Source of the DNA: Spirochaetia bacterium
GTDB lineage: Bacteria > Spirochaetota > Spirochaetia > CADAEX01
Direction: 5' to 3'
NCBI GenBank assembly: GCA_963662795.1
Contig: OY759746.1
Location: 3,616,001-3,680,000, forward strand
DNA: 64,000 bases
Shown here: in pieces, positions 1 through 64,000 of the stretch
How positions within the stretch are numbered: the first letter of the stretch is position 1
Layout of the letters: each line of letters starts with the position of its first letter
Notes under the pieces: generated by a model
Told to the model about the DNA's origin: nothing
Database searches by the model: none
The model's input: only the letters and a program-made list of their open reading frames with translations
Position numbers and translations under genes: made by a program

Positions 1-129
1 GTCATTAGAGAAATTGTAAATATAACGGCAATATTCAATCATGATATTCTAGATGGCGCACCTGCTGCGAGATTAATGAATAAACTAAGGAATATTTTGG
101 AGGTAGAATATAAAAAATTGCTTGATTAA
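1..129 (+). CDS. 3' end of a 2-oxoacid dehydrogenase E2 (acyltransferase)-like protein, 5'-truncated by the window
   Basis: Frame 1 reads VIREIVNITAIFNHDILDGAPAARLMNKLRNILEVEYKKLLD*. HDILDGAPAARL matches the DHRxxDGAxAxxF catalytic motif of E2/CAT-fold acyltransferases. Confidence 0.7.
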   Translation, partial: VIREIVNITAIFNHDILDGAPAARLMNKLRNILEVEYKKLLD

Positions 130-147
130 AAACATTAAGGAGAAATA

Positions 148-922
148 ATGAAGGTAGCAACATTTATAGGAAGTGTGCGTAAGAAAAACACTTATGATGC
201 CTGTAAAATGTTTCTCAATGAAATTACGACTTTTGGAAATGTAGAATCAGAAATGGTATATCTTGATGACTATAATTTAAAGGTATGTACTGGTTGTAAA
301 ATGTGTTTAGATAAAGGAGAAGAGTATTGTCCTCTCGAAGATGACAGGAACACACTTATTAGAAAAATGATTGAATCAGATGGAGTAATTTTTGCTTCCC
401 CAAATTATTGCTTTAATGTATCAGCCTTAATGAAATTGTTCTTAGACCGGCTTGCATATTTCGGACATAGACCAGCATTTTTTGGTAAAACCTTTTCCAG
501 TATAATTTATAGTTGTACAGGGAATATATGGAGGCGATAAAATAGTAAAATATTTTGATTTTTTTGGAAATACAATTGGTTATAACATTGTTAAAGGGGG
601 CATTAATAAATTCTCTTGAACCAATGACAGAAAAAATTAAGGAAAGAAACGAGAAAATAATAAAAGAACATGCAAAAAATTATTATAGACAGCTGGTGAA
701 AAATGAATTTAAAAAATCAAGTTTGATAGAATTGCTTATTTTCAGAATGTCCAGAACAAGTATAAAAACGATACTTGATAAGAGTTACAGAGATTATGAG
801 TATTATAATAGAAATGGCTGGTTTGAATCGGATTTTTATTATCGGTAAAGATTAGCAAGATTAAAAAATCACTTGGAAAAGTGTTTGATAATATATCAGT
901 AACAATTTCTAAAAATCGATAA
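148..922 (+). pseudogene. Flavodoxin-family iron-sulfur flavoprotein (NADPH-dependent FMN reductase fold), frameshifted
   Basis: GSVRKKNT, CTGCKMC...C Fe-S motif and ASPNY. The reading continues in other frames (VVQGIYGGDKIVKYFDFFG; ALINSLEP...; VKISKIKKSLGKVFD...), with shifts near 505, 598 and 843. Confidence 0.7.
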
Positions 923-1242
923 TGATAAGTATGAAAACGAAGGACTCTGCCTTGGCGTTGCCAGGTGAGGCTCGACACCCCTCAGCTCGATAATATACCC
1001 CTCCATGAAAGTGATAAAAACTGCTTCCACGCGCAAGAAAACAGGTTTAGAATTACGATATTAAAAATCTTACTGCTGGGTATTCACATCAATAGAATCA
1101 CCGGGACCTCATGCAGACACGGATGAGAAATACATGATCTTTTAAAATAATATCCTTTTTTAGTAAATATAAATAAAATATTTGAAATATATGGTTTCGC
1201 ATAATAAAATTCAAACTATCAACTATTGATAAGGAGTTAAAA

Positions 1243-1458
1243 ATGCCAGATTGCGAATGCCTGCCAAAGTGTCCGTTTTTCAATGACCGAATGCAGAACA
1301 TGCCAGGATTGTCAGCTGTATACAAGAAAAGATACTGTAAAACCGATTCCTCAAAGTGTGCCAGATATATTGTCTTTAAAAAATTGGGAAGATATGAAGT
1401 TCCTTCAAATTTATTTCCAAATCAAATTGAAATTGCTCAATCGTTAATATATAAATAA
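1243..1458 (+). CDS. Small Cys-rich hypothetical protein (71 aa)
   Basis: Strong SD (AAGGAG) upstream of the ATG; CxCxxxCPFF...YC...CARY pattern. Confidence 0.7.
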   Translation: MPDCECLPKCPFFNDRMQNMPGLSAVYKKRYCKTDSSKCARYIVFKKLGRYEVPSNLFPNQIEIAQSLIYK

Positions 1459-1773
1459 TATTGAACACAATTATAATAAAGTACGATTTTTAAAAGTATT
1501 TCAGTATATATATCATCAGTTAAAAAGTTATTTATACTGGCTAAATGTATGGATTCAACTCTGTCTCTAATTATACTAATTATAATTGAAACGCCAAATT
1601 ATACAGGTAGAGCAACTACCTGACAATTGCTATTCAAATATCCCATCTTTTGTACAGGACTATAAATTCTTCAAATATTCCTGGCATCTTGTTGAAAATG
1701 TGAAACCTTAAAGGATACGGGAGCTTCTGTGATGCCCTAATGATCGCTTTTTTATTAGTTTCTATTATTATAA

Positions 1774-1956
1774 TTATAAAAACTGATCAAGTTTTTCCTG
1801 GGTAATCAATCCAAGCTTAACACCAATTTGACCAAACAATAAATCAGAATGATCTTTTTGATAATCTAAAATCTTTTTTACATCTTGATCTGTTATAGCT
1901 CCGAGTCTTACTAATAACTCCCCAAAACGCTCTGTAGAATCATTCATTTTATACAT
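1774..1956 (-). CDS. Stand-alone MshEN-like (putative c-di-GMP-binding) mini-protein
   Basis: RFGELLVRLGAITDQDVKKILDYQ, a short linker, then LFGQIGVKLGLITQEKLDQFL. This resembles the tandem RLGxxLxxxGxIxxxxLxxxLxxQ motif. Confidence 0.65.
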   Translation of the reverse strand: MYKMNDSTERFGELLVRLGAITDQDVKKILDYQKDHSDLLFGQIGVKLGLITQEKLDQFL

Positions 1957-2310
1957 AGTCCTTTTAAATTAATTTATGCCTAAAATATTTATAATTCAAA
2001 TTATAATCATATAATCTTTCATAATTTTACTGAGTTTATCATTACTCATATCATTGATATATTTATTTGATATCATCTCGGCTATCAGGTCCTTTATCCT
2101 TTTCATCCGTATTTTCATCCACCCCTCCACTGCCCCATCTTTCATCTGTTCAAGAAAATCATTTTCCCCATACCCGGGTGTATGTATGATTAATGTTATT
2201 TCTTTTCTAAACAGTAGATTAATGGTTACAATATTTTAAAAATTTTAGTTACACTTAATCCTTTATTGCTTTAATCAAAAATATCTTAAAAATGTATTTT
2301 ATTTGATTAA

Positions 2311-4092
2311 TTGATAATTCTGTGGTTAAATATAATTACACTATCAAAAGAAATGACTGATACAAATGGTATTTTAAACAATAAATTACATGACTTCCGC
2401 AAGCTTTCACTCGAATTAATCAGTCTTGCAGATAAAGGTACTTTAATATCAGAATATTTAAGAAATGCTTCTCAAAAAATTATAAATTTATCAAAAGCAT
2501 CTAAACTTAACATTATAGTAAGCGACATCAGTAACTATTACAGATTCACTCTTGATAATCAGGATCAATGGGGTATTTTTCCTTTATCACGTAATGTAAT
2601 TGACTCTGTTCAATTGTCAAATAAGGAAAATGTAATTACTACTTCTGATCTTGAGAAAACTGTTTTTACCAATATAATAATCAGCTCTCCTGATTTTACT
2701 GAAGCAAACGGTCTTTATATCAAGGATACATCAAAAATACTATTATTGGTAATTAAAAATGATAACAACGAAAATGGAATATCTGTTAAAATAAAAACGA
2801 ATTATTCTTCAATTTTAATATTACCAATTCGTAATGATAACGAAATTATTGGCGTCATTTCATTAGAATGGTCAAAAATTATAAATTTATTAGATGAAGA
2901 TATATCTTTTTTTCAATATATTTTTGATATTGTTGGTTCTGCCAGGTCGCATAGACAGGCAAAATTCCATCTTGGAGAAAGAATAAAAGAACTCACTACT
3001 ATATATCAAATTACACGTTTAGGAGCAGAAATAAACAAATCCCTTGACGATGTGCTATCTGGAGCTGTGGATATAATCCCCCCAGGGTTTTTAAGACCTG
3101 AATTAGCCTGCTGTAAAATATTATATTCAAACGAAGTGTTTAAAAGTAAAAATTATCAAATCCCCAAACATACTTTGAAGGAAGATATTATTGTTGGGGG
3201 GAAAAACATTGGATTTATCGAAGTTGGATACACTGAAGAGCCAAACAACCTGGACAAAGGACCATTTTTAAAAGAAGAACAACCTATGCTCATGACAGTT
3301 GCCAGAGAATTAAGTCTTATCGCAGAAAGAAAACAGTTTGTTGATGAAAGAGAACGTCTTCAACAACAACTACTTCATGCAGACAGATTGGTCACTGTTG
3401 GCCAATTAACAGCTGGAGTTGCGCATGAACTGAATGAACCCCTGGGAGGTATACTTGGCTTTGCGCAGCTGATTAAAAAATATGGTGATATTAATAAAGA
3501 TGTGGAAAAAGATATTGATAAAATAATCAAGGCTTCCCTACACGCTCGTGAAATTATACGTAAACTTATGCTATTTAGCAGGCAAACACCTCCTGAGAAA
3601 AAACTTTTTAATATTAATGAACGAATTAACGATGGTTTATATTTATTGGAAAGTAGAATTAATAAAAGTAATATAAACCTCATCAAGGATTTTTCAAATG
3701 ACTTACCCGATATAAAAATTGATCCTTCCCAAATAAATCAGGTACTTGTAAATCTTGTTGTAAATGCCATTCAGGCAATGCCTGATGGTGGAACTCTTAC
3801 AATAAAAACCGATAAATTAATAAATAATATTGTTTTAACTGTTAAAGATACCGGAATCGGAATGACCCTTGATCAAATTGATAAAATATTTATTCCATTT
3901 TTCACTACAAAGGACATCAATGAAGGAACTGGTTTAGGATTACCAGTTGCTTTGGGTATAGTTCAATCTCATGGCGGAACAATCAGTGTTAATAGTTTCC
4001 CTGGAAAAGGTTCAGAGTTTGTTGTAAAATTTCCGATAGACACAGAAAATAATTTGAATGAAGGAATATCGAATGACAAGCAAGAAAAGTAA
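2311..4092 (+). CDS. Cytoplasmic GAF-domain sensor histidine kinase (start may be ATG 2353)
   Basis: H-box AGVAHELNEPL, N-box QVLVNLVVNAIQAM, G boxes DTGIG and GTGLGL; GAF-like N-terminus with no obvious TM helix. Confidence 0.9.
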   Translation: MIILWLNIITLSKEMTDTNGILNNKLHDFRKLSLELISLADKGTLISEYLRNASQKIINLSKASKLNIIVSDISNYYRFTLDNQDQWGIFPLSRNVIDSVQLSNKENVITTSDLEKTVFTNIIISSPDFTEANGLYIKDTSKILLLVIKNDNNENGISVKIKTNYSSILILPIRNDNEIIGVISLEWSKIINLLDEDISFFQYIFDIVGSARSHRQAKFHLGERIKELTTIYQITRLGAEINKSLDDVLSGAVDIIPPGFLRPELACCKILYSNEVFKSKNYQIPKHTLKEDIIVGGKNIGFIEVGYTEEPNNLDKGPFLKEEQPMLMTVARELSLIAERKQFVDERERLQQQLLHADRLVTVGQLTAGVAHELNEPLGGILGFAQLIKKYGDINKDVEKDIDKIIKASLHAREIIRKLMLFSRQTPPEKKLFNINERINDGLYLLESRINKSNINLIKDFSNDLPDIKIDPSQINQVLVNLVVNAIQAMPDGGTLTIKTDKLINNIVLTVKDTGIGMTLDQIDKIFIPFFTTKDINEGTGLGLPVALGIVQSHGGTISVNSFPGKGSEFVVKFPIDTENNLNEGISNDKQEK

Positions 4093-5422
4093 ATCGGAAA
4101 TAATATTAGTAGTTGATGATTCTCCGGATACTCTTGAAATGCTGCATCGCAGCATTGAATATATGGGATATAAAGTCTTTTCCTGTGATAGTGCACAAGA
4201 AGCTATCGATATATTAAAAAATACACATATTGATCTTGTTATTACTGATTATCATATGCCCTTTATCGGTGGAATCAATGTAATTAGGCATGTTCGCGAA
4301 AATTATAAAAATACTGAGGTAATGATGATAACTGGCTATGCTTCTGTTGAGGGTGCAGTAGAGGCAATAAAAGCCGGAGCTGAAGAATATCTGGCTAAAC
4401 CATTTACGGATGAAGAACTTGAACAGGCTATAGAGCGCTCCCTCGCTAAACTTGCAATCAGAGCAGTACGAAATGCCATACCGACAAAGAATATCTCAAA
4501 ACAATACTCAATTATTGCAGAATCAGTTAAAATGCAAAAAGTCTTTGATAGTATTAGAAGAGCTGCATCAGGAAACTTACCAGTTCTTATTTCGGGTGAA
4601 AATGGAACTGGAAGACAACTGATAGCAAAAGCAATTCATTTTGAAAGTGCAAATTCAACATATCCCTTTATTCATGTTAATATCAGAGGTATACCGGAAA
4701 GTAATCTTGAAAGTCAGTTATTCGGACATATCAAAACCGGGGATAATATATCAGATAAAATATCTCAAAAAGGTTTACTGGAATTGGCAGAAGAAGGAAC
4801 AGTTTTTTTCGATGGAATCAGTTTAGCACCACCGGCAACACAAATTAAACTTTTAAGGGCATTATCAAGTAATGAAATTACATATACAGGAGACAATACA
4901 GCCAGAAAGATAAAATGCAGAATTATAGCTTCAACTTCAAAAGATTTACTTTCTCTTGTCAGAAAAGGACTATTCCGGGAAGATCTTTTTTTCCGAATTA
5001 ATGTTGTTAATATTACCCTCCCACCGTTGAGAGAAAGAGGTAAAGATATTTTACTTCTGGCAAATCATTTCATTACCGAAGTCTGCAATGAAATCGGTAG
5101 GAATAAAATACCTATAATTAATGAAGGAGCTTCTCGCTGTCTAATGAACTACTATTGGTCGGGAAATATAAGGGAGCTTGAAATCCTTATCCGCCAAATT
5201 ATCCAAAAAATACATGGAGATATTATTGAAATTTCAGATTTACCATCATATATGCGATATAATCTTTCAGAAGAAACAAGGTTAAGCAAATCGCTTCTGG
5301 AAGTAGAAAAGGACCATATAAAAGATGTATTGCTGAAAGTTGATGGAAATAAAACAAAGGCAGCTGAACTTCTTGGAATTGATAGAAAAACTTTACGGGA
5401 AAAACTCACAAAACAGACATGA
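4073..5422 (+). CDS. NtrC-family response regulator (REC-AAA+-Fis HTH) with a degenerate AAA+ domain
   Basis: REC motifs VVDD, ITDYHMP, KPF; AAA+ FREDLFFRINV and WSGNIRELE; HTH GNKTKAAELLGIDRKTL. GAFTGA is absent and Walker A/B are altered. Overlaps the kinase stop. Confidence 0.9.
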   Translation: MTSKKSKSEIILVVDDSPDTLEMLHRSIEYMGYKVFSCDSAQEAIDILKNTHIDLVITDYHMPFIGGINVIRHVRENYKNTEVMMITGYASVEGAVEAIKAGAEEYLAKPFTDEELEQAIERSLAKLAIRAVRNAIPTKNISKQYSIIAESVKMQKVFDSIRRAASGNLPVLISGENGTGRQLIAKAIHFESANSTYPFIHVNIRGIPESNLESQLFGHIKTGDNISDKISQKGLLELAEEGTVFFDGISLAPPATQIKLLRALSSNEITYTGDNTARKIKCRIIASTSKDLLSLVRKGLFREDLFFRINVVNITLPPLRERGKDILLLANHFITEVCNEIGRNKIPIINEGASRCLMNYYWSGNIRELEILIRQIIQKIHGDIIEISDLPSYMRYNLSEETRLSKSLLEVEKDHIKDVLLKVDGNKTKAAELLGIDRKTLREKLTKQT

Positions 5423-5485
5423 TGTTAAATAGTATTCATTTGATTCAAAAATATTGATTAAAACTTACTTAGTCCTTAAAAACAT

Positions 5486-5515
5486 TCAAGGCAGTCATAT
5501 TTCAGACTGCCTTGA
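5486..5515. terminator. Hairpin between the convergent regulator and gdhA, probable terminator
   Basis: 11-bp stem TCAAGGCAGTC-N8-GACTGCCTTGA. Confidence 0.65.
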
Positions 5516-5527
5516 CATCAATCTTTA

Positions 5528-6889
5528 TTATACAATTCCATAAGCCAGCATTGCTTTTGCTACTTTAAGAAAACCAGCAATATTAGCACCAGCCATATAA
5601 TTTCTTTCATTAAAACCATACGCTGATGAAGCATGGCGACAGGAATCATGTATATTCTTCATTATTATTCGAAGTCTGTGATCAACTTCTTCTTTTTCCC
5701 ATAGAAGCTTCATACTGTTCTGACTCATCTCTAATCCAGAAACAGATACACCACCTGCATTAGCAGCCTTACCAGGTGCATACAGTATATTATGATCAAT
5801 GAAAATATTTATTGCTTTAGGAGTTGATGGCATATTAGCACCTTCAGATACACAATTGCATCCATTTTTTATAAGGGCAAGAGCATTTTCCTCGTCAATT
5901 TCATTTTGAGTTGCACATGGCAAAGCAATGTCAACTTTTAATGATTGTTCTTTTATAATATCCCAAACAGCTTTTCCCTCATAATATACCGCATCTGGAA
6001 AATGTTCCGCATATTCCTTTATACGTCCTCTCCTGTTATTTTTCAGATCCATTACAAAGTCCAGTTTTACTTTGTTTATTCCGTGAGTATCTATGATGGT
6101 TCCTGTACTGTCAGATAGAGAAATTACCTTACCTTTCAATTGATTAATTTTTTCAACTGAATACTGGGCAACATTTCCAGATCCCGATATAGCTACAACC
6201 TTATCATCAATAGTTTCATGATCTGTTGCCAGCATTTCTGCCGCGAAATAAACAGCCCCATATCCTGTAGCTTCAGGTCTTATAAGACTTCCTCCAAATT
6301 CCATACCCTTTCCAGTAAGAACACCTGTATGCTCATTTCGTAATTTTTTATAATAACCATAAAGATAACCAATCTCTCTACCACCAACACCAATATCCCC
6401 GGCTGGTACATCCGTATCAGGACCAATATGTCGATATAATTCTCTCATGAACGCCTGACAAAATCTCATTACTTCAGCATCACTTTTTCCTTTAGGATCA
6501 AAATCGCTACCACCTTTCCCTCCCCCCATTGGAAGAGTTGTTAGTGAATTTTTAAATATTTGTTCAAACCCTAAAAATTTTATTATACTCAAGTTAACAG
6601 ATGGGTGAAACCTGAGCCCTCCTTTATAAGGACCAATTGCATTATTGAATTGAATCCTAAACCCGCGGTTAACGCGTACATTTCCAGAATCATCAACCCA
6701 TGGGACTCTGAACATAATTTGTCGATCAGGTTCAACAATTCTTTCATAAATTGCTGCTTCAACAAACTCCGGATGCTTTTCAACAGTTGGTTCAAGTGAA
6801 AGCATTACTTCTTCGACAGCCTGTATAAATTCAGGTTGAGACGGGTTTTTTACTTCAGTTTTTTCGATTACTTCTTTTAAGTAGCTCAT
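5528..6889 (-). CDS. gdhA: NADP-specific glutamate dehydrogenase
   Basis: GPYKGGLRFHPSV, MGGGKGGSDFDPKG, DVPAGDIGVG, RPEATGYG, GSGNVA and EGANMP motifs. Confidence 0.97.
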   Translation of the reverse strand: MSYLKEVIEKTEVKNPSQPEFIQAVEEVMLSLEPTVEKHPEFVEAAIYERIVEPDRQIMFRVPWVDDSGNVRVNRGFRIQFNNAIGPYKGGLRFHPSVNLSIIKFLGFEQIFKNSLTTLPMGGGKGGSDFDPKGKSDAEVMRFCQAFMRELYRHIGPDTDVPAGDIGVGGREIGYLYGYYKKLRNEHTGVLTGKGMEFGGSLIRPEATGYGAVYFAAEMLATDHETIDDKVVAISGSGNVAQYSVEKINQLKGKVISLSDSTGTIIDTHGINKVKLDFVMDLKNNRRGRIKEYAEHFPDAVYYEGKAVWDIIKEQSLKVDIALPCATQNEIDEENALALIKNGCNCVSEGANMPSTPKAINIFIDHNILYAPGKAANAGGVSVSGLEMSQNSMKLLWEKEEVDHRLRIIMKNIHDSCRHASSAYGFNERNYMAGANIAGFLKVAKAMLAYGIV

Positions 6890-7119
6890 TGGAAACTCCT
6901 TTTATTGTTCTTTGGCAGTCACCTTTTAGCAAATACTCGCAAGTGGGGATTATATGACCGTTTTTTGGTGATTTATTCACCATTTATGTTATTTTCTATC
7001 ATATAATAATTATATGTCAAGTAATATTTTATATTCTTTATAAATAAATCAGTTATTTATCATTTTAATATGTTTGAAAACTGAATATTTAAATAATAAA
7101 ATTATGGGAAAGGTGTCGT

Positions 7120-10107
7120 ATGAATGATTTAAAACATTATTGGCTTTTTAAACCCCAAAAATCTAATCTTTCAATATTTCATGATCTAATGCGGTTTAAA
7201 GTTAAAGAAATACTTCTTGTTGCTACGGTATATGATGCCTATATTCTTGAGCGCGAGGGACAGTTATTTGAACAAATTTATGGAGAATATTATCAATTAA
7301 ATATATCAAGTGCCCCAAGGATTACTTCTGTATTTTCAGATATTGATGCACTTGAAATCATAGAAATAGAACAATTCGATCTGGTTATAATTGTTACAGG
7401 AATTGATAAAAATATGCCTCTCGTACTAAGTCAAAAAATAAAGGAAGCAACTCCGGATATACCAATACTACTCTTAATAAATAATAATAACCAAATAATA
7501 TTATACGAAAAAATGGCAAAAGACCTGATTAATTTTGAAAAACTGTTTGTCTGGAACGGTGACAGCAATATCTTTCTTGCAATGATAAAATACATTGAGG
7601 ACTCTATAAATGCACAACAAGATACGTTATCAGGTGATGTCAGAATTATTCTTTTAGTTGAAGATTCTATACGCTATTATTCAAGATATCTTCCAACTCT
7701 TTATAGCGTAATAATGAGGGAAGTACAAAGATTAATCAGTGGTGAGGATATCGATGCGCGATATAAGCTTCTTAAAATGAGAGCCCGTCCAAAAGTTCTT
7801 CTCACCTCAAGTTATGAAAATGCAGTCGAATTATTTGAAAAATACAAAGATTATCTGCTATGTATAATAACTGATGTAAAATACTATATGAATGGGAAAA
7901 TCAATGTTTCAGCTGGAAAATATCTTGTTAAATATGTTCAAAGCAGAGTTAATATTCCGATTCTTTTACAATCATCTGATCCAGTAAATAATAATTTCGC
8001 TAAAGAAAATAAAATTAACTATATTGATAAAAATTCTCAAAATTTATCGAAAGAATTAATTGATTTTTTTAAACAAAATCTTGGATTTGGCAATTTTATT
8101 TTCAGGGATAGCAATGGGAAGAACATTGCCGAAGCAAGATATCTAAAAGAATTCGAATCACTAATTGATAAAATACCAGGTGAATCCATTATTTATCATA
8201 GTAATAGAAATGATTTTTCAACCTGGTTTATGGCAAAAGGAGAGATTAAAAGTGCATTGAAATTGAAAAAAGCGAAAACCGAAGATTTTAATGGACCAGA
8301 AGAAATAAGAAATTTTATAAAAAACACATTGTTTGAACGCTGGCTTGAGAAAAAAAGAGATTCAATATCGAATTTTTCTGAACCAGTGTTAGATGAAACT
8401 TCATACCTCATGAGAATTTCAAATGGCTCTGTAGGAGGAAAAGGAAGAGGTATTGCCTTTACAGAATCACTTCTCCAAAAATCTGAATTTAAAAATATTA
8501 TTAATGGGATAAATATCACCATACCAAAGACTATTATAATCGGTACGGATGAATTTGAATATTTTATGGATAATATTGATATCAGTAATTTAATGCAGAA
8601 TGAAGAGAATATTTTAAAGATAAAGGAACTTTTTTCTAAAATTAAGCTATCCTCTCTATTATCTCAAAGATTGAAGAAAATACTTAATAATACAACTGCT
8701 CCTCTAGCAGTAAGAAGTTCTGGCCTTTTTGAAGATAGTCTTTCGCAACCATTCGCGGGTATATATGATACTTATTATCTACCTAATAATCATCCTGATC
8801 CAAATGAAAGATTACATCAACTTGAGACTGCCGTAAAAATGGTATATGCATCAGTTTTTACACCACTTGCAAAAAGCTATTTTGACTCAGTAAATCACTC
8901 TATTGAAGAAGAAAAAATGGCTGTTATCATTCAAGAACTTGTAGGTCATGCTTATGGTGAATATTTCTATCCACATCTAAGTGGCGTTGCCCAATCATAT
9001 AATTACTATCCTATTTCTCATATGAAATCAGAAGATGGTATTGGGTTAATAGCTATTGGACTAGGTAAAACCGTAGTAGATGGAGAATCTTCCTACAGGT
9101 TTTGTCCCAAATATCCAAAAATGAAAATATTTACAATTAAAGATATGCTTGAAAATTCACAAAGATATTTTTATGCTTTAAATCTTAAAAAAACCAAAAT
9201 CGATTTAATGGAAGGTGTTGATGCAACACTTGATAAAATACCAGTTTCTTTTGCTGAAAAACATGGGAATCTTGATCATTGTGCTTCAGTATATGATGTT
9301 AATTCAAATACTATCAGACCGGGACTTCATATAGAAGGTCCCAGAATTATTGATTTCAGTTATATACTTCAATATAACTATATCCCTCTTTCAAACACTA
9401 TATCAACTGTACTTGATGTTATGAGAAGTGCATTGGGTACACCAGTTGAAATCGAATTTGCCATTGATCTTAAAAAAGACAGTACGGGAAAAAGCTGTTT
9501 TTACATTCTTCAGGTCAAACCTTTGATAAGAACACTCGACACATCATTAAGTGAAGAAATACGTGTTGACAGAAATGATCTTATCCTAAGAACAAAAAAT
9601 GGAATGGGTAATGGAATTATAGAAGGCATTCATGATATTATTTATGTAATCCCCGATAGATTTAATAATCTCAAAACTGCATTTATTGCAAAAGAAATCA
9701 GTCAATTGAACAAAGAGATGAAAAGGATTTCAACAAATTATATACTAATTGGTCCTGGCCGATGGGGATCAAGTGACTCATTTCTTGGAATTCCAGTAGA
9801 TTGGGCATCTATCAGTGAAGCTAAAGTAATCGTTGAAACATCAATAAAAGATTTTCAAGTCGATGCATCACTTGGAAGTCATTTTTTTCATAATATTACA
9901 TCAATGAATATTGGATATTTTACAGTTCCTTTTGGAATTGAAGATTCATTTATTGATTATAATTTCATTGAATCAATTAAGCCTGTAAATGAAACAACAT
10001 ATTTGCGACATATTCATTTACCCACACCTGTTACTGTAATAATGGATGGAAGAAGATCTGTTTCTTTAATTACTAAAAATGGTTGGAAGTTGAAAAAATC
10101 TTTGTAG
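7120..10107 (+). CDS. Receiver-domain plus PEP-synthase/PPDK N-terminal (ATP-grasp) domain protein with a C-terminal His-swivel-like domain; no PEP/pyruvate TIM barrel
   Basis: REC-like RIILLVEDS...IITDVK...IPILLQSS; ATP-grasp GSVGGKGRG, PLAVRSSGLFEDS-FAGIYDT, EIEFA, LQVKP; C-terminal GPGRWGS and SLGSHFFHN. Confidence 0.85.
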   Translation: MNDLKHYWLFKPQKSNLSIFHDLMRFKVKEILLVATVYDAYILEREGQLFEQIYGEYYQLNISSAPRITSVFSDIDALEIIEIEQFDLVIIVTGIDKNMPLVLSQKIKEATPDIPILLLINNNNQIILYEKMAKDLINFEKLFVWNGDSNIFLAMIKYIEDSINAQQDTLSGDVRIILLVEDSIRYYSRYLPTLYSVIMREVQRLISGEDIDARYKLLKMRARPKVLLTSSYENAVELFEKYKDYLLCIITDVKYYMNGKINVSAGKYLVKYVQSRVNIPILLQSSDPVNNNFAKENKINYIDKNSQNLSKELIDFFKQNLGFGNFIFRDSNGKNIAEARYLKEFESLIDKIPGESIIYHSNRNDFSTWFMAKGEIKSALKLKKAKTEDFNGPEEIRNFIKNTLFERWLEKKRDSISNFSEPVLDETSYLMRISNGSVGGKGRGIAFTESLLQKSEFKNIINGINITIPKTIIIGTDEFEYFMDNIDISNLMQNEENILKIKELFSKIKLSSLLSQRLKKILNNTTAPLAVRSSGLFEDSLSQPFAGIYDTYYLPNNHPDPNERLHQLETAVKMVYASVFTPLAKSYFDSVNHSIEEEKMAVIIQELVGHAYGEYFYPHLSGVAQSYNYYPISHMKSEDGIGLIAIGLGKTVVDGESSYRFCPKYPKMKIFTIKDMLENSQRYFYALNLKKTKIDLMEGVDATLDKIPVSFAEKHGNLDHCASVYDVNSNTIRPGLHIEGPRIIDFSYILQYNYIPLSNTISTVLDVMRSALGTPVEIEFAIDLKKDSTGKSCFYILQVKPLIRTLDTSLSEEIRVDRNDLILRTKNGMGNGIIEGIHDIIYVIPDRFNNLKTAFIAKEISQLNKEMKRISTNYILIGPGRWGSSDSFLGIPVDWASISEAKVIVETSIKDFQVDASLGSHFFHNITSMNIGYFTVPFGIEDSFIDYNFIESIKPVNETTYLRHIHLPTPVTVIMDGRRSVSLITKNGWKLKKSL

Positions 10108-10304
10108 TGAACCTGTAAGTAAGTTTCCGAAAATCGCTTTGCCAACAAAGGAATCCTCTTCCCATATCACCGGCGCGGGTGTAGAATTACTTACTCAAGA
10201 GTATCTGCAGCTGATTCATATCTACAAAATATTTTTATTCATAATTCAGAATAGTCGAAATTGTGTGACGAATAATGGTAAGATGCTATTTGTTTATAAG
10301 ATGT

Positions 10305-11328
10305 GCACAGAAATTCCTAGCGCAAATTGGCAATAGCTTCTTTAGGTGTTATGAAGTCAAGAGTTTTTCTTGGCCTCTCATTCAATAGCCTTGCTACTCG
10401 TGATACATCATACTGCGAAAGCTTTCTGAAATCATCTACTTCATCAAGCATATCACGAATCAAGCCATTTGTGTTTTCACATGTTCCCTTTTCCCAGGGA
10501 GATGCCGGATGGCAAAAGTATACATCAATATTAAGATTTTCTTTGAGTTTTTTGAACTCACTGTTCTCTTTACCCTGATCAAGAGTCAGAGATTTTCTTA
10601 GAAGAGGAGATATCTTCTTAAACCTTTTCTCTATTGTTTTTCTTACTGTATTTGCATCATATGTTTTTAACAGATCAAGCTGGATAAACCTAGTTTTACG
10701 TTCAACTATTACGCAGATTGCTGATTTATGGTCCTTTCCAATGAGAAGATCTCCTTCCCAGTGTCCTGGAACTTTCCGTGAGTTAATTTCAGCAGGCCTT
10801 TCGTCTATAAGGGTAATATCTTTTAATTTACCCCGTTTTTCGTCCTTATTTGCACTCTTTCTTTTCTTTCCTTTGAGTCTTAAATCTTTAAGCGCTAGTT
10901 TTTTAAGCTCTCCCCTCATGTGGAAATGGACATAGTTATAAATTGTTTTATCACTCACTTTATCTGAAGGATAATTTATTTCCAGCCATTTGGCAATTTG
11001 CTGTGGGGACCACCGGAGTTGGAGTTTGGGTTTTATAAGCTGCCATGACTTGTTGTCTATTTTTAATTTGGGGCTCTGATTTTTTCTTTGCCTTAAATGC
11101 TCATACTCTGCAATTAAAGGATTGTAATATCCTTCATCAGTACCGCGTTTTATTTCTCTTGTAATACTTGAAGCTCTTCGGCCAAGATTACTTGCTATTT
11201 GTGATAGCTTTAATCTTTTGGTGTAAATCATCTGAAAAATGGCCATTCTTTCATTGAGATTCATTCTTTTGTAACTCACTTAAAACTCCTGTCACAATAT
11301 TAGTTTATTGCGCTAGGAATTTCTGGCC
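10305..11328 (-). mobile_element. IS30-family insertion sequence, apparently intact
   Basis: Perfect 18-bp inverted repeats CAGAAATTCCTAGCGCAA (10308-10325 / 11308-11325); 2-bp GT direct repeats at 10303-10304 and 11329-11330. Confidence 0.9.
10317..11279 (-). CDS. IS30-family DDE transposase
   Basis: GHWEGDL, LTLDQGKE, FCHPASPWEKGTCENTNGLIR, LNERPRKTL. Confidence 0.95.
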   Translation of the reverse strand: MSYKRMNLNERMAIFQMIYTKRLKLSQIASNLGRRASSITREIKRGTDEGYYNPLIAEYEHLRQRKNQSPKLKIDNKSWQLIKPKLQLRWSPQQIAKWLEINYPSDKVSDKTIYNYVHFHMRGELKKLALKDLRLKGKKRKSANKDEKRGKLKDITLIDERPAEINSRKVPGHWEGDLLIGKDHKSAICVIVERKTRFIQLDLLKTYDANTVRKTIEKRFKKISPLLRKSLTLDQGKENSEFKKLKENLNIDVYFCHPASPWEKGTCENTNGLIRDMLDEVDDFRKLSQYDVSRVARLLNERPRKTLDFITPKEAIANLR

Positions 11329-11429
11329 GTCAGAATTTATAAATACTAAAAGACTATTATTACTACCTGTCAATTCAGATAATATTCCATTCTTTTCCTG
11401 ATTAAATAACAATCCTAAATATTATAATA

Positions 11430-11457
11430 ATTATGAGTCCCCGTAGGGACTCATAAT
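11430..11457 (-). terminator. Probable amtB terminator hairpin
   Basis: 12-bp stem ATTATGAGTCCC-CGTA-GGGACTCATAAT, 40 nt after the amtB stop. Confidence 0.7.
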
Positions 11458-11497
11458 AAATTACAGGTTTTATTAGAGAGCTTATAATTAATCAATT

Positions 11498-12700
11498 CTA
11501 ATTATAAGCATCTTCATCGTGTATTGATTTATCAAGGCCGGCGCCTTCTTCTACTTCAGATACTCTTACCCGTACAATTAGATTTATTGCCCATAGCATT
11601 AGATATGTAAATAAAAACGCATAAACTGAAGCGATTACAACAGTTACAGTCTGTATTAGAAAAAAAGTAGTATTTCCATAAAAAAGTCCACTGTCACCGG
11701 CTGGATTGATAACTGTACTTGCAAAAACTCCAAGAAGAACAGTTCCAGTGAAACCACCAAAGCCATGAACACCCCAGACATCAAGGGCATCATCCCATTT
11801 TAATTTATTTTTTAGTGCAACAGCATAGTAACAGCCCATTCCTGCTATAATACCAATCAATGCAGCTGACCAAGTCGGAACAAAACCGGCAGCAGGCGTT
11901 ATTGTAGCCAGACCGGCTACAGCTCCTGTCATTAATCCTACAAATTTAGGTTTTTTTTCTTTATGCCATTCAATGATCAGCCAAGTAACAGTTGCAAAAG
12001 AAGCAGCAACATCAGTATTAACAAAAGCAAGTGCAGTTATATGATCGACCTGTAATTCACTTCCTGCATTAAATCCATACCAACCAAACCATAACAAGCC
12101 AGTACCGATAGCAACCAGTGGAATACTATTTGGTTTTGATTTCTTATCTTTCCGCTCTCCAACATACAAAACTGATGCCAGAGCGGCAAACCCTGCAGTA
12201 GTATGAACAACAATTCCCCCTGCGAAATCCTTAACTCCCCATGAGGCAAGTATACCACCACCCCAGATCATATGAACAAAAGGATAATATACAAACAACT
12301 GCCACAAAACGAGGAAAAACAAGTATGCCTTAAAAGATACTCTTCCCGTAAACGCACCAGTGATAAGCGCTGGAGTAATAATTGCAAACATCATCTGGTA
12401 GGCAAAAAATACAAATTCAGGAATTGAGCCTTCTCCAAATGGTGTTAGGGCATCTACTCCTTTCAGAAACATTTTATCTATGTTTCCAATTATTGGCCCG
12501 CTACCACTAAAGCATAATGAATAACCAATGGCATACCAAAGCATTGTGGTTATTCCCAAAGATACAAAACTCTGTATCATAATCCCCAGAATATTACGTT
12601 TGGATGTTAATCCACCATAAAAAAATGCTAATCCCGGGGTCATTAGCATTACCAGGCTAGTTGCTACAAGCATAAAACCTGTTGATCCAGTGTTGAACAT
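11498..12700 (-). CDS. amtB: Ammonium transporter
   Basis: MTPGLAFFYGG, DFAGGIVVH, LWFGWYGFNAGS, DDALDVWGVHG (both pore His residues). Confidence 0.96.
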   Translation of the reverse strand: MFNTGSTGFMLVATSLVMLMTPGLAFFYGGLTSKRNILGIMIQSFVSLGITTMLWYAIGYSLCFSGSGPIIGNIDKMFLKGVDALTPFGEGSIPEFVFFAYQMMFAIITPALITGAFTGRVSFKAYLFFLVLWQLFVYYPFVHMIWGGGILASWGVKDFAGGIVVHTTAGFAALASVLYVGERKDKKSKPNSIPLVAIGTGLLWFGWYGFNAGSELQVDHITALAFVNTDVAASFATVTWLIIEWHKEKKPKFVGLMTGAVAGLATITPAAGFVPTWSAALIGIIAGMGCYYAVALKNKLKWDDALDVWGVHGFGGFTGTVLLGVFASTVINPAGDSGLFYGNTTFFLIQTVTVVIASVYAFLFTYLMLWAINLIVRVRVSEVEEGAGLDKSIHDEDAYN

Positions 12701-13082
12701 AAAGTTCCCTCCTTAAATTGACTCAGAAAATCACATGGATCTTTTTTTATCATACGGTATGCGGGAGATAAAAAAATCAGATTTATGCTTTTATTGCAAT
12801 TTGAATTTATTAGCTCATTAATCTATTGTATACTTTGACTCAATTAATGTATTTATAAAATCATTTATTGAAAATATCAGAATAAACCCTATCAAAAAGA
12901 AATCCTATTGATTTTCTGAGTGTTTTTAAAATCACAGTTTGCATACTTTGGCTTGTGATTTTAAACACTTCAATATAACCAACGAATTATTTTAAATCTG
13001 TTTAATATGACCGTCAAGCTAATAAATATATTTTTTCTTTACTTAAGTATTTTTGACTGTACCCTGTAATTTCCCATCAAGG

Positions 13083-14077
13083 TGGGATTACCCCAAAACA
13101 GTAGACACTTGATATACTTAGAAACTAAGGAGTATTAAAGTGCCAAAGAGTCCCTGCACAGAAGAATTTAAAGACGAAATATTGAAGCAAATAAAGAAAG
13201 AAGGACACAGTGTTCTTGAAGTATCAAAAGCAGCAGGAGTAAGTGACGTTACTCTTTATACCTGGCTTAGAAAGGCAGGATGGAAATCTGGTGAGTTCAG
13301 GGATAAGAGGAAATTAATAGAAACAGAAAAAAAATAGAGAATTAAAAGCAGAGATTCGAAAGCTGAAAATGGAGCGTGATATCTTAAAAAAAGCCGCAGC
13401 GTACTTTGCGAAAGAATCCCGGTAAAGTACGCTTTCATTGGGATAACAGGAAAGTGTTTCCAATCCCGCCCTATGTGCAGGATATTTAAAATTAATCCAT
13501 CGGGATTTTACAGATGGTTAAAAACACCAGAATCTCCCAGAATAAAAGAAAATAAAAAACTGACAGAACTAATACGTTTTTATTGGAAAGATAGCGGTCA
13601 AGTATATGGAAGTCCAAATATACATGAAGATCTAAAAGAAGCCGGTTATACCTGTAGTGTTAACAGGGTTGCTCGTTTAATGAAAGAAGCTGGAATAAAA
13701 GGTGCTTACAGGCGGAAACGACATCAAGTTCAATGGGTACCTGGAGAAGTTTATCAAGAAAATACTTTAAGATAGAAAGTTTGCTGTTGATAAACCGAAT
13801 CAAGCCTGGTGTACAGACATCACATATATCCGAACCTATGAAGGCTGGCTTTATCTGGCAGTAGTAATTGATCTATTCAACAGGGGTGTTGTTGGCTGGT
13901 CGATGAAAAGCCATCAGAAAGCAATTATTGTTATGGATACTTTATTTATGGCTGTAAAAAGAAGAAGACCTACAAAGTCTGTTCTTATCCATTCTGATCA
14001 GGGATGCCAATTTACCAGTAAGGATTGGGAAAATTTCTGCGAATCCCATTCTTTAGAAATTAGTATGAGTCGCGAAG
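13083..14077 (+). mobile_element. IS3-family element, degenerate and 3'-truncated
   Basis: Left end TGGGATTACCCC; orfA 13140-13337 broken at an A-run; A7G slippery site near 13386; orfB (YGSP, NRVARLM, WCTDITY, HSDQGCQF) disrupted near 13773 and cut off at the second IS before the last catalytic Glu. Confidence 0.85.
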
Positions 14078-15356
14078 TATAATGAGCCCGGAAATCAAGA
14101 CACAAAAAACGGTATGATTAAGGTGTAAAACCCGCTATACTTTAAGGAGCGGAAAACACAATGAATAAACGACAGAGATTTGACAAGGCATTCAAGGCAA
14201 AAGTAACACAGGATGCTCTTCGCGAGGAACTTACAATTCAGGAAATTGCAAAAAAGTACAACGTTCATCCTAACCAGATCAGCTTATGGAAAAACCAGGC
14301 AATAGAAAGCTTGCCGGAGATTTTTGAAAGACCAAATAAAAAAAGTGAAACAGAGCGAGAAGCCGAGGAAAAATACGATGATGCACTCAAAACGCTTGGC
14401 AAGATGAAGATCGAAAACGAATTTCTAAAAAAAAGTACAAACAACTTTACGGGAGCGATCCCTTCTGATTGAAAGGGCACATGAAAAAATGAGTGTGAAA
14501 AATCAATGTAAAGCTCTCGGCCTGTCAAGGAGTGCAGCTTATTACAGAAAACGATGCTCTCTTGTAGAGAGAGATATTGAGATACTGAAAAAGATAAGAG
14601 AAGTTCTTATCCTCTTGCCTTTTTATGGTTATAGAAAAGTTGCTCTTGAAATTAGAAGCAAAGACTCCTGTGTTTCTCGCGAACAGGTGCGCAGGATAAT
14701 GACAAAAGCAGGACTCAAAGCGATATTCCCTGGAAGGAATATGTCAAAAGCAAGGCATGAACACAAAAAGTATCCATATCTGCTTGCAGGAAAGATTATA
14801 AGATATCCGAATCAGGTTTGGGCGACTGATCTTACATATATCAAAATGCCAAAAGGTCATGTATATCTCATGGCGATTATCGATCTGTATTCAAGAAAGG
14901 TACTTAACTGGATAGTAACTAATACACTTGATGCACAGATATTCGCCAACTGCTTACATGAAACAATTGAAAAGTATGGAGCGCCTGCAATTTTTAATAC
15001 GGATCAGGGATGTCAGTTTACTTCTGAATGCTGGACTGCCGTTCTCCATGAATATGGCATAAGAATAAGCATGGACGGGAAAAATCGCGCAATAGATAAT
15101 ATCTTTGTTGAAAGACTTTGGCGGTCACTTAAGTATGAAGATATTTATATCAAGCGCTATGAGACAGTCCGGGATCTCAAAGAAGGAGTCGCACAATACT
15201 TCAAGTTTTATAACACTGAGCGTTTTCATCAGAATCTCTCTTACAGGACTCCTGATGAAATACATGAATCATTTCAGGCTGTCAGCCTGGCAGAACAGGC
15301 GGCGTGATACACCTTAAACACTCGTCAAAAGTGTGTTGACATAAGGGCGCAGTTTA
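14078..15356 (+). mobile_element. IS3-family element, apparently intact
   Basis: Imperfect terminal IRs TATAATGAGCCC...GACAC and TAAACTGCGCCC...AACAC (reverse complement); orfA/orfB arrangement; no flanking direct repeat. Confidence 0.88.
14161..15307 (+). CDS. IS3 transposase OrfAB, joined by a programmed -1 frameshift (orfA 14161-14472, orfB to 15307)
   Basis: HTH orfA; A8G slippery site 14427-14435; DDE motifs WATDLTY, NTDQGCQF, DNIFVERLWRSLKYE. Confidence 0.9.
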
Positions 15357-15357
15357 A

Positions 15358-15510
15358 ACAGCTGCATCAAGTCATAATCAGATTTTTTCAATTGATACAT
15401 TTAATGCATATGTCCATAATAAAGATTTATCTCCTATATCAACTGATCTAAAAATAACCTGGGATAATTTACAAAATGCTATTATTAATTTATGGATTTT
15501 AATTAAATGA
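15358..15510 (+). pseudogene. C-terminal remnant of a HEPN-like protein coupled to the methylase; 5' part deleted at the IS3 end
   Basis: Open frame TAASSHNQIFSIDTFNAYVHNKDLSPISTDLKITWDNLQNAIINLWILIK*. Its TGA overlaps the methylase ATG (ATGA). Not in the ORF track. Confidence 0.55.
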
Positions 15511-16349
15511 AATACTACTCACCTCTTAGATATCCAGGGGGGAAAGGTAAACTTTTTCCATATATCAAGAATTTATTTGAAAAAAATAATCTTTATAAAA
15601 CTATTTATGTTGAACCTTTTGCTGGTGGTTCATCTTTGGCATTATCGTTATTAATGGAAGAATATACTCCAGAAGTTTATATAAATGATATTGATTTTCA
15701 TATTTATGCATTTTGGTATAACGTAGTTCATGAACCCGATAAATTAATAAAGAATATTTTAAATTGCAAAATAAATATAGAAACATGGTTAAAAGAAAAA
15801 AATATATACTCAAACTATAAGAAACACTCAATAATTGATGTAGGATTTGCTACTTTTTTTTTAAACAGAACAAATCGATCAGGAATTCTAAATGGAGGCA
15901 TTATTGGTGGTAAAAATCAAAATAGTAAATGGAATATTGCAGCTCGCTTTAATAAAAAAGATTTAATTAACCGAATCGAAAGGATAGCTTTATATAGTGA
16001 TCGTATCAATGTTTCCAATTATGATGCATTGCATTTATTCGATCTTGTAGAAAAAAAACAAGATAAATATTTTTATTTTATTGATCCACCGTATTTTATA
16101 AATGGCAAAGATTTGTATTTAAATTTCTACAAAAAAGACGATCATGAGTTATTATGTAAAAAAATATTTACCTTGAATAATAAATGGATTGTAACATATG
16201 ATAATGTACCTGAAATAAATAATATTTATCGTAAATGCAAAAATAAAATTGAATATTCTTTGAACTATAGCGCAAATACAAACAGGAAAGGTAAAGAATT
16301 AATGTTTTTTTCGCCAAAAATGTTAATACCAGATTTTGAATTATTTTAA
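15507..16349 (+). CDS. DNA N6-adenine methyltransferase, Dam/D12 class
   Basis: SPLRYPGGK, EPFAGG SAM-binding motif, FLNRTNRSG, DPPY catalytic motif. Confidence 0.93.
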   Translation: MKYYSPLRYPGGKGKLFPYIKNLFEKNNLYKTIYVEPFAGGSSLALSLLMEEYTPEVYINDIDFHIYAFWYNVVHEPDKLIKNILNCKINIETWLKEKNIYSNYKKHSIIDVGFATFFLNRTNRSGILNGGIIGGKNQNSKWNIAARFNKKDLINRIERIALYSDRINVSNYDALHLFDLVEKKQDKYFYFIDPPYFINGKDLYLNFYKKDDHELLCKKIFTLNNKWIVTYDNVPEINNIYRKCKNKIEYSLNYSANTNRKGKELMFFSPKMLIPDFELF

Positions 16350-16372
16350 CAGAAAAGCTTTTTCAACTATTC

Positions 16373-16808
16373 TTATCGATTAAAATATTTATGTTCTCTT
16401 TCTTTTCTTTTACTTCTTGTCCCATAAATAAAAGCACCCGCAATACCTGCAATACCTGTAATTATTGTAGTAAGGCCCTGCGCACTTTTACCAGTATAAA
16501 TTAAAAAAGTTCCACAAATTATTGCAGTTAAAACTATCAATACAGCACAAAATTGACCGCGAGAAGAATTTTTAATTTCACCAACTATGGCCATTTTTTC
16601 GATTTCCTGACGATGATCACTTTGTGCTTCTGCCATCTTTAATATCCTATCGTGCTGCACCTGGTAATATATCTTCATATTTTCCGAATTCGGCTGATGG
16701 AGGTAAAGGACCTTGATATTGCATACTTACATTTCGCTGTGATGTGTTTTGCATTCTTTCCAATTTAATTGTTCTATCAATTTGTTTTTGAATCTTATTT
16801 TTTGGCAT
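16373..16808 (-). pseudogene. DUF2335-like membrane protein with a 1-bp frameshift
   Basis: The upstream frame MPKNKIQ...YQGPLPPSAEFGKYEDILPGAA joins DRILKMAEAQSDHRQEIE plus two TM helices if one base near 16653 is removed. Confidence 0.75.
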
Positions 16809-17005
16809 TAAGCTTTAGAAAATTCTTTAAAAGCCTTCTCTATATCATTACCTATAGCTTTAAAATCATTCTCAATTGCAATTCTATCAGCAATTTCCGG
16901 TGATATACTATAATTTCTTTCTATCAAAGTAGCACCTATGTCAAATACAGATGCTATTCCACTTAAATAACTTGGCATTGAGAATAAAAAATCTGTATTC
17001 CCCAT
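16808..17005 (-). CDS. Small hypothetical protein coupled to the DUF2335-like gene
   Basis: SD AAGGGG; PSYLSGIASVFD...DRIAIENDFKAIGNDI; stop overlaps the next start (TAATG). Confidence 0.7.
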   Translation of the reverse strand: MGNTDFLFSMPSYLSGIASVFDIGATLIERNYSISPEIADRIAIENDFKAIGNDIEKAFKEFSKA

Positions 17006-17144
17006 TTATTTACCCCTTAAATAGTTCTAATATAAATATAATCCTCTGAATATTATTGTCAAGAGATTACGATTAAACAGTATATCTTAATAATCGGTTC
17101 AATTAAACACTTAAAGAACATTTTTACAAGGGATATTTTAATTT

Positions 17145-18272
17145 TTACCCTGTTTTCACGAATTCAAGCACATTACTCTTCCCGCTGTAAATCTCATCAA
17201 TCTTGTCAGCAACAACTAAAAGATTCTCCGGGTTAATATGAGTATAAAGCGCCTGTGTATCCCTGTTTTTATCTGTTCAGCCCAGATATTTCTTGACATA
17301 GAGTTCCGGACTGCCGGCAAGCAGGAGATTTGTATTAAGGGAGTGCCGGAAGCTGTGAGGAGAGATATTTCGACCGTCAATATCAATCTCGAAAGCGGCC
17401 ATGGAGCGCCTGAAATTATTCCTCCACCAAGTCTCCCCTGTCCGCCGGGTGTTATCATGGAATATATACCTGAAGGACCCTTTCTCCGGAAGATTTAATA
17501 AAACAGATGCAGCAAGAGGAATTTCAACCGACATCCCCCATTTAACGTCTCCGGAGCATTTTTCCGACTTCTTCCAGGCACGGTCGATATTGCAGTATTT
17601 TCCCTCAATCTGTTCCCATTCGAGAGCGAGGATCTCCGATGCGCGTCGGACGGTAAAGGCTGCAAAACGGAAAAGCTGATATGCAATACGTGACGGCCAT
17701 TTATCCGGATCCGAAAACAGGTGTAAAATCTCTTCAGAAAAGAAAAATCCTCGTTCTTTGGCATTATATTTTATATCACTGATATGTGTCGCCGGATTAT
17801 TCTTAATATCTCCTCGGTAATGTGCTTCAGAAAAAATTGAAGAAACAGCTTTTATAACTTTATTTACAGTATTATGTTTTCCAGCATTTTTTGAAATAAG
17901 AATGTCGCGCAGATCAATAATATCTCCCCTGGTTATTTCCCCCATGCTAAAATCAGCAAATTTCTCCGGATAGACATATTTTTTAATCAATCTGGCAAGA
18001 TCTTCACAATAACGCAGTCCATATTTTTTACCTTCTGCAGAATATCTTTTTCGCCTGGGATTTGTTTCATATACCAGATATTGCGCTGAATATGCCTTGA
18101 AATTGATTATAGAACACTTTGTAAGAGAATTTATAAATTCAATAATAAAATCATTTGCTTTACCTTTTTTTGAAGTTCCGCATGATTTCTTTCTTCTTTT
18201 ACCAGAAGCTGGATCTACATAATAAAAGAATAAGTTTGAAGAGCCTTCTCGACAGATTGGTCTGGGATACAT
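17145..18272 (-). pseudogene. Tyrosine integrase with an in-frame nonsense codon
   Basis: RRASEIL and HSFRHS motifs. YLG-TGA at 17277-17279 is followed in frame by TDKNRDTQALYTH... (catalytic Tyr) to TAA at 17145. Confidence 0.88.
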
Positions 18273-18333
18273 TTAAAATTCCTTGATACCACTTTGATAC
18301 CAGTCCAACTCCCATGACCATTATATAAAAAAA

Positions 18334-18358
18334 TAAGTCATTGCATTGCAATGACTTA
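18334..18358. repeat. Palindrome between the tRNA 3' end and the integrase (terminator or att-associated)
   Basis: TAAGTCATTGCA-T-TGCAATGACTTA. Confidence 0.6.
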
Positions 18359-18359
18359 G

Positions 18360-18434
<75 letters not shown>

Positions 18435-18451
18435 TTACAAAATGGACAATA

Positions 18452-19327
18452 TCATATTGTTTTTTCGATGTCAATAATATCGTTAAAAATATTTTTTTGT
18501 TTTTCAATATCCTTAAGCCGTGCGTTTATGTCATTGAGTTTCCGGTTTAATGTCTCGATTGTTTTCATTATCTTCTTTTTCTCTGAAACAAGTCTTGCAG
18601 AAACATCGTTAGATGGATCTTCAGATTCTCCTGCAGATAAACCGCCGGGAAATTCATCCCGGTTCCCCGCAAGAACTGATTTTACATAATCAGGACTCTC
18701 TCTGTTTATAAAAAGTTTTTCAGCTTCAGTCCTTTTTTCCGGAATTTTAACTGCTGCTACGGTTTTCATGTTTTCAAAACCGATTTCAGGGGATATATCA
18801 AGTCCGTATACGCTTATAAGGGCTGATGCGATATGCCGGTGAATGCCAAGTTCCCTGTCTGTATAGTCGTCAAAGCTCAGGTGCCGTTCAATACACATGT
18901 TTTTGGCTTTTGAAAGAAGCCCGCCCAGTTCTTTCATCAGTTCCCCGTTTTTTTTAATGTATTCTTCCCTTATTTTTCTGGTAAATAATGTAAATTCTTC
19001 GTCACTTTTAAAAGCGTTTCTGTAAATATTCTTTTCTTCTGCTTTTTTAAGCAGATTATGAAGAATTGCCCAGAACTCTCTTGTATGGCACCGGCCGGAA
19101 ACAGGAGTTCCAGTACTTGAACAATGAACATGGTGGGCAAATTCATGTATTGCAGTATACATGGTGTCGTTATCCCCTTTCATATTCCTGTTGTGGATTA
19201 TAATTTCCCGTGACTGAGGTTTATAAAGTCCGTCAACCTTGCGGCTTTGTTTGCCTGACAGAATAACTGTAAAATCAGGTGTATCTGCCAGCTTCTGAAG
19301 ATTTTCCTTTATCTGTTGCTGATTCAT
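18452..19327 (-). CDS. Hypothetical protein with an HExxH zincin (SprT-like) motif and a C-terminal coiled coil
   Basis: GLYKP...IIIHN...AIHEFAHHVH...HTREFW. Confidence 0.7.
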   Translation of the reverse strand: MNQQQIKENLQKLADTPDFTVILSGKQSRKVDGLYKPQSREIIIHNRNMKGDNDTMYTAIHEFAHHVHCSSTGTPVSGRCHTREFWAILHNLLKKAEEKNIYRNAFKSDEEFTLFTRKIREEYIKKNGELMKELGGLLSKAKNMCIERHLSFDDYTDRELGIHRHIASALISVYGLDISPEIGFENMKTVAAVKIPEKRTEAEKLFINRESPDYVKSVLAGNRDEFPGGLSAGESEDPSNDVSARLVSEKKKIMKTIETLNRKLNDINARLKDIEKQKNIFNDIIDIEKTI

Positions 19328-19333
19328 AAATAT

Positions 19334-20731
19334 CTAATTATCAAGTGAAAGCCCGGAATAGACAGCCTTATGAAGCCCTGTGATAAAGATATCATCATTG
19401 TTGATATCCCTTAAAAGCTTGATAGAAGCCCGCTCCTGAGCCTGGTCCCAGGTAAGCCCTACCTCCCTGTATTCCTTAGTTTCATATGAATAAATATTAC
19501 TTCCTTCCTTCATCAGGGATATTGAAGCTTTTACATTTGTTATATATAGGCCATGGGTGTTTTCAGGAAGATTTCTGAAATACATGGTAAAAATTATTGA
19601 GTGTTTTTCTTCTCCTGTCCCTGATGAAAGACGAAGAGCAAGTTCTTTCCTGGAAAAAAGCGCTTTAACTGAATCGGGAAGACTTTCTATTTCAGCATCG
19701 CCAATAACAACAAGTTTAAGTAAAACACTTACCTGATTCATTATTGCTGACAATTCTTTCCTTGGAACTGATACCTTTTTCCTGAATCCTTCCGGATTTA
19801 TACCTGCATTTTGCATGGAAATTACAGCATATATTGTGTTTTTACCTGCCGGCAGAAGATTAAAACCGGCTTTTCCGGAAAATTTACCATCCTTATCTGT
19901 CGTAACCTCAGTAAGCCTGACACCGTCAGTCTTGTTGATAAAATCAATTGTAAGCGGTCCCGGAGTGCGTCCGTTTTTATCAACTACAGTTATTGCAATA
20001 TCTTCAAGTCTTCCCGGTTCAGTTACAATTACCTCCGGTTCAACATGGAGAACGATTCCTGACAATACTTTTGAAATATTTTCTTCAAGCAGATCTATTA
20101 AAATACCCTCTTCGCCATTGACAGTTGTATTTATTGTCCCTTCGTATGGGGATTCTGCAACAAGCTGCCAGCCTTTTCCTAAAGACGAGAGGATTTCAAA
20201 ATCACTTGAATCCGGTGATAAAAGGACAGGCGATATAACACCAATTACACGGGTGGCAATTTCTTCCTTTTCCTTCCTCTGTATTTCTGCCCATCTTGCT
20301 TTCGAGATTCTGTAATAAAACCAGGAACCTGAAACTTCAGAAAACCAGGAATCAAAAACCTCGATCTCCTTGAAATTCCTGCTTACAGACTGATTTATCT
20401 GCAGTTCTGTTGATTGAAAGGATTTTCCCTCAGAATCTTCTTTTACGGTAAAATCCTGAGTGCTTTTAATATTAACAGATATTGCTGCTGCAAGAGCGTT
20501 TAATGCCTTTGATTTGGCCAATTCATAGTCTGCTGACTGATTACCTGTATTTGAAGATCCTATCCCTATAAAATATTCACTATCAACAGGATAGTTGTCG
20601 ATCCATACAGGGCGGGCTTCCTGATCGGCAGGTTTTTTGGAAACCCCTGACGTTGTCACAATACAACTGTTTAATAAAAAGGCTGTTGAAATGAGTATTC
20701 CAAAAAAGTAAGCAGTTTTTCCTGAAAACAT
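19334..20731 (-). CDS. LPP20-family lipoprotein
   Basis: Lipobox FLLNSC; RPVWI...YFIGIGSS...AKSKALNALA pattern. Confidence 0.75.
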   Translation of the reverse strand: MFSGKTAYFFGILISTAFLLNSCIVTTSGVSKKPADQEARPVWIDNYPVDSEYFIGIGSSNTGNQSADYELAKSKALNALAAAISVNIKSTQDFTVKEDSEGKSFQSTELQINQSVSRNFKEIEVFDSWFSEVSGSWFYYRISKARWAEIQRKEKEEIATRVIGVISPVLLSPDSSDFEILSSLGKGWQLVAESPYEGTINTTVNGEEGILIDLLEENISKVLSGIVLHVEPEVIVTEPGRLEDIAITVVDKNGRTPGPLTIDFINKTDGVRLTEVTTDKDGKFSGKAGFNLLPAGKNTIYAVISMQNAGINPEGFRKKVSVPRKELSAIMNQVSVLLKLVVIGDAEIESLPDSVKALFSRKELALRLSSGTGEEKHSIIFTMYFRNLPENTHGLYITNVKASISLMKEGSNIYSYETKEYREVGLTWDQAQERASIKLLRDINNDDIFITGLHKAVYSGLSLDN

Positions 20732-20755
20732 ATAATTCCCCTTTAAATCATGGAG

Positions 20756-21613
20756 TTATTCAGCTGATGAAACACCGAGAGAATAATAGTTTCTCATGTC
20801 CGGGTCCCACCATCTTCTGATTATATAAAAACCTTTTATTACAGCTGCAGAATGTTCTGTTGCATTTCTTCCGTAATAACCTTTATCTGTTTTTGATACA
20901 ACAGATACCGATTTCTGCTTAATCATCTCCTCAATGGAATTCAGATCAGCATGTCTTATGGATTCTGATATCCGGCTGTACCGTTCTGAAACACCGACAC
21001 TGAAATTATAATCTCTAATTTCCGGTACAAGATTAATCCATGACGGTTTTTTCTCTCTTACAGATATCTCAATACCTGTAAAATTATAAAAATCATCAGG
21101 AACAGTGTTTGTTAAATCATTTTGTTCCATCTCAAACAATGCGCCTGAAATATTTCTGTTTCTGAAATTATAGCGCAGTTTAAGTTTTTCCTTAATGTTT
21201 TCTTTATCCAATATTTCAGTTTCAATAAATAATTTTTTCGATATACCCTGAAAAGCAGCGCCTGATTCAAGGTAAAAGCCGAAGTAACTGACATCAATGT
21301 CATGGAACAGCATTACAGACTCAAAAGCGCTTTCCAGTATAGCATCTTTCTCTTTTTCTATATCAGTATAATGTGGAGAAAATCCGTAAAAAAACAGGCT
21401 GCCTCTGCTGTAAGGAGTATTGCATACACTGTCAAAAAAAATGTCTTCTGATTTAATTGCCTGATCAGTATTATGAGAGCCGGAATGATGATCCGCTCTT
21501 TGTTCTCCCGCACAGGATAGCAGGATTAGTACTGAAACAACGATTAGTAACCTTTTCAAGATATTTTCTAGCGCCAATTTTTTAATTTTCCCGAATTTCA
21601 TAACCAGGGGCAC
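20756..21613 (-). CDS. Lipoprotein with a C-terminal LPP20-like segment (start uncertain)
   Basis: Lipobox ILLSC; KPSWI...SVGVS segment. Confidence 0.6.
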   Translation of the reverse strand: MPLVMKFGKIKKLALENILKRLLIVVSVLILLSCAGEQRADHHSGSHNTDQAIKSEDIFFDSVCNTPYSRGSLFFYGFSPHYTDIEKEKDAILESAFESVMLFHDIDVSYFGFYLESGAAFQGISKKLFIETEILDKENIKEKLKLRYNFRNRNISGALFEMEQNDLTNTVPDDFYNFTGIEISVREKKPSWINLVPEIRDYNFSVGVSERYSRISESIRHADLNSIEEMIKQKSVSVVSKTDKGYYGRNATEHSAAVIKGFYIIRRWWDPDMRNYYSLGVSSAE

Positions 21614-21683
21614 CTTGCAGCAGGAAATCCTGGAATAGCCTTTGCCCCAGGTATTACTATACTTTTTTCAAGGTGCCCGCAGG

Positions 21684-21724
21684 AAAAACCCCGGCAGAAC
21701 CAATAACCTAACTTGCCGGGGTTT
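21684..21724 (-). terminator. Rho-independent terminator after the LPP20 gene
   Basis: AAACCCCGGCA / TGCCGGGGTTT stem with a U-tract on the minus strand. Confidence 0.7.
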
Positions 21725-21778
21725 GTATTTATCTTTTACAGATTAAAGATTCATACGAAATAATATCAAGGTTAAAGA

Positions 21779-22366
21779 TTATTCCTTGACAGGATTTGAT
21801 TTCGTCGGATTGCTCTTTAATTCATAATTAAGCTTTTCAAGCGCCTGAGCTGCCTTGAATTCAGAAAAAGCGGCTTCTTCATTTCTCTTGAATACTTCTG
21901 CTGCATCAGCTTTAAAATTGGATGTTTTATATTCAATCAAGGCATAAATTGTACCGTCTTTTGCAGCAAACATCTCTTTAGGTTTTGCGCCCTGAAGTTT
22001 TGTATCTGCGATCTGTCTTGAAACAGTTTCCACGAATTTAATAGTCTGTGTACTGTCTACCCCTGATTCCTGAGCATAATCAGTTATGGCATTTTTTATC
22101 TGAAGGCTTGTTTGTCTTGCAATATCATCCCTTGCTCTTGCAAGAGCCATTGTTCTCGACATATCAAGAGAAGACATTTTCGCGACACCTACTCCGTAAA
22201 GAGCATCCTCTGCTGTAGGGGGCATGAGAAAAAACTGGGGGACATCAGACATAGTCTCTTTAACAGCCTTTTCCTCCGCCTTTTTTTCTTTTGTCTGTTT
22301 GGAAGCACACCCGAATGCAGAAAGTACAGACAACAATGTAAAGATAATCAGTAATTTTTTTAACAT
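21779..22366 (-). CDS. LPP20-family lipoprotein
   Basis: Lipobox AFGC; VPQFFL...LYGVGVA...ALARARDDIARQ; SD AAGGAG. Confidence 0.8.
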   Translation of the reverse strand: MLKKLLIIFTLLSVLSAFGCASKQTKEKKAEEKAVKETMSDVPQFFLMPPTAEDALYGVGVAKMSSLDMSRTMALARARDDIARQTSLQIKNAITDYAQESGVDSTQTIKFVETVSRQIADTKLQGAKPKEMFAAKDGTIYALIEYKTSNFKADAAEVFKRNEEAAFSEFKAAQALEKLNYELKSNPTKSNPVKE

Positions 22367-22548
22367 CTCTTACTCCTTGAATAAAAAAAGCTTTTTAATT
22401 TATCAATCAGGTTTATTCTGCCAAAAGCTGAACCTATAAAACATTAAAGAATCTTGATTGCTTTTTTGTTACATAAATTATAAACATTTTTGTTAATATT
22501 GTCATCTGTGGTAATCAAAAGATATTTAATATCCATTTTTTGACAGAC

Positions 22549-22578
22549 AAAAAAAGGGACTTGATTCAAGTCCCTTTT
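22549..22578 (-). terminator. rpsU terminator
   Basis: AAAAGGGACTTGA-T-TCAAGTCCCTTTT with a U-tract, directly after the stop. Confidence 0.8.
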
Positions 22579-22583
22579 CGTTA

Positions 22584-22793
22584 TCAGTAACCTTTTGTCG
22601 ACTGCATTTTTCTCAGTTTCTTCTGTTGTTTTCTGATGATTGCTTTTTTCTTTCTATTGTTGACTGTGGAAGGTTTTTCGAAAAACTCTCTTTTTTTCCA
22701 TTCCCTGATTATACCTTCTTTCTCAACCATTCGCTTAAATCTTTTAAGAGCTTTTTCGAGCGGTTCTGTATCATCTATTCTCACAAAAGCGAT
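22584..22793 (-). CDS. rpsU: 30S ribosomal protein S21, probable non-canonical ATC start
   Basis: [33 protein letters not shown]; SD GGGAGGT at 22801-22807, with ATC at 22793 at normal spacing. Confidence 0.95.
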
Positions 22794-22798
22794 AAAAA

Positions 22799-23788
22799 TC
22801 ACCTCCCTTTGGCCAAATCCGAAAAATCAGAATTAATAATACTTAAAATTTCATCTTTGTCAATCAGCGGATTGACTGTAAAATATTCAGGATCAACAGG
22901 TATCATCTGGTTTCTCATCTCCCAGTGAAGATGGGGGCCTGTAGAGAGTCCTGTGCTACCGACAAGACCTAATACCGCACCCTTGGAAAGAAATTGATCT
23001 GTCTCAACATAAATTTTTTCAAGATGATAATAAATAGTAAATACCCCTGGAAGATGTTCAATTATTACACTGTTCCCTGTAAGAAGACGGTTGCCGCAAT
23101 ATATAACGCGGCCGGACGCGCTGCAGTGAACAGGTGTACCTGGTTCTAGTGCAAGATCTATCCCGTTATGAACAGAATTGACAGATTCACCGCTTTTATA
23201 TACAAAATTCCTGATATCACCGAAAAATGAAGTGGTAACAGGATTATTCATTAGCGGTTTCATGATATTCGTATCAGCAAGAATATTATCACTGTTAAAG
23301 GAATTCAAATATCCGACAAGTTCACGGGTTTCTGTTTTTCGTCTTTCAGAGTCATCTGCACGTAAATCAGAAAGGTTTTCGTTTAATGAGATAGTCTCTT
23401 TTCTATATGCTCTCTCATTCAGGAACACAGGAAAATCCCTCTTTTCAGTATATTCTCCCTCAATATTTACAGATATCAGATATTTACCACTCCCTAGAGC
23501 AGGGTCGAAACTGATAAAGATGATAAAACAGTCAAGTCTGTTATTACTTTTTGATGAAAGCTCCTGAATCAAATCAGTTTTATACCTGAATCCCTGAAAC
23601 CGTTTGATTAGAATCCCTTTTTCATTCTTAAGTTCAGCAGTAATTTTATTTACACTATCAGAAGAAACTGCAGTTACCCTGACTATTGCCCCTGGAGAAG
23701 ATTCTTCCTGACATTTTATTACAGTCTCGGCATTGGCACAGAATGATAAGAAAAGGAACAGGAACGAAAAAAATATACGGGAAGACAT
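22799..23788 (-). CDS. M23-family metallopeptidase, exported
   Basis: Signal peptide; HNGIDL, YYHL and STGPHLHWE motifs. Confidence 0.92.
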
Positions 23789-25950
23789 CAGATGATTCTT
23801 TCCAGGTCAATAATGTCAAGCTGGGGTATATTATTGTTTATGAAATAATTATTCCTCAACCTGAAAATTATATCTACCGTATCATCAATTGAAACATCCT
23901 TTCCTGCCTTTTCAGCTCCGTTCCAGAAAACAGCCGGCCAGGGCATATTGCCTGATTCAAGGACAAGCTTGAGATGACCGGCGGCTTTATTACCCATTAT
24001 TTCAATATTTTTTACCTTTAATGATCTGGCAAGAAATAAAAGCGCAGGATTTCCCTCTCCGAAAGGCATCATTGCGCTTACCACATCAACTATTTCCTGA
24101 TTAAGGTATCCAGGCGGCAGTTCCGCATCTATTTCAATAATACGGTCTTCCCTGTTAATTTTGGTACTGTTTTTTATATAATCCAGAAGTCTCTTTTTCA
24201 ACGTATCAAGATTTTCTTTTTCCATGGAAAAACCGCCGGCAAAATCATGGCCACCGAAATCAAGGAATAGATCACTGCAGAAATTCAGCATAGCCATAAT
24301 GGAATAACTGCTCATACTCCTTACAGAACCGACAATCCGCTCATCCATAACAGTGAAAACAATAGCAGGTACCTTGAAATAAGATGCAAACCTGGCAGAC
24401 AGTATCCCTGTGATCCCCCTGTTAACTTTGCTTCCTCCGGTAACGACAAGTGATTCATCCATCTCTTCGTAGCTTTTTTTCGCAGAATTAAACAGAAGAT
24501 CCCAGAGGTTGTCACCCAGCTTTTTTCTTTCCTTGTTAAGTGAAATGATTTCATCAGCAAGGGACCTTATTTCTTCAAGATCTTCAGAAAAAAACAATTT
24601 TGCAGCTTTTTCAGGTACACCCATTCTTCCAGTCGCATTAATGAGCGGCGTAATATTCCATGCGATATCTGATGTTGAAATATTTTTATCAAGCAGTTTT
24701 TGTCTGAAAAGAAGCTCGTGAAGCCCTTTGTTTGCGGTCTTCTGTATATTTTTTAGTCCGTGCCTCACTATTATCCTGTTTTCATTGACGAGAGGCATCA
24801 TATCTGCGATCGATCCGATTGTAACCATATCCATTATATTTTCAATTCTGTCATTCAGGATCTGGTTTTGCTTTAAAATAACTGCGGTAAATAAATTCAG
24901 AAGTATATCAAGCTCTGTCAGCTGATTTTCGCTGTATCTTGCGCTCCTGCTTACTTCTTTCATTTTCAGCAGACTCATCCCTTTAAGCCGGGGGAAAAGT
25001 TCTGTTGCCTGATCAGCAATATCAAAGGCATTGAGCTCCATACTGCTGCCGAATATCTCACTGAAAAGTCTTTTCTGCTGGGGAAGCGAATAAACTATAA
25101 TAATTGAATCCCGCATATATTTAATCAGGCCGGTTCTGCCTGGATCGTTTATGACACCCGGGACAAAAACCTCTCTCACCGGGTCGCTGGTGTTAACAAG
25201 GTTAAACATCCTTTGCGCTTCTGCAGTAAAAGACCCCCCTCCGGCCGGAATTATATTCAGGATGCATATATTTTTTTTATAAAGCTCGGTATCAGAAAAT
25301 GTCAGCGCCCAGATAACCTTGGAAACTACTCCGCATCCTGCAAGGTCGCGGAAAGGATAGCCTGTATCCTCAAGTTTAGGATTTATGATCGCAAATGCCT
25401 CAGGGATGGATTCCCCCGGAGTATGATGGTCGATAATGATTGTATCTATGCCGAGAGAAGCGGCGTATTTTATCTCTTTGGTACTTGATATACCGCAATC
25501 GACTGTAATAATCAGCGTTCCGTCATTCTCCGCAAACTCCCTCACCTTCTCTTCTGTAATACCGTATGGTTCATCACCGGAAGGAAGCGACCAGCTGACA
25601 TCAATACCCATCTCATTCATTTTTTTAACAATCAGGACTGTTGATGTAATTCCGTCCGCATCCCTGTCGCCGAATACAATCACCTTTTCACCTTCATCAG
25701 CTGCAGCATGAATACGGTCAACAACATCTTCCATTTCGTGAAACAGAAAAGGATTATGAATATATTTGAGATCTTCCTCAAGGACAAAAACGATGTCTTC
25801 CGGCTTTGTTATTCCCCTTCTCACAAGTATGGAAGACAGGAGAAGGCTTATGTTATATCTTGACGATATTTCTTTGACTGAATCCGAATCAATCGGTTTT
25901 TTATTATATTTCATTAAGTGTATTATTACCTGTTTTACCTGGTCCAGCAT
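23788..25950 (-). CDS. recJ: ssDNA-specific exonuclease RecJ
   Basis: GDRDADG, TVDCG, IDHH, GGHDFAGG, PFGEGNP; central insertion. Confidence 0.95.
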   Translation of the reverse strand: MLDQVKQVIIHLMKYNKKPIDSDSVKEISSRYNISLLLSSILVRRGITKPEDIVFVLEEDLKYIHNPFLFHEMEDVVDRIHAAADEGEKVIVFGDRDADGITSTVLIVKKMNEMGIDVSWSLPSGDEPYGITEEKVREFAENDGTLIITVDCGISSTKEIKYAASLGIDTIIIDHHTPGESIPEAFAIINPKLEDTGYPFRDLAGCGVVSKVIWALTFSDTELYKKNICILNIIPAGGGSFTAEAQRMFNLVNTSDPVREVFVPGVINDPGRTGLIKYMRDSIIIVYSLPQQKRLFSEIFGSSMELNAFDIADQATELFPRLKGMSLLKMKEVSRSARYSENQLTELDILLNLFTAVILKQNQILNDRIENIMDMVTIGSIADMMPLVNENRIIVRHGLKNIQKTANKGLHELLFRQKLLDKNISTSDIAWNITPLINATGRMGVPEKAAKLFFSEDLEEIRSLADEIISLNKERKKLGDNLWDLLFNSAKKSYEEMDESLVVTGGSKVNRGITGILSARFASYFKVPAIVFTVMDERIVGSVRSMSSYSIMAMLNFCSDLFLDFGGHDFAGGFSMEKENLDTLKKRLLDYIKNSTKINREDRIIEIDAELPPGYLNQEIVDVVSAMMPFGEGNPALLFLARSLKVKNIEIMGNKAAGHLKLVLESGNMPWPAVFWNGAEKAGKDVSIDDTVDIIFRLRNNYFINNNIPQLDIIDLERII

Positions 25951-25965
25951 GAGCTGGCGGAAAAA

Positions 25966-26730
25966 TCAGCCGAGATATTCTTTACCTGTCCGCAGGGTTG
26001 AAAGACTGTCTTCCAGATATTCCTGTATTATACTATATAATATAGACTTCAGGTATTTCAATAAATTATTTTCAATTCCTGCCTTTAATGAGTGCCCGAT
26101 TTCATTTTTTAATGAATATGCGATATATTTCCTTATTCCCGGGACAATTTTTATCCGGGAGTTATTCAAATCAGCGCAATCAGTACAGATAAAACAGCTG
26201 TGATGATGATTATAAAACATTGTCTCATTATCTATTATGCTGCGGCTGCAGAACCCGCACTCATCGAAAATGAAGTTTCCGCCCATCAGGACCGTGCTCC
26301 TCAGCAGGTATTGAACCATCATTTTATCATCAAGCTCTGAAGGACATTTTTCAAGAAGATCAAGCGATGATGAGAGCAGCTGATAAAGTTCCAGAGTCCC
26401 CTCCCCTCCTCCGTGAGCCTTGACAGCTATCTCAAGCCAGCACAAGGCCGTATAATATTTTTTCAGATTATTTTTTATGGAATCATAAAATTCTTCCGGC
26501 GCATAATCAATAATCTTGATGCTCCTGCTCAAAGGATCATTATAGATATCAAAATGTCCCCTTGTAAGGGGCTGGACTGCCGGACCCAGTTTACTTTTCC
26601 CCTTATAACCTCCATATGAAATTGTATTAATAATTCCTTTCTGGGGCGAGAAAACAACACTTCCCTTGTGATAATCATGTATCCTGTAATTCCGTATAAC
26701 TATTCCATCTATTTTTAGGTTTCTGTTCAT
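25966..26730 (-). CDS. recO: DNA repair protein RecO
   Basis: N-terminal OB fold (DGIVIR...FSPQKG), CxxC...CxxC zinc finger; directly upstream of recJ. Confidence 0.88.
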   Translation of the reverse strand: MNRNLKIDGIVIRNYRIHDYHKGSVVFSPQKGIINTISYGGYKGKSKLGPAVQPLTRGHFDIYNDPLSRSIKIIDYAPEEFYDSIKNNLKKYYTALCWLEIAVKAHGGGEGTLELYQLLSSSLDLLEKCPSELDDKMMVQYLLRSTVLMGGNFIFDECGFCSRSIIDNETMFYNHHHSCFICTDCADLNNSRIKIVPGIRKYIAYSLKNEIGHSLKAGIENNLLKYLKSILYSIIQEYLEDSLSTLRTGKEYLG

Positions 26731-26832
26731 CCTGAAAGTTCTTTTTCCTTGACAACATTATACAATAATAATTAGCTTTAATATAATTATTGAATAATTA
26801 TTTAACTTATTATTTTATCAGGAGTTTTTATA

Positions 26833-29172
26833 ATGTCTCAAAAGGAAATAATACCTGCTGGTCAGCATCTGCCGGACAAACTATATATTATTCCCCTTTC
26901 TGGCAAACCGATATTTCCGGGTATATTTACACCGCTGATGATTATGTCAAAAAAAGATATTGCGGTTGTTGAACAATCCCTTATAAATGACAGTATGCTC
27001 GGCCTTGTTTTGCTGAAAGATGAAGAATCATCAGAAGTTTCACCGGAAGAACTTTATACAGTCGGCACAGCTGCAAAAATTGTAAAAAAGATCAATCTGC
27101 CGGACGGCGGAATGAATATTTTTATATCCACAATAAAAAGATTCAGAATAAAGCATTATATATCGGAAATTCAGCCTTTGACAGCGGAAGTGGATTTTAT
27201 GAATGATGAAGCTGAAAAAACAATGGAAGTCAAGGCACTTACCCGCTCCATTATTTCCGAGATGAAACAGGTTTCAGAGAACAATCCCCTGTTTTCTGAA
27301 GAAATGAGGCTGAATATGGTAAACATCGATCAGCCGGGGAAAATTGCCGATTTCATAGCATCAATTTTAAATATTGACAGGACTGAGCAGCAGAAAATAC
27401 TTGAAACACTTAACGTAAGAAAAAGAATGGAACAGGTTCTTGTTTTTATAAAAAAGGAACAGGAACTTCTGCGGATACAGAAAAAAATCCAGCTACAGAT
27501 TAACGAAAAAATCGAAAAGAACCAGAGGGATTATTTTCTGAGGGAAGAATTAAAAGCTATAAAAAAAGAACTTGGTATGCCTGTTGATTCAAAAAGCAGT
27601 GAATACATAAGGTTCAAGGAAGCAATCGAAAAACTGGAACTTGAAGGGGAAGCAAAAGAACAGGTAGAACAGGAATTGCAGAAATTCTCGCTTATGGAAC
27701 CTGTATCAGCTGAATTCGGCGTTACAAGAAATTATCTTGACACTATAGTGTCGCTGCCATGGAACAGACCTGAACCGGAAAATCTTGATATAATAGCAGC
27801 CAAGGAGATCCTGGACAAAGACCACTATGGGCTTGAGGATGTAAAGGAAAGGATAATTGAATACCTTTCTGTAAGAAAGTTAAAACAGGATACCAAGGGT
27901 TCTATTATCTGCCTTGTAGGACCTCCGGGAGTCGGAAAAACATCAATAGGAAAATCAATTGCAAGGGCTATGGGGAAAAAATTCTTCAGATTTTCTGTCG
28001 GAGGGATGAGAGATGAGGCTGAGATCAAGGGACACAGGAGAACCTATATCGGAGCAATGCCCGGGAAAATCATACAGGGCCTTAAAATAGTAAAAACAAA
28101 AAACCCTGTATTCATGATAGATGAAATTGATAAACTCGGCGTCTCTTACCAGGGCGACCCTTCATCGGCTTTGCTTGAAGTCCTTGACCCTGAGCAGAAT
28201 ATAAGTTTCAGGGACCACTATCTTGATCTGCCGTTTGATATATCGCATGTTCTTTTTATCACAACTGCAAACACTCTCGATACCATACCGCCGCCCCTGA
28301 GGGACAGAATGGAGATTATAAGGCTCGCCGGCTACATAAAAGAGGAAAAAATTGCAATTGCAAGAAAATACCTTATTCCCAAGAGCCTTTCATCAAGCGG
28401 AATAAAAAAGCAGCAGGTAAAATACGATTCTGCAGCCCTTACAGTAATAGCAGACCAGTATGCACGCGAGGCGGGAGTGAGAAACTATGAGAAATCACTC
28501 GACAGGATACACAGGAAAATAGCAAAACAGTTTGTACTTGATGGTTTAAAGCCTCCTGTTAAAATCACATCAGAGAGTATTGAAAAATATCTTGGGAAAC
28601 CCAGCTTCAGGCCTGAAGAAATCAAGAAGGTGATAAAACCCGGAATGGTAATTGGTCTTGCATGGACTAATTTCGGAGGGGATACCCTGATGATAGAAAC
28701 TGTATACACAGAAGGGAAAGAAGGGTTCAAGCTGACCGGACAGATGGGTGATGTAATGAAGGAATCTGCCAATATAGCCTATACCTATGTGAGAACTCTT
28801 GCCCCTCAATACGGTATAAAAAAGGATTTTTTCGAAAATAATATTTTTCATCTTCATATACCGGAAGGAGCAACGCCCAAGGACGGACCATCTGCCGGTA
28901 TAACAATGGCTTCAGCATTATTCTCCCTGATGAGAAATAAAATAATAAAAAAGAATTTTGCCATGACAGGAGAACTCTCTCTTTCCGGAGCTGTGCTGCC
29001 GATTGGCGGACTTAAAGAAAAAACAATTGCAGCAAGAAGAAATAACATTAAAAACATAATAATTCCGCGCCAAAATGAGAAAGATCTTGAGGAGATTCCC
29101 AGCCACATAAAAAAGGGAATAAAATTTTATCCTGTGGATTATTTTGAAGATGTTATCAGGATAATATTTTGA
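26833..29172 (+). CDS. lon: ATP-dependent Lon protease
   Basis: DHYGLEDVKERI, GPPGVGKTS, DEIDK, PKDGPSAG, IGGLKEK. Confidence 0.98.
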   Translation: MSQKEIIPAGQHLPDKLYIIPLSGKPIFPGIFTPLMIMSKKDIAVVEQSLINDSMLGLVLLKDEESSEVSPEELYTVGTAAKIVKKINLPDGGMNIFISTIKRFRIKHYISEIQPLTAEVDFMNDEAEKTMEVKALTRSIISEMKQVSENNPLFSEEMRLNMVNIDQPGKIADFIASILNIDRTEQQKILETLNVRKRMEQVLVFIKKEQELLRIQKKIQLQINEKIEKNQRDYFLREELKAIKKELGMPVDSKSSEYIRFKEAIEKLELEGEAKEQVEQELQKFSLMEPVSAEFGVTRNYLDTIVSLPWNRPEPENLDIIAAKEILDKDHYGLEDVKERIIEYLSVRKLKQDTKGSIICLVGPPGVGKTSIGKSIARAMGKKFFRFSVGGMRDEAEIKGHRRTYIGAMPGKIIQGLKIVKTKNPVFMIDEIDKLGVSYQGDPSSALLEVLDPEQNISFRDHYLDLPFDISHVLFITTANTLDTIPPPLRDRMEIIRLAGYIKEEKIAIARKYLIPKSLSSSGIKKQQVKYDSAALTVIADQYAREAGVRNYEKSLDRIHRKIAKQFVLDGLKPPVKITSESIEKYLGKPSFRPEEIKKVIKPGMVIGLAWTNFGGDTLMIETVYTEGKEGFKLTGQMGDVMKESANIAYTYVRTLAPQYGIKKDFFENNIFHLHIPEGATPKDGPSAGITMASALFSLMRNKIIKKNFAMTGELSLSGAVLPIGGLKEKTIAARRNNIKNIIIPRQNEKDLEEIPSHIKKGIKFYPVDYFEDVIRIIF

Positions 29173-30014
29173 AAAAATCTGTCAGGCATTTGTATTCCGG
29201 CATCCATTACTTAATATTACTTTTTTGCCTGCTTTTTATTTTTATATCCTGTGTGAAAAGTGAAAGTTTATATATTGATGGCGTTGTAAAAATAACTGAG
29301 AAGGAATTTCTTTTAACTTTAGAGAAGCTGCCTGATGATATAAGGGAAAATATTCTTAAAGAAAAAAAAACTTTTATCTCACTGTTATCGGAAGTTCTGG
29401 AATTGGAAGCAGCAGACGGGGAGGACAATCTTCTGTTCTTTCCGGCAGATAAAAAAAATCTTTTACATGAAGATTTTGAACCTTCAGATCTTTTACCGCT
29501 TGATAAAGAAGGGTTTCTGCTTAACAAAGAAGGGATGAAAATAAGAAAAGCTGTCATGAATGATCTCAAGGAAATGATAACAGAAGCATCAAAAGCCGGA
29601 CTGAAAATTGTAATTTCATCAGCATACAGATCCTATAGTTATCAGAAAAACCTTTATAATTATTACATCGGTATTTACGGAGAAAAAGAGACTGCCCGTT
29701 TTTCCGCCCCTCCCGGTGCTTCGCAGCATCAGCTTGGAACTTCTATGGATTTCGGAAGTATAACAAAAGATTTCATGGACACGGATGAAGGGAAATGGAT
29801 TAAGGAAAACGGCTGGAAGTACGGTTTTTCACTCTCATATCCTGAAGGATATGAAAATATTACGGGATATGAATTTGAGCCCTGGCATTACAGATATATT
29901 ACAAAACCGGGGGCTGCTCTTGAAAGAGATTTTTTTGGAGGACTTCAATACCTTTTTATTGAATATCTCACAGACAACAGGGAAATGATGCTTTCAAAAA
30001 AATCTCATAAATAA
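29169..30014 (+). CDS. M15B D-Ala-D-Ala carboxypeptidase (VanY-like), probable lipoprotein
   Basis: SAYRSY, SAPPGASQHQLG-SMD, EPWHYRY; lipobox FISC. Confidence 0.9.
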   Translation: MKKSVRHLYSGIHYLILLFCLLFIFISCVKSESLYIDGVVKITEKEFLLTLEKLPDDIRENILKEKKTFISLLSEVLELEAADGEDNLLFFPADKKNLLHEDFEPSDLLPLDKEGFLLNKEGMKIRKAVMNDLKEMITEASKAGLKIVISSAYRSYSYQKNLYNYYIGIYGEKETARFSAPPGASQHQLGTSMDFGSITKDFMDTDEGKWIKENGWKYGFSLSYPEGYENITGYEFEPWHYRYITKPGAALERDFFGGLQYLFIEYLTDNREMMLSKKSHK

Positions 30015-30043
30015 TTACCAATATCTGAAGTCTTAAAACGTCC

Positions 30044-31051
30044 TTATCCTCTCTTCCGTCTTTCAACAGCAAGCAGACATATTTTCTCGCAAAGATCAGG
30101 AAAGCTGATATTCATCACCCCGGCAGACTGAGGCAGCAGGCTTGAGGCAGTCATTCCCGGAAGTGCATTGACTTCAAGGCACCACAGATTGCCGTCAGGA
30201 GCCATCCTGAAGTCTACCCTGCTGTAGTCTTCCATTTTCAGGGCTTTATGCGCTTTTAGAGCTGTATCCATAACATATTTTGTCTGTTCAGCAGTAAGGT
30301 CAGCAGGGAATATTTCATCAGCCCCTCCCTTCTGATATTTGCATTTATAGTCAAATATATCAGACATCTTTGGAATAATCTCGCCGACCCCGAGAGGGAT
30401 ATCATCAAGAACACCGATGGTAAGTTCCCTTCCCGGAATAAATTTTTCAATAATAACTTCCCTGTCGTGATAAGAAGCTGTATCAATGGCCTTATCAAAT
30501 TCATCAATTGATTTAACAATGGAAAGACCGACAGTTGATCCTTCACGGTTAGGTTTTACAACCAAAGGCAACCCAAGACTCCTTACAGCTTCTTCTGCAT
30601 TGACCGGAGCCATAAACCAATCCGGTGTCGGAACATTATTATGACGAAAAAGGGTTTTTGCTACATGCTTATCCATTGCAAAGCAGCAGGGCATGTGTGT
30701 GCTTCCAGTATAGGGTATCCCTTCGATATCAAGATACCCCTGGATTGTACCGTCTTCACCTGAACCTCCGTGAAGAGCAAGGAAGCAGATATCAAACTCT
30801 GAAAGTCTGTCTGAACGAATAAGACTCGCAAGCCCTTTCATAAGCGATTTTTTGTCTGAATCCGGCGGTAACTCTTTGACTTTTGTATCAAGAAAACTCA
30901 ACTCTGCTTTTTTGTCAAGAATTCCGGATGCGGTATCTACTGCAATAACATCATGATTTTTTAATTTAAGAGCCTTAAATATCTGAGCACCGCTTGCAAT
31001 CGAAACATCCCGCTCTGAACTCATCCCTCCGAATATTACTGCAATTTTCAT
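30044..31051 (-). CDS. ddl: D-alanine--D-alanine ligase
   Basis: GGMSSERDVS, LHGGSGEDG, GSTVG, FDYKCKY omega loop, EVNALPGMT. Confidence 0.95.
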   Translation of the reverse strand: MKIAVIFGGMSSERDVSIASGAQIFKALKLKNHDVIAVDTASGILDKKAELSFLDTKVKELPPDSDKKSLMKGLASLIRSDRLSEFDICFLALHGGSGEDGTIQGYLDIEGIPYTGSTHMPCCFAMDKHVAKTLFRHNNVPTPDWFMAPVNAEEAVRSLGLPLVVKPNREGSTVGLSIVKSIDEFDKAIDTASYHDREVIIEKFIPGRELTIGVLDDIPLGVGEIIPKMSDIFDYKCKYQKGGADEIFPADLTAEQTKYVMDTALKAHKALKMEDYSRVDFRMAPDGNLWCLEVNALPGMTASSLLPQSAGVMNISFPDLCEKICLLAVERRKRG

Positions 31052-31162
31052 AAATTCTCCAGTTTAAATACAATTTTCTGATTTTAGCAAAGCATGATTA
31101 TAATGTCAAAATAAATATAGAGAAATCTGTAATTGTTTTGATTTTACTGATAAAATGTTAAT

Positions 31163-31579
31163 ATGAGAATTCATTATGATTTTCAAAACAGACGGAAATA
31201 CAGATATTTTTTATTGCTGCTTTTATATATTTTAATTATGGCAGCAGGCCAAATATCAGCGAAATACGGTTCACTTCAGTCATCAGCATATGAAGTGCCG
31301 GTAAAGACAGGTCTTAATATTTTTCATATATTAAGTTATTTTTTTCTGATCTTAAGGGCTCCTTTATGGTTTTATATTCTTAAAAAATCGGATATTTCAA
31401 CTGCCTATCCTGTTTTGTCTTTAAATTATATACTTATTTTATTGTTTTCAGTAATAATATTCGCAGAAGCTGTCACGCCGGGTAAACTGGCAGGTTCTTT
31501 ACTGATAACCGCAGGGGTGCTGCTGGTGCTGTCCAGTTCAGAAATACCGGTAATAAAAACAAAAAAACAGGAAGTGTAA
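31163..31579 (+). CDS. Small DMT/EamA-family membrane protein (ArnE/ArnF-like)
   Basis: Four hydrophobic helices; STAYPVLSLNY...FAEAVT...GSLLITAGV. Confidence 0.75.
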   Translation: MRIHYDFQNRRKYRYFLLLLLYILIMAAGQISAKYGSLQSSAYEVPVKTGLNIFHILSYFFLILRAPLWFYILKKSDISTAYPVLSLNYILILLFSVIIFAEAVTPGKLAGSLLITAGVLLVLSSSEIPVIKTKKQEV

Positions 31580-31580
31580 T

Positions 31581-31931
31581 TTGGCAATCGGTTATTTGCC
31601 TGCTCTGGTAATGGTGATTTTTACTGCGGCAGGGCATCTGATTTTTAAGTATTTTGCTTTAGAAGTTAAACTGCAGAAACCTTATACAAGAGCAATTGGA
31701 AGTCTGATTAATCCCTTTTTTGCTGCGGGAATACTCTTTACGGCAGTCGCTCCCCTTTTTTACTTCAAGGCGCTTGAGACACTTGAACTTTCAAAGGCAT
31801 TCAGCTTAACAGCTTTAAATCAAATAATTATTCCAGTATCAGGATTAATTCTTTTTAAAGAAAAATTTAACATAAAAAAAACATCAGGGATTATTCTTAT
31901 TGCTGCAGGCATAATTGTATGGAATACATGA
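31581..31931 (+). CDS. Small DMT/EamA-family membrane protein (ArnE/ArnF-like)
   Basis: Four TM helices; LELSKAFSL...LFKEK...GIILIAAGI. Confidence 0.75.
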   Translation: MAIGYLPALVMVIFTAAGHLIFKYFALEVKLQKPYTRAIGSLINPFFAAGILFTAVAPLFYFKALETLELSKAFSLTALNQIIIPVSGLILFKEKFNIKKTSGIILIAAGIIVWNT

Positions 31932-32863
31932 ACAGCAGCACCAGGGCGGACAAGAACATTTATCAAAGTAAAGCCGCCGGTAATGGGATGGAAAAACAGA
32001 ATAATCAGTCCGATTTTACAGAACTCAGTGTTGTAATCCCCTCTTTTAACGGCGGTTCTGTAATTGAAAAAACATGTATAGAAACCATTGCGGTTCTTGA
32101 TGGATTAACTGATAAATGGGAAATTCTCATAACAGACGACGGCAGTACAGACAACACCTGGGAAAAGATTAAATTACTTAACAATATGGATAAAAGGATA
32201 AAGGGCATACACCTTTCCAAAAACAGCGGCCAGCAGGAAGCAACCTATTACGGGCTGTTATATTCAGCAGGCGGAAAAGTAATTACAATGGATGATGATT
32301 TGCAGCATGATCCCAAATATATACCTCAAATGCTTGACTTTGGGGACGGAGGATATAGCTCAGACAGCAAAATCCTGAGGAACGGAGGATTTTTTATAGT
32401 ATTTGCCTCATCCCGCAATATATATTCCATAACAAGATCATTGGGATCATTGGCACACGATCTTTTTTTCTTTCTTTTTTTCAACAAACCATTCGGCGTT
32501 AAAATAACCGGCTTCAGGCTTCTATCCTGTGACCTTGTACAGAAAATAATCACATCAAAAAGAGATTTTATCTATATATCAGCAATAGCGTTAAGATTGA
32601 AACCCCGTATTTACACATTGGAAACTGACGCTGCCATAATTACCAACAGCAGATACAGTCTTTTTAAGCTTATACGACTTTTTTTTCTTCTTGTTGTGCA
32701 TTACACCCTCCCGGATTCACTTTATTTCAGCATAATGAAAACAATCAGGAATTTCCCAATAACAGATAAGAAGAGAAGCCCTGGATTTGTATCCCATAAA
32801 ACAGATAAATCATCAGTATCAGAGACAATTCCTGGAAATTTATCAACTAGAGTAAAGGACTGA
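31928..32863 (+). CDS. GT2 glycosyltransferase, ArnC/GtrB-like
   Basis: SVVIPSFN, DDGSTD, NSGQQ, MDDDLQHDP; ATGA overlap with the upstream gene. Confidence 0.88.
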   Translation: MNSSTRADKNIYQSKAAGNGMEKQNNQSDFTELSVVIPSFNGGSVIEKTCIETIAVLDGLTDKWEILITDDGSTDNTWEKIKLLNNMDKRIKGIHLSKNSGQQEATYYGLLYSAGGKVITMDDDLQHDPKYIPQMLDFGDGGYSSDSKILRNGGFFIVFASSRNIYSITRSLGSLAHDLFFFLFFNKPFGVKITGFRLLSCDLVQKIITSKRDFIYISAIALRLKPRIYTLETDAAIITNSRYSLFKLIRLFFLLVVHYTLPDSLYFSIMKTIRNFPITDKKRSPGFVSHKTDKSSVSETIPGNLSTRVKD

Positions 32864-32868
32864 TTAAA

Positions 32869-34158
32869 ATGGATAAAAAATCCATATTGATACTCGGAGG
32901 CGGCAGCAGCCAGATAAATCTTATTAAAAAATCAAAAAGCATGGGCCTTTTTACAATCCTGGCAGATATTAATCCGGATGCGCCGGGAAGGGAATTCTGC
33001 AGCAAGTTCGAAAAAGTCAGCACTTTTGACTATATCGGAGCGCTAAAGGCTGCAGAGAGGAATTCTATTGATGCTGTTGCTACGGCGGGAACTGATCAGC
33101 CGGTATATACTAGCGCATATATAGCAGATAAACTTTCACTTCCCCAGTTTTTAACGCCTGAAAAAGCACTTACGGTGACGAACAAAAAACATATGAAATC
33201 TGTTTTTAAATCAGCTAAAATAAAAACAGCTGCTTATATACTTTTAGATAAAAATTCAAAAGAAACTGATATTCAGGTTCTCAAGCCGCCCTTTGTCCTT
33301 AAACCGCTTGATAGTCAGGGGCAGCGGGGGGTCATGAAATTAAACACCAGTAAGGATGTCCTTTCCAATATTGAGTATGCACTATCTTTTTCAAGAGAAA
33401 CCTCTGTTATTCTTGAAGAATATTACGATTCAGATGAGATAACATTAAGCGGCTGGGTAAAAGATGGCAAGCTGTATATATTGAGTGTGACAGACAGGGT
33501 GACTTTTGATAATTTACCTTCCATAGGGATTTGCTTATCACATCAATATCCCTCAACCTATTCCTCATCCCATAAAGATGGGATTATCGGTCTGACAGAA
33601 AATATAATAAAAGCTTTCAAAATTGAAAACGGCCCAATATATTTTCAATATCTGATTGGAAATGACGGTATATATGTTAACGAAATAGCATGCAGACTTG
33701 GGGGGGCCTACGAAGATGAATTTATACCCCATACGTCCGGAATAGATATTACAGAAATATTAATTAAAGGCTCTTTAGGAGAAACTATTCCGGATAAAAT
33801 ATTTTCCAGGATAAAACCATCTTCATTATTCTTTAACGGACAATATTTCTCAACCCTGCTACTTTTTTCAAAACCCGGTCTGATTAAACAGCTGTCATTC
33901 CCTGATAACGAAGAACAGGATGACAATATTCTTTCTTCAAAATTCATAATTAACAGCAACACAAAAATCAATCCGGTAGTAAATTCGACACAAAGAGCTG
34001 GATATGCAATACTGAAAAATTGTAATATAAATACCATTAACAGTTCTATCAAATATTTTATTGAAAATACGAAAATATCAGATGAAAAGGGATGCAATCT
34101 ATTAGTCAGTGATTTTGATTTACTGAGTTATAAAACAAGGAGACGGTTTAGTGTTTAA
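32869..34158 (+). CDS. ATP-grasp domain carboxylate-amine ligase
   Basis: ILILGGG, LKPLDSQGQRGV, LEEY, NEIACRLGG. Confidence 0.88.
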   Translation: MDKKSILILGGGSSQINLIKKSKSMGLFTILADINPDAPGREFCSKFEKVSTFDYIGALKAAERNSIDAVATAGTDQPVYTSAYIADKLSLPQFLTPEKALTVTNKKHMKSVFKSAKIKTAAYILLDKNSKETDIQVLKPPFVLKPLDSQGQRGVMKLNTSKDVLSNIEYALSFSRETSVILEEYYDSDEITLSGWVKDGKLYILSVTDRVTFDNLPSIGICLSHQYPSTYSSSHKDGIIGLTENIIKAFKIENGPIYFQYLIGNDGIYVNEIACRLGGAYEDEFIPHTSGIDITEILIKGSLGETIPDKIFSRIKPSSLFFNGQYFSTLLLFSKPGLIKQLSFPDNEEQDDNILSSKFIINSNTKINPVVNSTQRAGYAILKNCNINTINSSIKYFIENTKISDEKGCNLLVSDFDLLSYKTRRRFSV

Positions 34159-35113
34159 GCAAAAATTCCTGTCACTTATATTACTGTTAATTTTCCTTTC
34201 CGGAATACTTTTTATTGTTTCCTGCAGCGGAAAAAAAGAAACCGGGGGCAATAAAAAACTGGTTATCGCGGAACAGTTCGGGCTTGCTTATGCCCCGCTT
34301 CAGATAATCAGGACCAACAAAATTCTTGAAAAGGAACTTCCCGGATGGGAAATAAAATGGGAAAAGCTGGTAAACACCGCATCAATAAGAGAAGCAATGC
34401 TTTCAGGAAATCTTGATGTCGGATTTATGGCAATTCCACCATTTTTAATCGGGTACAGCAACGGTATGAAATGGAAAATGTTTACAGGCCTAAGTTCTGT
34501 ACCGGTCGGCCTTGTAACATGGAAGGATAATATCAAAACGCTTTCTGATTTTACAGGCAATGACAGAATAGCGCTTCCGCAGCCCGGGAGTATTCAGCAT
34601 ATGCTTCTTTCAATGGCAGCTGAAAAACAACTTGGGAATGCCGGCTATTTTGACAATATGCTTATCACAATGGCGCATCCTGATGGAATGAATGCGCTTT
34701 TACAGAAAAAAGATGTAACGGCGCACTTTACATCACCCCCATTTATAATGCAGGAACTGAAAATACCCGGGTTCAGGCTGATATTAAGCGGAAAAGAAGC
34801 GGCAGGCAGTGATTTTACCTTTGCTGTCGGAACAGTAACTGACAGCTTCTCATCAAAAAATCCGGAAGCAGTGGAAGCAATTATTAATGCAATTAAAAAA
34901 GCTTCACAAATTATTAAAAATGAGCCTGATAAATCTGCTGAAACACTGTCACGGGAATATCAGTCAGATAAGGAAGAAATACTGGAATATATTAAACGGG
35001 ATGATATTATATACTCTACAGGAATAAACGGTACAAATATTTTTATTGATTACATGAAAAAAAGCGGCTACATTAAGTCTGATATAAATTTTACCGGTAT
35101 TTATTACAAATGA
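34151..35113 (+). CDS. NitT/TauT (SsuA-like) ABC substrate-binding lipoprotein
   Basis: Lipobox IVSC; QFGLAYAPL, IALPQPGSIQH; followed by the permease and ATPase. Confidence 0.85.
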   Translation: MFKQKFLSLILLLIFLSGILFIVSCSGKKETGGNKKLVIAEQFGLAYAPLQIIRTNKILEKELPGWEIKWEKLVNTASIREAMLSGNLDVGFMAIPPFLIGYSNGMKWKMFTGLSSVPVGLVTWKDNIKTLSDFTGNDRIALPQPGSIQHMLLSMAAEKQLGNAGYFDNMLITMAHPDGMNALLQKKDVTAHFTSPPFIMQELKIPGFRLILSGKEAAGSDFTFAVGTVTDSFSSKNPEAVEAIINAIKKASQIIKNEPDKSAETLSREYQSDKEEILEYIKRDDIIYSTGINGTNIFIDYMKKSGYIKSDINFTGIYYK

Positions 35114-35880
35114 AAAAGCCAATACTGTTAAAATTTCTCTGGATCTGTTTCTTTATTACCCTTTGGGAAGCAGTACGGCTTACAGGGAATTTTTCTCCGC
35201 TTGTATATCCATCATTATTATCAATAATTAAATCTCTTTTCCATGCATTTTCCAATGAAGGGATTGCAGTTCAGCTTTTACTTTCTTTCGCAGTTATTGC
35301 GTTTGGTATTACCGCCGGTATTATTCTTGCCATGGGCGCTGTAATGGCGGCACATTCTTCTGCATTATTTGAATCATTTCTAAAAATTGTTATTTCAATT
35401 TTCCATCCCCTTCCCGGAATAGCGCTTCTGCCGGTACTGCTTTTATGGGTCGGGACAGGGATCGAATCAATTCTGATAATAGTCCTTCATTCAGTTATCT
35501 GGCCGCTGATTACAAACCTGTATACAGGCTACAAATCAATCCCTGCAACATATACACTTGTTGCAGATAATTATTCTATGGGGAAAAAGGACAGATTTTT
35601 AAAAATTACTCTACCGGCATCACTGCCCTATTTTCTTGCAGGCTCGCGTATAGCATTTGCAAGGTCATGGCGTGCCCTGATAAGTGCAGAAATGCTTTTT
35701 GGAGCCGCAGGAGGGAAAGGCGGGATCGGGTGGTTTTTATATAACAAAAGGGTTTTTATGGATTCATCAGGGCTGTTTGCAGGGCTTCTCGTTATTGTAT
35801 TTGCAGGAATACTGACTGAAGAAGTTTTTTTCACCATTTTTGAAAACAAAACAGTGAAAAAATGGGGAATGTCCACATGA
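35110..35880 (+). CDS. NitT/TauT ABC permease
   Basis: HPLPGIALLP, LPASLPY, WRALISAEM. Confidence 0.9.
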   Translation: MKKPILLKFLWICFFITLWEAVRLTGNFSPLVYPSLLSIIKSLFHAFSNEGIAVQLLLSFAVIAFGITAGIILAMGAVMAAHSSALFESFLKIVISIFHPLPGIALLPVLLLWVGTGIESILIIVLHSVIWPLITNLYTGYKSIPATYTLVADNYSMGKKDRFLKITLPASLPYFLAGSRIAFARSWRALISAEMLFGAAGGKGGIGWFLYNKRVFMDSSGLFAGLLVIVFAGILTEEVFFTIFENKTVKKWGMST

Positions 35881-36632
35881 ATGATTATCTTGAAATTAAA
35901 AATCTTTCTTTTTCATATACTGATGATAATCAGGGAAGAAAAAATACCAGGAAGGTCATCGACAATATTTCCTTCAATCTTCAGAAAAAAACTCTCCTTT
36001 GTATTCTTGGTCCCTCAGGATGCGGCAAAACTACACTCCTGAAAATTATCGCTTCAATGGTTCCTCCATCTGCCGGGAAAGTACTTTTTGACGGAAAAGA
36101 ACTTAAAAACCCTGATGCCGGCCGTATTTTAATATTTCAGGACGATAATCAGCTTTTCCCATGGCTTAATGTTATTGAGAATATTTTAATGCCATTGAAA
36201 TTATTCCGTATAAACAACAGAGATAATATAGCTATGGATATAATAAATAAGGTAGATCTTACAGGATTTGAAAATTATTACCCGCACAGGCTTTCGGGAG
36301 GAATGAAAAAAAGAGCGGGAATCGCAAGAGCGCTTGCAACATCACCGGAGCTCCTGCTGATGGATGAACCATTCGGGAGTCTGGATGCCCAGACAAGGAA
36401 AAAACTGCATAAACTTGTGCTTGAGATTAAAGAAAAAACTGATTTGACTGTCATATTTGTAACACATGATATCCATGAAGCTATTTTTCTTGCTACTGAT
36501 ATTGCGGTTATAGGCAAATCAGGTACGATCGCTTATCAGATAAAAAACAATTTTTCAGGAATTTCAGATTTTTCTGTTACCGGATTTTCAGACTTTTACA
36601 ATAAACTTTATTCCTTTATTGATGAGCCGTAA
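35877..36632 (+). CDS. NitT/TauT ABC ATP-binding protein
   Basis: GPSGCGKT, LFPWL, LSGGMK, LLMDEPF, VTHD. Confidence 0.93.
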   Translation: MNDYLEIKNLSFSYTDDNQGRKNTRKVIDNISFNLQKKTLLCILGPSGCGKTTLLKIIASMVPPSAGKVLFDGKELKNPDAGRILIFQDDNQLFPWLNVIENILMPLKLFRINNRDNIAMDIINKVDLTGFENYYPHRLSGGMKKRAGIARALATSPELLLMDEPFGSLDAQTRKKLHKLVLEIKEKTDLTVIFVTHDIHEAIFLATDIAVIGKSGTIAYQIKNNFSGISDFSVTGFSDFYNKLYSFIDEP

Positions 36633-36658
36633 TTCCTTCCGGTTATTCCTGATACTGT

Positions 36659-38317
36659 TTAATCTGGTTGAACTTTATAGATTTTTACCAGGTATTCTTT
36701 TTTTTTCATATAATCAACAATTCTGACCGGATATATTTTTTTTCTTAAAGTTTTGACAAGAGTACATTTATTATTAAGAAAAGAGAGGGCTTCATCATAA
36801 TAACTGTAAACATTCCCATAAAGATCATTCCAGACAGGCCTTTCCTGCGCTATAATATCCAGTTCCTCTGTCCAGATGATATATTCAATTTTATTTAGTT
36901 CAATGTAATCGCTGAATTTTATTTTTTTTTCTATTACCTGATCAAGATCGTTATATGAACAAAGTCTACCGTAATCAAGGTTAAAAGCCAGATTTGTATT
37001 TGCAAGAATTTTTCCGCTATCACCTGTTAACTCCGTTATTTCCCTGGAATACTCATTATAGCTGATATCTTTCCAGCTATTTACCTCTGAGTAAGCCTTT
37101 GCAATCTGGTATAACAATAATACGGAAAAAGATATAAACAGAATAAATGCAGCAAAAACATTATTATTTATTCTTTTTCTTGATTTTTTACTTCTTAAAA
37201 CCACATCCATTCCTGTTTGCATATCAACATAATCTTCCTCCGTCCCTGTTTTCATATTATAAAGAATGTCTGCCTCCGTCCCCAATAAAATCCATAATAC
37301 AGGAAAGAGAAAAAAGATTGATGGAGGACTGTATTTACCTATAACAACTATTCCTGCAGCAATGCCGGCAGAAAACAATACTAAAGGGAAAATACGTTTT
37401 CTTGATTTTTCAACTAAAAAGACCAGCAATAAAGCAATTATAAGAGCTGCTGCAAATATATAAAATTGTCCTCTGATATCAGGGAGATAATAAGTTCCCT
37501 GAATCTGATAATATATCTTGTATAAAAATCTGGGAAAGGCAAGCAATTTAATAAACAAAGAATCCCCTACACCGTGTCTTGAACCAAAATTATAATAGTG
37601 ATTTAAAAAATCTCCATCCATAATTAAGCTTGCAAAAAGGGCAATTACCCCGAAGATTATTGTGATAAAAACATATAATCCAAGAATTTTGATTACAATG
37701 GAGATTTTATTTTTTTTATATAAAACTGTAGCGGCAAGAAAAGGGATTATTCCTGTAAAAATAATAAAACTGTTAGGGTGTATAAAAATCGAAAAACCGG
37801 ATAAAAACGATGCCATTAAAATCAGTCTTCTGAAATTATCCTTATCAATACCTGCAATAATAACAAGCTGTATAACTGCAAACAGATAAATAATTATTTC
37901 CTGTCTGGCAAAACGGGATATGTAAATATACTGGATATCAGTAATTATCAGCAGTAAAGTAAATATTCTGATAAAATTGGAACTGATATATTTTTTTATT
38001 AATAAATTTAGAAAATACAGCACAAAGACTGATGCAATAATTGAAATCAATCTTGCTGAATTAATAGAAAAATCCATCATTAGAAAAGGTAGCTGAATAA
38101 TATGAAATAGCAGTTTTACAGCATGCGGGAATCTTTCTGTTATTCTGAAAAACTCTTCAGTGGCAGCAGGATTTTTTTCAGTTATAATAGACCGCGTAAG
38201 GGAAGCCAGCCAGGCTTCATCTGAATGTACAAAAGGATATGAATCGAGATAAAAGAGATTAAGTAAAAAATAAAGTGCCAGTAAAAAAAATATCAGTTTA
38301 CTTTTTGCCACATTCAT
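36659..38317 (-). CDS. ArnT/PMT-like GT-C membrane glycosyltransferase
   Basis: Polytopic; HSDE motif in the first external loop, ARLIS, SRFARQE. Confidence 0.75.
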   Translation of the reverse strand: MNVAKSKLIFFLLALYFLLNLFYLDSYPFVHSDEAWLASLTRSIITEKNPAATEEFFRITERFPHAVKLLFHIIQLPFLMMDFSINSARLISIIASVFVLYFLNLLIKKYISSNFIRIFTLLLIITDIQYIYISRFARQEIIIYLFAVIQLVIIAGIDKDNFRRLILMASFLSGFSIFIHPNSFIIFTGIIPFLAATVLYKKNKISIVIKILGLYVFITIIFGVIALFASLIMDGDFLNHYYNFGSRHGVGDSLFIKLLAFPRFLYKIYYQIQGTYYLPDIRGQFYIFAAALIIALLLVFLVEKSRKRIFPLVLFSAGIAAGIVVIGKYSPPSIFFLFPVLWILLGTEADILYNMKTGTEEDYVDMQTGMDVVLRSKKSRKRINNNVFAAFILFISFSVLLLYQIAKAYSEVNSWKDISYNEYSREITELTGDSGKILANTNLAFNLDYGRLCSYNDLDQVIEKKIKFSDYIELNKIEYIIWTEELDIIAQERPVWNDLYGNVYSYYDEALSFLNNKCTLVKTLRKKIYPVRIVDYMKKKEYLVKIYKVQPD

Positions 38318-38357
38318 AATTTAAGATATTTTATCAGCAGTTGAGAAAAGTTTACAT

Positions 38358-38395
38358 AAAAAAAGCTGCCGTTCTGAATATTCATATACGGCAGC
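38358..38395 (-). terminator. Terminator of the sulfur-transfer operon
   Basis: GCTGCCGT / ACGGCAGC stem followed by U7 on the minus strand. Confidence 0.75.
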
Positions 38396-38434
38396 CCTTT
38401 CTGATTTCAATAGCAGAAAGCTATTATCATCTTA

Positions 38435-39382
38435 TTACTGGGCAACGACAGGATATCCCTGGTTTGTCCATCCCATCGGAGCATTCTTGGGAACACCCAT
38501 TCCGCCTTTCAGCGAAACTGCGTCATAACCGAGGAGCCTTAAAGCTGCTACAGTCTGTCCCGCAGTCTGACCTGAATAACAGTAGATAATAATTTTTTTA
38601 TCTGAAGGCAGGGACTGAAAAGAAGAATCCATACCAGATGCAAACGGGATATTAATCGCACCGTCTATGTGCCCTTTCGCATAATCTTCAGCTCTTCTGA
38701 TTGAAACAAAAACAGCAGATTTATCTTTTGCATCAAAAATGGCTTTAGCATTGGCTTCGCTGATAATATTGCTGGCAAATGGGGTGTCCTTGATCGATGC
38801 GAATCTCTCAAAATATTCAGTAACTTTTTTTGCTATAACAGGATTTACATCATATTTTTTTGTCATATTAAGCTCAGCTGTCTCAGTTGTTGTAATTGCC
38901 TCATAGCCGGGAACTTTTGAAATTCCGAAATTCCAGCCGAAAGCCACAGATTTAACAGGAATACCAGCTGCATTCATCAGCATACCTGCCTGTGCAGCTG
39001 TCTGACCTGAATAGCAGTAGATGTATACATTCCCTTCATGAGGAAGATAGGCAAGTTTTTCAGCAACAGGCATACCCCAGGGAACACTAACTGCACCTTT
39101 TACATGGCCTTTCGCGTAATCTGCCGCTGATCTTGCGTCTATTACAAACATCTGTTCGCCAGCTTTTACTTTTTCAACAAAGTCAGCTTCCTTGATCTGA
39201 TAGTTTGTATGTGCAGCCAGATCTGCATAATAATTTTTTACCGCTTCTGCCGCATAATTTACTTTCATTTCTGCAGCAGGGGATGCGGCAGGTGCTTCTT
39301 TAGCGCCTGTAGCCCAAACAGTAGATGCTGTAGTACTTAGCAGCATTATAAGCGCGATCTTTAAAAATAAAAATTTTTTCAT
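38435..39382 (-). CDS. Exported tandem rhodanese-domain protein with two Cys active sites
   Basis: Signal peptide; two repeats of YAKGH(V/I)xGA and YCYSGQTA. Confidence 0.88.
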   Translation of the reverse strand: MKKFLFLKIALIMLLSTTASTVWATGAKEAPAASPAAEMKVNYAAEAVKNYYADLAAHTNYQIKEADFVEKVKAGEQMFVIDARSAADYAKGHVKGAVSVPWGMPVAEKLAYLPHEGNVYIYCYSGQTAAQAGMLMNAAGIPVKSVAFGWNFGISKVPGYEAITTTETAELNMTKKYDVNPVIAKKVTEYFERFASIKDTPFASNIISEANAKAIFDAKDKSAVFVSIRRAEDYAKGHIDGAINIPFASGMDSSFQSLPSDKKIIIYCYSGQTAGQTVAALRLLGYDAVSLKGGMGVPKNAPMGWTNQGYPVVAQ

Positions 39383-39411
39383 TTAAATACCTCTTTGTTA
39401 TTTTTCTTTAT

Positions 39412-40323
39412 TTATGAATTATCTGATGAATTAATCATATAAACCGGTTTTTCCGGTTTAAACACAGGATTCATGGGATTGGCAATCCACTCAACCCATG
39501 CTCCGTCATATAATTTCAGGTTTCTATAACCAGCATTATAAAGAGCAAGATATGTCTGAGCACCTCTTATAGAAGTTTTACAGTACATATAAATCTCCTT
39601 ATCATAATCAATCTTCTCCTGAAGATATCTTATCCTTATCTGCTGCACCGGTTTATAAGTACCGTCACTGAAATTATTATCCTTATAGTTTAAAAGAACT
39701 GAACCAGGTATAGTGCCTTCCTCTTCATATTCTTTCTGTGACCTTGTATCAATAATTACTGCATCTGAGCGTGGATTATCAACGAGCTCCCTTAAATCGT
39801 CACGTACTGCTATCATATTCTTTCTTTCTTCTGAAATACTGTATGTCTTAGTTTCTCTTGAGACAGCCTGATCTGATACTTTTGCACCTTCAGACAGCAG
39901 GGCGTTAAGACCGCCGCTGACAACCTTTACAGTATCATTTCCATAATACTTTAATGTCCACCATAATCTGGCAGAATCCATATTGTCGTTATTATCATAG
40001 ACAACAATCAGCATGGAATTATCAATGCCCTTCCTGCCCATCAGTTCTTCGATCTGAACGGCAGGAGCCAGCATATTAATATATGGTGTATTAACTACGA
40101 TGTCTGCTCTTGAGATGTTTACCGCACCCTCAATATGTCCATTACTGTAGTCAGGGAAATTCCTGGCATCAATAAGAACTGTTTTACCATCGCTTATCAG
40201 ACTAATAGCTTCTTTAGCAGTGATTATTTCTGTATTTATTTCACCAGGTGCTTTCTGTCCGCAGGAGAATAGCAGCACAGTGAACAGTAAAACTGAAAAA
40301 AATATTCCGTATTTTAGTTTCAC
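39412..40323 (-). CDS. Two-domain sulfurtransferase (TST/SseA-like), lipoprotein
   Basis: Lipobox LLFSC; GHIEGA, SARLWW, IDTRS, YCKTSIRG, YDGAWVEW. Confidence 0.88.
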   Translation of the reverse strand: MKLKYGIFFSVLLFTVLLFSCGQKAPGEINTEIITAKEAISLISDGKTVLIDARNFPDYSNGHIEGAVNISRADIVVNTPYINMLAPAVQIEELMGRKGIDNSMLIVVYDNNDNMDSARLWWTLKYYGNDTVKVVSGGLNALLSEGAKVSDQAVSRETKTYSISEERKNMIAVRDDLRELVDNPRSDAVIIDTRSQKEYEEEGTIPGSVLLNYKDNNFSDGTYKPVQQIRIRYLQEKIDYDKEIYMYCKTSIRGAQTYLALYNAGYRNLKLYDGAWVEWIANPMNPVFKPEKPVYMINSSDNS

Positions 40324-40332
40324 AATACCTCC

Positions 40333-41568
40333 TTATATCAGACTCTTGAGTTTTTCAATAATCGCCGGTTTTGAGCAATCCATGGATCCGTCAATAACTA
40401 CACCATCTTTGGTATAAAAAATGGTCATTGGCGATGCTGTACAGTCAAGTCTGTCGCAAAGTGATCTGCCTTTATAAATATCTATAAAATTGAGTTTAAC
40501 CTTATCTTCGAATTCCTTTTCAATTTCCTGAAGCATTGGCATAAGTTCCCTGCTGGGAGCATCAATAGCTGAATAAATATAAATCATGCCGATTTTTTCT
40601 TTCTGCATAATCTGATTTCTGAACATTTCGGATTCCGCTATATATTTTTCAGCACCAACGCCGGCAATTGAACCGTCACCAACAGCAGTAGCGACCTGTT
40701 TAAGTTCTTTTTCCCTGATATCACCGCAGGCTAATACACCGGGAATATCAGTACGCATTTTTTCATCAGTTGTTACATAGCCCTGTTTGGTTAGTTTTAA
40801 CTGATCCTTGAATATCTCCGAATTAGGCAGATAACCAATAAATTCAAAACATGTATCAGCAATTACAGTATCAAGATCACCAGTCTTAAGATTTTTTAGT
40901 ATTACTTTTTCAAGTCTCTCTTCTCCCTCAAAAGAATTGACAACTGTATTCCATTTGAATTCCATTTTCGGGTTAGCAAGAGCCTGTGCTTTTGCAATCT
41001 CATTACAGTCCATTTTGCCTGTATCATGAATTACTGAAACAATTACTTTTTTTGCGAATTTCGTAAGAAACATCCCTTCTTCGATGGCAGCATCACCGCT
41101 TCCGATAACCATTACAGTTTTATCTGTATTAGCCGCAGCATCACATGTAGCGCAAAAGGAAATACCTTTATCAAAAAGGAATTTCTCTTCGTTTACAGCC
41201 CCTGTTGTTCTTGGCCTTCCGCCGGATGCTATTATAACAACTTTACATTCAAAAATATTTCTGAATGTTTCAACTTCCTTGATTTCATTTTCCATTCTGA
41301 CGGTTTTTACATCTGTCAGCTTGAAATTAACGCCGAAGTTCTTAGCCTGCTGATGGAACTTGTTCATCAGTTCAAGCCCGGTTAATGAATCCGGAAAGCC
41401 GGGGAAATTCCCGATTTCGTTTGTATAAGTCGCAAGCCCACCGATGAGGGCTTTTTCTATTACAAGTGTATTAAGTCTTGCTCTGCCGCAGTATATTGCG
41501 GCAGTTAATCCGGAAGCTCCGCCACCAATTATGACGACATCGTATCGTTCTCTTGTTTTTTCTCTCAT
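40333..41568 (-). CDS. Thioredoxin reductase-like flavoprotein with a C-terminal thioredoxin-like extension
   Basis: GGGASG, SFCATCD, GSGDAAIEE, GDIR, QVATAVGDG; about 100 extra C-terminal residues. Confidence 0.88.
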   Translation of the reverse strand: MREKTRERYDVVIIGGGASGLTAAIYCGRARLNTLVIEKALIGGLATYTNEIGNFPGFPDSLTGLELMNKFHQQAKNFGVNFKLTDVKTVRMENEIKEVETFRNIFECKVVIIASGGRPRTTGAVNEEKFLFDKGISFCATCDAAANTDKTVMVIGSGDAAIEEGMFLTKFAKKVIVSVIHDTGKMDCNEIAKAQALANPKMEFKWNTVVNSFEGEERLEKVILKNLKTGDLDTVIADTCFEFIGYLPNSEIFKDQLKLTKQGYVTTDEKMRTDIPGVLACGDIREKELKQVATAVGDGSIAGVGAEKYIAESEMFRNQIMQKEKIGMIYIYSAIDAPSRELMPMLQEIEKEFEDKVKLNFIDIYKGRSLCDRLDCTASPMTIFYTKDGVVIDGSMDCSKPAIIEKLKSLI

Positions 41569-41589
41569 TACTTTTCCTTGAGTTTTTAA

Positions 41590-42135
41590 TTACATAAAAT
41601 ATTTAACAAGCAATTTGCTGCCGATCATGGCTCCTATAAAAAGGAAAAATCCAAATACCCAGCCGGAAAGAGACAAAGATGATATACCACTGTAAAACGC
41701 TCCAATATTGCATCCCTGTGCAATTCTTGCCCCGTAACCCATAAATAAACCACCAAGTATGGCAGCAAGAACCTGCCTTGAGGATTTTAATTTTTTAAAT
41801 TTGAAACCGGAGGCTATCAGTGTCGCGAAAAGAGCCCCGGTAATAATGCCTACATTTCTCATTGACGCAAAATCATTGAGAAAACCCCGTTCCAAAGTAT
41901 TTCTAGCACCTTCACTGGCAAAATAATACCATTTATCTACCGAACCGCCTGCAAATTCATATATCCAGGCTCCCCAGTTGGCAAATGCAGCAGATACACC
42001 CCAAGGGTTACCTGTTACAGCAAAAGTCACAATCTGGAAAACTGACAGTAATATGGCTCCGGTTAGATACGGCCATGCATCTTTTAACCACAGTATGTAG
42101 TAATCATTGGTTTTAATTTTATCAGTCAGCTTCAT
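41590..42135 (-). CDS. YeeE/YedE sulfur-compound transporter, half corresponding to the C-terminal part
   Basis: PWGVS, GGLFMGYGARIAQGCNIGAF. Confidence 0.88.
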   Translation of the reverse strand: MKLTDKIKTNDYYILWLKDAWPYLTGAILLSVFQIVTFAVTGNPWGVSAAFANWGAWIYEFAGGSVDKWYYFASEGARNTLERGFLNDFASMRNVGIITGALFATLIASGFKFKKLKSSRQVLAAILGGLFMGYGARIAQGCNIGAFYSGISSLSLSGWVFGFFLFIGAMIGSKLLVKYFM

Positions 42136-42150
42136 TGATCCCTCCAGGGG

Positions 42151-42378
42151 TTATTTTACTTTTTCGATTATAACGTCCCATTCGCCGTCACCAACTTCTT
42201 CAACTTCAACATTGTGGCCATCAGTTCTTGCCCATTCAGGGAGATTTTTCATTGCACAGCTGTGATCTATTTGAACTATCAGGATATCCCCGATTTCAAG
42301 TTCTGCCAATTTTTTCTGTGCTTTTACGAGAGGTACCGGACAAGCTTCTCCCAGACAATCAAGTTCTACTTCTTTCAT
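42151..42378 (-). CDS. TusA/YeeD-family sulfur carrier
   Basis: LDCLGEACPVP (CPxP); SD AGGAG upstream of ATG 42378. Confidence 0.9.
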   Translation of the reverse strand: MKEVELDCLGEACPVPLVKAQKKLAELEIGDILIVQIDHSCAMKNLPEWARTDGHNVEVEEVGDGEWDVIIEKVK

Positions 42379-42395
42379 TTTAATACTCCTTAATT

Positions 42396-43130
42396 TCAAT
42401 GACTTTGTTCCGCTTTTCTTTTGCCCCATTTATCAGCAGCAATCCATAAAAAAGCGATAATTAATAACTGTATTGTTACAGCCCCAAACCAACCGAATAC
42501 ATCGGGAAGGAAAACGGCTTTCCCTTTCATAATTACATTAAGCTGCCACCATCCGAAATCATGAGCAGCCCAAAGTGACCCTGCAACAAAAAACACTAGG
42601 GAGAGTATCTGCATTGCAAAGCCTTCGCCAACTCTCATCAGAGTACCTGATGCACACCCGCCGGCTATAACCATTCCTATTCCGAAAATTAAACCGCCGA
42701 GCACCGTTGCAAGACTTACAGGAACAACAAAACCCTGTCCCGGGATCGGCATACCATTAATAAATGCACCGTACTTTATCGCAGTAAATCCCAAGGTAGT
42801 AATTGCAAGTGCTGCAAGAACTGATTTTGTCAGATTTGTCCCTCCGGTTAAGTATGGATCCCTCATTGAGGCAGTAAAACAGAATCTTGTTTTCTGAAGG
42901 ACAAAACCGAAAAGATTACCTGTGATCCAGAAAAATGCCAGTGTTTTTGAGATAAAACTTAATGCAAAACCCGATATTACAATAAGCACAAGAATTCCAA
43001 GACCAGGCAATATTTGATCTTTTTTAGGTTTTCTCGAAGCAGTCCTGCTGCTTCTTCTTATACCTGATATACCGCCAGAAGCTGAAGCATCAGGCACAGA
43101 AGTTTTAGTGATGTTTTTTTCATCTCCCAC
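42396..43130 (-). CDS. YeeE/YedE sulfur-compound transporter, half corresponding to the N-terminal part
   Basis: GFVLQKTRFCF, FGIGMVIAGGCASGTLMRVGEG. Confidence 0.9.
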   Translation of the reverse strand: MGDEKNITKTSVPDASASGGISGIRRSSRTASRKPKKDQILPGLGILVLIVISGFALSFISKTLAFFWITGNLFGFVLQKTRFCFTASMRDPYLTGGTNLTKSVLAALAITTLGFTAIKYGAFINGMPIPGQGFVVPVSLATVLGGLIFGIGMVIAGGCASGTLMRVGEGFAMQILSLVFFVAGSLWAAHDFGWWQLNVIMKGKAVFLPDVFGWFGAVTIQLLIIAFLWIAADKWGKRKAEQSH

Positions 43131-43329
43131 TTTGTGGATCTCCTTTTATAAAAGATTTATATCAATTGCGTTATATGTTTGTATATAAATATATAAATGT
43201 AACAATGTTATATAAATAGAATACATGAAAATACATATATTGGTCAATATTCATTAAACTAGATTAGTCTAATTTAATGAATTAATAATTATTGACAATA
43301 ATCTTTTTAATATCTATCTTTTTTAAATT

Positions 43330-44574
43330 ATGGAATTATTATCCCCTGCAGGCAGTATAGAGAAACTATTTTATGCATATGAATATGGAGCTGATGCAGC
43401 TTATATAGGACTTAAAAACTTTTCACTCAGAGCAAAAGCTGATAATTTCAGAAAAGACGAATACCTTGAAATTAAGAATATAAAAAAGAATAAAAAACTA
43501 TACGCGGCACTTAATATCTATTTTCATGATAACGACATAAAACACCTTGAAAGTGAAATTGAATATATATCAAATTATCCTATAGATGCCTTTATAATTA
43601 GTGATATTGGTCTTCTTCCTGTTATGAAAAAATATTTTCCCAATACTGAACTACATTTAAGCACACAAGCAAATTGTGTTAACACAAATTCAGCAAAACT
43701 TTACAGGGATATGGGATTTTCAAGGATAATTCCCGGGCGAGAATTATCTCTGAGGGAAATTGAAGCCATAAAAAGAGATGTTGATAATCTTGAAATTGAA
43801 GTTTTCGTTCACGGGGCGATGTGTCTGGCCTATTCCGGCAGATGCTTTTTAAGCAAATATCTTGCCGCCCGCTCTGCAAATAAAGGCGATTGCGCCCATT
43901 CCTGCCGATGGAAATACAGGGTTCTTGAAGAATCCGAACGGCAAGGAGAATATTTCCCATTGATTGAAGGTGAAAATTTCACATCTATCCTCTCTTCTAA
44001 AGACATTTGTATGATAGATCATATAAAAGATCTTCAAAATGCAGGTATTGATTCCCTAAAAATTGAGGGAAGGATGAAATCTATCTATTATACAGCAGTA
44101 GTTACCCGGGCCTACAGAAAAATGATTGATTATATATCAGCTGGCAATAATGATTTTGAGGGACGGAGGAATAATTTTATCGATAAAAATATAGATCAAT
44201 ATGTCAATGAAATTTATAAAGTCAGCCACAGAGAATTTTCAACAGGTTTTTACTATACAAAAGAAGATATTGAAGAATCTACTTATAAATCTTATATGAA
44301 AAAGTATAATTTTCTTGGTAGTATTATTGAATTAGTAAATAACACATCTTCCCCCAATAAATATTGTTATCTGCTTGATGTAAAAAACCAAATTTCTGTA
44401 AATAAAGAAATAGAATATATAGGACCAGATCTTCTTTATAAGATTGACACTAATTACAGTCTTTACGATGAAAATTTCAACAAAGTCGAAAAAACAGATC
44501 ATGGGAAAATTTCATATCTCGTAACTGATGAAAAATTAGAAACAGGATTTATAATTCGCGAAAAATATCATTGA
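43330..44574 (+). CDS. U32-family protein (TrhP-like tRNA hydroxylation protein)
   Basis: MELLSPAG, HLSTQ, EVFVHGAMCLAYSGRC, CAHSCR, KIEGRMKS. Confidence 0.9.
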   Translation: MELLSPAGSIEKLFYAYEYGADAAYIGLKNFSLRAKADNFRKDEYLEIKNIKKNKKLYAALNIYFHDNDIKHLESEIEYISNYPIDAFIISDIGLLPVMKKYFPNTELHLSTQANCVNTNSAKLYRDMGFSRIIPGRELSLREIEAIKRDVDNLEIEVFVHGAMCLAYSGRCFLSKYLAARSANKGDCAHSCRWKYRVLEESERQGEYFPLIEGENFTSILSSKDICMIDHIKDLQNAGIDSLKIEGRMKSIYYTAVVTRAYRKMIDYISAGNNDFEGRRNNFIDKNIDQYVNEIYKVSHREFSTGFYYTKEDIEESTYKSYMKKYNFLGSIIELVNNTSSPNKYCYLLDVKNQISVNKEIEYIGPDLLYKIDTNYSLYDENFNKVEKTDHGKISYLVTDEKLETGFIIREKYH

Positions 44575-45064
44575 AAAAATATTTTAATAGCTTCTTTTCT
44601 AAATTATTAGGTGGATCAATAAATCTATATTTTTTATAGTTTATTCCACAGTATAAATAATTACGGACGTTTTTAACAATTTTTGCAGCAACAGGGTTAT
44701 TAGCAATATATTTATATGCGTAAATGAACTCTTTTAAGTTTTCAATAATAGTACTTTTAAATCTATCATACCAAACATGTCCAATATATCCATATTTTTT
44801 ATTATATCTAATTGCAAAAACACTCAATATCCACTGCATAATTTTTGACAAATTTACATTTTCTCCAGGTTTGATCAATAAATGGATATGATTATCCATA
44901 ATACAAAAGTTTTTTATTTGGAATGAATACTTTTTTTTAGCTTTTTTCAGTACTATAATAAACATCTCTTTTATTTCCGTGGTATTAAAAATAAATTCTT
45001 TCCTGTTAGCTCTCGCAACTACATGATAAAAAACATCTTCCTTTATTTTTCTTGGGATTCTCAT
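44549..45064 (-). CDS. HUH Y1 transposase (RAYT / IS200-like)
   Basis: YHVVARAN, FCIMDNHIHLL (HUH), GHVWYDRFKS, YIANNPV (catalytic Tyr). Confidence 0.9.
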   Translation of the reverse strand: MRIPRKIKEDVFYHVVARANRKEFIFNTTEIKEMFIIVLKKAKKKYSFQIKNFCIMDNHIHLLIKPGENVNLSKIMQWILSVFAIRYNKKYGYIGHVWYDRFKSTIIENLKEFIYAYKYIANNPVAAKIVKNVRNYLYCGINYKKYRFIDPPNNLEKKLLKYFFNDIFREL

Positions 45065-45099
45065 ACATTAATTAACATATGCAATTACTTTGCTGCTTC

Positions 45100-45138
45100 A
45101 AAACATGGATTAAAAGTTATACTATTAATCCATGTTTT
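45100..45138. repeat. Inverted repeat upstream of the Y1 transposase
   Basis: 14-bp arms AAAACATGGATTAA-N11-TTAATCCATGTTTT. Confidence 0.65.
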
Positions 45139-45219
45139 TGGCACAGGGAGCATGTAGATCTGATTATTTGAAACCTCCGTCCCTTTACTCAACTCAGCTA
45201 GGTAATAAAATATTTAAAT

Positions 45220-47085
45220 CTATTCCGGTTTATAAAGACTTTCCGGAACTACTCTAACCGCTCCTTTATCAGCAGATGTTACAAAGTATGAGTAGGCTTT
45301 AAGAGAATCAGAAATAATTCTATCACGGACAGGTGTATATGCATCTTTTCCTCTATTTTTTTCATCTTTTTTTCTTTTTTCTAACTCACTAACGTTGATA
45401 TCAAGATTTATTGACCTTGCAGGTATATCAATTTCTATAATGTCGTTATCTTTTATGAGAGCAATTGTCCCTCCCGATGCTGCTTCAGGAGAAATATGGC
45501 CAATCGAAAGGCCTGAAGTACCTCCAGAGAATCTTCCGTCAGTAATTAAAGCACATTCCTTGCCAAGATGTATGGATTTTATGTAAGAAGTTGGATATAG
45601 CATTTCCTGCATTCCTGGTCCACCCTTTGGGCCTTCATAAATAATTACAACAATATCACCTGCTGTTATTTTCCCACCCAGGATCGCATCACAAGCAAGC
45701 TCTTGTGAATGAAACACTCTAGCTTTACCTCTGAATTTAAAAAGAGAACTGTCTACACCTGCTGTTTTTATTATTGATCCCTTCTCGGCAATATTGCCAT
45801 AAAGGACAGCAAGTCCTCCGTCCCTATAATAACAGTTCTCAACACCTCTAATACACCCATTTTTATTATCAGTATCAAGCTCTTTAAATGTTGAGTCCTG
45901 TGAACCTAAAATAAGATTAAATACACCTCCAGGTGCCGACTTGGCATTTTCAAATGCTTCAGGCATAGCCTTAACACCTGATATATCATAAGCATCAAGT
46001 GTTTCGCCTAGGCTAGATGAATCAACTCTTTTTACAGTTTTATCAATGAGACCAGCTCGTGCAAGTTCAGAAAGTATCCTTATAATACCTCCTGCCCTGT
46101 TTACATCTTCAACATGATAGCTTGAACTTGGAGCTACTTTGCATATACACGGGACCTTTCTGGATAATTCATCAATGTCCTTCATAGTAAAATCAGCTTT
46201 TGCTTCCTGCGCTATTGCAAGAAGGTGAAGTACTGTATTTGTTGAACCTCCCATGGCAATATCAAGAGTCATGGAGTTCAGGAATGCATTTCGTGTTCCG
46301 ATTGAGCGGGGGAGAACAGAATCATCCCCAAGTCTGTAATAGCGGTCAGCATTTTTAACAATCTGCAGGGCAGCCTTTCTGAATAGCTCTTTTCTCCTTT
46401 TATGTGTAGCAACAATAGTACCGTTACCGGGAAGCGCAAGACCAAGCGCTTCATTAAGGCAATTCATTGAATTAGCAGTAAACATACCGGAACAGCTTCC
46501 GCATGTTGGGCAGGCGTTCCTCTCAAGTTCATCAACATCGCCGTCAGAAATATTTTTATCAGCACTCTGTACCATTGCATCGATAAGATCTATTTTTTTA
46601 CCTTTATAATTTCCTGCCTCCATCGGTCCCCCTGATACAAAAATCGCAGGGATATTAAGTCTCATAGCAGCCATGAGCATTCCGGGAGTTATTTTATCGC
46701 AATTACTAATACAGACAAGAGCGTCAACTCTATGCGCATTGCACATATATTCAACACTATCTGCAATTAAATCCCTTGATGGCAAGGAATAAAGCATCCC
46801 GTCATGTCCCATTGCTATACCGTCATCAATTGCAATTGTGTTAAATTCTGCTGCAAAACAACCCTGTTCTTCGATAATTGATTTTACATATTGTCCAATT
46901 TCATGTAGATGAACATGTCCCGGAACCATCTGAGTAAAAGAGTTGGCTATCCCAATAATAGGTTTACCCATCTGATTTTTTTTCATTCCATTTGCAATCC
47001 AGAGACTTCTCGCCCCTGCCATCTTCCTATCTTCCATAGTCAGACTGCTTCTCAATTTATTTTTCATTTGAACTATTTTTTCCAT
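45220..47085 (-). CDS. ilvD: Dihydroxy-acid dehydratase
   Basis: [50 protein letters not shown]. Confidence 0.97.
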
Positions 47086-47110
47086 CACTCTACTCCTTTT
47101 TCTATTAGAA

Positions 47111-48394
47111 TCATATTTCTTTTACTGCTTTAAAAATTAGTTTCAAAAGTTCAGGAATTTTTTCAATATCTACAGACGAAAATGCAATTCGCAGATATTT
47201 TCCCGAAATTGAAATTGTACCTGTGGAATATTCTTCAAGAAGATGTTTTCGAAGCTTCTCAGCGTCTTTTCCAAGCAATTCGAATGTCATGAAATATCCT
47301 GAATTAAAAGGAAGAATCTTAAGAGGTACATCTGCAGGTATATTTTGAACAATTTCTTTTACTTTTAAATATCGTTCTTTCATCCGTGCTCCGGCAAATT
47401 CCTTTTCCTGATGATAAGTACCGCTTGAAAGTCCTTTTAATAAAAGGTTTTGCGTGATATTACAACAGCTTGAAACAGATGATCTTATAGCACCCATTGT
47501 TTTTTGCTGAAGGGCTTCATACTGCTCTTTGGTTATCCCCTTTCCTCCGTAGGTTATAAAACCTGTTCTGAATCCCCAGACTAGTTCTTCCTTTGTAGCA
47601 CCGTCTATTTTTACTGCCAGTATATTTTTATGAAGATTACAAAGTTTTCCGAAAAGAGATTCTGTAGATGTGTTTTCTTCAAAAAAAAGTCCAAAATACG
47701 CATCATCGCAAATCACAAGTATTTTGTGCCCATTTTCTGCAAGTCTGTTAAACATTGATATAATTTCATCAGACTCTTCTACAGAAGGTGAATAACCTGT
47801 AGGATTATTTGGAAAATTAAGAATAACGGCTGTTTTTTTATTTCCAGTTGATTTAATAGTATTTTCAAGGCCTTTTATATTTATTTTATCATCATCAAAA
47901 AACGGATAGTTGACAACGTTTCCCTGCCTCCGTCCCTCTATAATAAGCTTATAATTACCCCAATACATATCAGGCACTACTACACTGTCGTCTTTTTCTA
48001 CAAAAAGATCGGCGGCTATAGAGATTCCATGGGTAAGACCTGACGTTACAATTGGCAGAGAAATAAGAGAATCTCCGATTGAAGGATTTTTTTTAAGCAT
48101 CTCATCTTTCCAGATTTCCCTGAGTTTCAATATTCCTGCTGTAGGTGCATAGCTGAATATCTCAGAGGGTTCAAGCCCGCTGATATGTTTCATTATCGAT
48201 GGTAGAAACATAGGTTTATTATCGCTTGTCGCCATACCTACTGTTGCATTATATTTTTTAGCCTTGGCACCGGCCTCTGCAGCCTGTGAAACAATTCCTT
48301 TGGGAAAAAACATTCTTTTTCCAAGGTCCGAAAGAAGTGTATAAATAGTTGAATTATCAAGTACTGCATTAAGTTCTTTAACGATTGGTTCCAT
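47111..48394 (-). CDS. Class I/II PLP-dependent aminotransferase
   Basis: [18 protein letters not shown]...GFR; SD AAGGAG before ATG 48394. Confidence 0.9.
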
Positions 48395-48703
48395 ACAAAA
48401 CTCCTTCAAGCAAATACATAACCGTATAATATAACTATTTTGACAGATAAACTCCAACTTATCAATATTTATTATTATGCCGTACACATAAGAAGAGTTT
48501 TTATAATTGCAATATTTGCAATTATAAATTGACCACTAAAACAATTAAAAGATAATATTATCTTTACCTGTAGGACTTTAAGTAAAAAAATCGTCATTCA
48601 GTATTCCTGTTGGTGTTTGCGCATAATGGGGCAAAATATGATTACAGTTCATTAATGGCTGTAAAAAAGCTGACTGTATAATAAAAATATTTCAGGAGTA
48701 TTT

Positions 48704-50205
48704 ATGGAACATTTTGGTATTTTAGGACTTCTTCCTCCGTTTCTGACTATTGCACGTGCTCTGATAACAAAAGATGTAATTATATCACTGTTCATCGGGA
48801 TATTATCAGGAACTCTGATTGTTGCAGGGGGAAATCCTGTTGCAGCAGGTATGTCACTTACAGACTGGATTGCAAATTTTCTTGCAGACGGCTGGAACAT
48901 CAGAATTTTTCTTTTTTGCGGACTTCTCGGAGCACTTGTTGGAATGCTTTCAAAAACTAGAGATGCTTTTTCATTTGTAGACTGGGCTGCCAGCAAACTG
49001 AAATTTAAAAAACAATGCCTCCTCTTTACATGGTTTTTCGGCCTTATTGTCTTTATCGATGATTATTTTAATTCCCTTACAATTAGAACAGTTATGCGTT
49101 CTTTAACTGATAAAACAGGCACTTCCAGAGCCAAACTTGCATATATTCTTGACTCAACCGCAGCTCTTCTGGTATGCATTATTGCTCCAATTTCATCCTG
49201 GGTAGTTTATGTTATGTCGGTAATCAAGGATTCAAACGGGTTTTCATCACTTGGAATAGGAGGATAAAATTCTTTTTGATGAAATTAAATATGGCCTTCC
49301 TGCAGGTAAAATTGATGAAGAAACCAGAGGGGAAAATACCCGTCCAATGGATATGCTTTTACCAATAATGGCACTTATCATATTTGCTGTTGTTTTTTTC
49401 CCTTCAACAACATGGTTTGCTTGCCATTGACGGAGAATCAATTAAAAGCCTGCCTGATGCAGTAAAGTCAATTCCTCTTTCAACTGCATTTAATGATACA
49501 ATGCATCAGCCGCACTTATGTATACGGTGATATTTACTTTGGTTTTATCATATATATTATATTTCACGGAGATTTATTACAATAAAAACAGCTGCATCAG
49601 CGATTATTGAAGGTATCAAATCCATGGTTCCGGCACTCATTATACTTGCCATGGCATGGTCTATAGGATCTTTAATAAAAAGCACACCAGAGAACGGCGG
49701 TCTTGGCCTCTCTTTATTCCTGTCTGAAGATGTTGTTAACGGTGGGTTTCTACTATGGCTGCTTCCTGTAGTGGTATTTATAATTTCCTGTCTTATCTCT
49801 TTCTCAACAGGCACCAGTTGGGGAACATTTGCCATAATGATTCCCATTGTAATGCCCATTACAATAGCGCTTGCCCAGTCCATGAATCTTGATGGGGATT
49901 CATTTTTAAACGCAACACTGATACCAACAGGTGCAGTTCTTGGCGGTGCTATTTTCGGCGATCATTCTTCCCCGATATCAGATACCACTATTCTTTCTTC
50001 GACCGGAGCCTCATGCCCCCATCTTGAGCATGTCGCGACACAGGTACCATATGCACTTTTTATTGCGTTCATTGCTCTTGCAGGCCATCTTGCTTCAGGT
50101 ATAACAAAGAACTTATTTGCTGGTTTAAGTTTAACGATTATATTATTTATTGCAGGATTTTTTTTCTTACTAAAAGATATGGAACCAATAGCTGATAGAA
50201 TGTAA
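48704..50205 (+). pseudogene. NhaC-family antiporter / amino-acid transporter, fragmented
   Basis: FIDDYFN, LAYILDSTAA, PISSW in the first fragment; GTSWGTFAI and GDHSSPISDTTILSSTGA in the last. Frameshifts and stops between 49260 and 49560. Confidence 0.85.
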
Positions 50206-50283
50206 AAATTAAACTGCTTTAAACAACCTGTCTGAACCGATAATGCTTAAGAAAGTGTGTTAATCCGGCAGGCAGGTAATTTT

Positions 50284-52041
50284 TTATATTTCTTTATTGC
50301 TGAAATATAACCGGAAAGTTGTACCGATCCCTACTTCGCTCTCAACCTCAATCTTGCCGCCGTGAGTTCTCGCAACATGCTTTACAATCGCAAGCCCAAG
50401 CCCTGTTCCCCCTAAATCACGGCTCCGTGATTTATCAACACGGTAAAACCTGTCAAATATTCTGTCAATATTCTTTTTGGAAATCCCTGGGCCTGAATCT
50501 GAAACTGTTATTATAACATTATTATCAACCAGCTCTGCGCTTATATTAATAACTGTATCCGGATATCCATACTTGACTGCATTATCAATAAGATTGGACA
50601 CAGCCTGTTCCGCAAGAATTGGATGGGCAAAAAGCTCAAGTTCATCATCACAGTCAACAATAATTCTCATATTTTTCTGTTCTGCAATATATGAACATGC
50701 CGATGCCGAGCTGCCGATAAGATCAGTAACCGGAATAATTTCCTTAGTAAGTTTTACAAGTTCATCATCTACTTTGGAAAGAGTAAGAAGGTCCTCAATA
50801 ATTTTTTCCAGCCTTACAGCCTGCCTGTTTATTACAGAAAGAAAATTTCTGATGTCTTTCTCCTCAGAAACCCTTCCTGCCAGCAGGGTTTCCACATAAC
50901 CAATGATTGAAGTTACAGGTGTTTTTAATTCATGGGAAACATTAGCTACAAACTCTTTCCTCATTTTTTCAAGTCTTTTAATACCTGATATATCATTCAT
51001 AACTAAAAGTGCGGCATTCTTTTCTTCTCCCAGTTTTTCTATAAATGAGACATGAACAAGATAATAAAGCTGATCCTCTTCGTTAAGACAGACTATCTCT
51101 TCCTGGTATTTTCTGGTTTTTATTCCGTTTTTTACAATTTTCAGGATCTGTGTGTTTTTTAATATTGAATTTAACTTTCTTGAGCTTACTATTTTCTCGC
51201 TGTCAATGACATCAACAGCTGAGGGGTTAATCTCTCTTACATTCATATTTTCATCAAGAAGAATAACCGGTTCAGTCATGGTGTTGAGCATCGCCTGGAG
51301 TTCATTCCTTTGTGATGTAATGGTATTGATTTTATCCTTAAGCTGCTTACCCATAATATTTATGGATTTACCTAAATCCTGTAATTCGAAATTCCCTCCC
51401 TCCTCAAGAGATATGGAAAAATCGCCTGAAGCATAATGCTCTGCCACATTTTTTATTGAATTAATATGATCGCTCGTGTTTTTTGCTATTAGATAGGCAA
51501 AAATAGTTGCAAAAAAAAGTATAATAAATGTAGAAATAGCAAGTCTTATATATATAAATTTAACCTGACGCTTTATATCCTCAACGGAAATTGAAGTTCT
51601 TACGATAAGATTTCGGGTAGGGACCGGAATCGCAATGTAATACATCTCTTCACGCATTGTTGTGCTGTACCTTACAGATTTTCCTATAAAGCCGCGGAGC
51701 GCATCCTGCACCTCAGGTCTGTTAAAATGGTTTTCCATAACTGACGGGTCGCTGTGAGAATCAGCAAGAACACTTCCGGAATACTGGATCAGGGTAAGGC
51801 GGATCCTGGTCCCTGCAGAAGCCCTGAATGCAAAATCCTGTGCGTTATAAAGTGAAACAAATCCTTTTTCGGGCAGCATGTTTACTATTAAGTTACATAT
51901 TGTCTCCTGTTCTTTTGCAGTTTTATCATTTATTATCTGAACCAGCGTCCTTGTAGACAGAAAAGCAGAGACAAAAATTGATGCGAAAATGAGTATTATC
52001 TGAATTGTAAAAAACTGAAAGAATAGAGTTTTATTTCTCAT
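50284..52041 (-). CDS. PhoR-like sensor histidine kinase (HAMP-PAS-HisKA-HATPase)
   Basis: MENHFNRPEV, RKEFVANVSHELKTP, RFYRVDKSRSR-GGTGLGL. Confidence 0.9.
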   Translation of the reverse strand: MRNKTLFFQFFTIQIILIFASIFVSAFLSTRTLVQIINDKTAKEQETICNLIVNMLPEKGFVSLYNAQDFAFRASAGTRIRLTLIQYSGSVLADSHSDPSVMENHFNRPEVQDALRGFIGKSVRYSTTMREEMYYIAIPVPTRNLIVRTSISVEDIKRQVKFIYIRLAISTFIILFFATIFAYLIAKNTSDHINSIKNVAEHYASGDFSISLEEGGNFELQDLGKSINIMGKQLKDKINTITSQRNELQAMLNTMTEPVILLDENMNVREINPSAVDVIDSEKIVSSRKLNSILKNTQILKIVKNGIKTRKYQEEIVCLNEEDQLYYLVHVSFIEKLGEEKNAALLVMNDISGIKRLEKMRKEFVANVSHELKTPVTSIIGYVETLLAGRVSEEKDIRNFLSVINRQAVRLEKIIEDLLTLSKVDDELVKLTKEIIPVTDLIGSSASACSYIAEQKNMRIIVDCDDELELFAHPILAEQAVSNLIDNAVKYGYPDTVINISAELVDNNVIITVSDSGPGISKKNIDRIFDRFYRVDKSRSRDLGGTGLGLAIVKHVARTHGGKIEVESEVGIGTTFRLYFSNKEI

Positions 52042-52054
52042 TATTTAAGGTTTA

Positions 52055-52753
52055 TTATTCTGCCTGAATTCTGTACCCGACACCTCTTACTGTTTCAATA
52101 AAACGTCCCTGACTGCCGAGTTTTTTTCTGATCCCGAGAATCTGCACATCCACAGACCGGGGAGTTACGGGGTAATTCCCCCCTTTTACTGCATCAATTA
52201 TCTGGCTTCTTGAAAAAACCCACCCTGGATTGGAAGCAAGAAATTTAAGTATCGCAAACTCGGTAGCTGAAAGATTAACAAATTCACCTCTTGCAAAAAC
52301 TTCATGGCGTGGAAGGTCTATGATAATATCATGTATTTTAAAATGTCTTTGAGCTGCAGGTTCAGTTCCAGTTTCATTTTTTCTCCTCATGGCAGCGTGA
52401 ACCCTGGCAATAAGTATTCGGGGGCTGAAAGGTTTTGTAATATAATCATCAGCTCCAATTTCAAGTCCTTTGACGACATCGGTGTCTTCAGAGCGTGCAG
52501 TAAGCATTATTATCGGTACATCACGAGTTGCAACGTTTTTCTTTAGATATCGGCAGACTTCAAATCCGTCGATTCCGGGAAGCATAACATCAAGAATTAT
52601 TATATCTGGATATTCACGCTCTGCAATTTCAATCGCCTCTTCCCCATTTTTAGCCTTGAATACTTCCATGTTGCTCATTTCCAGATTAAAGGCAATCAGC
52701 TCCCTAATATCATCTTCATCTTCGACAACAAGCAATTTTTGTTTTTTATTCAT
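52055..52753 (-). CDS. PhoB/OmpR-family response regulator
   Basis: VVEDE, LDVMLP, GADDYITKPF, winged-helix IETVRGVGY. Confidence 0.92.
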   Translation of the reverse strand: MNKKQKLLVVEDEDDIRELIAFNLEMSNMEVFKAKNGEEAIEIAEREYPDIIILDVMLPGIDGFEVCRYLKKNVATRDVPIIMLTARSEDTDVVKGLEIGADDYITKPFSPRILIARVHAAMRRKNETGTEPAAQRHFKIHDIIIDLPRHEVFARGEFVNLSATEFAILKFLASNPGWVFSRSQIIDAVKGGNYPVTPRSVDVQILGIRKKLGSQGRFIETVRGVGYRIQAE

Positions 52754-52930
52754 TACTTTTTTTTAACATATCTTTCAATGTTTTTCCACCTTATAGAATT
52801 AACTCAATAAAATTACAGGATTATTATTTATTTTATTTTTACATTTCGGGAATATTATATTATATATAACTGTATATTGACATTATATTTTTTTTATTAA
52901 TATTATTGATTGTTATAAAAGCCAAAAAAT

Positions 52931-53590
52931 ATGAACACCTTTGATTTACTTAAATATTTTCCGGTTATTTGCAGAGATATTAACCTGATTGATCAGCTTT
53001 ACCGCAGGATAGATTTAAAAACCGGCCTCTTTGCTTCAGATTATGCAATTAAATGCCCTCAGGGCTGCGGCAGCTGTTGCAGCATTTACGAACCTGATAT
53101 TTATTATTCCGAAGCCTTATTTGCCGCATTCTGGATTATCAAGGAAAACAAAAGCTTATCATCTTTATTTCAAAATATTGAAAACAGAAAAAATTGTATT
53201 TTTTACGATGATAAAAATGATTACCACTGCCTGATCTATCCAGCACGGCCGCTTTTATGCAGGGCTTTTGCATTTTTAGGAGTTTTGGACAAATACGGAA
53301 ATCACAAATACAAATCATGTAAATTCATGGACGAAAGAAAAGAATTTTCAGGGAATTTTGTTCCATTAATGACTAATGAGGGAAATACAATATTATACAA
53401 TAATGATATGGAAAATCCCCTGCCGCTCTCTGTAGCTGTTGAAAAAGCCTGGCAGAAAATTTCTTTTATCATGAATTCGGCAGCGATGGAAAACACAAAT
53501 ACCGACATATCAAGAAAGTATATACCAGATTGTGATATTGCACCTGATGACAGGCATCCGCCCGATACAGCGCCTCAACCGGCAGCATAA
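52931..53590 (+). CDS. YkgJ-family cysteine-cluster protein
   Basis: CPQGCGSCC...CIFY...CLIYPARPLLCRAF. Confidence 0.85.
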   Translation: MNTFDLLKYFPVICRDINLIDQLYRRIDLKTGLFASDYAIKCPQGCGSCCSIYEPDIYYSEALFAAFWIIKENKSLSSLFQNIENRKNCIFYDDKNDYHCLIYPARPLLCRAFAFLGVLDKYGNHKYKSCKFMDERKEFSGNFVPLMTNEGNTILYNNDMENPLPLSVAVEKAWQKISFIMNSAAMENTNTDISRKYIPDCDIAPDDRHPPDTAPQPAA

Positions 53591-53694
53591 ATATGCAGAA
53601 TTCAGAAACAAGGTTATTTAGCATCACTCAATATTTTACATACTATTTTCATTTAAAAGAAATTTAGTTCTTTCTATTATCAATATTTCTGATT

Positions 53695-55884
53695 TTGATA
53701 TATAATTATTTACCAATGACTGCATTTAAAATTAAAACAGAATTTCAGTTTTTTAATAATATTTTTTCTTTCTTTTTTATTTTTCTCACTTTTATAACTG
53801 GATGTGAAGCTGTAGAAGTAATTAAAAAAGATAATCCTGCAGAGAGAAGTATTGATTTGATGACTGCGGTTTCAGCATATTATGACGGCAATTTTAATGA
53901 ATCTATCTCTTTGTTTGAAAGAATAATTCTGGAAAATCCGGCAAATCCCGATGCTGTGCTGAGTCTGGCAAGGCTTTATGAGGAGTCCGGCCGCCATTTA
54001 GAGACAGCAGAATTATTAAAATCAGAAAGCTTCTTGACTGAAACAAACAAAAAAAAAGAATCTTATTCAAAAAACAATAGCAGGACATTTTCAATGTGGG
54101 AAGACAGCGCCCTGCCGTTCTTTTTATCAGGAAATAATGAAGAGTATGTTCGGAAGACTGAATCTTTAATTCAGAATATGACTTTAAAATCCAATGATGA
54201 TATACAGCAAAAACAATCACAGATGGATGAATTATCAGAAATGTTTTTTTTTACCGGATGGGCATATGAAAATACCGGCGCAAAAGATAAAGCAATAGAT
54301 TCATTTGAATCTTCCATCAGGATAAGGGAATACTTTCCTTTAGCGCATCTTGCCCTTGGATTACTGTATTTTAAAAATAATGATTTTGAATTGTCTGAAA
54401 AACATCTTCGTACAGCTCTCAAACAGGATTCCAATATCACGCAGGCACGGCCATATCTTGCAAAAACTTTTCTTGCTCAAAACAGATTGAATGAAGGATA
54501 TGCAGAACTTCAAAAATCAATGGCAATCAGACCGTGGGACAGGGAAACAAAAGAGATACTTACAGTTTTTGAAAAAAATAATCCTGCAATTATTAAAGAG
54601 AAAGAAGAATTTACTGCTAAAAAAAGAATTTCATCCTCCGTCCCCAAAGCAATTTCCATTACAGACGATAGAGACACGATGCCTCAGATAAGAGTGGGAC
54701 TTGCAGAAAATTCAAGTGAATTATTTATCAAAACAGGAGGGGATTTCATTATAACTTCCCAGTCTGGGGAACATCTTCTTAAGGGTAATAATAATCAGAT
54801 TTACAGAATTGTATTTGATCATAATAATATTGTAATATCCTCAACAAATGATGAAACGGTTCTATCTATTTCAAAGCCGATCTCGCTTGTTTATGATAGT
54901 CCATTCTCAACAACTCTGATCTTTGATATTTTACACAGCAGCGGATATCAGTCGGCAGGACAGGAAGACAGAGACTATAGAGGAAAAATATCCTTTATCC
55001 CTTTTCAGAATAATGGAATTACAATAGTTAACACGCTGCCTCTTGAGGAATACCTTTATTCTGTCGTTCCATCAGAAATGCCATCTTCCTGGCCTGAAGA
55101 GGCGCTTGCCGCTCAGGCTGTCGCTGCCCGCTCTTATACGCTTGCAAATATGGGAAAATATGAAAAACGGGGATTTGACCTTTCCGGTTCCATTCATTCC
55201 GCATTCTACCGCGGGCTGTCCGGTGAAAACACTAAAACTACTGCTGCTGTAGAAAAAACCCGCGGACTTTTTCTAAAATATGAAAACAGTTATCTTAATG
55301 CATTCTATTCCGCCAATTCTGCAGGAAGAACAGAATCTGCAGAAAGTGTCTGGAAGATGAATGCTCCGATAATTGGAGTAACCGATCCTCAGCTTGTATT
55401 TAAAACCAATCCTCCGTCCCCATGTGAGCTTACCAGGTGGATATTATCAGAACCTCCGTCATACAGCTCTGTTCCACCTTTTTACTACAAATCTTCATAC
55501 CGATGGAGAATTATTGTTCCCAGAGAGGAAATAGAAGCAAGAATAGGAAATGATATCGGTACTGTATTAAGAATTACAACCCGTGGACGGGGAATGAGCG
55601 GAAGGGTAAATGAGGTTCTTGTTGAAGGAAGTAAGGGGAATGAAATAATCCGCAATGATTCGATAAGAAACCGTCTCGGCGGATTACGCAGCAACCTTTT
55701 TATTGTCATGCCTAAAATGGGAGAAGACATGATTCCGCAATTCTTTATTTTTGCAGGAGCCGGATGGGGTCACGGAGTTGGCATGTGCCAGACTGGTGCG
55801 GCAGGAATGGCATCTGAAGGATTTTCAGCAGAAGAGATTCTTAAACATTATTATCCGCTTGCTGATTTAATAAAAGAATATTGA
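53695..55884 (+). CDS. TPR plus SpoIID/LytB lytic transglycosylase-domain protein
   Basis: TPR repeats; LEEYLYSVVPSEM, ALAAQAVAARSY, GWGHGVGMCQTGA, ILKHYY. Confidence 0.9.
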   Translation: MIYNYLPMTAFKIKTEFQFFNNIFSFFFIFLTFITGCEAVEVIKKDNPAERSIDLMTAVSAYYDGNFNESISLFERIILENPANPDAVLSLARLYEESGRHLETAELLKSESFLTETNKKKESYSKNNSRTFSMWEDSALPFFLSGNNEEYVRKTESLIQNMTLKSNDDIQQKQSQMDELSEMFFFTGWAYENTGAKDKAIDSFESSIRIREYFPLAHLALGLLYFKNNDFELSEKHLRTALKQDSNITQARPYLAKTFLAQNRLNEGYAELQKSMAIRPWDRETKEILTVFEKNNPAIIKEKEEFTAKKRISSSVPKAISITDDRDTMPQIRVGLAENSSELFIKTGGDFIITSQSGEHLLKGNNNQIYRIVFDHNNIVISSTNDETVLSISKPISLVYDSPFSTTLIFDILHSSGYQSAGQEDRDYRGKISFIPFQNNGITIVNTLPLEEYLYSVVPSEMPSSWPEEALAAQAVAARSYTLANMGKYEKRGFDLSGSIHSAFYRGLSGENTKTTAAVEKTRGLFLKYENSYLNAFYSANSAGRTESAESVWKMNAPIIGVTDPQLVFKTNPPSPCELTRWILSEPPSYSSVPPFYYKSSYRWRIIVPREEIEARIGNDIGTVLRITTRGRGMSGRVNEVLVEGSKGNEIIRNDSIRNRLGGLRSNLFIVMPKMGEDMIPQFFIFAGAGWGHGVGMCQTGAAGMASEGFSAEEILKHYYPLADLIKEY

Positions 55885-55926
55885 AAATGATATTCATCAT
55901 CTTAAAAAAAAAGAGATTATTTTTTC

Positions 55927-56361
55927 TCAGGCGGATAATACCTCTTTAAGTGTTAAAACATAATCTCTGATTTCATCTCTTACCCGTCTGTAAATTCCAA
56001 GAACATCTTCTTCAGTTGCAGCATTTTTTGCAAGACGGGGCGGATCATCAAAACTGTGATGTATTATTTTTGTTTTTGCGGGAAAAAAAGGACAGTTTTC
56101 ACTTGCATGATCACAGACTGTAATAACATAGTCAAAATTCTGGTACGGCAGTTCTGACGTAATTTTACTTTTATGAGACGATATATCCACTCCGGCTTCT
56201 TTCATAACTTTTACAGCATTTATATTTAATCCATGTTTTTCAATGCCTGCAGACCAGGTTTCCGCGATATCTGAGATAAGATGCCTGGCCCATCCTTCTG
56301 CCATCTGGCTTCTGCAGGAATTGCCTGTGCACAGGAACAGTAGTTTTGGTTTACTTTTCAA
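55927..56361 (-). CDS. arsC: Arsenate reductase, thioredoxin-dependent LMW-PTP type
   Basis: CTGNSCRSQMAEG, TVCD...CP, DDP. Confidence 0.92.
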   Translation of the reverse strand: MKSKPKLLFLCTGNSCRSQMAEGWARHLISDIAETWSAGIEKHGLNINAVKVMKEAGVDISSHKSKITSELPYQNFDYVITVCDHASENCPFFPAKTKIIHHSFDDPPRLAKNAATEEDVLGIYRRVRDEIRDYVLTLKEVLSA

Positions 56362-56690
56362 TTATTTCCAACTCCCATGTACTTTCGATTTCGGTCAATA
56401 TTCATTCTAATGACATTCTCAATACATCCTATAAAATCAAGGAGGCATTTGCATCTGAGTGAGTAATAAACTGTTGTCCCTTTTTTAGTATCATCGATTA
56501 TTCCGGCATTTTTTAAGATTGAAAGATGTTTTGAAGTGGTTGACTGGTCAATGCCTATCATTTCTGCAAGTTCACATACACAGTAAGGTTTTTCATTCAA
56601 CTTATCCACTATGAATATCCTTGAGGGATGGGCAATGGCCTTAAGAATCGCGGCCCTCCCCTCGCTTTTATATTTTTCATCTTCAGTCAT
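56358..56690 (-). CDS. arsR: ArsR/SmtB-family regulator
   Basis: LKAIAHPSR, CVCEL, QSTTSKHLSILK. Confidence 0.88.
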   Translation of the reverse strand: MTEDEKYKSEGRAAILKAIAHPSRIFIVDKLNEKPYCVCELAEMIGIDQSTTSKHLSILKNAGIIDDTKKGTTVYYSLRCKCLLDFIGCIENVIRMNIDRNRKYMGVGNN

Positions 56691-56757
56691 TGTTACACCC
56701 TGATATATTTTACATTTATATCAGACGATTATCAAGCTTATATATTGACCATTTACT

Positions 56758-56785
56758 GCATATATGACTATATTGCCATATATGC
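56758..56785. promoter_or_regulatory. Probable ArsR operator in the divergent promoter region
   Basis: Perfect IR GCATATATG-N10-CATATATGC, just downstream of a TTGACC -35-like hexamer. Confidence 0.6.
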
Positions 56786-56808
56786 TTTTAAAAAGATAGG
56801 GAGAGAAG

Positions 56809-57053
56809 ATGAAAATCCAAATATTTGGAACAGGCTGTTCCAAATGCAGAACACTTGAATCCAATGTCAAAGAGGCCCTAGCAGAAACAACTCTTGATGC
56901 TGAGATTATCAAAGTAACAGACATAAACGAAATAATGGAATTCGGTGTCATGATGACACCTGCGCGCTTGCCATAGATGGAGAGGTCAAAAGTTCAGGAA
57001 AAATTCTCACAAAATCTCAGATAATTGAACTTTTAAATAATTACAGCAATTAA
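56809..57053 (+). pseudogene. Small redox-active disulfide (MTH895-type thioredoxin) protein, frameshifted
   Basis: MKIQIFGTGCSKC...GVMMTPA; an extra GC in CCTGCGCGCTT breaks the continuation LAIDGEVKSSGK. Not in the ORF track as such. Confidence 0.85.
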
Positions 57054-57065
57054 AGGATAATAAAT

Positions 57066-58228
57066 ATGGCTAAAAAAGTGCTGACTCAAAACAGCAGATT
57101 GCTGATTCTTTTTTCTGTTTTTATTGCTTCTTACTTTATCCCGTTTTCAAATACTGCGGTTCAATCCGGTATAAGCAAGCGAAGCCTTTTTCATGCTTCA
57201 GGAATATGCCAGAGAGCATGTTCTTTTGTGTCTTGTACCGGCTTTTTTCATTGCGGGGGCAATAATGGTTTTTTTAAACCAGCAGGCCGTTATAAAATAT
57301 CTCGCCCTGAAGCAAATAAATTTACCGCAGACTCTGTTGCCTCGGTTTCTGGTGCAATTCTTGCAGTCTGTTCATGTACCGTTCTCCCTTTATTTAAAAA
57401 AATATATAAAAAAGGGGCAGGAATCGGTCCTGCAATCAACATACTTGCGATAATCCTCACAGGAAAGGTTTTAGGATGGCAGATTGGCCTTGCCGGGGCA
57501 ATAGGTGCTGTTTCATTTGCTTTCCTTATTGGTTTTCTTATGCACGTTTTCCTCAGGAAGGATGATGAAAAAAGACTGACAGATGACCGTATGTTCCATC
57601 AGACAGTAAGTGATGACAGCGGAAGGACTCTGGAGATGAATATTCTCTATCTTTTTTCTATGGTAGGGATTCTTATTTTTCTTAATTGGGCCCCTTCAGG
57701 CGGTACACTTCCTCTGTGGGATTTTATATATAAAAACAAGTATTTCATAACAGGTATTTTCTTTATAGCACTCAATATTATGCTTGCCAGATGGTTTTCA
57801 AAAGATGAAATAAAAGAGTGGATAGTTTCAACAAGGGATTTTTCCATTCAGATAATCCCCCTTCTTTTTTCAGGAGTTCTGGTTGCAGGTTTTTTATTGG
57901 GCAGGCCTGGCCATCAAGCTTTTATTCCTACAGAATGGGTAGCAGGCCTTGTTGGAGGCAATTCAATCATATCAAATTTGACAGCTTCCATATCAGGTGC
58001 TTTTATGTATTTTGCCCCTCTCACCGAAGTACCGATTATGCAGGGGCTTATCGGGGCAGGTATGGGTAAAGGTCCGGCACTCGCCCCGCTGCTCTCAGAG
58101 CCATACCTTTCCCTTCCTTCAATGCTTGTAATTCACAGTGAACTGGATTGAAAAAGACAATTGTCTACGTAAGCCTTGTGATAATAATGTCAGCTTTAAC
58201 CGGAATGGCTTATGGAATATTATTCTGA
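57066..58228 (+). pseudogene. ArsP/DUF318 permease with multiple frameshifts
   Basis: Fragments EYAREHVLLCLVPAFFIAGA, LAVCSCTVLPLF, GAFMYF-LTEVP and KKTIVYV lie in different frames; AAGC duplication near 57173. Confidence 0.85.
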
Positions 58229-58239
58229 CATTTTTTAAA

Positions 58240-59205
58240 TTAAATTATAGTTATAAGAATTTTTAAAACAGGTACGGTTAGAATCATAAAAATCATTGAA
58301 AAAAACCAGCATGTATTTGCGAGGTCAAGGTCCAGATCATAAAGCGTGGATGGAATCATGGCAAGTATGGCTACAGGCATAGATGAAAGTATCAGTATTA
58401 CCTTTAATGGCAATCCCTTATCAATCTCACCAAGGCCGGTATATTTTGCAAATAAAAAAGTAATAACCGGAACCGCAAGATATTTTATTGGCAGTACTGC
58501 AGATGCTTTAACTGCGCGCTCTTTCATTTTGCCGAATTTCAAAGCCATACCTATTGTAACAAGCATTGTAAATGAGGAAAGGGGAATTATTACTGCATTT
58601 AATGGTTTAAAAAAATCCGGACGTTTAATCCCTGACAGATTCAAAATAAATCCTGTCAGAATACTTATTATTACAGCAGATAACAGAGGATCAAATTTGA
58701 TCTTTGATTTCCTGTTATTTTGATTATTCTCTTTTCTAATACCGAATGTCCGCAAAAAAGGAAACCCGATTAAATAATAAAATAAATCCTCAAAAAGTTT
58801 ATAAAACGGGACAAACGCGAATCCTTTTTCTCCAAGAAAAGAATAACAGACAAGGGCTCCGATGTTCCCGATATTTGTAAAAGAACCACAGGCGATAAAT
58901 GCTCCGCTCTCCTTTCTGCTCATCTTCATGTATTTAGCCGTGAGCAAGGCAATCATACCACCGGAAGTCAGTGCCAATATTCCCGTTAGCGGCATAAATA
59001 ATAGTTGATGTTTCTTTAAATCCAGAATCCAGATTGATCCAATAAAAGCAACAGGATTAAGAAAAACAATAACCAATCTCTGCAATATTTTTCTTACCTT
59101 CCCGTTTATTATTGACCCGTATGGAAAAACCGAAGTAAATTGCAATATATAGCCTGTTGTCAGCCCGGAGAATACAATAAATAATGAATAAAATATTTTA
59201 ATCAA
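58240..59205 (-). CDS. AEC (auxin efflux carrier)-family transporter
   Basis: About 10 TM helices; FTNIGNIG and SSMPVA motifs. Confidence 0.75.
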   Translation of the reverse strand: MIKIFYSLFIVFSGLTTGYILQFTSVFPYGSIINGKVRKILQRLVIVFLNPVAFIGSIWILDLKKHQLLFMPLTGILALTSGGMIALLTAKYMKMSRKESGAFIACGSFTNIGNIGALVCYSFLGEKGFAFVPFYKLFEDLFYYLIGFPFLRTFGIRKENNQNNRKSKIKFDPLLSAVIISILTGFILNLSGIKRPDFFKPLNAVIIPLSSFTMLVTIGMALKFGKMKERAVKASAVLPIKYLAVPVITFLFAKYTGLGEIDKGLPLKVILILSSMPVAILAMIPSTLYDLDLDLANTCWFFSMIFMILTVPVLKILITII

Positions 59206-59403
59206 CCGGAGTTCATCCTTAAGTTAATAACCTTGTAAGGTATTATAAATTTAACTTGATTATTTATTCAGATATGTTAATATCTTTTATTATTATAAGT
59301 TTACAAATCAAAATAGTCTTATCTTTCAATTCTTAAAAAGTCATATTATTAAACAGAAAAATTATTAAAATGTCTACTTAATACTCGTACCAAGGAGACT
59401 TTA

Positions 59404-59811
59404 ATGAGATATACAATATCAGACTCGAATTTACCGCATTTTTTCTCAGTAAAAATCAGCGTGGGCATTGACCCTTTAAAAATAGAAATCATACTGAATG
59501 AAATCCTCTCGGACAGCAGGTGGAAGGCAGGGACCAGCCTGTTATTTGACTACAGTGAAGTAAATACGTACTGCTTCCCTGTCTCAAGTGTTGATACAAT
59601 CACTAAAATTGCAGAAAAAAACATGGAAAAACTCAAAGGTTCGCTTTGTGGCGTAATCGTTAATCCGCTTACAGATAAAACGATATTAAGTGTTTTTGAA
59701 ACTGTTGCAGATATGAAATCGAACCATTTTGTAAAGGTTTTTATAAACTATGAAGACGCATACAGCTGGCTGAAAGATGCTGAAACCAATCTATGTAATA
59801 TTGGCGGCTGA
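59404..59811 (+). CDS. Hypothetical protein, possibly STAS/SEC14 (SpoIIAA-like)
   Basis: SD AAGGAG; LLFDYSE and C-terminal KVFINYEDAYSWL pattern. Confidence 0.55.
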   Translation: MRYTISDSNLPHFFSVKISVGIDPLKIEIILNEILSDSRWKAGTSLLFDYSEVNTYCFPVSSVDTITKIAEKNMEKLKGSLCGVIVNPLTDKTILSVFETVADMKSNHFVKVFINYEDAYSWLKDAETNLCNIGG

Positions 59812-60063
59812 TTATATTAAAGAATATATTTACCGATAGTATTTGATTTGTTTTCGTAAAATATCTACAGAAACTCCGATATATTTTAATGTTATTTATT
59901 ATCTTGGAAAGTCCAATATTGTCAAAATAAAATGTTTTCAATAATAATATATTTATAATATAATAAATATTGCTATATACTTAATATGATAACTGCCCTG
60001 ATAACATTTATATAGCCTATTTGTTATCTCCGGTACGGATGTTTCATACAATCAGGTGGTAAA

Positions 60064-61659
60064 ATGGACCGGCAAAAAGATTATTTTTTTGATGATTTCC
60101 TTAAGATTACCGAAAGCTCTCTTGCTGGACTTGAAAATATCAATGATATTATAGAAAATCCAGCTGATGATATTTCTGATATTTTTTCGAAAAACACAAG
60201 AAAGGAATTTTCAGAAGACAATTCAGAGGGAATTAATTTTCAATTAGACGGATATGCTGAAATAAATATTTCTGAAGACAATATGATTGTTACTGCAGAT
60301 TTCTACCCCGCTTCACCGGGTAAAAATCTGATAAGTCTGGATAAAATCAAATCTATCTTATTTGAAAAAAAAATAATCTACGGTATTGACGGGGATTTAC
60401 TGTCAGAAAGTATTTATAGATGCAATACAGAAAACTGTATAGTAAAAGACATAGTAATCGCCAAAGGAATACCTTCCAAAGATGAGATTCTAAAACATAT
60501 TGTAATTGTACCGGATCTTTTTGAGCCTGATAAAATAAATACTGAAATTGAAGAGCCTGTCGATTTTAAAGACTACACCACTTATAAGATAGTTAATAAG
60601 GATCAATTACTGGCTGAAATGATGCCTCTTAAACCGGGTTTCACAGGTATTAATGTTTTTGGTGAAGAAGTCAAATACAGGAAAATATTTTTAAAGTATC
60701 TGAAACCGGGCAAAAATACTAAATTCAGTGATAATGAAATATTATCCGCATGTGATGGTGTTTTTAAATATGACAACAACAATTTCTGGGTTGATGAGGT
60801 TCTCCATGTCAACGGCAATGTTGATTATCATACAGGGAATATCAATTTTACCGGTGATGTAATAATTGATGGAGATATCAGTGATTCCTTTAAAATAAAT
60901 TCTAAGGGAAACATATTTTGCAATCAGACAATGGATGCGACAGAAGTTTATTGCGGCAATGATCTTCAGGTGAAAAATGGTATTATCGGCAGAAAAGACA
61001 GTATCGTAAAGGTAAAAGGGTCGATAAAAGCAAAATTCATTGAACACTGTTATGTTGAAGCCTATAACTCAATTTACCTCGAAATCGGTGCTTTGAATTC
61101 CTATCTTTATACAACAGACAAGTTAATTATGTCCCATAAAGGATTGATTGTCGGAGGAACAATTTATGCTTCAAACGGAATTGTTACAACCCAGATCGGA
61201 ACTGCCATGGGACCTAAGACTGAATTATACTGCGGGACGGATTTTAATATTGTAAACAGAATGAACTGGATAAGAGAAAAAACTATTGAACTTGCAACTG
61301 CTCTAAAAAAAGTCCGCGACAGACTTTTAAAAAGCAGTATTGATTTACAACAGAAAATGGAACTTGAAAAATACAGGGAACAGCTGCAGGGAGGCATCCA
61401 CAAGTTAAATGAAGCATCCTGTAATCTTTTATCAAAACTAGATAAAAACACCGAAGCAGATATTGTAGTCAGGGGATCAATATATCCCGGAGTATATATT
61501 GAAATATGCCATGTTTCTCATATAGTAAGCCGTAAGATGAACAAAGTCAGATTCAGGCTTGATAAAAAAAAGGGCAGAGTTGTGTGTGATAATATAGGTA
61601 TTGATGATATCAGGCAGGCAGAAAGTGAATACATTACTGAAAACAGAGGAAAAAGATGA
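60064..61659 (+). CDS. FapA/DUF342 flagellar assembly family protein
   Basis: ISEDNM, IAKG, GNVDYHTGNINFTGDV, LIVGG, GSIYPGV. Confidence 0.85.
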   Translation: MDRQKDYFFDDFLKITESSLAGLENINDIIENPADDISDIFSKNTRKEFSEDNSEGINFQLDGYAEINISEDNMIVTADFYPASPGKNLISLDKIKSILFEKKIIYGIDGDLLSESIYRCNTENCIVKDIVIAKGIPSKDEILKHIVIVPDLFEPDKINTEIEEPVDFKDYTTYKIVNKDQLLAEMMPLKPGFTGINVFGEEVKYRKIFLKYLKPGKNTKFSDNEILSACDGVFKYDNNNFWVDEVLHVNGNVDYHTGNINFTGDVIIDGDISDSFKINSKGNIFCNQTMDATEVYCGNDLQVKNGIIGRKDSIVKVKGSIKAKFIEHCYVEAYNSIYLEIGALNSYLYTTDKLIMSHKGLIVGGTIYASNGIVTTQIGTAMGPKTELYCGTDFNIVNRMNWIREKTIELATALKKVRDRLLKSSIDLQQKMELEKYREQLQGGIHKLNEASCNLLSKLDKNTEADIVVRGSIYPGVYIEICHVSHIVSRKMNKVRFRLDKKKGRVVCDNIGIDDIRQAESEYITENRGKR

Positions 61660-62012
61660 AATCCATCCTTATAATTGATGATGATGAACTTCTCGTCGAA
61701 AGCCTTGAAATTGTTCTTAAAAATGATAATTTCAATGTGACAACTGCCAAAAACGGGAATATTGCTCTAAAGAAGCTTGAAATGTTTGCTCCTGATATAA
61801 TTCTTCTGGATATAATTATGCCTGACATGGAGGGTATCGAATTTTTGAGGAGAAGAAAATCACTGGGCAGCAACATCCCGGTAATCATGATGTCGGGAAA
61901 TCCTATCGGGATGGATTTTTTCAGGGTTGCCAAATTATTGGGCGCAAAAGACAGCATTAAAAAACCTTTTTCAAAAAAAGAACTTCTTGATTTAATTTCA
62001 AGATATGTATAA
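61656..62012 (+). CDS. Single-domain response regulator
   Basis: LIIDDD, LDIIMP, MSG, KPF; ATGA overlap with the FapA gene. Confidence 0.92.
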   Translation: MKSILIIDDDELLVESLEIVLKNDNFNVTTAKNGNIALKKLEMFAPDIILLDIIMPDMEGIEFLRRRKSLGSNIPVIMMSGNPIGMDFFRVAKLLGAKDSIKKPFSKKELLDLISRYV

Positions 62013-62039
62013 TTATTATTTGTCGATTTAATACTTTAT

Positions 62040-64000
62040 TCAAACCGGTAAAAATATTTTAACAGATGTATAATCTTTTACTTTACTTTCAATATGTAAA
62101 AAACCATTCATCTGTTTTACATAATTATTAACCAGAGACAGGCCCATTCCTCTTCCTATTCCCCTGGTGGAAAAGTAGGGATCAGTAAGGAGCTCCAGGT
62201 TTTCAGAAGGAATCCCCTCCCCTGTATCATTGATTTCAATCAAGATGTAATTACAATCATTTAAATCATATCTTGCGTTTAAATGAAAAACACTGTTCAA
62301 AGGAATATTCTGTGTTTTGATAGATATCTGACCTTCATATTGTATCGCTTCGAGTGAATTTTTGTATAGTTCAATAATTGAATCACAAAAAATTTCTTTT
62401 GCAGAATTGATCAGCCAGATGCCTGAAGAAAATAAAAAATCTGTTTTTATCCTGATTGAGTGCCTCAGCTGGTATTCAGATATTGTATTTTTAATCATTT
62501 CATTTACATTAATCAGTTCACCGGCAGCGCTTGAATATTTGCCCATCGTATTTATCAATTTTTCAATATTTATTGAAGCCTTCCTTGTTTCACCAATTAT
62601 TTTACTGGACAACATAAGGACATCTGAACTTTCCCGCTCTTTCATTGACAATATTTCAGTTAAACCCATTATTTTCATCAGGGAATTATTAAAATCATGC
62701 GCAACTCCTGATATAAGGTAATTTATTGCCTGGCTTTTAATATGTTCACGTTCAGCTTTTATTACAGCACTTTCAACAGTAATATCCCTTATAATACAGA
62801 TCATGTTGGTTAGTTTTTTATTGATGTCATTTACAGGTACAATTCTTATAAACCCAGTATATGTATCATTGTTTTTTTTGGTTATTGTTATATTTTCTTC
62901 CCAGCCGTTTTTTACCGTTTCATCCTTTTTTATAATTGATGAGATATCACCTTTGTCGATACTATTAATAACTATATTTATGTTTTTCTTTTCAAGTTCA
63001 TCCCTGCTATACGCATTAAAATTACAAAATGTATCATTACAGTATTCTATATTACCTTCAGTATCAGTAATGACAATCATTTCCTTGAGCAATCCAAGCA
63101 TCATATTTAATTTTTTTAATTCGTTACCGGTTTCAACCCATCCAGTAACATCTCTGATATAAAAATTAAACAGCTCTGTTTTTTTATTTTTCTCATTCAC
63201 AATCGGCTGTATTTCAATATCACTCCATCCACCTTGACACTCTGTTACTATAGAATACTTCTCTTTCATCTCCGCAGCTTTTATCATACCTTCAAGTCTT
63301 CTTGCAAATTCTTCTTCTGATAAAAAATCCTTAAGATTTGCTTTTTTATTTTTTGATATTTTCAGATTAAACCGTTTTTCGGCGGCCTTGTTTGCCTCCT
63401 GAATTTCACCGTTGATGCGTACTTTAATGATCATTAAATCTGTTTTTGAAGTTATAAGACTATTTTCTTCATATAACTTTTTAAGATTTTTTCGAATGAT
63501 AACAATACGTGTAAAAAGAAATAATAATATCACAATCGTGAAAAAAAGAATTAGATTATACAATATGTGCTGATGAATAGATTCAACAAATGAAACTTTT
63601 CCGTAATTTTCATATGGCCCATATCTTAATTCTTTCATGCAGTCTTTCACACTTTCATAATTCTCAGGTATAGTCCATAAAATATTATAATTAAGCCTTC
63701 CCGCCGTATCAGAATCTCTAACAAGCAGCTCTTTCATAATATGCAGTGCCAGAGTTTTTGATCTAAAACTGACCATTGCAAGCGGCCATTCAGGATAATG
63801 TGCTGTTGAATGAATAAATGGTAAATTTTCATTATTATGAGCTATTCCCCCTATATTTTTCACCTGCTGTTTTGTAATTAATTTTCTGGAAATCATATTT
63901 TCGACTGTTCCCGATCTTACAATACCGGCGTCATATTTGCCATCTAAAACTGCACTTACAACTTCTTCATGGGATCCTAAAAAAACAAGAGATTTAAAAC
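62040..64000 (-). CDS. Sensor histidine kinase with an extracytoplasmic PhnD-like binding domain and two PAS domains; 5' end outside the window
   Basis: Frame stays open to the window edge (FLGSHEEVVSAVLDGKYDAGIVRSGTVE; STAHYPEWP), then TM, PAS, GVAHDFNN, DTGEG and GRGMGL. Confidence 0.85.
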   Translation of the reverse strand, partial: FKSLVFLGSHEEVVSAVLDGKYDAGIVRSGTVENMISRKLITKQQVKNIGGIAHNNENLPFIHSTAHYPEWPLAMVSFRSKTLALHIMKELLVRDSDTAGRLNYNILWTIPENYESVKDCMKELRYGPYENYGKVSFVESIHQHILYNLILFFTIVILLFLFTRIVIIRKNLKKLYEENSLITSKTDLMIIKVRINGEIQEANKAAEKRFNLKISKNKKANLKDFLSEEEFARRLEGMIKAAEMKEKYSIVTECQGGWSDIEIQPIVNEKNKKTELFNFYIRDVTGWVETGNELKKLNMMLGLLKEMIVITDTEGNIEYCNDTFCNFNAYSRDELEKKNINIVINSIDKGDISSIIKKDETVKNGWEENITITKKNNDTYTGFIRIVPVNDINKKLTNMICIIRDITVESAVIKAEREHIKSQAINYLISGVAHDFNNSLMKIMGLTEILSMKERESSDVLMLSSKIIGETRKASINIEKLINTMGKYSSAAGELINVNEMIKNTISEYQLRHSIRIKTDFLFSSGIWLINSAKEIFCDSIIELYKNSLEAIQYEGQISIKTQNIPLNSVFHLNARYDLNDCNYILIEINDTGEGIPSENLELLTDPYFSTRGIGRGMGLSLVNNYVKQMNGFLHIESKVKDYTSVKIFLPV

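What the first reader, a model, noticed from the sequence alone, without database searches (positions are those of the whole stretch)
2311..12700. Candidate undescribed nitrogen-control module: GAF kinase, GAFTGA-less regulator, gdhA, receiver-dikinase and amtB, with no PII gene
Seen: five genes clustered and interrupted only by IS30. gdhA shares a 230-bp divergent region with the dikinase-like gene, the two-component pair converges on gdhA, and amtB has no adjacent glnK. Known: AmtB is usually encoded with GlnK, and canonical Ntr control uses NtrB/NtrC, PII and sigma54. Inference: ammonium assimilation via GDH may be governed here by a non-canonical circuit with two His-phosphoryl sources (the kinase and the dikinase-like protein) and several receiver domains. 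The module may have moved as island cargo.
Basis: partly seen in the sequence, partly recalled or inferred. Interest (0 to 1): 0.75.

Follow-up and report, generated by a model that had tools for sequence, protein, structure and literature searches.

The report
Receiver-controlled dikinase beside glutamate dehydrogenase
Many anaerobic bacteria keep an unstudied signalling kinase, built from parts of a metabolic enzyme, next to their glutamate dehydrogenase gene, and it may be a missing control switch for nitrogen and glutamate metabolism; the ammonium transporter nearby looks like a passenger.

Summary
The genes are present as described, but the conserved unit is smaller than proposed. Its core is gdhA plus a 995-aa kinase (DIK). 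DIK has a pseudo-receiver, an intact receiver (D252), an ATP-grasp domain and a swivel domain with a near-invariant His921 that Pfam misses; it has no pyruvate-binding barrel. A gdh gene lies within 2 kb of DIK in 32 of 80 fetched loci. A 110-aa domain of the histidine kinase is fused to DIK in 47 of 80 loci. The kinase/regulator pair recurs beside DIK and gdh in 2 of 80 loci and, indirectly, in 9 close relatives. GAFTGA loss marks a whole regulator clade (53 of 120 hits). amt is not linked (1 of 80). No PII gene lies in the 64-kb window; the genome was not checked. Island cargo is not supported. Best reading: DIK works like M. tuberculosis VadK, a truncated PPDK that autophosphorylates and regulates neighbouring enzymes, but here under receiver control and aimed at GDH. 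Target and chemistry are inferred. No paper on this family turned up in ten searches.

The parts
2311..4092 (+). Cytoplasmic histidine kinase: weak GAF-like region, 110-aa shared domain (residues 223-331, window 2977-3303), HisKA with H372, HATPase. The true start may be the ATG at 2353.
   Evidence: Pfam; domain profile; H-box; relatives at 47% and 45% beside DIK and gdh in L074, L075
2977..3303 (+). Putative sensory domain shared with DIK relatives; 1-4 tandem copies at the N-terminus of DIK in other genomes
   Evidence: 47 of 80 loci have it fused to DIK; among non-DIK ORFs of the loci only the L074 and L075 kinases and one L047 ORF carry it
4058..5422 (+). NtrC-architecture response regulator (receiver D64, AAA+, Fis HTH). 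GAFTGA loop replaced; Walker A Lys to Arg (R186); Walker B Glu to Gly (G253). Database start is 4073 (449 aa).
5486..5515 (.). 11-pair hairpin between the convergent regulator and gdhA; terminator-like on the minus strand
5528..6889 (-). gdhA, family I glutamate dehydrogenase (NCBIfam NADP-specific, 742 bits vs cut-off 536)
6890..7119 (.). Divergent promoter region: sigma70-like sites at 7020-6991(-) and 7074-7102(+), no more than chance gives; no sigma54 site; a 10-mer at 6952 shared only with the amt upstream region
7120..10107 (+). DIK, 995 aa: pseudo-receiver 27-164, receiver 175-323 (E181, D182, D252, S285, K304), helical domain about 330-413, PPDK-type ATP-grasp 418-807 (K441, R532, T551, E779, Q798, K800), swivel domain 812-990; no pyruvate/PEP barrel
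9553..10089 (+). Divergent phosphohistidine swivel domain of DIK; His921 at 9880-9882
   Evidence: model pLDDT 93; 6 of the 7 best structural matches are swivel domains of pyruvate kinase, PPDK, RPH and Enzyme I, best Z 6.9; H921 in 137 of 141 and 97 of 97 aligned relatives
10300..11333 (-). IS30-family element (transposase 10317-11279; 18-bp perfect inverted repeat core at 10308-10325 and 11308-11325); exact ends uncertain by a few bases
11498..12700 (-). Amt ammonium transporter, no adjacent glnK; probably a local passenger between two IS elements rather than part of the conserved unit

Best explanation
The conserved system is gdhA plus DIK, a PPDK-derived regulatory kinase. (1) Shown by sequence and models: DIK keeps the ATP-grasp active site and a swivel-domain histidine but lacks any acceptor-binding domain of PPDK, PEP synthase or rifampin phosphotransferase. 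(2) Inferred from that chemistry: it autophosphorylates His921 from ATP. (3) Inferred from gene order and the VadK precedent: phospho-DIK then binds or phosphorylates GDH, or another enzyme of the glutamate/2-oxoglutarate node, and tunes its activity after translation. (4) Inferred: its activity is gated by the receiver at D252 and by a 110-aa sensory domain. That domain is fused to DIK in most Bacteroidales loci, but here sits on a separate histidine kinase. In this window the kinase would feed two outputs: DIK D252 (enzyme control) and D64 of a sigma54-independent regulator (control of the divergent gdhA/DIK promoters, as repressor or sigma70 activator). amt and the IS elements are later, local additions.
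For: gdh within 10 kb of DIK in 36 of 80 loci, within 2 kb in 32 of 80, divergent as here in 24 of 80, and in 30 of the 59 loci with at least 3 kb on both sides; linked loci include Bacteroidota, Cloacimonadota, Spirochaetota-labelled and unclassified genomes, spread over several DIK clades. The same divergent pair occurs in Parabacteroides distasonis and Phocaeicola massiliensis, 2 of 3 plasmid-collection hits. Catalytic residues are kept across 150 representatives down to 32% identity: K441 149 of 150, R532 150 of 150, E779 146 of 147, H921 137 of 141, D252 130 of 142, K304 139 of 144. The model aligns to PEP synthase 2ols over model 418-990 and chain 4-467 (Z 25.5, rmsd 4.9, 362 aligned). 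Shared domain fused in 47 of 80 loci. Kinase/regulator relatives beside DIK and gdh in L074 and L075; 9 non-self contig-length matches between the DIK and regulator hit lists. A metallophosphoesterase lies within the DIK/gdh cluster in 2 loci, L047 and L058. Precedent: VadK, a PPDK lacking the pyruvate domain, autophosphorylates His422 and binds methylcitrate-cycle enzymes encoded nearby (PMC13400623).
Against: No biochemical data exist for this family. 44 of 80 loci show no gdh within the fetched DNA, including a whole clade of 17 DIKs, so GDH cannot be shown as the universal target. The swivel match is middling (Z 6.9, under the tool's caution level of 8) and Foldseek and sequence profiles found nothing significant for it. 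Only 2 of 80 read loci have the kinase/regulator pair; none of the 80 is closer than 51% to this DIK, so linkage in close relatives rests on contig lengths. The shared domain's abundance in unrelated kinases was not measured. In VadK itself, transfer of phosphate to a target was not reported in the sections read.
Confidence: 0.45

Rival explanations
1. DIK is itself the transmitter of a phosphorelay: ATP to His921 to an aspartate (its own D252, or D64 of the regulator). It would replace a classical histidine kinase, and its output would be transcriptional.
For: A kinase-type input domain is fused to DIK in 47 of 80 loci. D252 is the only evident acceptor on the chain and is kept (90 of 92). 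A LuxR-type regulator is adjacent in 16 of 80 loci, and all 16 have a sensor-fused DIK.
Against: Those LuxR proteins are atypical: Asp in 3 of 16, Lys in 8 of 16, both in 0 of 16, so they are poor phospho-Asp acceptors. Tandem receivers ahead of an enzyme are the layout of regulated enzymes such as PleD (structural hits). In this window a normal kinase is present.
Confidence: 0.2
2. DIK is a regulated small-molecule dikinase that makes a phospho-metabolite or signal, with the substrate site in the helical domain or in a partner protein, as in RPH, HpeHI or PigC-type enzymes.
For: The best structural matches are small-molecule dikinases (RPH Z 25.7, PEP synthase Z 25.5, HpeI Z 18.4). Conserved residues outside the known sites (H21, H360, the RWG stretch 881-883) could form a substrate pocket.
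Against: No known substrate-binding domain is present; the ATP-grasp and swivel domains are joined directly. No conserved partner enzyme other than GDH recurs in more than 16 of 80 loci.
Confidence: 0.2
3. One reading: all five genes, amt included, form one nitrogen-control module that stands in for PII/Ntr and moved as island cargo.
For: amt and gdhA both handle ammonium. A 10-mer occurs only twice in the window, in the gdhA/DIK gap and upstream of amt (28 of 2000 shuffles share a 10-mer with at least 4 G+C). Module genes have low GC3 (0.19-0.26), and an integrase beside tRNA-Val lies 4.6 kb beyond amt.
Against: amt near DIK in 1 of 80 loci; 0 non-self contig matches with DIK or regulator hits. 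The 10-mer test was post hoc (1184 of 2000 shuffles share some 10-mer). No att repeat. Flanking genes such as ilvD, the aminotransferase and the U32 gene have similar GC3 (0.24-0.27). PII elsewhere in the genome is not excluded, and the Amt keeps its C-terminal tail.
Confidence: 0.1
4. Not exclusive of the best reading: the unit governs glutamate catabolism and redox balance (glutamate to 2-oxoglutarate, with NAD(P)H disposal), not ammonium assimilation.
For: Next to DIK: GltD/SudA-like Fe-S flavoproteins in 14 of 80 loci, NuoF-like in 11, NuoE-like in 10, 2-oxoacid:ferredoxin oxidoreductase in 8, SerC in 5. No PII in any of the 80 loci.
Against: This GDH scores as the NADP-specific family, usually assimilatory; cofactor use was not tested. 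Two gdh genes often flank tandem DIKs (for example L012, L017, L020, L047), which would fit either direction.
Confidence: 0.25

Closest known systems
VadK (Rv1127c) of Mycobacterium tuberculosis, PMC13400623 (abstract, passages, sections 16-18 read)
   Same: PPDK-derived ATP-grasp plus catalytic-His domain with no pyruvate/PEP domain; encoded near the metabolic enzymes it is proposed to regulate
   Different: VadK is about 50 kDa and the word 'receiver' does not occur in that paper. DIK adds two receiver folds, a helical domain and often 1-4 sensor domains, sits by gdh, and is found mainly in Bacteroidota. Sequence orthology was not tested.
PPDK / PEP synthase
   Same: ATP-grasp domain followed by a swivel His domain (structural alignment to 2ols, 1dik)
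   Different: No C-terminal pyruvate/PEP barrel; far below NCBIfam cut-offs (41 vs 598 bits). The database names 'PEP synthase' and 'PEP/pyruvate-binding domain protein' are misleading.
Rifampin phosphotransferase, HpeHI and PigC-type dikinases (PMC4844700 passages read)
   Same: ATP-grasp plus C-terminal His swivel; R532 and T551 fall in the stretch that aligns to the RPH ATP site, with the 19-residue spacing of RPH R117/T136 (alignment E 0.22)
   Different: No substrate-binding domain between the ATP-grasp and His domains; N-terminal receivers
Atypical sigma54-independent EBPs: VpsR, NtrX, HupR, TyrR, PhhR, HsfA (PMC6158489 passages read)
   Same: Receiver-AAA+-HTH without GAFTGA, some with broken Walker motifs
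   Different: A separate loss: a 53-member clade whose sister group keeps GAFTGA; linked to gdhA and DIK
NtrB/NtrC-PII-AmtB nitrogen control
   Same: Kinase plus NtrC-architecture regulator near ammonium-handling genes
   Different: Below the NtrB and NtrC cut-offs (110.6 vs 240; 318.7 vs 558.6 bits); best profile is AtoS/AtoC, also below cut-off; no GAFTGA, no sigma54 site, no PII in the window
PleD-type tandem-receiver enzymes
   Same: One active and one degenerate receiver ahead of a catalytic output (structural hits; PleD's layout is recalled)
   Different: The output is a dikinase module, not GGDEF, and the order of active and degenerate receivers is reversed

Membership tests
PPDK / PEP synthase | [quoted passage not shown] | tested here: met
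   PF01326 E 3.6e-35; Z 25.5 to 2ols; K441, R532, E779, Q798 conserved. Equivalence of K441 and E779 to the known residues rests on recalled motifs.
PPDK / PEP synthase | Swivel domain with a phospho-carrying His | tested here: met
   6 of the 7 best matches among 48,161 chains are swivel domains; best Z 6.9, rmsd 3.1-3.9, 110-120 aligned, a middling score; position after the ATP-grasp; H921 conserved
PPDK / PEP synthase | C-terminal pyruvate/PEP-binding barrel | tested here: not met
   The protein ends 5 residues after the swivel domain; no such domain in the model or in Pfam; no recurrent neighbour supplies it
VadK-type regulatory dikinase | Truncated PPDK (ATP-grasp + His) encoded beside metabolic enzymes | tested here: met
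   VadK description
VadK-type regulatory dikinase | ATP-dependent His autophosphorylation and binding to the neighbouring enzymes | not testable with these tools
   needs purified protein
VadK-type regulatory dikinase | Orthology to VadK | not tested
   VadK sequence not fetched; no tree includes it
RPH / HpeHI / PigC small-molecule dikinases | Dedicated substrate-binding domain or subunit | tested here: inconclusive
   No room between residues 807 and 812; the helical domain 330-413 was not folded or searched alone
Canonical receiver (DIK domain 2) | Acidic pocket, phospho-Asp, Ser/Thr, Lys | tested here: met
   E181 133 of 140, D182 120 of 140, D252 130 of 142, S285 135 of 144, K304 139 of 144; receiver fold Z 14.5
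Canonical receiver (DIK domain 1) | Acidic pocket, phospho-Asp, Lys | tested here: not met
   Receiver fold (Z 14.4) but no Asp at 92-94 and W/N at 145-146
sigma54 enhancer-binding protein | GAFTGA loop | tested here: not met
   Absent here and in 53 of 120 best hits; present in 63, near-variants in 4
sigma54 enhancer-binding protein | Intact Walker A Lys and Walker B Asp-Glu | tested here: not met
   R186 and G253 here; 37 of the 53 clade members keep both motifs
sigma54 enhancer-binding protein | -24/-12 promoter at the target | tested here: inconclusive
   No consensus site in 1-13,500, but the crude scan also found none clearly at L074 or L075, whose regulators keep the loop
Atypical (sigma70) EBP | Acts with sigma70 or as a repressor | not testable with these tools
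   needs in vitro transcription or footprinting
NtrB/NtrC | NCBIfam equivalog cut-offs | tested here: not met
glnK-amtB unit | Amt family transporter | tested here: met
   TIGR00836 412.7 vs 343.3 bits
glnK-amtB unit | Adjacent PII gene | tested here: not met
   (window only)
Genomic island at tRNA-Val | Integrase beside a tRNA | tested here: met
   17277-18272 and 18362-18434
Genomic island at tRNA-Val | att repeat enclosing the module; foreign composition | tested here: inconclusive
   No repeat of 11 or more bases of the tRNA region in the window; it could lie left of base 1. GC 33.2% left of the tRNA vs 36.5% right; GC3 overlaps the low end of flanking genes.

The most novel reading that the evidence does not exclude
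DIK founds a phosphorelay class in which a PPDK-type ATP-grasp/swivel-His module, not a HisKA/HATPase, is the transmitter: sensor domain to His921 to receiver Asp and on to GDH or a transcription factor. It would be the nitrogen/glutamate regulator of Bacteroidota and other anaerobes that lack the Ntr system, and possibly the unidentified trans-acting factor reported to affect GDH activity in Bacteroides thetaiotaomicron (Baggio and Morrison 1996; title only seen).
Probability: 0.2. Interest if true: 0.9.

Novelty: new variant of a known kind. Interest (0 to 1): 0.68.

Why it matters
A genomic survey reports that many rumen bacteria lack the E. coli nitrogen-control system and rely on GDH, and cites similar observations in Bacteroidetes (PMC13196213, passages). 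How they control GDH is open. [quoted passage not shown] DIK is a large family (at least 4,570 clusters), is named in databases as if it were a PEP synthase, and sits beside gdhA in gut Bacteroidales. It gives a concrete candidate with named residues (H921, D252, K441) to mutate. It would also extend the 2026 VadK finding from one mycobacterial protein to a widespread, receiver-gated family.

Tried and rejected
Complex prediction of GDH (19-452) with DIK 24-412 and 812-988: 'no answer', score 0.00 in two runs, controls not folded; it is no evidence either way. Sequence searches of solved structures: whole DIK gave one hit at E 0.22; the C-terminal profile gave only unrelated hits at E 0.047 or worse. 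Foldseek on the C-terminal model gave no E below 0.001. Atlas searches returned only the family itself. Receiver-to-receiver comparison of the regulator and DIK: E 0.30. Rfam found only the tRNA in 1-20,000. Promoter scan: 5 sigma70-like sites against 8.6 expected. The shared 10-mer was not found at L074 or L075. My recalled guess of B. thetaiotaomicron locus tags led only to a catalase, BT1971; whether and where that species encodes DIK was not checked. The L072 kinase/regulator pair (32% and 36%, no shared domain) was not counted as orthologous. Pseudogene decay was rejected as the cause of GAFTGA loss because the loss is clade-wide, though the extra Walker changes may be recent decay. Ten literature searches listed no paper on this family or on its link to gdh; the library omits most subscription papers. 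The host lineage and the names of the closest relatives stayed undetermined. Metagenome and viral contig collections were not searched. Supplements of PMC12596196 and of bioRxiv preprints could not be seen and may hold expression data; the supplement of PMC5552732 had no hits for six terms. The 1996 paper itself could not be read.

Full report
Observation. The six ORFs are at the stated places and Pfam/NCBIfam name them as a histidine kinase, an NtrC-architecture regulator, an NADP-type glutamate dehydrogenase, a PPDK_N protein, an IS30 transposase and an Amt transporter. The gdhA/DIK gap is 230 bp, and a hairpin lies between the convergent regulator and gdhA. No PII gene or remnant was found in the window by Pfam on 124 ORF entries or by tblastn with two PII proteins that found each other at E about 1e-17. 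The source contig is 3.93 Mb, so a PII gene elsewhere is not excluded. The host lineage was not determined.

Anatomy of DIK. Pfam sees only residues 437-807. A model from 70 relatives (pLDDT 81) shows two receiver folds (27-164, 175-323), a helical domain, an ATP-grasp domain and a C-terminal domain. It aligns to rifampin phosphotransferase (Z 25.7) and to PEP synthase over chain residues 4-467 (Z 25.5, rmsd 4.9, 362 aligned), with model range 418-990. Folded alone from 96 sequences (pLDDT 93), the C-terminal domain has swivel domains as 6 of its 7 best matches among 48,161 chains: pyruvate kinase C-terminal domain, two PPDK entries, RPH and two Enzyme I entries. The best Z is only 6.9, and Foldseek and sequence profiles gave nothing significant, so the assignment rests on consistency, position and conservation. 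His921 is kept in 137 of 141 aligned representatives and 97 of 97 locus proteins. ATP-site residues are near-invariant. The second receiver keeps all phosphorylation residues and the first keeps none. There is no pyruvate barrel, so DIK is not a PEP synthase. The family is large: 4,570 of 8,000 scored candidates, and 1,034 representatives at E 1e-30 or better.

Neighbourhood. This is a biased sample, and some contigs are short. A gdh gene lies within the fetched DNA in 36 of 80 loci, within 2 kb in 32, and divergent within 2 kb in 24; among the 59 loci with 3 kb on both sides it is present in 30. On a tree of 109 DIKs, gdh-linked rows occur in several clades, while one clade of 17 has none. 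Two of three plasmid-collection hits, from P. distasonis and P. massiliensis, show the same divergent pair and a second gdh about 4 kb beyond. Clustering 1,104 of 2,780 ORFs (overlapping shorter ORFs dropped, which also removed two gdh genes) gave the next most frequent neighbours: a LuxR-type regulator in 16 loci, GltD/SudA-like proteins in 14, NuoF-like in 11, NuoE-like in 10, 2-oxoacid:ferredoxin oxidoreductase in 8. amt occurs in 1 of 80 and PII in none.

Link to the two-component pair. Residues 223-331 of the kinase form a domain that is fused, in one to four copies, to DIK in 47 of 80 loci. All 16 loci with the LuxR regulator have such a fused DIK. The window's DIK lacks the domain, as do the DIKs of L074 and L075, and in these three cases a neighbouring kinase carries it. 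L074 (Cloacimonas) reads DIK-DIK-gdh-kinase-regulator; L075 has the pair divergent from DIK-DIK-gdh. For closer relatives no DNA could be read. The longest-contig lengths in the 120-row hit lists of DIK and the regulator agree in 9 non-self cases, six on contigs of 15-88 kb; the Amt list shares none with either. This is indirect, and a more distant amt in those genomes would be missed. How common the shared domain is in unrelated kinases was not measured.

The regulator. GAFTGA is replaced by a variable loop in 53 of the 120 best hits. In a quick tree of the first 70 hits, one long branch (SH-aLRT 100) separates these from the 17 rows that keep it. The L074 and L075 regulators keep the loop and both Walker motifs. 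Of the 53, 37 keep both Walker motifs; this copy has lost both. Such regulators are known: a paper on VpsR lists five other atypical EBPs with altered GAFTGA motifs, acting without sigma54 (PMC6158489, passages). This part is a new member of a known kind.

amt and the island idea. amt converges on DIK between IS30 and a degraded IS3. Its named close relatives come from Cloacimonadota, Bacteroidota and Methanosarcina. Of four amt loci opened from the plasmid collection, two have no glnK beside them, including the closest at 59%. An integrase flanks tRNA-Val at 17.3-18.4 kb, but no att repeat was found, and the module's GC3 overlaps the low end of flanking genes. It is a post hoc lead (28 of 2000 shuffles with a G+C filter, 1184 of 2000 without).

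Mechanism. Shown: domain architecture, residue conservation, gene linkage, domain swap. Inferred: His921 autophosphorylation by dikinase chemistry, as described for RPH (PMC4844700, passages); gating by D252; GDH as target. The closest functional precedent is VadK, a PPDK without the pyruvate domain that autophosphorylates His422, binds methylcitrate-cycle enzymes encoded nearby and changes flux without changing their transcription (PMC13400623; abstract, passages and sections 16-18). DIK plausibly works like VadK; membership of one family was not tested. I give 0.45 to post-translational control of GDH, 0.2 to a His-to-Asp transmitter, 0.2 to a small-molecule dikinase and 0.1 to the five-gene module. 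Whether flux is assimilatory or catabolic is a separate open question. Against the transmitter reading, none of the 16 LuxR partners has both the phospho-Asp and the Lys.

Literature. Ten searches listed no study of this family or its link to gdh. Also seen as passages: PMC5552732, PMC10433425, PMC13196213, PMC4539542, PMC12596196 and PMC4595636; PMC12167813 gave no passage for six terms. Baggio and Morrison 1996 was seen as a title only; linking it to DIK is my inference, and DIK usually lies upstream of gdhA, not downstream.

Verdict. The finding is real but needs redrawing: a widespread gdhA-DIK unit with a lineage-specific two-component input, plus an incidental amt. It is a new variant of a recently described kind of kinase, and it makes an open question on GDH control in anaerobes testable. 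Interest 0.68.

Noticed in passing
window 1774-1956 (-): 60-aa stand-alone protein with an MshE-type c-di-GMP-binding motif (NF053729, 41.9 bits vs cut-off 38), divergent from the kinase gene
   Followed up: no
window 1243-1458 (+): 71-aa cysteine-rich ORF with no Pfam or NCBIfam match
   Followed up: no
window 148-848 (+): NADPH-dependent FMN reductase match on a 130-aa ORF followed by a 97-aa ORF; looks like one gene split by a frameshift
   Followed up: no
window 13060-18434: Degraded IS3, second IS3-type element, Dam-like methyltransferase, DUF2335 protein and an integrase beside tRNA-Val: an island remnant with no att repeat in the window
   Followed up: partly
window 6952-6961 and 13005-13014: Identical 10-mer in the gdhA/DIK gap and upstream of amt, the only two copies in the window; possible operator, post hoc
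   Followed up: partly
L047:8196-9918 and L058:15785-22943: The shared sensor domain fused to a Pol-beta-type nucleotidyltransferase (a 283-aa ORF; also within a 1,629-aa double-PPDK_N protein), each near a metallophosphoesterase and gdh; recalls GlnD/GlnE-type modification enzymes
   Followed up: partly
L001, L012, L013, L017, L020, L041, L045, L046, L050, L074, L078: Tandem DIK paralogues; in the Bacteroidota loci the second copy forms a distinct clade, and the pair is often flanked by two gdh genes
   Followed up: partly
16 loci, e.g. L061:12948-13601, L023:8657-9316: Atypical LuxR-type regulators without the phospho-Asp/Lys pair directly beside sensor-fused DIKs; possible partner of DIK's pseudo-receiver
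   Followed up: partly
L044, L053, L056, L063, L076: In Prolixibacteraceae-type loci DIK lies with serC, DUF1015, gcvT and a stand-alone Hpt-like protein, without gdh
   Followed up: no
window 38435-43130 (-): Cluster of two rhodaneses, a pyridine nucleotide-disulphide oxidoreductase, TusA and two sulphur-transport (YeeE-type) ORFs
   Followed up: no

Follow-up and report, generated by a model that had tools for sequence, protein, structure and literature searches.

A two-receiver protein with a dikinase ATP-binding half and an invariant-histidine end domain, encoded beside glutamate dehydrogenase

The gene at 7120..10107 on the forward strand of the window (the whole 64,000-nucleotide stretch of spirochaete DNA analysed here) encodes a signalling enzyme of an unstudied kind, in which two receiver domains are joined to the ATP-binding half of a dikinase and to an end domain that bears a histidine. 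We call this gene, and its product, X. Because X and its relatives adjoin genes for glutamate dehydrogenase (GDH), X probably controls ammonium assimilation, by a route not described so far. Translation of the open reading frame (P0001) gives a protein of 995 amino acids with, from the N to the C terminus, a pseudo-receiver, a receiver (D252), a DUF5752-like linker, a PPDK_N ATP-grasp and a C-terminal His domain. The original prediction had listed two REC-like domains, a piece reading FIFR...YHSNRNDFSTW, an ATP-grasp and a domain with SLGSHFFH, and each of these is present in X. It also knew of no characterisation of such a protein, and our literature search for the X-type architecture likewise found none.

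Relatives of X were numerous. At E <= 1e-3 at least 7985 were found from 8000 scored candidates of the protein collection, and the C-domain alone, used as query, gave 1581 clusters at 50% identity. The family is large, yet its signature C-domain has no Pfam model. An ESM Atlas search led back to unnamed clusters of the family itself and to nothing else, and in the databases the relatives are called 'PEP/pyruvate-binding domain-containing protein' or, in some cases, 'pyruvate, phosphate dikinase'. Receivers are absent from some members of about 565-590 amino acids, the minimal forms consisting of ATP-grasp and C-domain only, and the same core occurs without receivers in a subfamily of about 870 amino acids and in NTase-fused forms. 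Some relatives of X bear a C-terminal NTP_transf_2 domain. Cultured bacteria that carry the family include isolates of Marinifilum, Labilibaculum, Geothrix and Odoribacter. The C-domain was present in 17 of 17 genomes of the GTDB family around locus L013, a count that is not informative on Bacteroides proper.

The first receiver-like unit, REC1 (residues ~27-165; 7198..7614, forward strand), was located from the AF2 model, from hhalign and from matches to PDB receivers. It forms a (beta-alpha)5 unit in the AF2 model, and the family profile matched PDB receivers over residues 68-132. Residues 67-123 aligned by hhalign with the receiver of the neighbouring regulator P0004, in a weak match of a full-length alignment against a single sequence. 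The acceptor column holds V, T or M rather than Asp. Because the acceptor Asp and the acidic pair are missing, REC1 is, judged by its sequence, a pseudo-receiver, which agrees with the degenerate first REC-like domain originally proposed.

The second unit, REC2 (residues ~174-320; 7639..8079, forward strand), carries E181, D182, D252, S285 and K304. D252 lies in the motif IITDV and its codon is at 7873-7875. These five residues were invariant in 28 of 28 aligned sequences and were kept in 166 (E181), 158 (D182), 162 (D252), 165 (S285) and 166 (K304) of 168 homologue rows. In the model REC2 has a long alpha1, one additional helix and a beta-hairpin inserted after D252; the ED pair, D, S and insertion read from the DNA beforehand were thus all recovered. 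P0001 itself fell below threshold against the Pfam receiver model (PF00072), which was matched at E <= 0.01 by 25 of the 28 aligned homologues, and Foldseek matched the REC2 region to PleD and PorX. REC2 has the complete phospho-acceptor pocket and the confirmed (beta-alpha)5 fold of a response regulator, and X is a response-regulator-type enzyme.

Between the receivers and the ATP-grasp lie a DUF5752-like small domain and a helical linker (residues ~322-430; 8083..8409, forward strand). The PF19027 score was 17.2 bits in the whole of X against 26.6 bits when residues 311-437 were searched alone (cut-off 23), the latter match spanning profile positions 133-203 of 208. The same profile was matched at E <= 0.01 by 22 of 28 homologues, and H360 and W369 of the domain are near-invariant. 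The small FIFR...YHSNRNDFSTW domain seen at the outset can therefore be called DUF5752-like by its PF19027 score.

The ATP-grasp (residues 437-807; 8428..9540, forward strand) is of the PPDK_N type and matched PF01326 at E 3.6e-35. It contains G439, G440 and K441, R532, S533 and S534, E777 and E779, and Q798; K441, R532, E779 and Q798 were conserved in 174 of 174 rows, and R532 lines up with the AVRSS arginine of rifampin phosphotransferase (RPH). The nearest structures found for X by Foldseek were RPH (5hv1, E 6.9e-13), HpeI (9goj, 1.2e-10), PpsA (2e-7) and PPDK (1e-6), in keeping with the complete PPDK-type ATP-grasp of the original prediction. NDP-forming acyl-CoA synthetases (SCS, ACD and ACLY type), in which an ATP-grasp goes with a phospho-His loop of GHAGA type, were considered because PatZ was among the Foldseek matches, at TM 0.12, and ATP-citrate lyase chains were among those of the C-domain; the X ATP-grasp is clearly of PPDK_N type. 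When the family profile was run against PDB sequences, RPH was matched at E 5e-7, with alignments limited to ATP-grasp residues 477-613. A full-length X alignment compared with PPDK by hhalign gave a weak result in which the GGKG motif alone was aligned. The ATP-grasp of X is of the dikinase type, with all nucleotide- and Mg-binding residues in place.

Some relatives are named as dikinases by their sources, and these names would make X an ordinary PEP synthase or PPDK. This is almost certainly wrong. Pfam found neither PEP-utilizers_C nor PEP-utilizers in X, and the protein ends about 190 residues past the ATP-grasp, leaving no space for the PEP/pyruvate TIM barrel. NCBIfam models for PEP synthase, RPH and PigC gave X 17-52 bits against cut-offs of 598-1350 (PEP synthase 17-46 against 598-1063, RPH 23.3 against 999, PigC 51.5 against 1300). 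The same genome already encodes a separate, complete PPDK carrying the GGMTSHAAVVARG motif. X has no PEP/pyruvate barrel and is therefore not a PEP synthase, as had been argued from the sequence.

The protein ends with a swivel-like domain (residues ~815-990; 9562..10089, forward strand), recognised from its domain model, VIA-align comparison and conservation. It contains GPGRWG (878-883), E906 and S917-x-G-S-H921-F-F, and the SLGSHFFH string reported for a short C-terminal domain lies at residues 917-924. The histidine on which the original prediction hinged is kept: H921 (codon 9880-9882), together with G883, E906, S917 and G919, was conserved in 274 of 274 C-domain copies. In the domain model (pLDDT 91.5, pTM 0.89) a strand and a loop lead into a helix, and H921 is where that helix begins. 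Residues 803-813, the preceding linker, have low model confidence, which fits a tether. The fold search proposed along with the original prediction pointed to a swivel-like domain: phosphohistidine domains made up seven of the eight best VIA-align matches among 48,161 chains, at Z 5.3-6.9, a middling fold match since Z below 8 can mean merely a common arrangement. The matches included PPDK 2fm4 (Z 6.9, 119 of 128 residues aligned) and 1vbg (Z 6.6), pyruvate kinase 2e28 (Z 6.8), Enzyme I 5woy, 5t12 and 2wqd (Z 5.3-5.6) and residues 756-867 of RPH 5hv1 (Z 6.1), the swivel domain described for that enzyme (PMC4844700). ATP-citrate lyase chains were listed at Z 4.0-4.1. In the model the C-domain most resembles a swivel-type beta/beta/alpha fold, and its His is invariant.

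Sequence comparison gave no counterpart to these fold matches. Pfam, including PF00391, did not match any of 24 C-domain sequences at E <= 10; a search of the genome with PF00391 found four places, none in X; and a C-domain profile did not match PDB sequences. Foldseek with the C-domain returned nothing at E <= 1e-3. Comparison by hhalign with the genome's own PPDK gave nothing significant, nor did comparison of the 274-sequence C-domain alignment with 18 PPDK and 12 Enzyme I swivel segments, where the sole local match (E 0.08) paired VTVIMDGRRSVSLI with the ITIDGTTGEVFE end motif. With hhalign, the PDB-sequence profile and Pfam all non-significant, the idea that the C-domain is homologous to PEP-utilizers was dropped.

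It is conceivable, and in our judgement decidedly unlikely, that the C-domain does not carry phosphate at all. X would then sense ATP/AMP or a ligand through its ATP-grasp and bind or allosterically regulate GDH, or the C-domain would catalyse a hydrolysis or a transfer by means of S917, H921 and E906. The middling fold match and the missing PF00391 similarity speak for such a domain, as does the presence in the VIA-align list, at Z 6.1, of DRTGG, a regulatory domain. The weak Foldseek rows of the C-domain include LD-carboxypeptidase/MccF domains, in which His and Glu are catalytic. Set against this are the invariance of every residue with which a catalytic dikinase ATP-grasp binds ATP and Mg, and an order of ATP-grasp, tether and His domain that is the order of RPH, PpsA and PPDK. 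The C-domain may nevertheless have chemistry of its own, because its invariant polar residues (R881, D886, E906, S917 and N925) exceed what a passive carrier needs.

The gene for a family-I GDH, gdhA (P0002; 5528..6889, reverse strand; ELFV_dehydrog E 2.7e-86), is divergent from X at a distance of 230 bp, and its product is the proposed target. Further along lie genes for a histidine kinase (P0006; 2311..4092, forward strand; Pfam GAF-like, HisKA and HATPase_c), a candidate kinase for REC2, and for an NtrC-type sigma-54 response regulator (P0004; 4058..5422, forward strand; Pfam Response_reg, Sigma54_activat and HTH_8). On the other side of X, beyond an IS30-family insertion, is amtB for an ammonium transporter (P0005; 11498..12700, reverse strand; Ammonium_transp E 2e-112). 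No sigma-54 promoter pattern was found in the intergenic region 6890-7119, and the window as a whole held 32 against 37 expected. The genome has exactly two X genes and two GDH genes, arranged as two divergent adjacent pairs 2.4 Mb apart. A homologous pair of kinase and sigma-54 regulator likewise stands beside an X gene at a locus of Riflebacteria (L049).

The proximity to GDH recurs across the family. A GDH gene was present in the available flanks of 39 of 79 related loci, within 1.5 kb in 34, and the next most frequent neighbour families reached 11 of 79; flanks without a GDH gene were seen at 40 of the 79 loci and, among the 35 where each flank spanned 3 kb or more, at 18. In a sample of 151 genomes from the phylum, a GDH-family gene was found in 26 of the 27 genomes that encode the C-domain but in 50 of the 124 that do not, and 18 of 34 C-domain genes had a GDH-family gene no more than about 6 kb away. 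The association extends to receiver-less architectures that have just the core of ATP-grasp and C-domain in common with X, and to a distant GDH type (33-35% identity). Pairing followed paralogy, with 25 cases of X1 with GDH1, 12 of X2 with GDH2 and five discordant; in four of these five, GDH1 was located between both X types. A comparison of 46 X-linked GDHs with 20 unlinked ones, whose genomes lack the C-domain, showed the two sets to differ consistently at A45, P205 and V213 alone, and no Ser, Thr, Tyr or His set the linked enzymes apart. Complex prediction for GdhA (21-453) with the X core (432-995), run without controls, gave 0.01 against a mark of 0.32 and is evidence neither way.

The activity of GdhA in B. 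thetaiotaomicron reportedly depends on one or more trans-acting genes downstream of gdhA (Baggio & Morrison, 1996). Around the gene that we take to be this gdhA (BT1970), BT1971 encodes a catalase and BT1969 malic enzyme, and a tie between that effect and the X family was dropped.

Our preferred reading, which we hold at slightly below an even chance, is that X is a phosphohistidine phosphotransferase gated by its receiver, with GDH or the metabolic node of GDH as its target. Phosphorylation of D252, possibly by the neighbouring histidine kinase (2311-4092), would free the output module. The ATP-grasp would then move phosphate from ATP onto H921, as in RPH, PpsA and PPDK, converting ATP to AMP with the beta-phosphate retained on the His. 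The flexible linker 803-813 would allow the His domain to ferry the phosphate to an acceptor in trans. This acceptor would most likely be GdhA itself, or something bound to GdhA, because X has no substrate-binding domain in cis and the GDH gene is the conserved partner of the core. Each GDH paralogue would have an X paralogue of its own, and the outcome would be fast post-translational control of ammonium assimilation. Counting against this reading are the middling fold match and missing sequence similarity of the C-domain, its surplus of invariant polar residues, the roughly half of related loci with no GDH gene in their flanks, and the finding that no phosphorylatable residue is peculiar to the X-linked GDHs.

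Two other routes for the phosphate must be weighed against transfer to GDH. X could be a small-molecule dikinase or ligase. Phosphorylated H921, or the ATP-grasp itself, would then either pass phosphate to a metabolite of the GDH node (2-oxoglutarate, glutamate or NAD(P)) or make a signal molecule, and adjacency to GDH would reflect a shared pathway and not a protein target. We consider this unlikely. Small molecules are the substrates of every characterised relative with this ATP-grasp (RPH, HpeHI, PpsA and PPDK; PMC12167813, PMC4844700). Recurrent neighbours feed the GDH reaction: at 11 of 79 loci a two-subunit 2-oxoacid:ferredoxin oxidoreductase, at six of 79 a GltD/NuoG-type redox fusion, and here amtB. 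The many invariant polar residues of the C-domain could, moreover, shape a small-molecule site. However, X has no counterpart of the substrate domains of its relatives (RIF-binding domain, HpeH, PEP barrel), the minimal forms reduce to the core alone, and a sensor-rich pairing with GDH, matched paralogue by paralogue, has the look of regulation more than of metabolism.

The phosphate could, alternatively, stay within signalling proteins, X being a self-contained phosphorelay: its ATP-grasp and His domain would work as an unconventional histidine kinase that phosphorylates its own D252 or another response regulator. A putative phospho-His carrier and a competent receiver are combined in one chain. 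We nonetheless find this very unlikely, as the receivers are N-terminal, in the input position of response regulators, a conventional kinase is encoded next door, and complete proteins of 565-588 amino acids, the ~870-residue subfamily and the NTase fusions have no receiver and are still GDH-linked. The receiver-less members also argue against phosphorylation of its own receiver, one of the options in the original prediction, as the core function.

Returning to the phosphotransferase acting on GDH, its boldest form is that X is the first protein-directed dikinase, a two-component-controlled relay which covalently switches GDH, with one X paralogue per GDH paralogue; this we regard as doubtful, though worth serious weight. 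If true, a layer like that of GlnE or AceK would lie over GDH-based ammonium assimilation in anaerobic Bacteroidota, Spirochaetota, Acidobacteriota and other phyla, and the sensor-less core, the ~870-residue form and the NTase fusions would be variants of the same GDH switch. GDH is the main ammonium-assimilating enzyme in many anaerobes, and we know of no dedicated post-translational regulator of a bacterial family-I GDH. Action of X on GDH would thus represent a new output of two-component signalling, would put the dikinase mechanism to a new use, and would offer a concrete, testable candidate for the means by which anaerobes of gut, sediment and groundwater rapidly control nitrogen assimilation. 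If the acceptor is instead a metabolite, the chemistry would still be new for a dikinase, at the 2-oxoglutarate/glutamate node.

Among known systems, regulators of the PleD type resemble X in having one true and one degenerate receiver before an enzymatic output (Foldseek E 2e-7), whereas in X the degenerate receiver comes first and the output is an ATP-grasp and His module, not GGDEF. Enzyme I and Enzyme I-Ntr, whose swivel His domains match the C-domain at the Z values given above, hand the phosphate of the His domain on to a protein (HPr, NPr), so that a protein acceptor has a precedent in them; PEP charges Enzyme I by way of its TIM-barrel domain, whereas X would be charged by ATP through the ATP-grasp. 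GlnE (glutamine synthetase adenylyltransferase) and AceK (isocitrate dehydrogenase kinase/phosphatase) are dedicated covalent switches of branch-point enzymes, and the same role is proposed for X towards GDH as a loose analogy only; their folds are unrelated to X, and that of GlnE belongs to the NTP_transf_2 class found C-terminally in some X relatives. PpsA and PPDK share the PPDK_N ATP-grasp, and no chain matched the C-domain fold better than the phosphoryl-carrier domain of PPDK. Foldseek aligned X with 2ols and PPDK chains over 597-703 columns, which suggests the same succession of ATP-grasp and swivel-like domain. X differs from them: the TIM barrel and the PF00391 signature (GGxTSHAA) are missing, the His domain has no sequence similarity to theirs, and receivers are present instead. 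RPH-Lm (5hv1, 5fbs; PMC4844700) is the best structural match of the ATP-grasp. Its His domain is likewise C-terminal to the ATP-grasp and its swivel resembles the C-domain in fold, but X shows no detectable sequence similarity there, has no rifampin-binding domain, and adds two N-terminal receivers and the DUF5752-like piece. HpeHI (PMC12167813) resembles X in its ATP-grasp component, HpeI, and is a precedent for a dikinase with parts that act in trans. It acts on a phenolic small molecule and has its swivel His and substrate domains on a second polypeptide, whereas X has its His domain in cis and no substrate domain.

The open reading frame at 7120-10107 on the + strand encodes a protein of 995 residues (P0001, referred to here as X). 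Its sole confident Pfam domain is a PPDK_N ATP-grasp (residues 437-807, E 3.6e-35), together with a weak match to DUF5752 at residues 338-388. P0001 reached 17-52 bits with the NCBIfam models of PEP synthase, rifampin phosphotransferase (RPH) and prodigiosin ligase, whose cut-offs are 598-1350. X is therefore none of these enzymes, and the original prediction that it is not a PEP synthase was correct. When P0001 alone was searched against PDB sequences, only the RPH ATP-grasp was found (E 0.22). A profile built from 28 homologues brought this match to E 5e-7 and also matched PEP synthases, HpeI and, at residues 68-132, the receivers of response regulators. PF00072 was matched by 25 of 28 homologues and DUF5752 by 22 of 28 (E ≤ 0.01).

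The AlphaFold2 model of full-length X (mean pLDDT 81.7) starts with two (βα)5 units; in the second, α1 is long, one helix is additional and a hairpin comes behind D252. Next come a small domain of a β-hairpin and a helix, the ATP-grasp, a tether modelled with low confidence (803-813) and a C-terminal His domain (C-domain). Foldseek searches of the PDB with this model returned RPH (E 6.9e-13), HpeI (1.2e-10), PEP synthase (2e-7), PleD (2e-7) and PPDK (1e-6). The predicted layout of two REC-like units, a small domain, an ATP-grasp and a C-terminal domain is thus borne out by the ORF, Pfam, the alignment and the model.

Of 8000 scored candidates, 7985 were related to X at E ≤ 1e-3. Most relatives are 985-1270 residues long, and many have PF00072 and PF19027 in their precomputed annotation alongside PF01326. 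Conservation was followed in 28 full-length aligned sequences, in 171 members of 900 residues or more (174 rows), and in 274 C-domain copies from 271 proteins. The first receiver (REC1) has neither the acidic pair nor the acceptor Asp. The pocket of the second (REC2) is complete: of 168 rows, 166 keep E181, 166 K304, 165 S285, 162 the acceptor D252 and 158 D182. None of the 174 rows lacks K441, R532, S533, S534, E779 or Q798 of the ATP-grasp, and 168 of them have E777. All 274 C-domain copies keep G883, E906, S917, G919 and H921, and 273 keep R881. H921, the SH histidine singled out in the original prediction, lies in the motif S-x-G-[ST]-H-F-F. It is therefore the only invariant histidine of the domain, as H924, the second His of SLGSHFFH, is His in only 207/274 copies and H964 in 238/270.

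The C-domain was also modelled alone from 24 diverse sequences (pLDDT 91.5, pTM 0.89). Foldseek found no match to this model at E ≤ 1e-3; among its weak rows were LD-carboxypeptidase/MccF, aconitase, fumarase beta, chaperonin, S. aureus pyruvate kinase and PPDK, most of which belong to the 'swivelling beta/beta/alpha' fold class. H921 is the first residue of a helix after a strand and loop, the place taken by the catalytic His in phosphohistidine swivel domains. VIA-align was run against 48,161 representative chains, and all top Z scores fell under the level that the tool regards as safe. The highest was for the PPDK phosphoryl-carrier domain (2fm4, 119 of 128 residues aligned, Z 6.9), followed by the B. 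stearothermophilus pyruvate kinase C-terminal domain (2e28, Z 6.8), maize PPDK residues 345-518 (1vbg, Z 6.6), a DRTGG domain (2ioj, Z 6.1), RPH residues 756-867 (5hv1, Z 6.1) and, at ranks 6-8, Enzyme I and Enzyme I-Ntr (5woy, 5t12 and 2wqd, Z 5.3-5.6). The RPH range matched is the swivel phosphohistidine domain of that enzyme, given as residues 767-865 with His825 (PMC4844700). Every sequence-level test of homology to PEP-utilizers (PF00391) swivel domains failed. The top chains are mainly phosphohistidine domains; given Z scores of only 5.3-6.9 and the failed sequence tests, we describe the C-domain as swivel-like, with a probable carrier His, and do not assign it to PF00391.

The glutamate dehydrogenase (GDH) gene gdhA (P0002; 5528-6889, - strand) is divergent from X across a gap of 230 bp, with genes for a histidine kinase and an NtrC-type sigma-54 regulator upstream of it. 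Downstream of X, an IS30-family transposase gene (HTH_38 and rve; 10317-11279, - strand) precedes amtB, and past this transposase gene are an IS3-type orfA/orfB pair and then a lone HTH_21 fragment (13473-13775, 14161-15307, + strand). X and amtB may have been adjacent before the insertion elements arrived. X and GDH genes each number exactly two in the 3.93-Mb genome; those of the second pair (P0126, 38% identity; P0127, 58% identity) likewise lie side by side in divergent orientation, 2.4 Mb from the first. The second X (locus L002, G000:C1:1180486-1184960) has 1012 residues and a GTHFFQN motif, with leuS downstream. In addition to the canonical PPDK, the genome encodes a PPDK-like paralogue (P0280, locus L087, G000:C1:3509171-3509797; an 877-residue frame, 823 residues from the locus), in which the match of the nucleotide domain to PPDK_N is only weak and the His motif is GGYAAHASVVAR in place of GGMTSHAAVVAR.

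Neighbourhoods were compared in the 79 best loci, one genome per species, many of them from related Bacteroidales and not independent. A GDH gene was found in the available flanks of 39 (≤1.5 kb from an X gene in 34). Where the flanks on either side reached 3 kb or more (35 loci), 17 had one. Linked loci made up 32/59 in Bacteroidota, 6/9 in Acidobacteriota, 1/5 in Spirochaetota, 0/3 in Riflebacteria and 0/3 in others. Two X copies occur in 23/79 loci, typically as GDH(-) X1(+) X2(+) GDH(+), where X1 and X2 are the two paralogue types. P0002-type GDH (GDH1) stands beside an X1-type gene in 25 cases and P0127-type GDH (GDH2) beside an X2-type gene in 12; five pairings are discordant, in four of which GDH1 sits between both X types. 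This pairing also holds in the source genome, whose two pairs are not linked to each other. ORF clustering gave GDH as the top neighbour family (35 loci), followed by two 2-oxoacid:ferredoxin oxidoreductase subunits (POR/POR_N and TPP_enzyme_C; 11/79 loci each, L009, L033 and nine others of L003-L081). A Fer2/GltD/NuoG-type redox fusion lies near X in six loci. The oxidoreductase and redox fusion could be a source of 2-oxoglutarate or NADPH for GDH. In a Riflebacteria locus (L049, 2737-5324), homologues of the window's histidine kinase (44% identity) and sigma-54 regulator (47% identity) lie between two X genes, which suggests that this pair travels with X. The neighbouring kinase is therefore a reasonable candidate for acting on REC2, on the basis of two occurrences.

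In a phylum sample of 151 genomes, 27 had the C-domain and 76 a GDH-family gene, the latter being present in 26/27 genomes with the C-domain versus 50/124 without it. In the lone exception, the contig breaks off some 500 bp from X. Two tables combined placed a GDH-family match within about 6 kb on the same contig for 18 of 34 C-domain genes. A subfamily of about 870 residues next to gdhA consists of an N-terminus of about 290 residues, PPDK_N and the C-domain. The N-terminus, for which Pfam gave only a weak PAXNEB match (E 0.025), begins ...STGLxGLDxxL..LGDNVVWQ (L088, L089, L090, L092 and L093, often adjoining gdhA), which resembles a RecA/KaiC-like opening. Adjoining a distant GDH type (33% identity), a 588-residue ATP-grasp and C-domain core is followed by an 898-residue sensor-bearing form truncated by the contig edge; at a separate locus, a distant GDH type (35% identity) adjoins a 1064-residue sensor-bearing form ending in NTP_transf_2. 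The family also has complete members of 565-572 residues that lack receivers, and double forms of 1640 residues. Since GDH-linked relatives have differing or absent N-terminal sensors, the unit that travels with GDH is the ATP-grasp and C-domain core, and the sensors are interchangeable. The C-terminal Pol-beta-type nucleotidyltransferase (NTP_transf_2) of some relatives (L091, 707-3898, - strand; L094; P0131, P0170) belongs to the fold class of GlnE and GlnD. These relatives adjoin the 588-residue receiver-less core and the distant GDH type, and in some proteins such a relative and the core are fused into the double forms.

X thus belongs to a large GDH-linked family of dikinase-like enzymes, unstudied and putatively receiver-gated. 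These data establish its architecture and its linkage to GDH, and show that the catalytic residues are intact and that a tethered swivel-like domain bears the invariant His. H921 would be phosphorylated from ATP under the control of D252 phosphorylation, and the phosphate might be passed on to GDH or to something at the GDH node. Three observations argue against a simple model in which X phosphorylates GDH: no phosphorylatable residue is peculiar to X-linked GDHs, GDH is missing from the flanks of about half of the related loci, and a passive carrier would need fewer invariant polar residues than the C-domain has. The architecture described in the original prediction is confirmed and the role suggested with it partly supported, the acceptors named there being candidates. 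In open-access papers and bioRxiv, nothing relevant turned up on DUF5752, on GDH together with a dikinase and a response regulator, or on GDH together with the family's annotation name. Known systems offer parallels for the proposed arrangement. The HpeHI system shows that an ATP-grasp of the PPDK_N class can act together with a His component supplied in trans, and the C-terminal placement of a swivel His domain has a precedent in RPH (PMC4844700).
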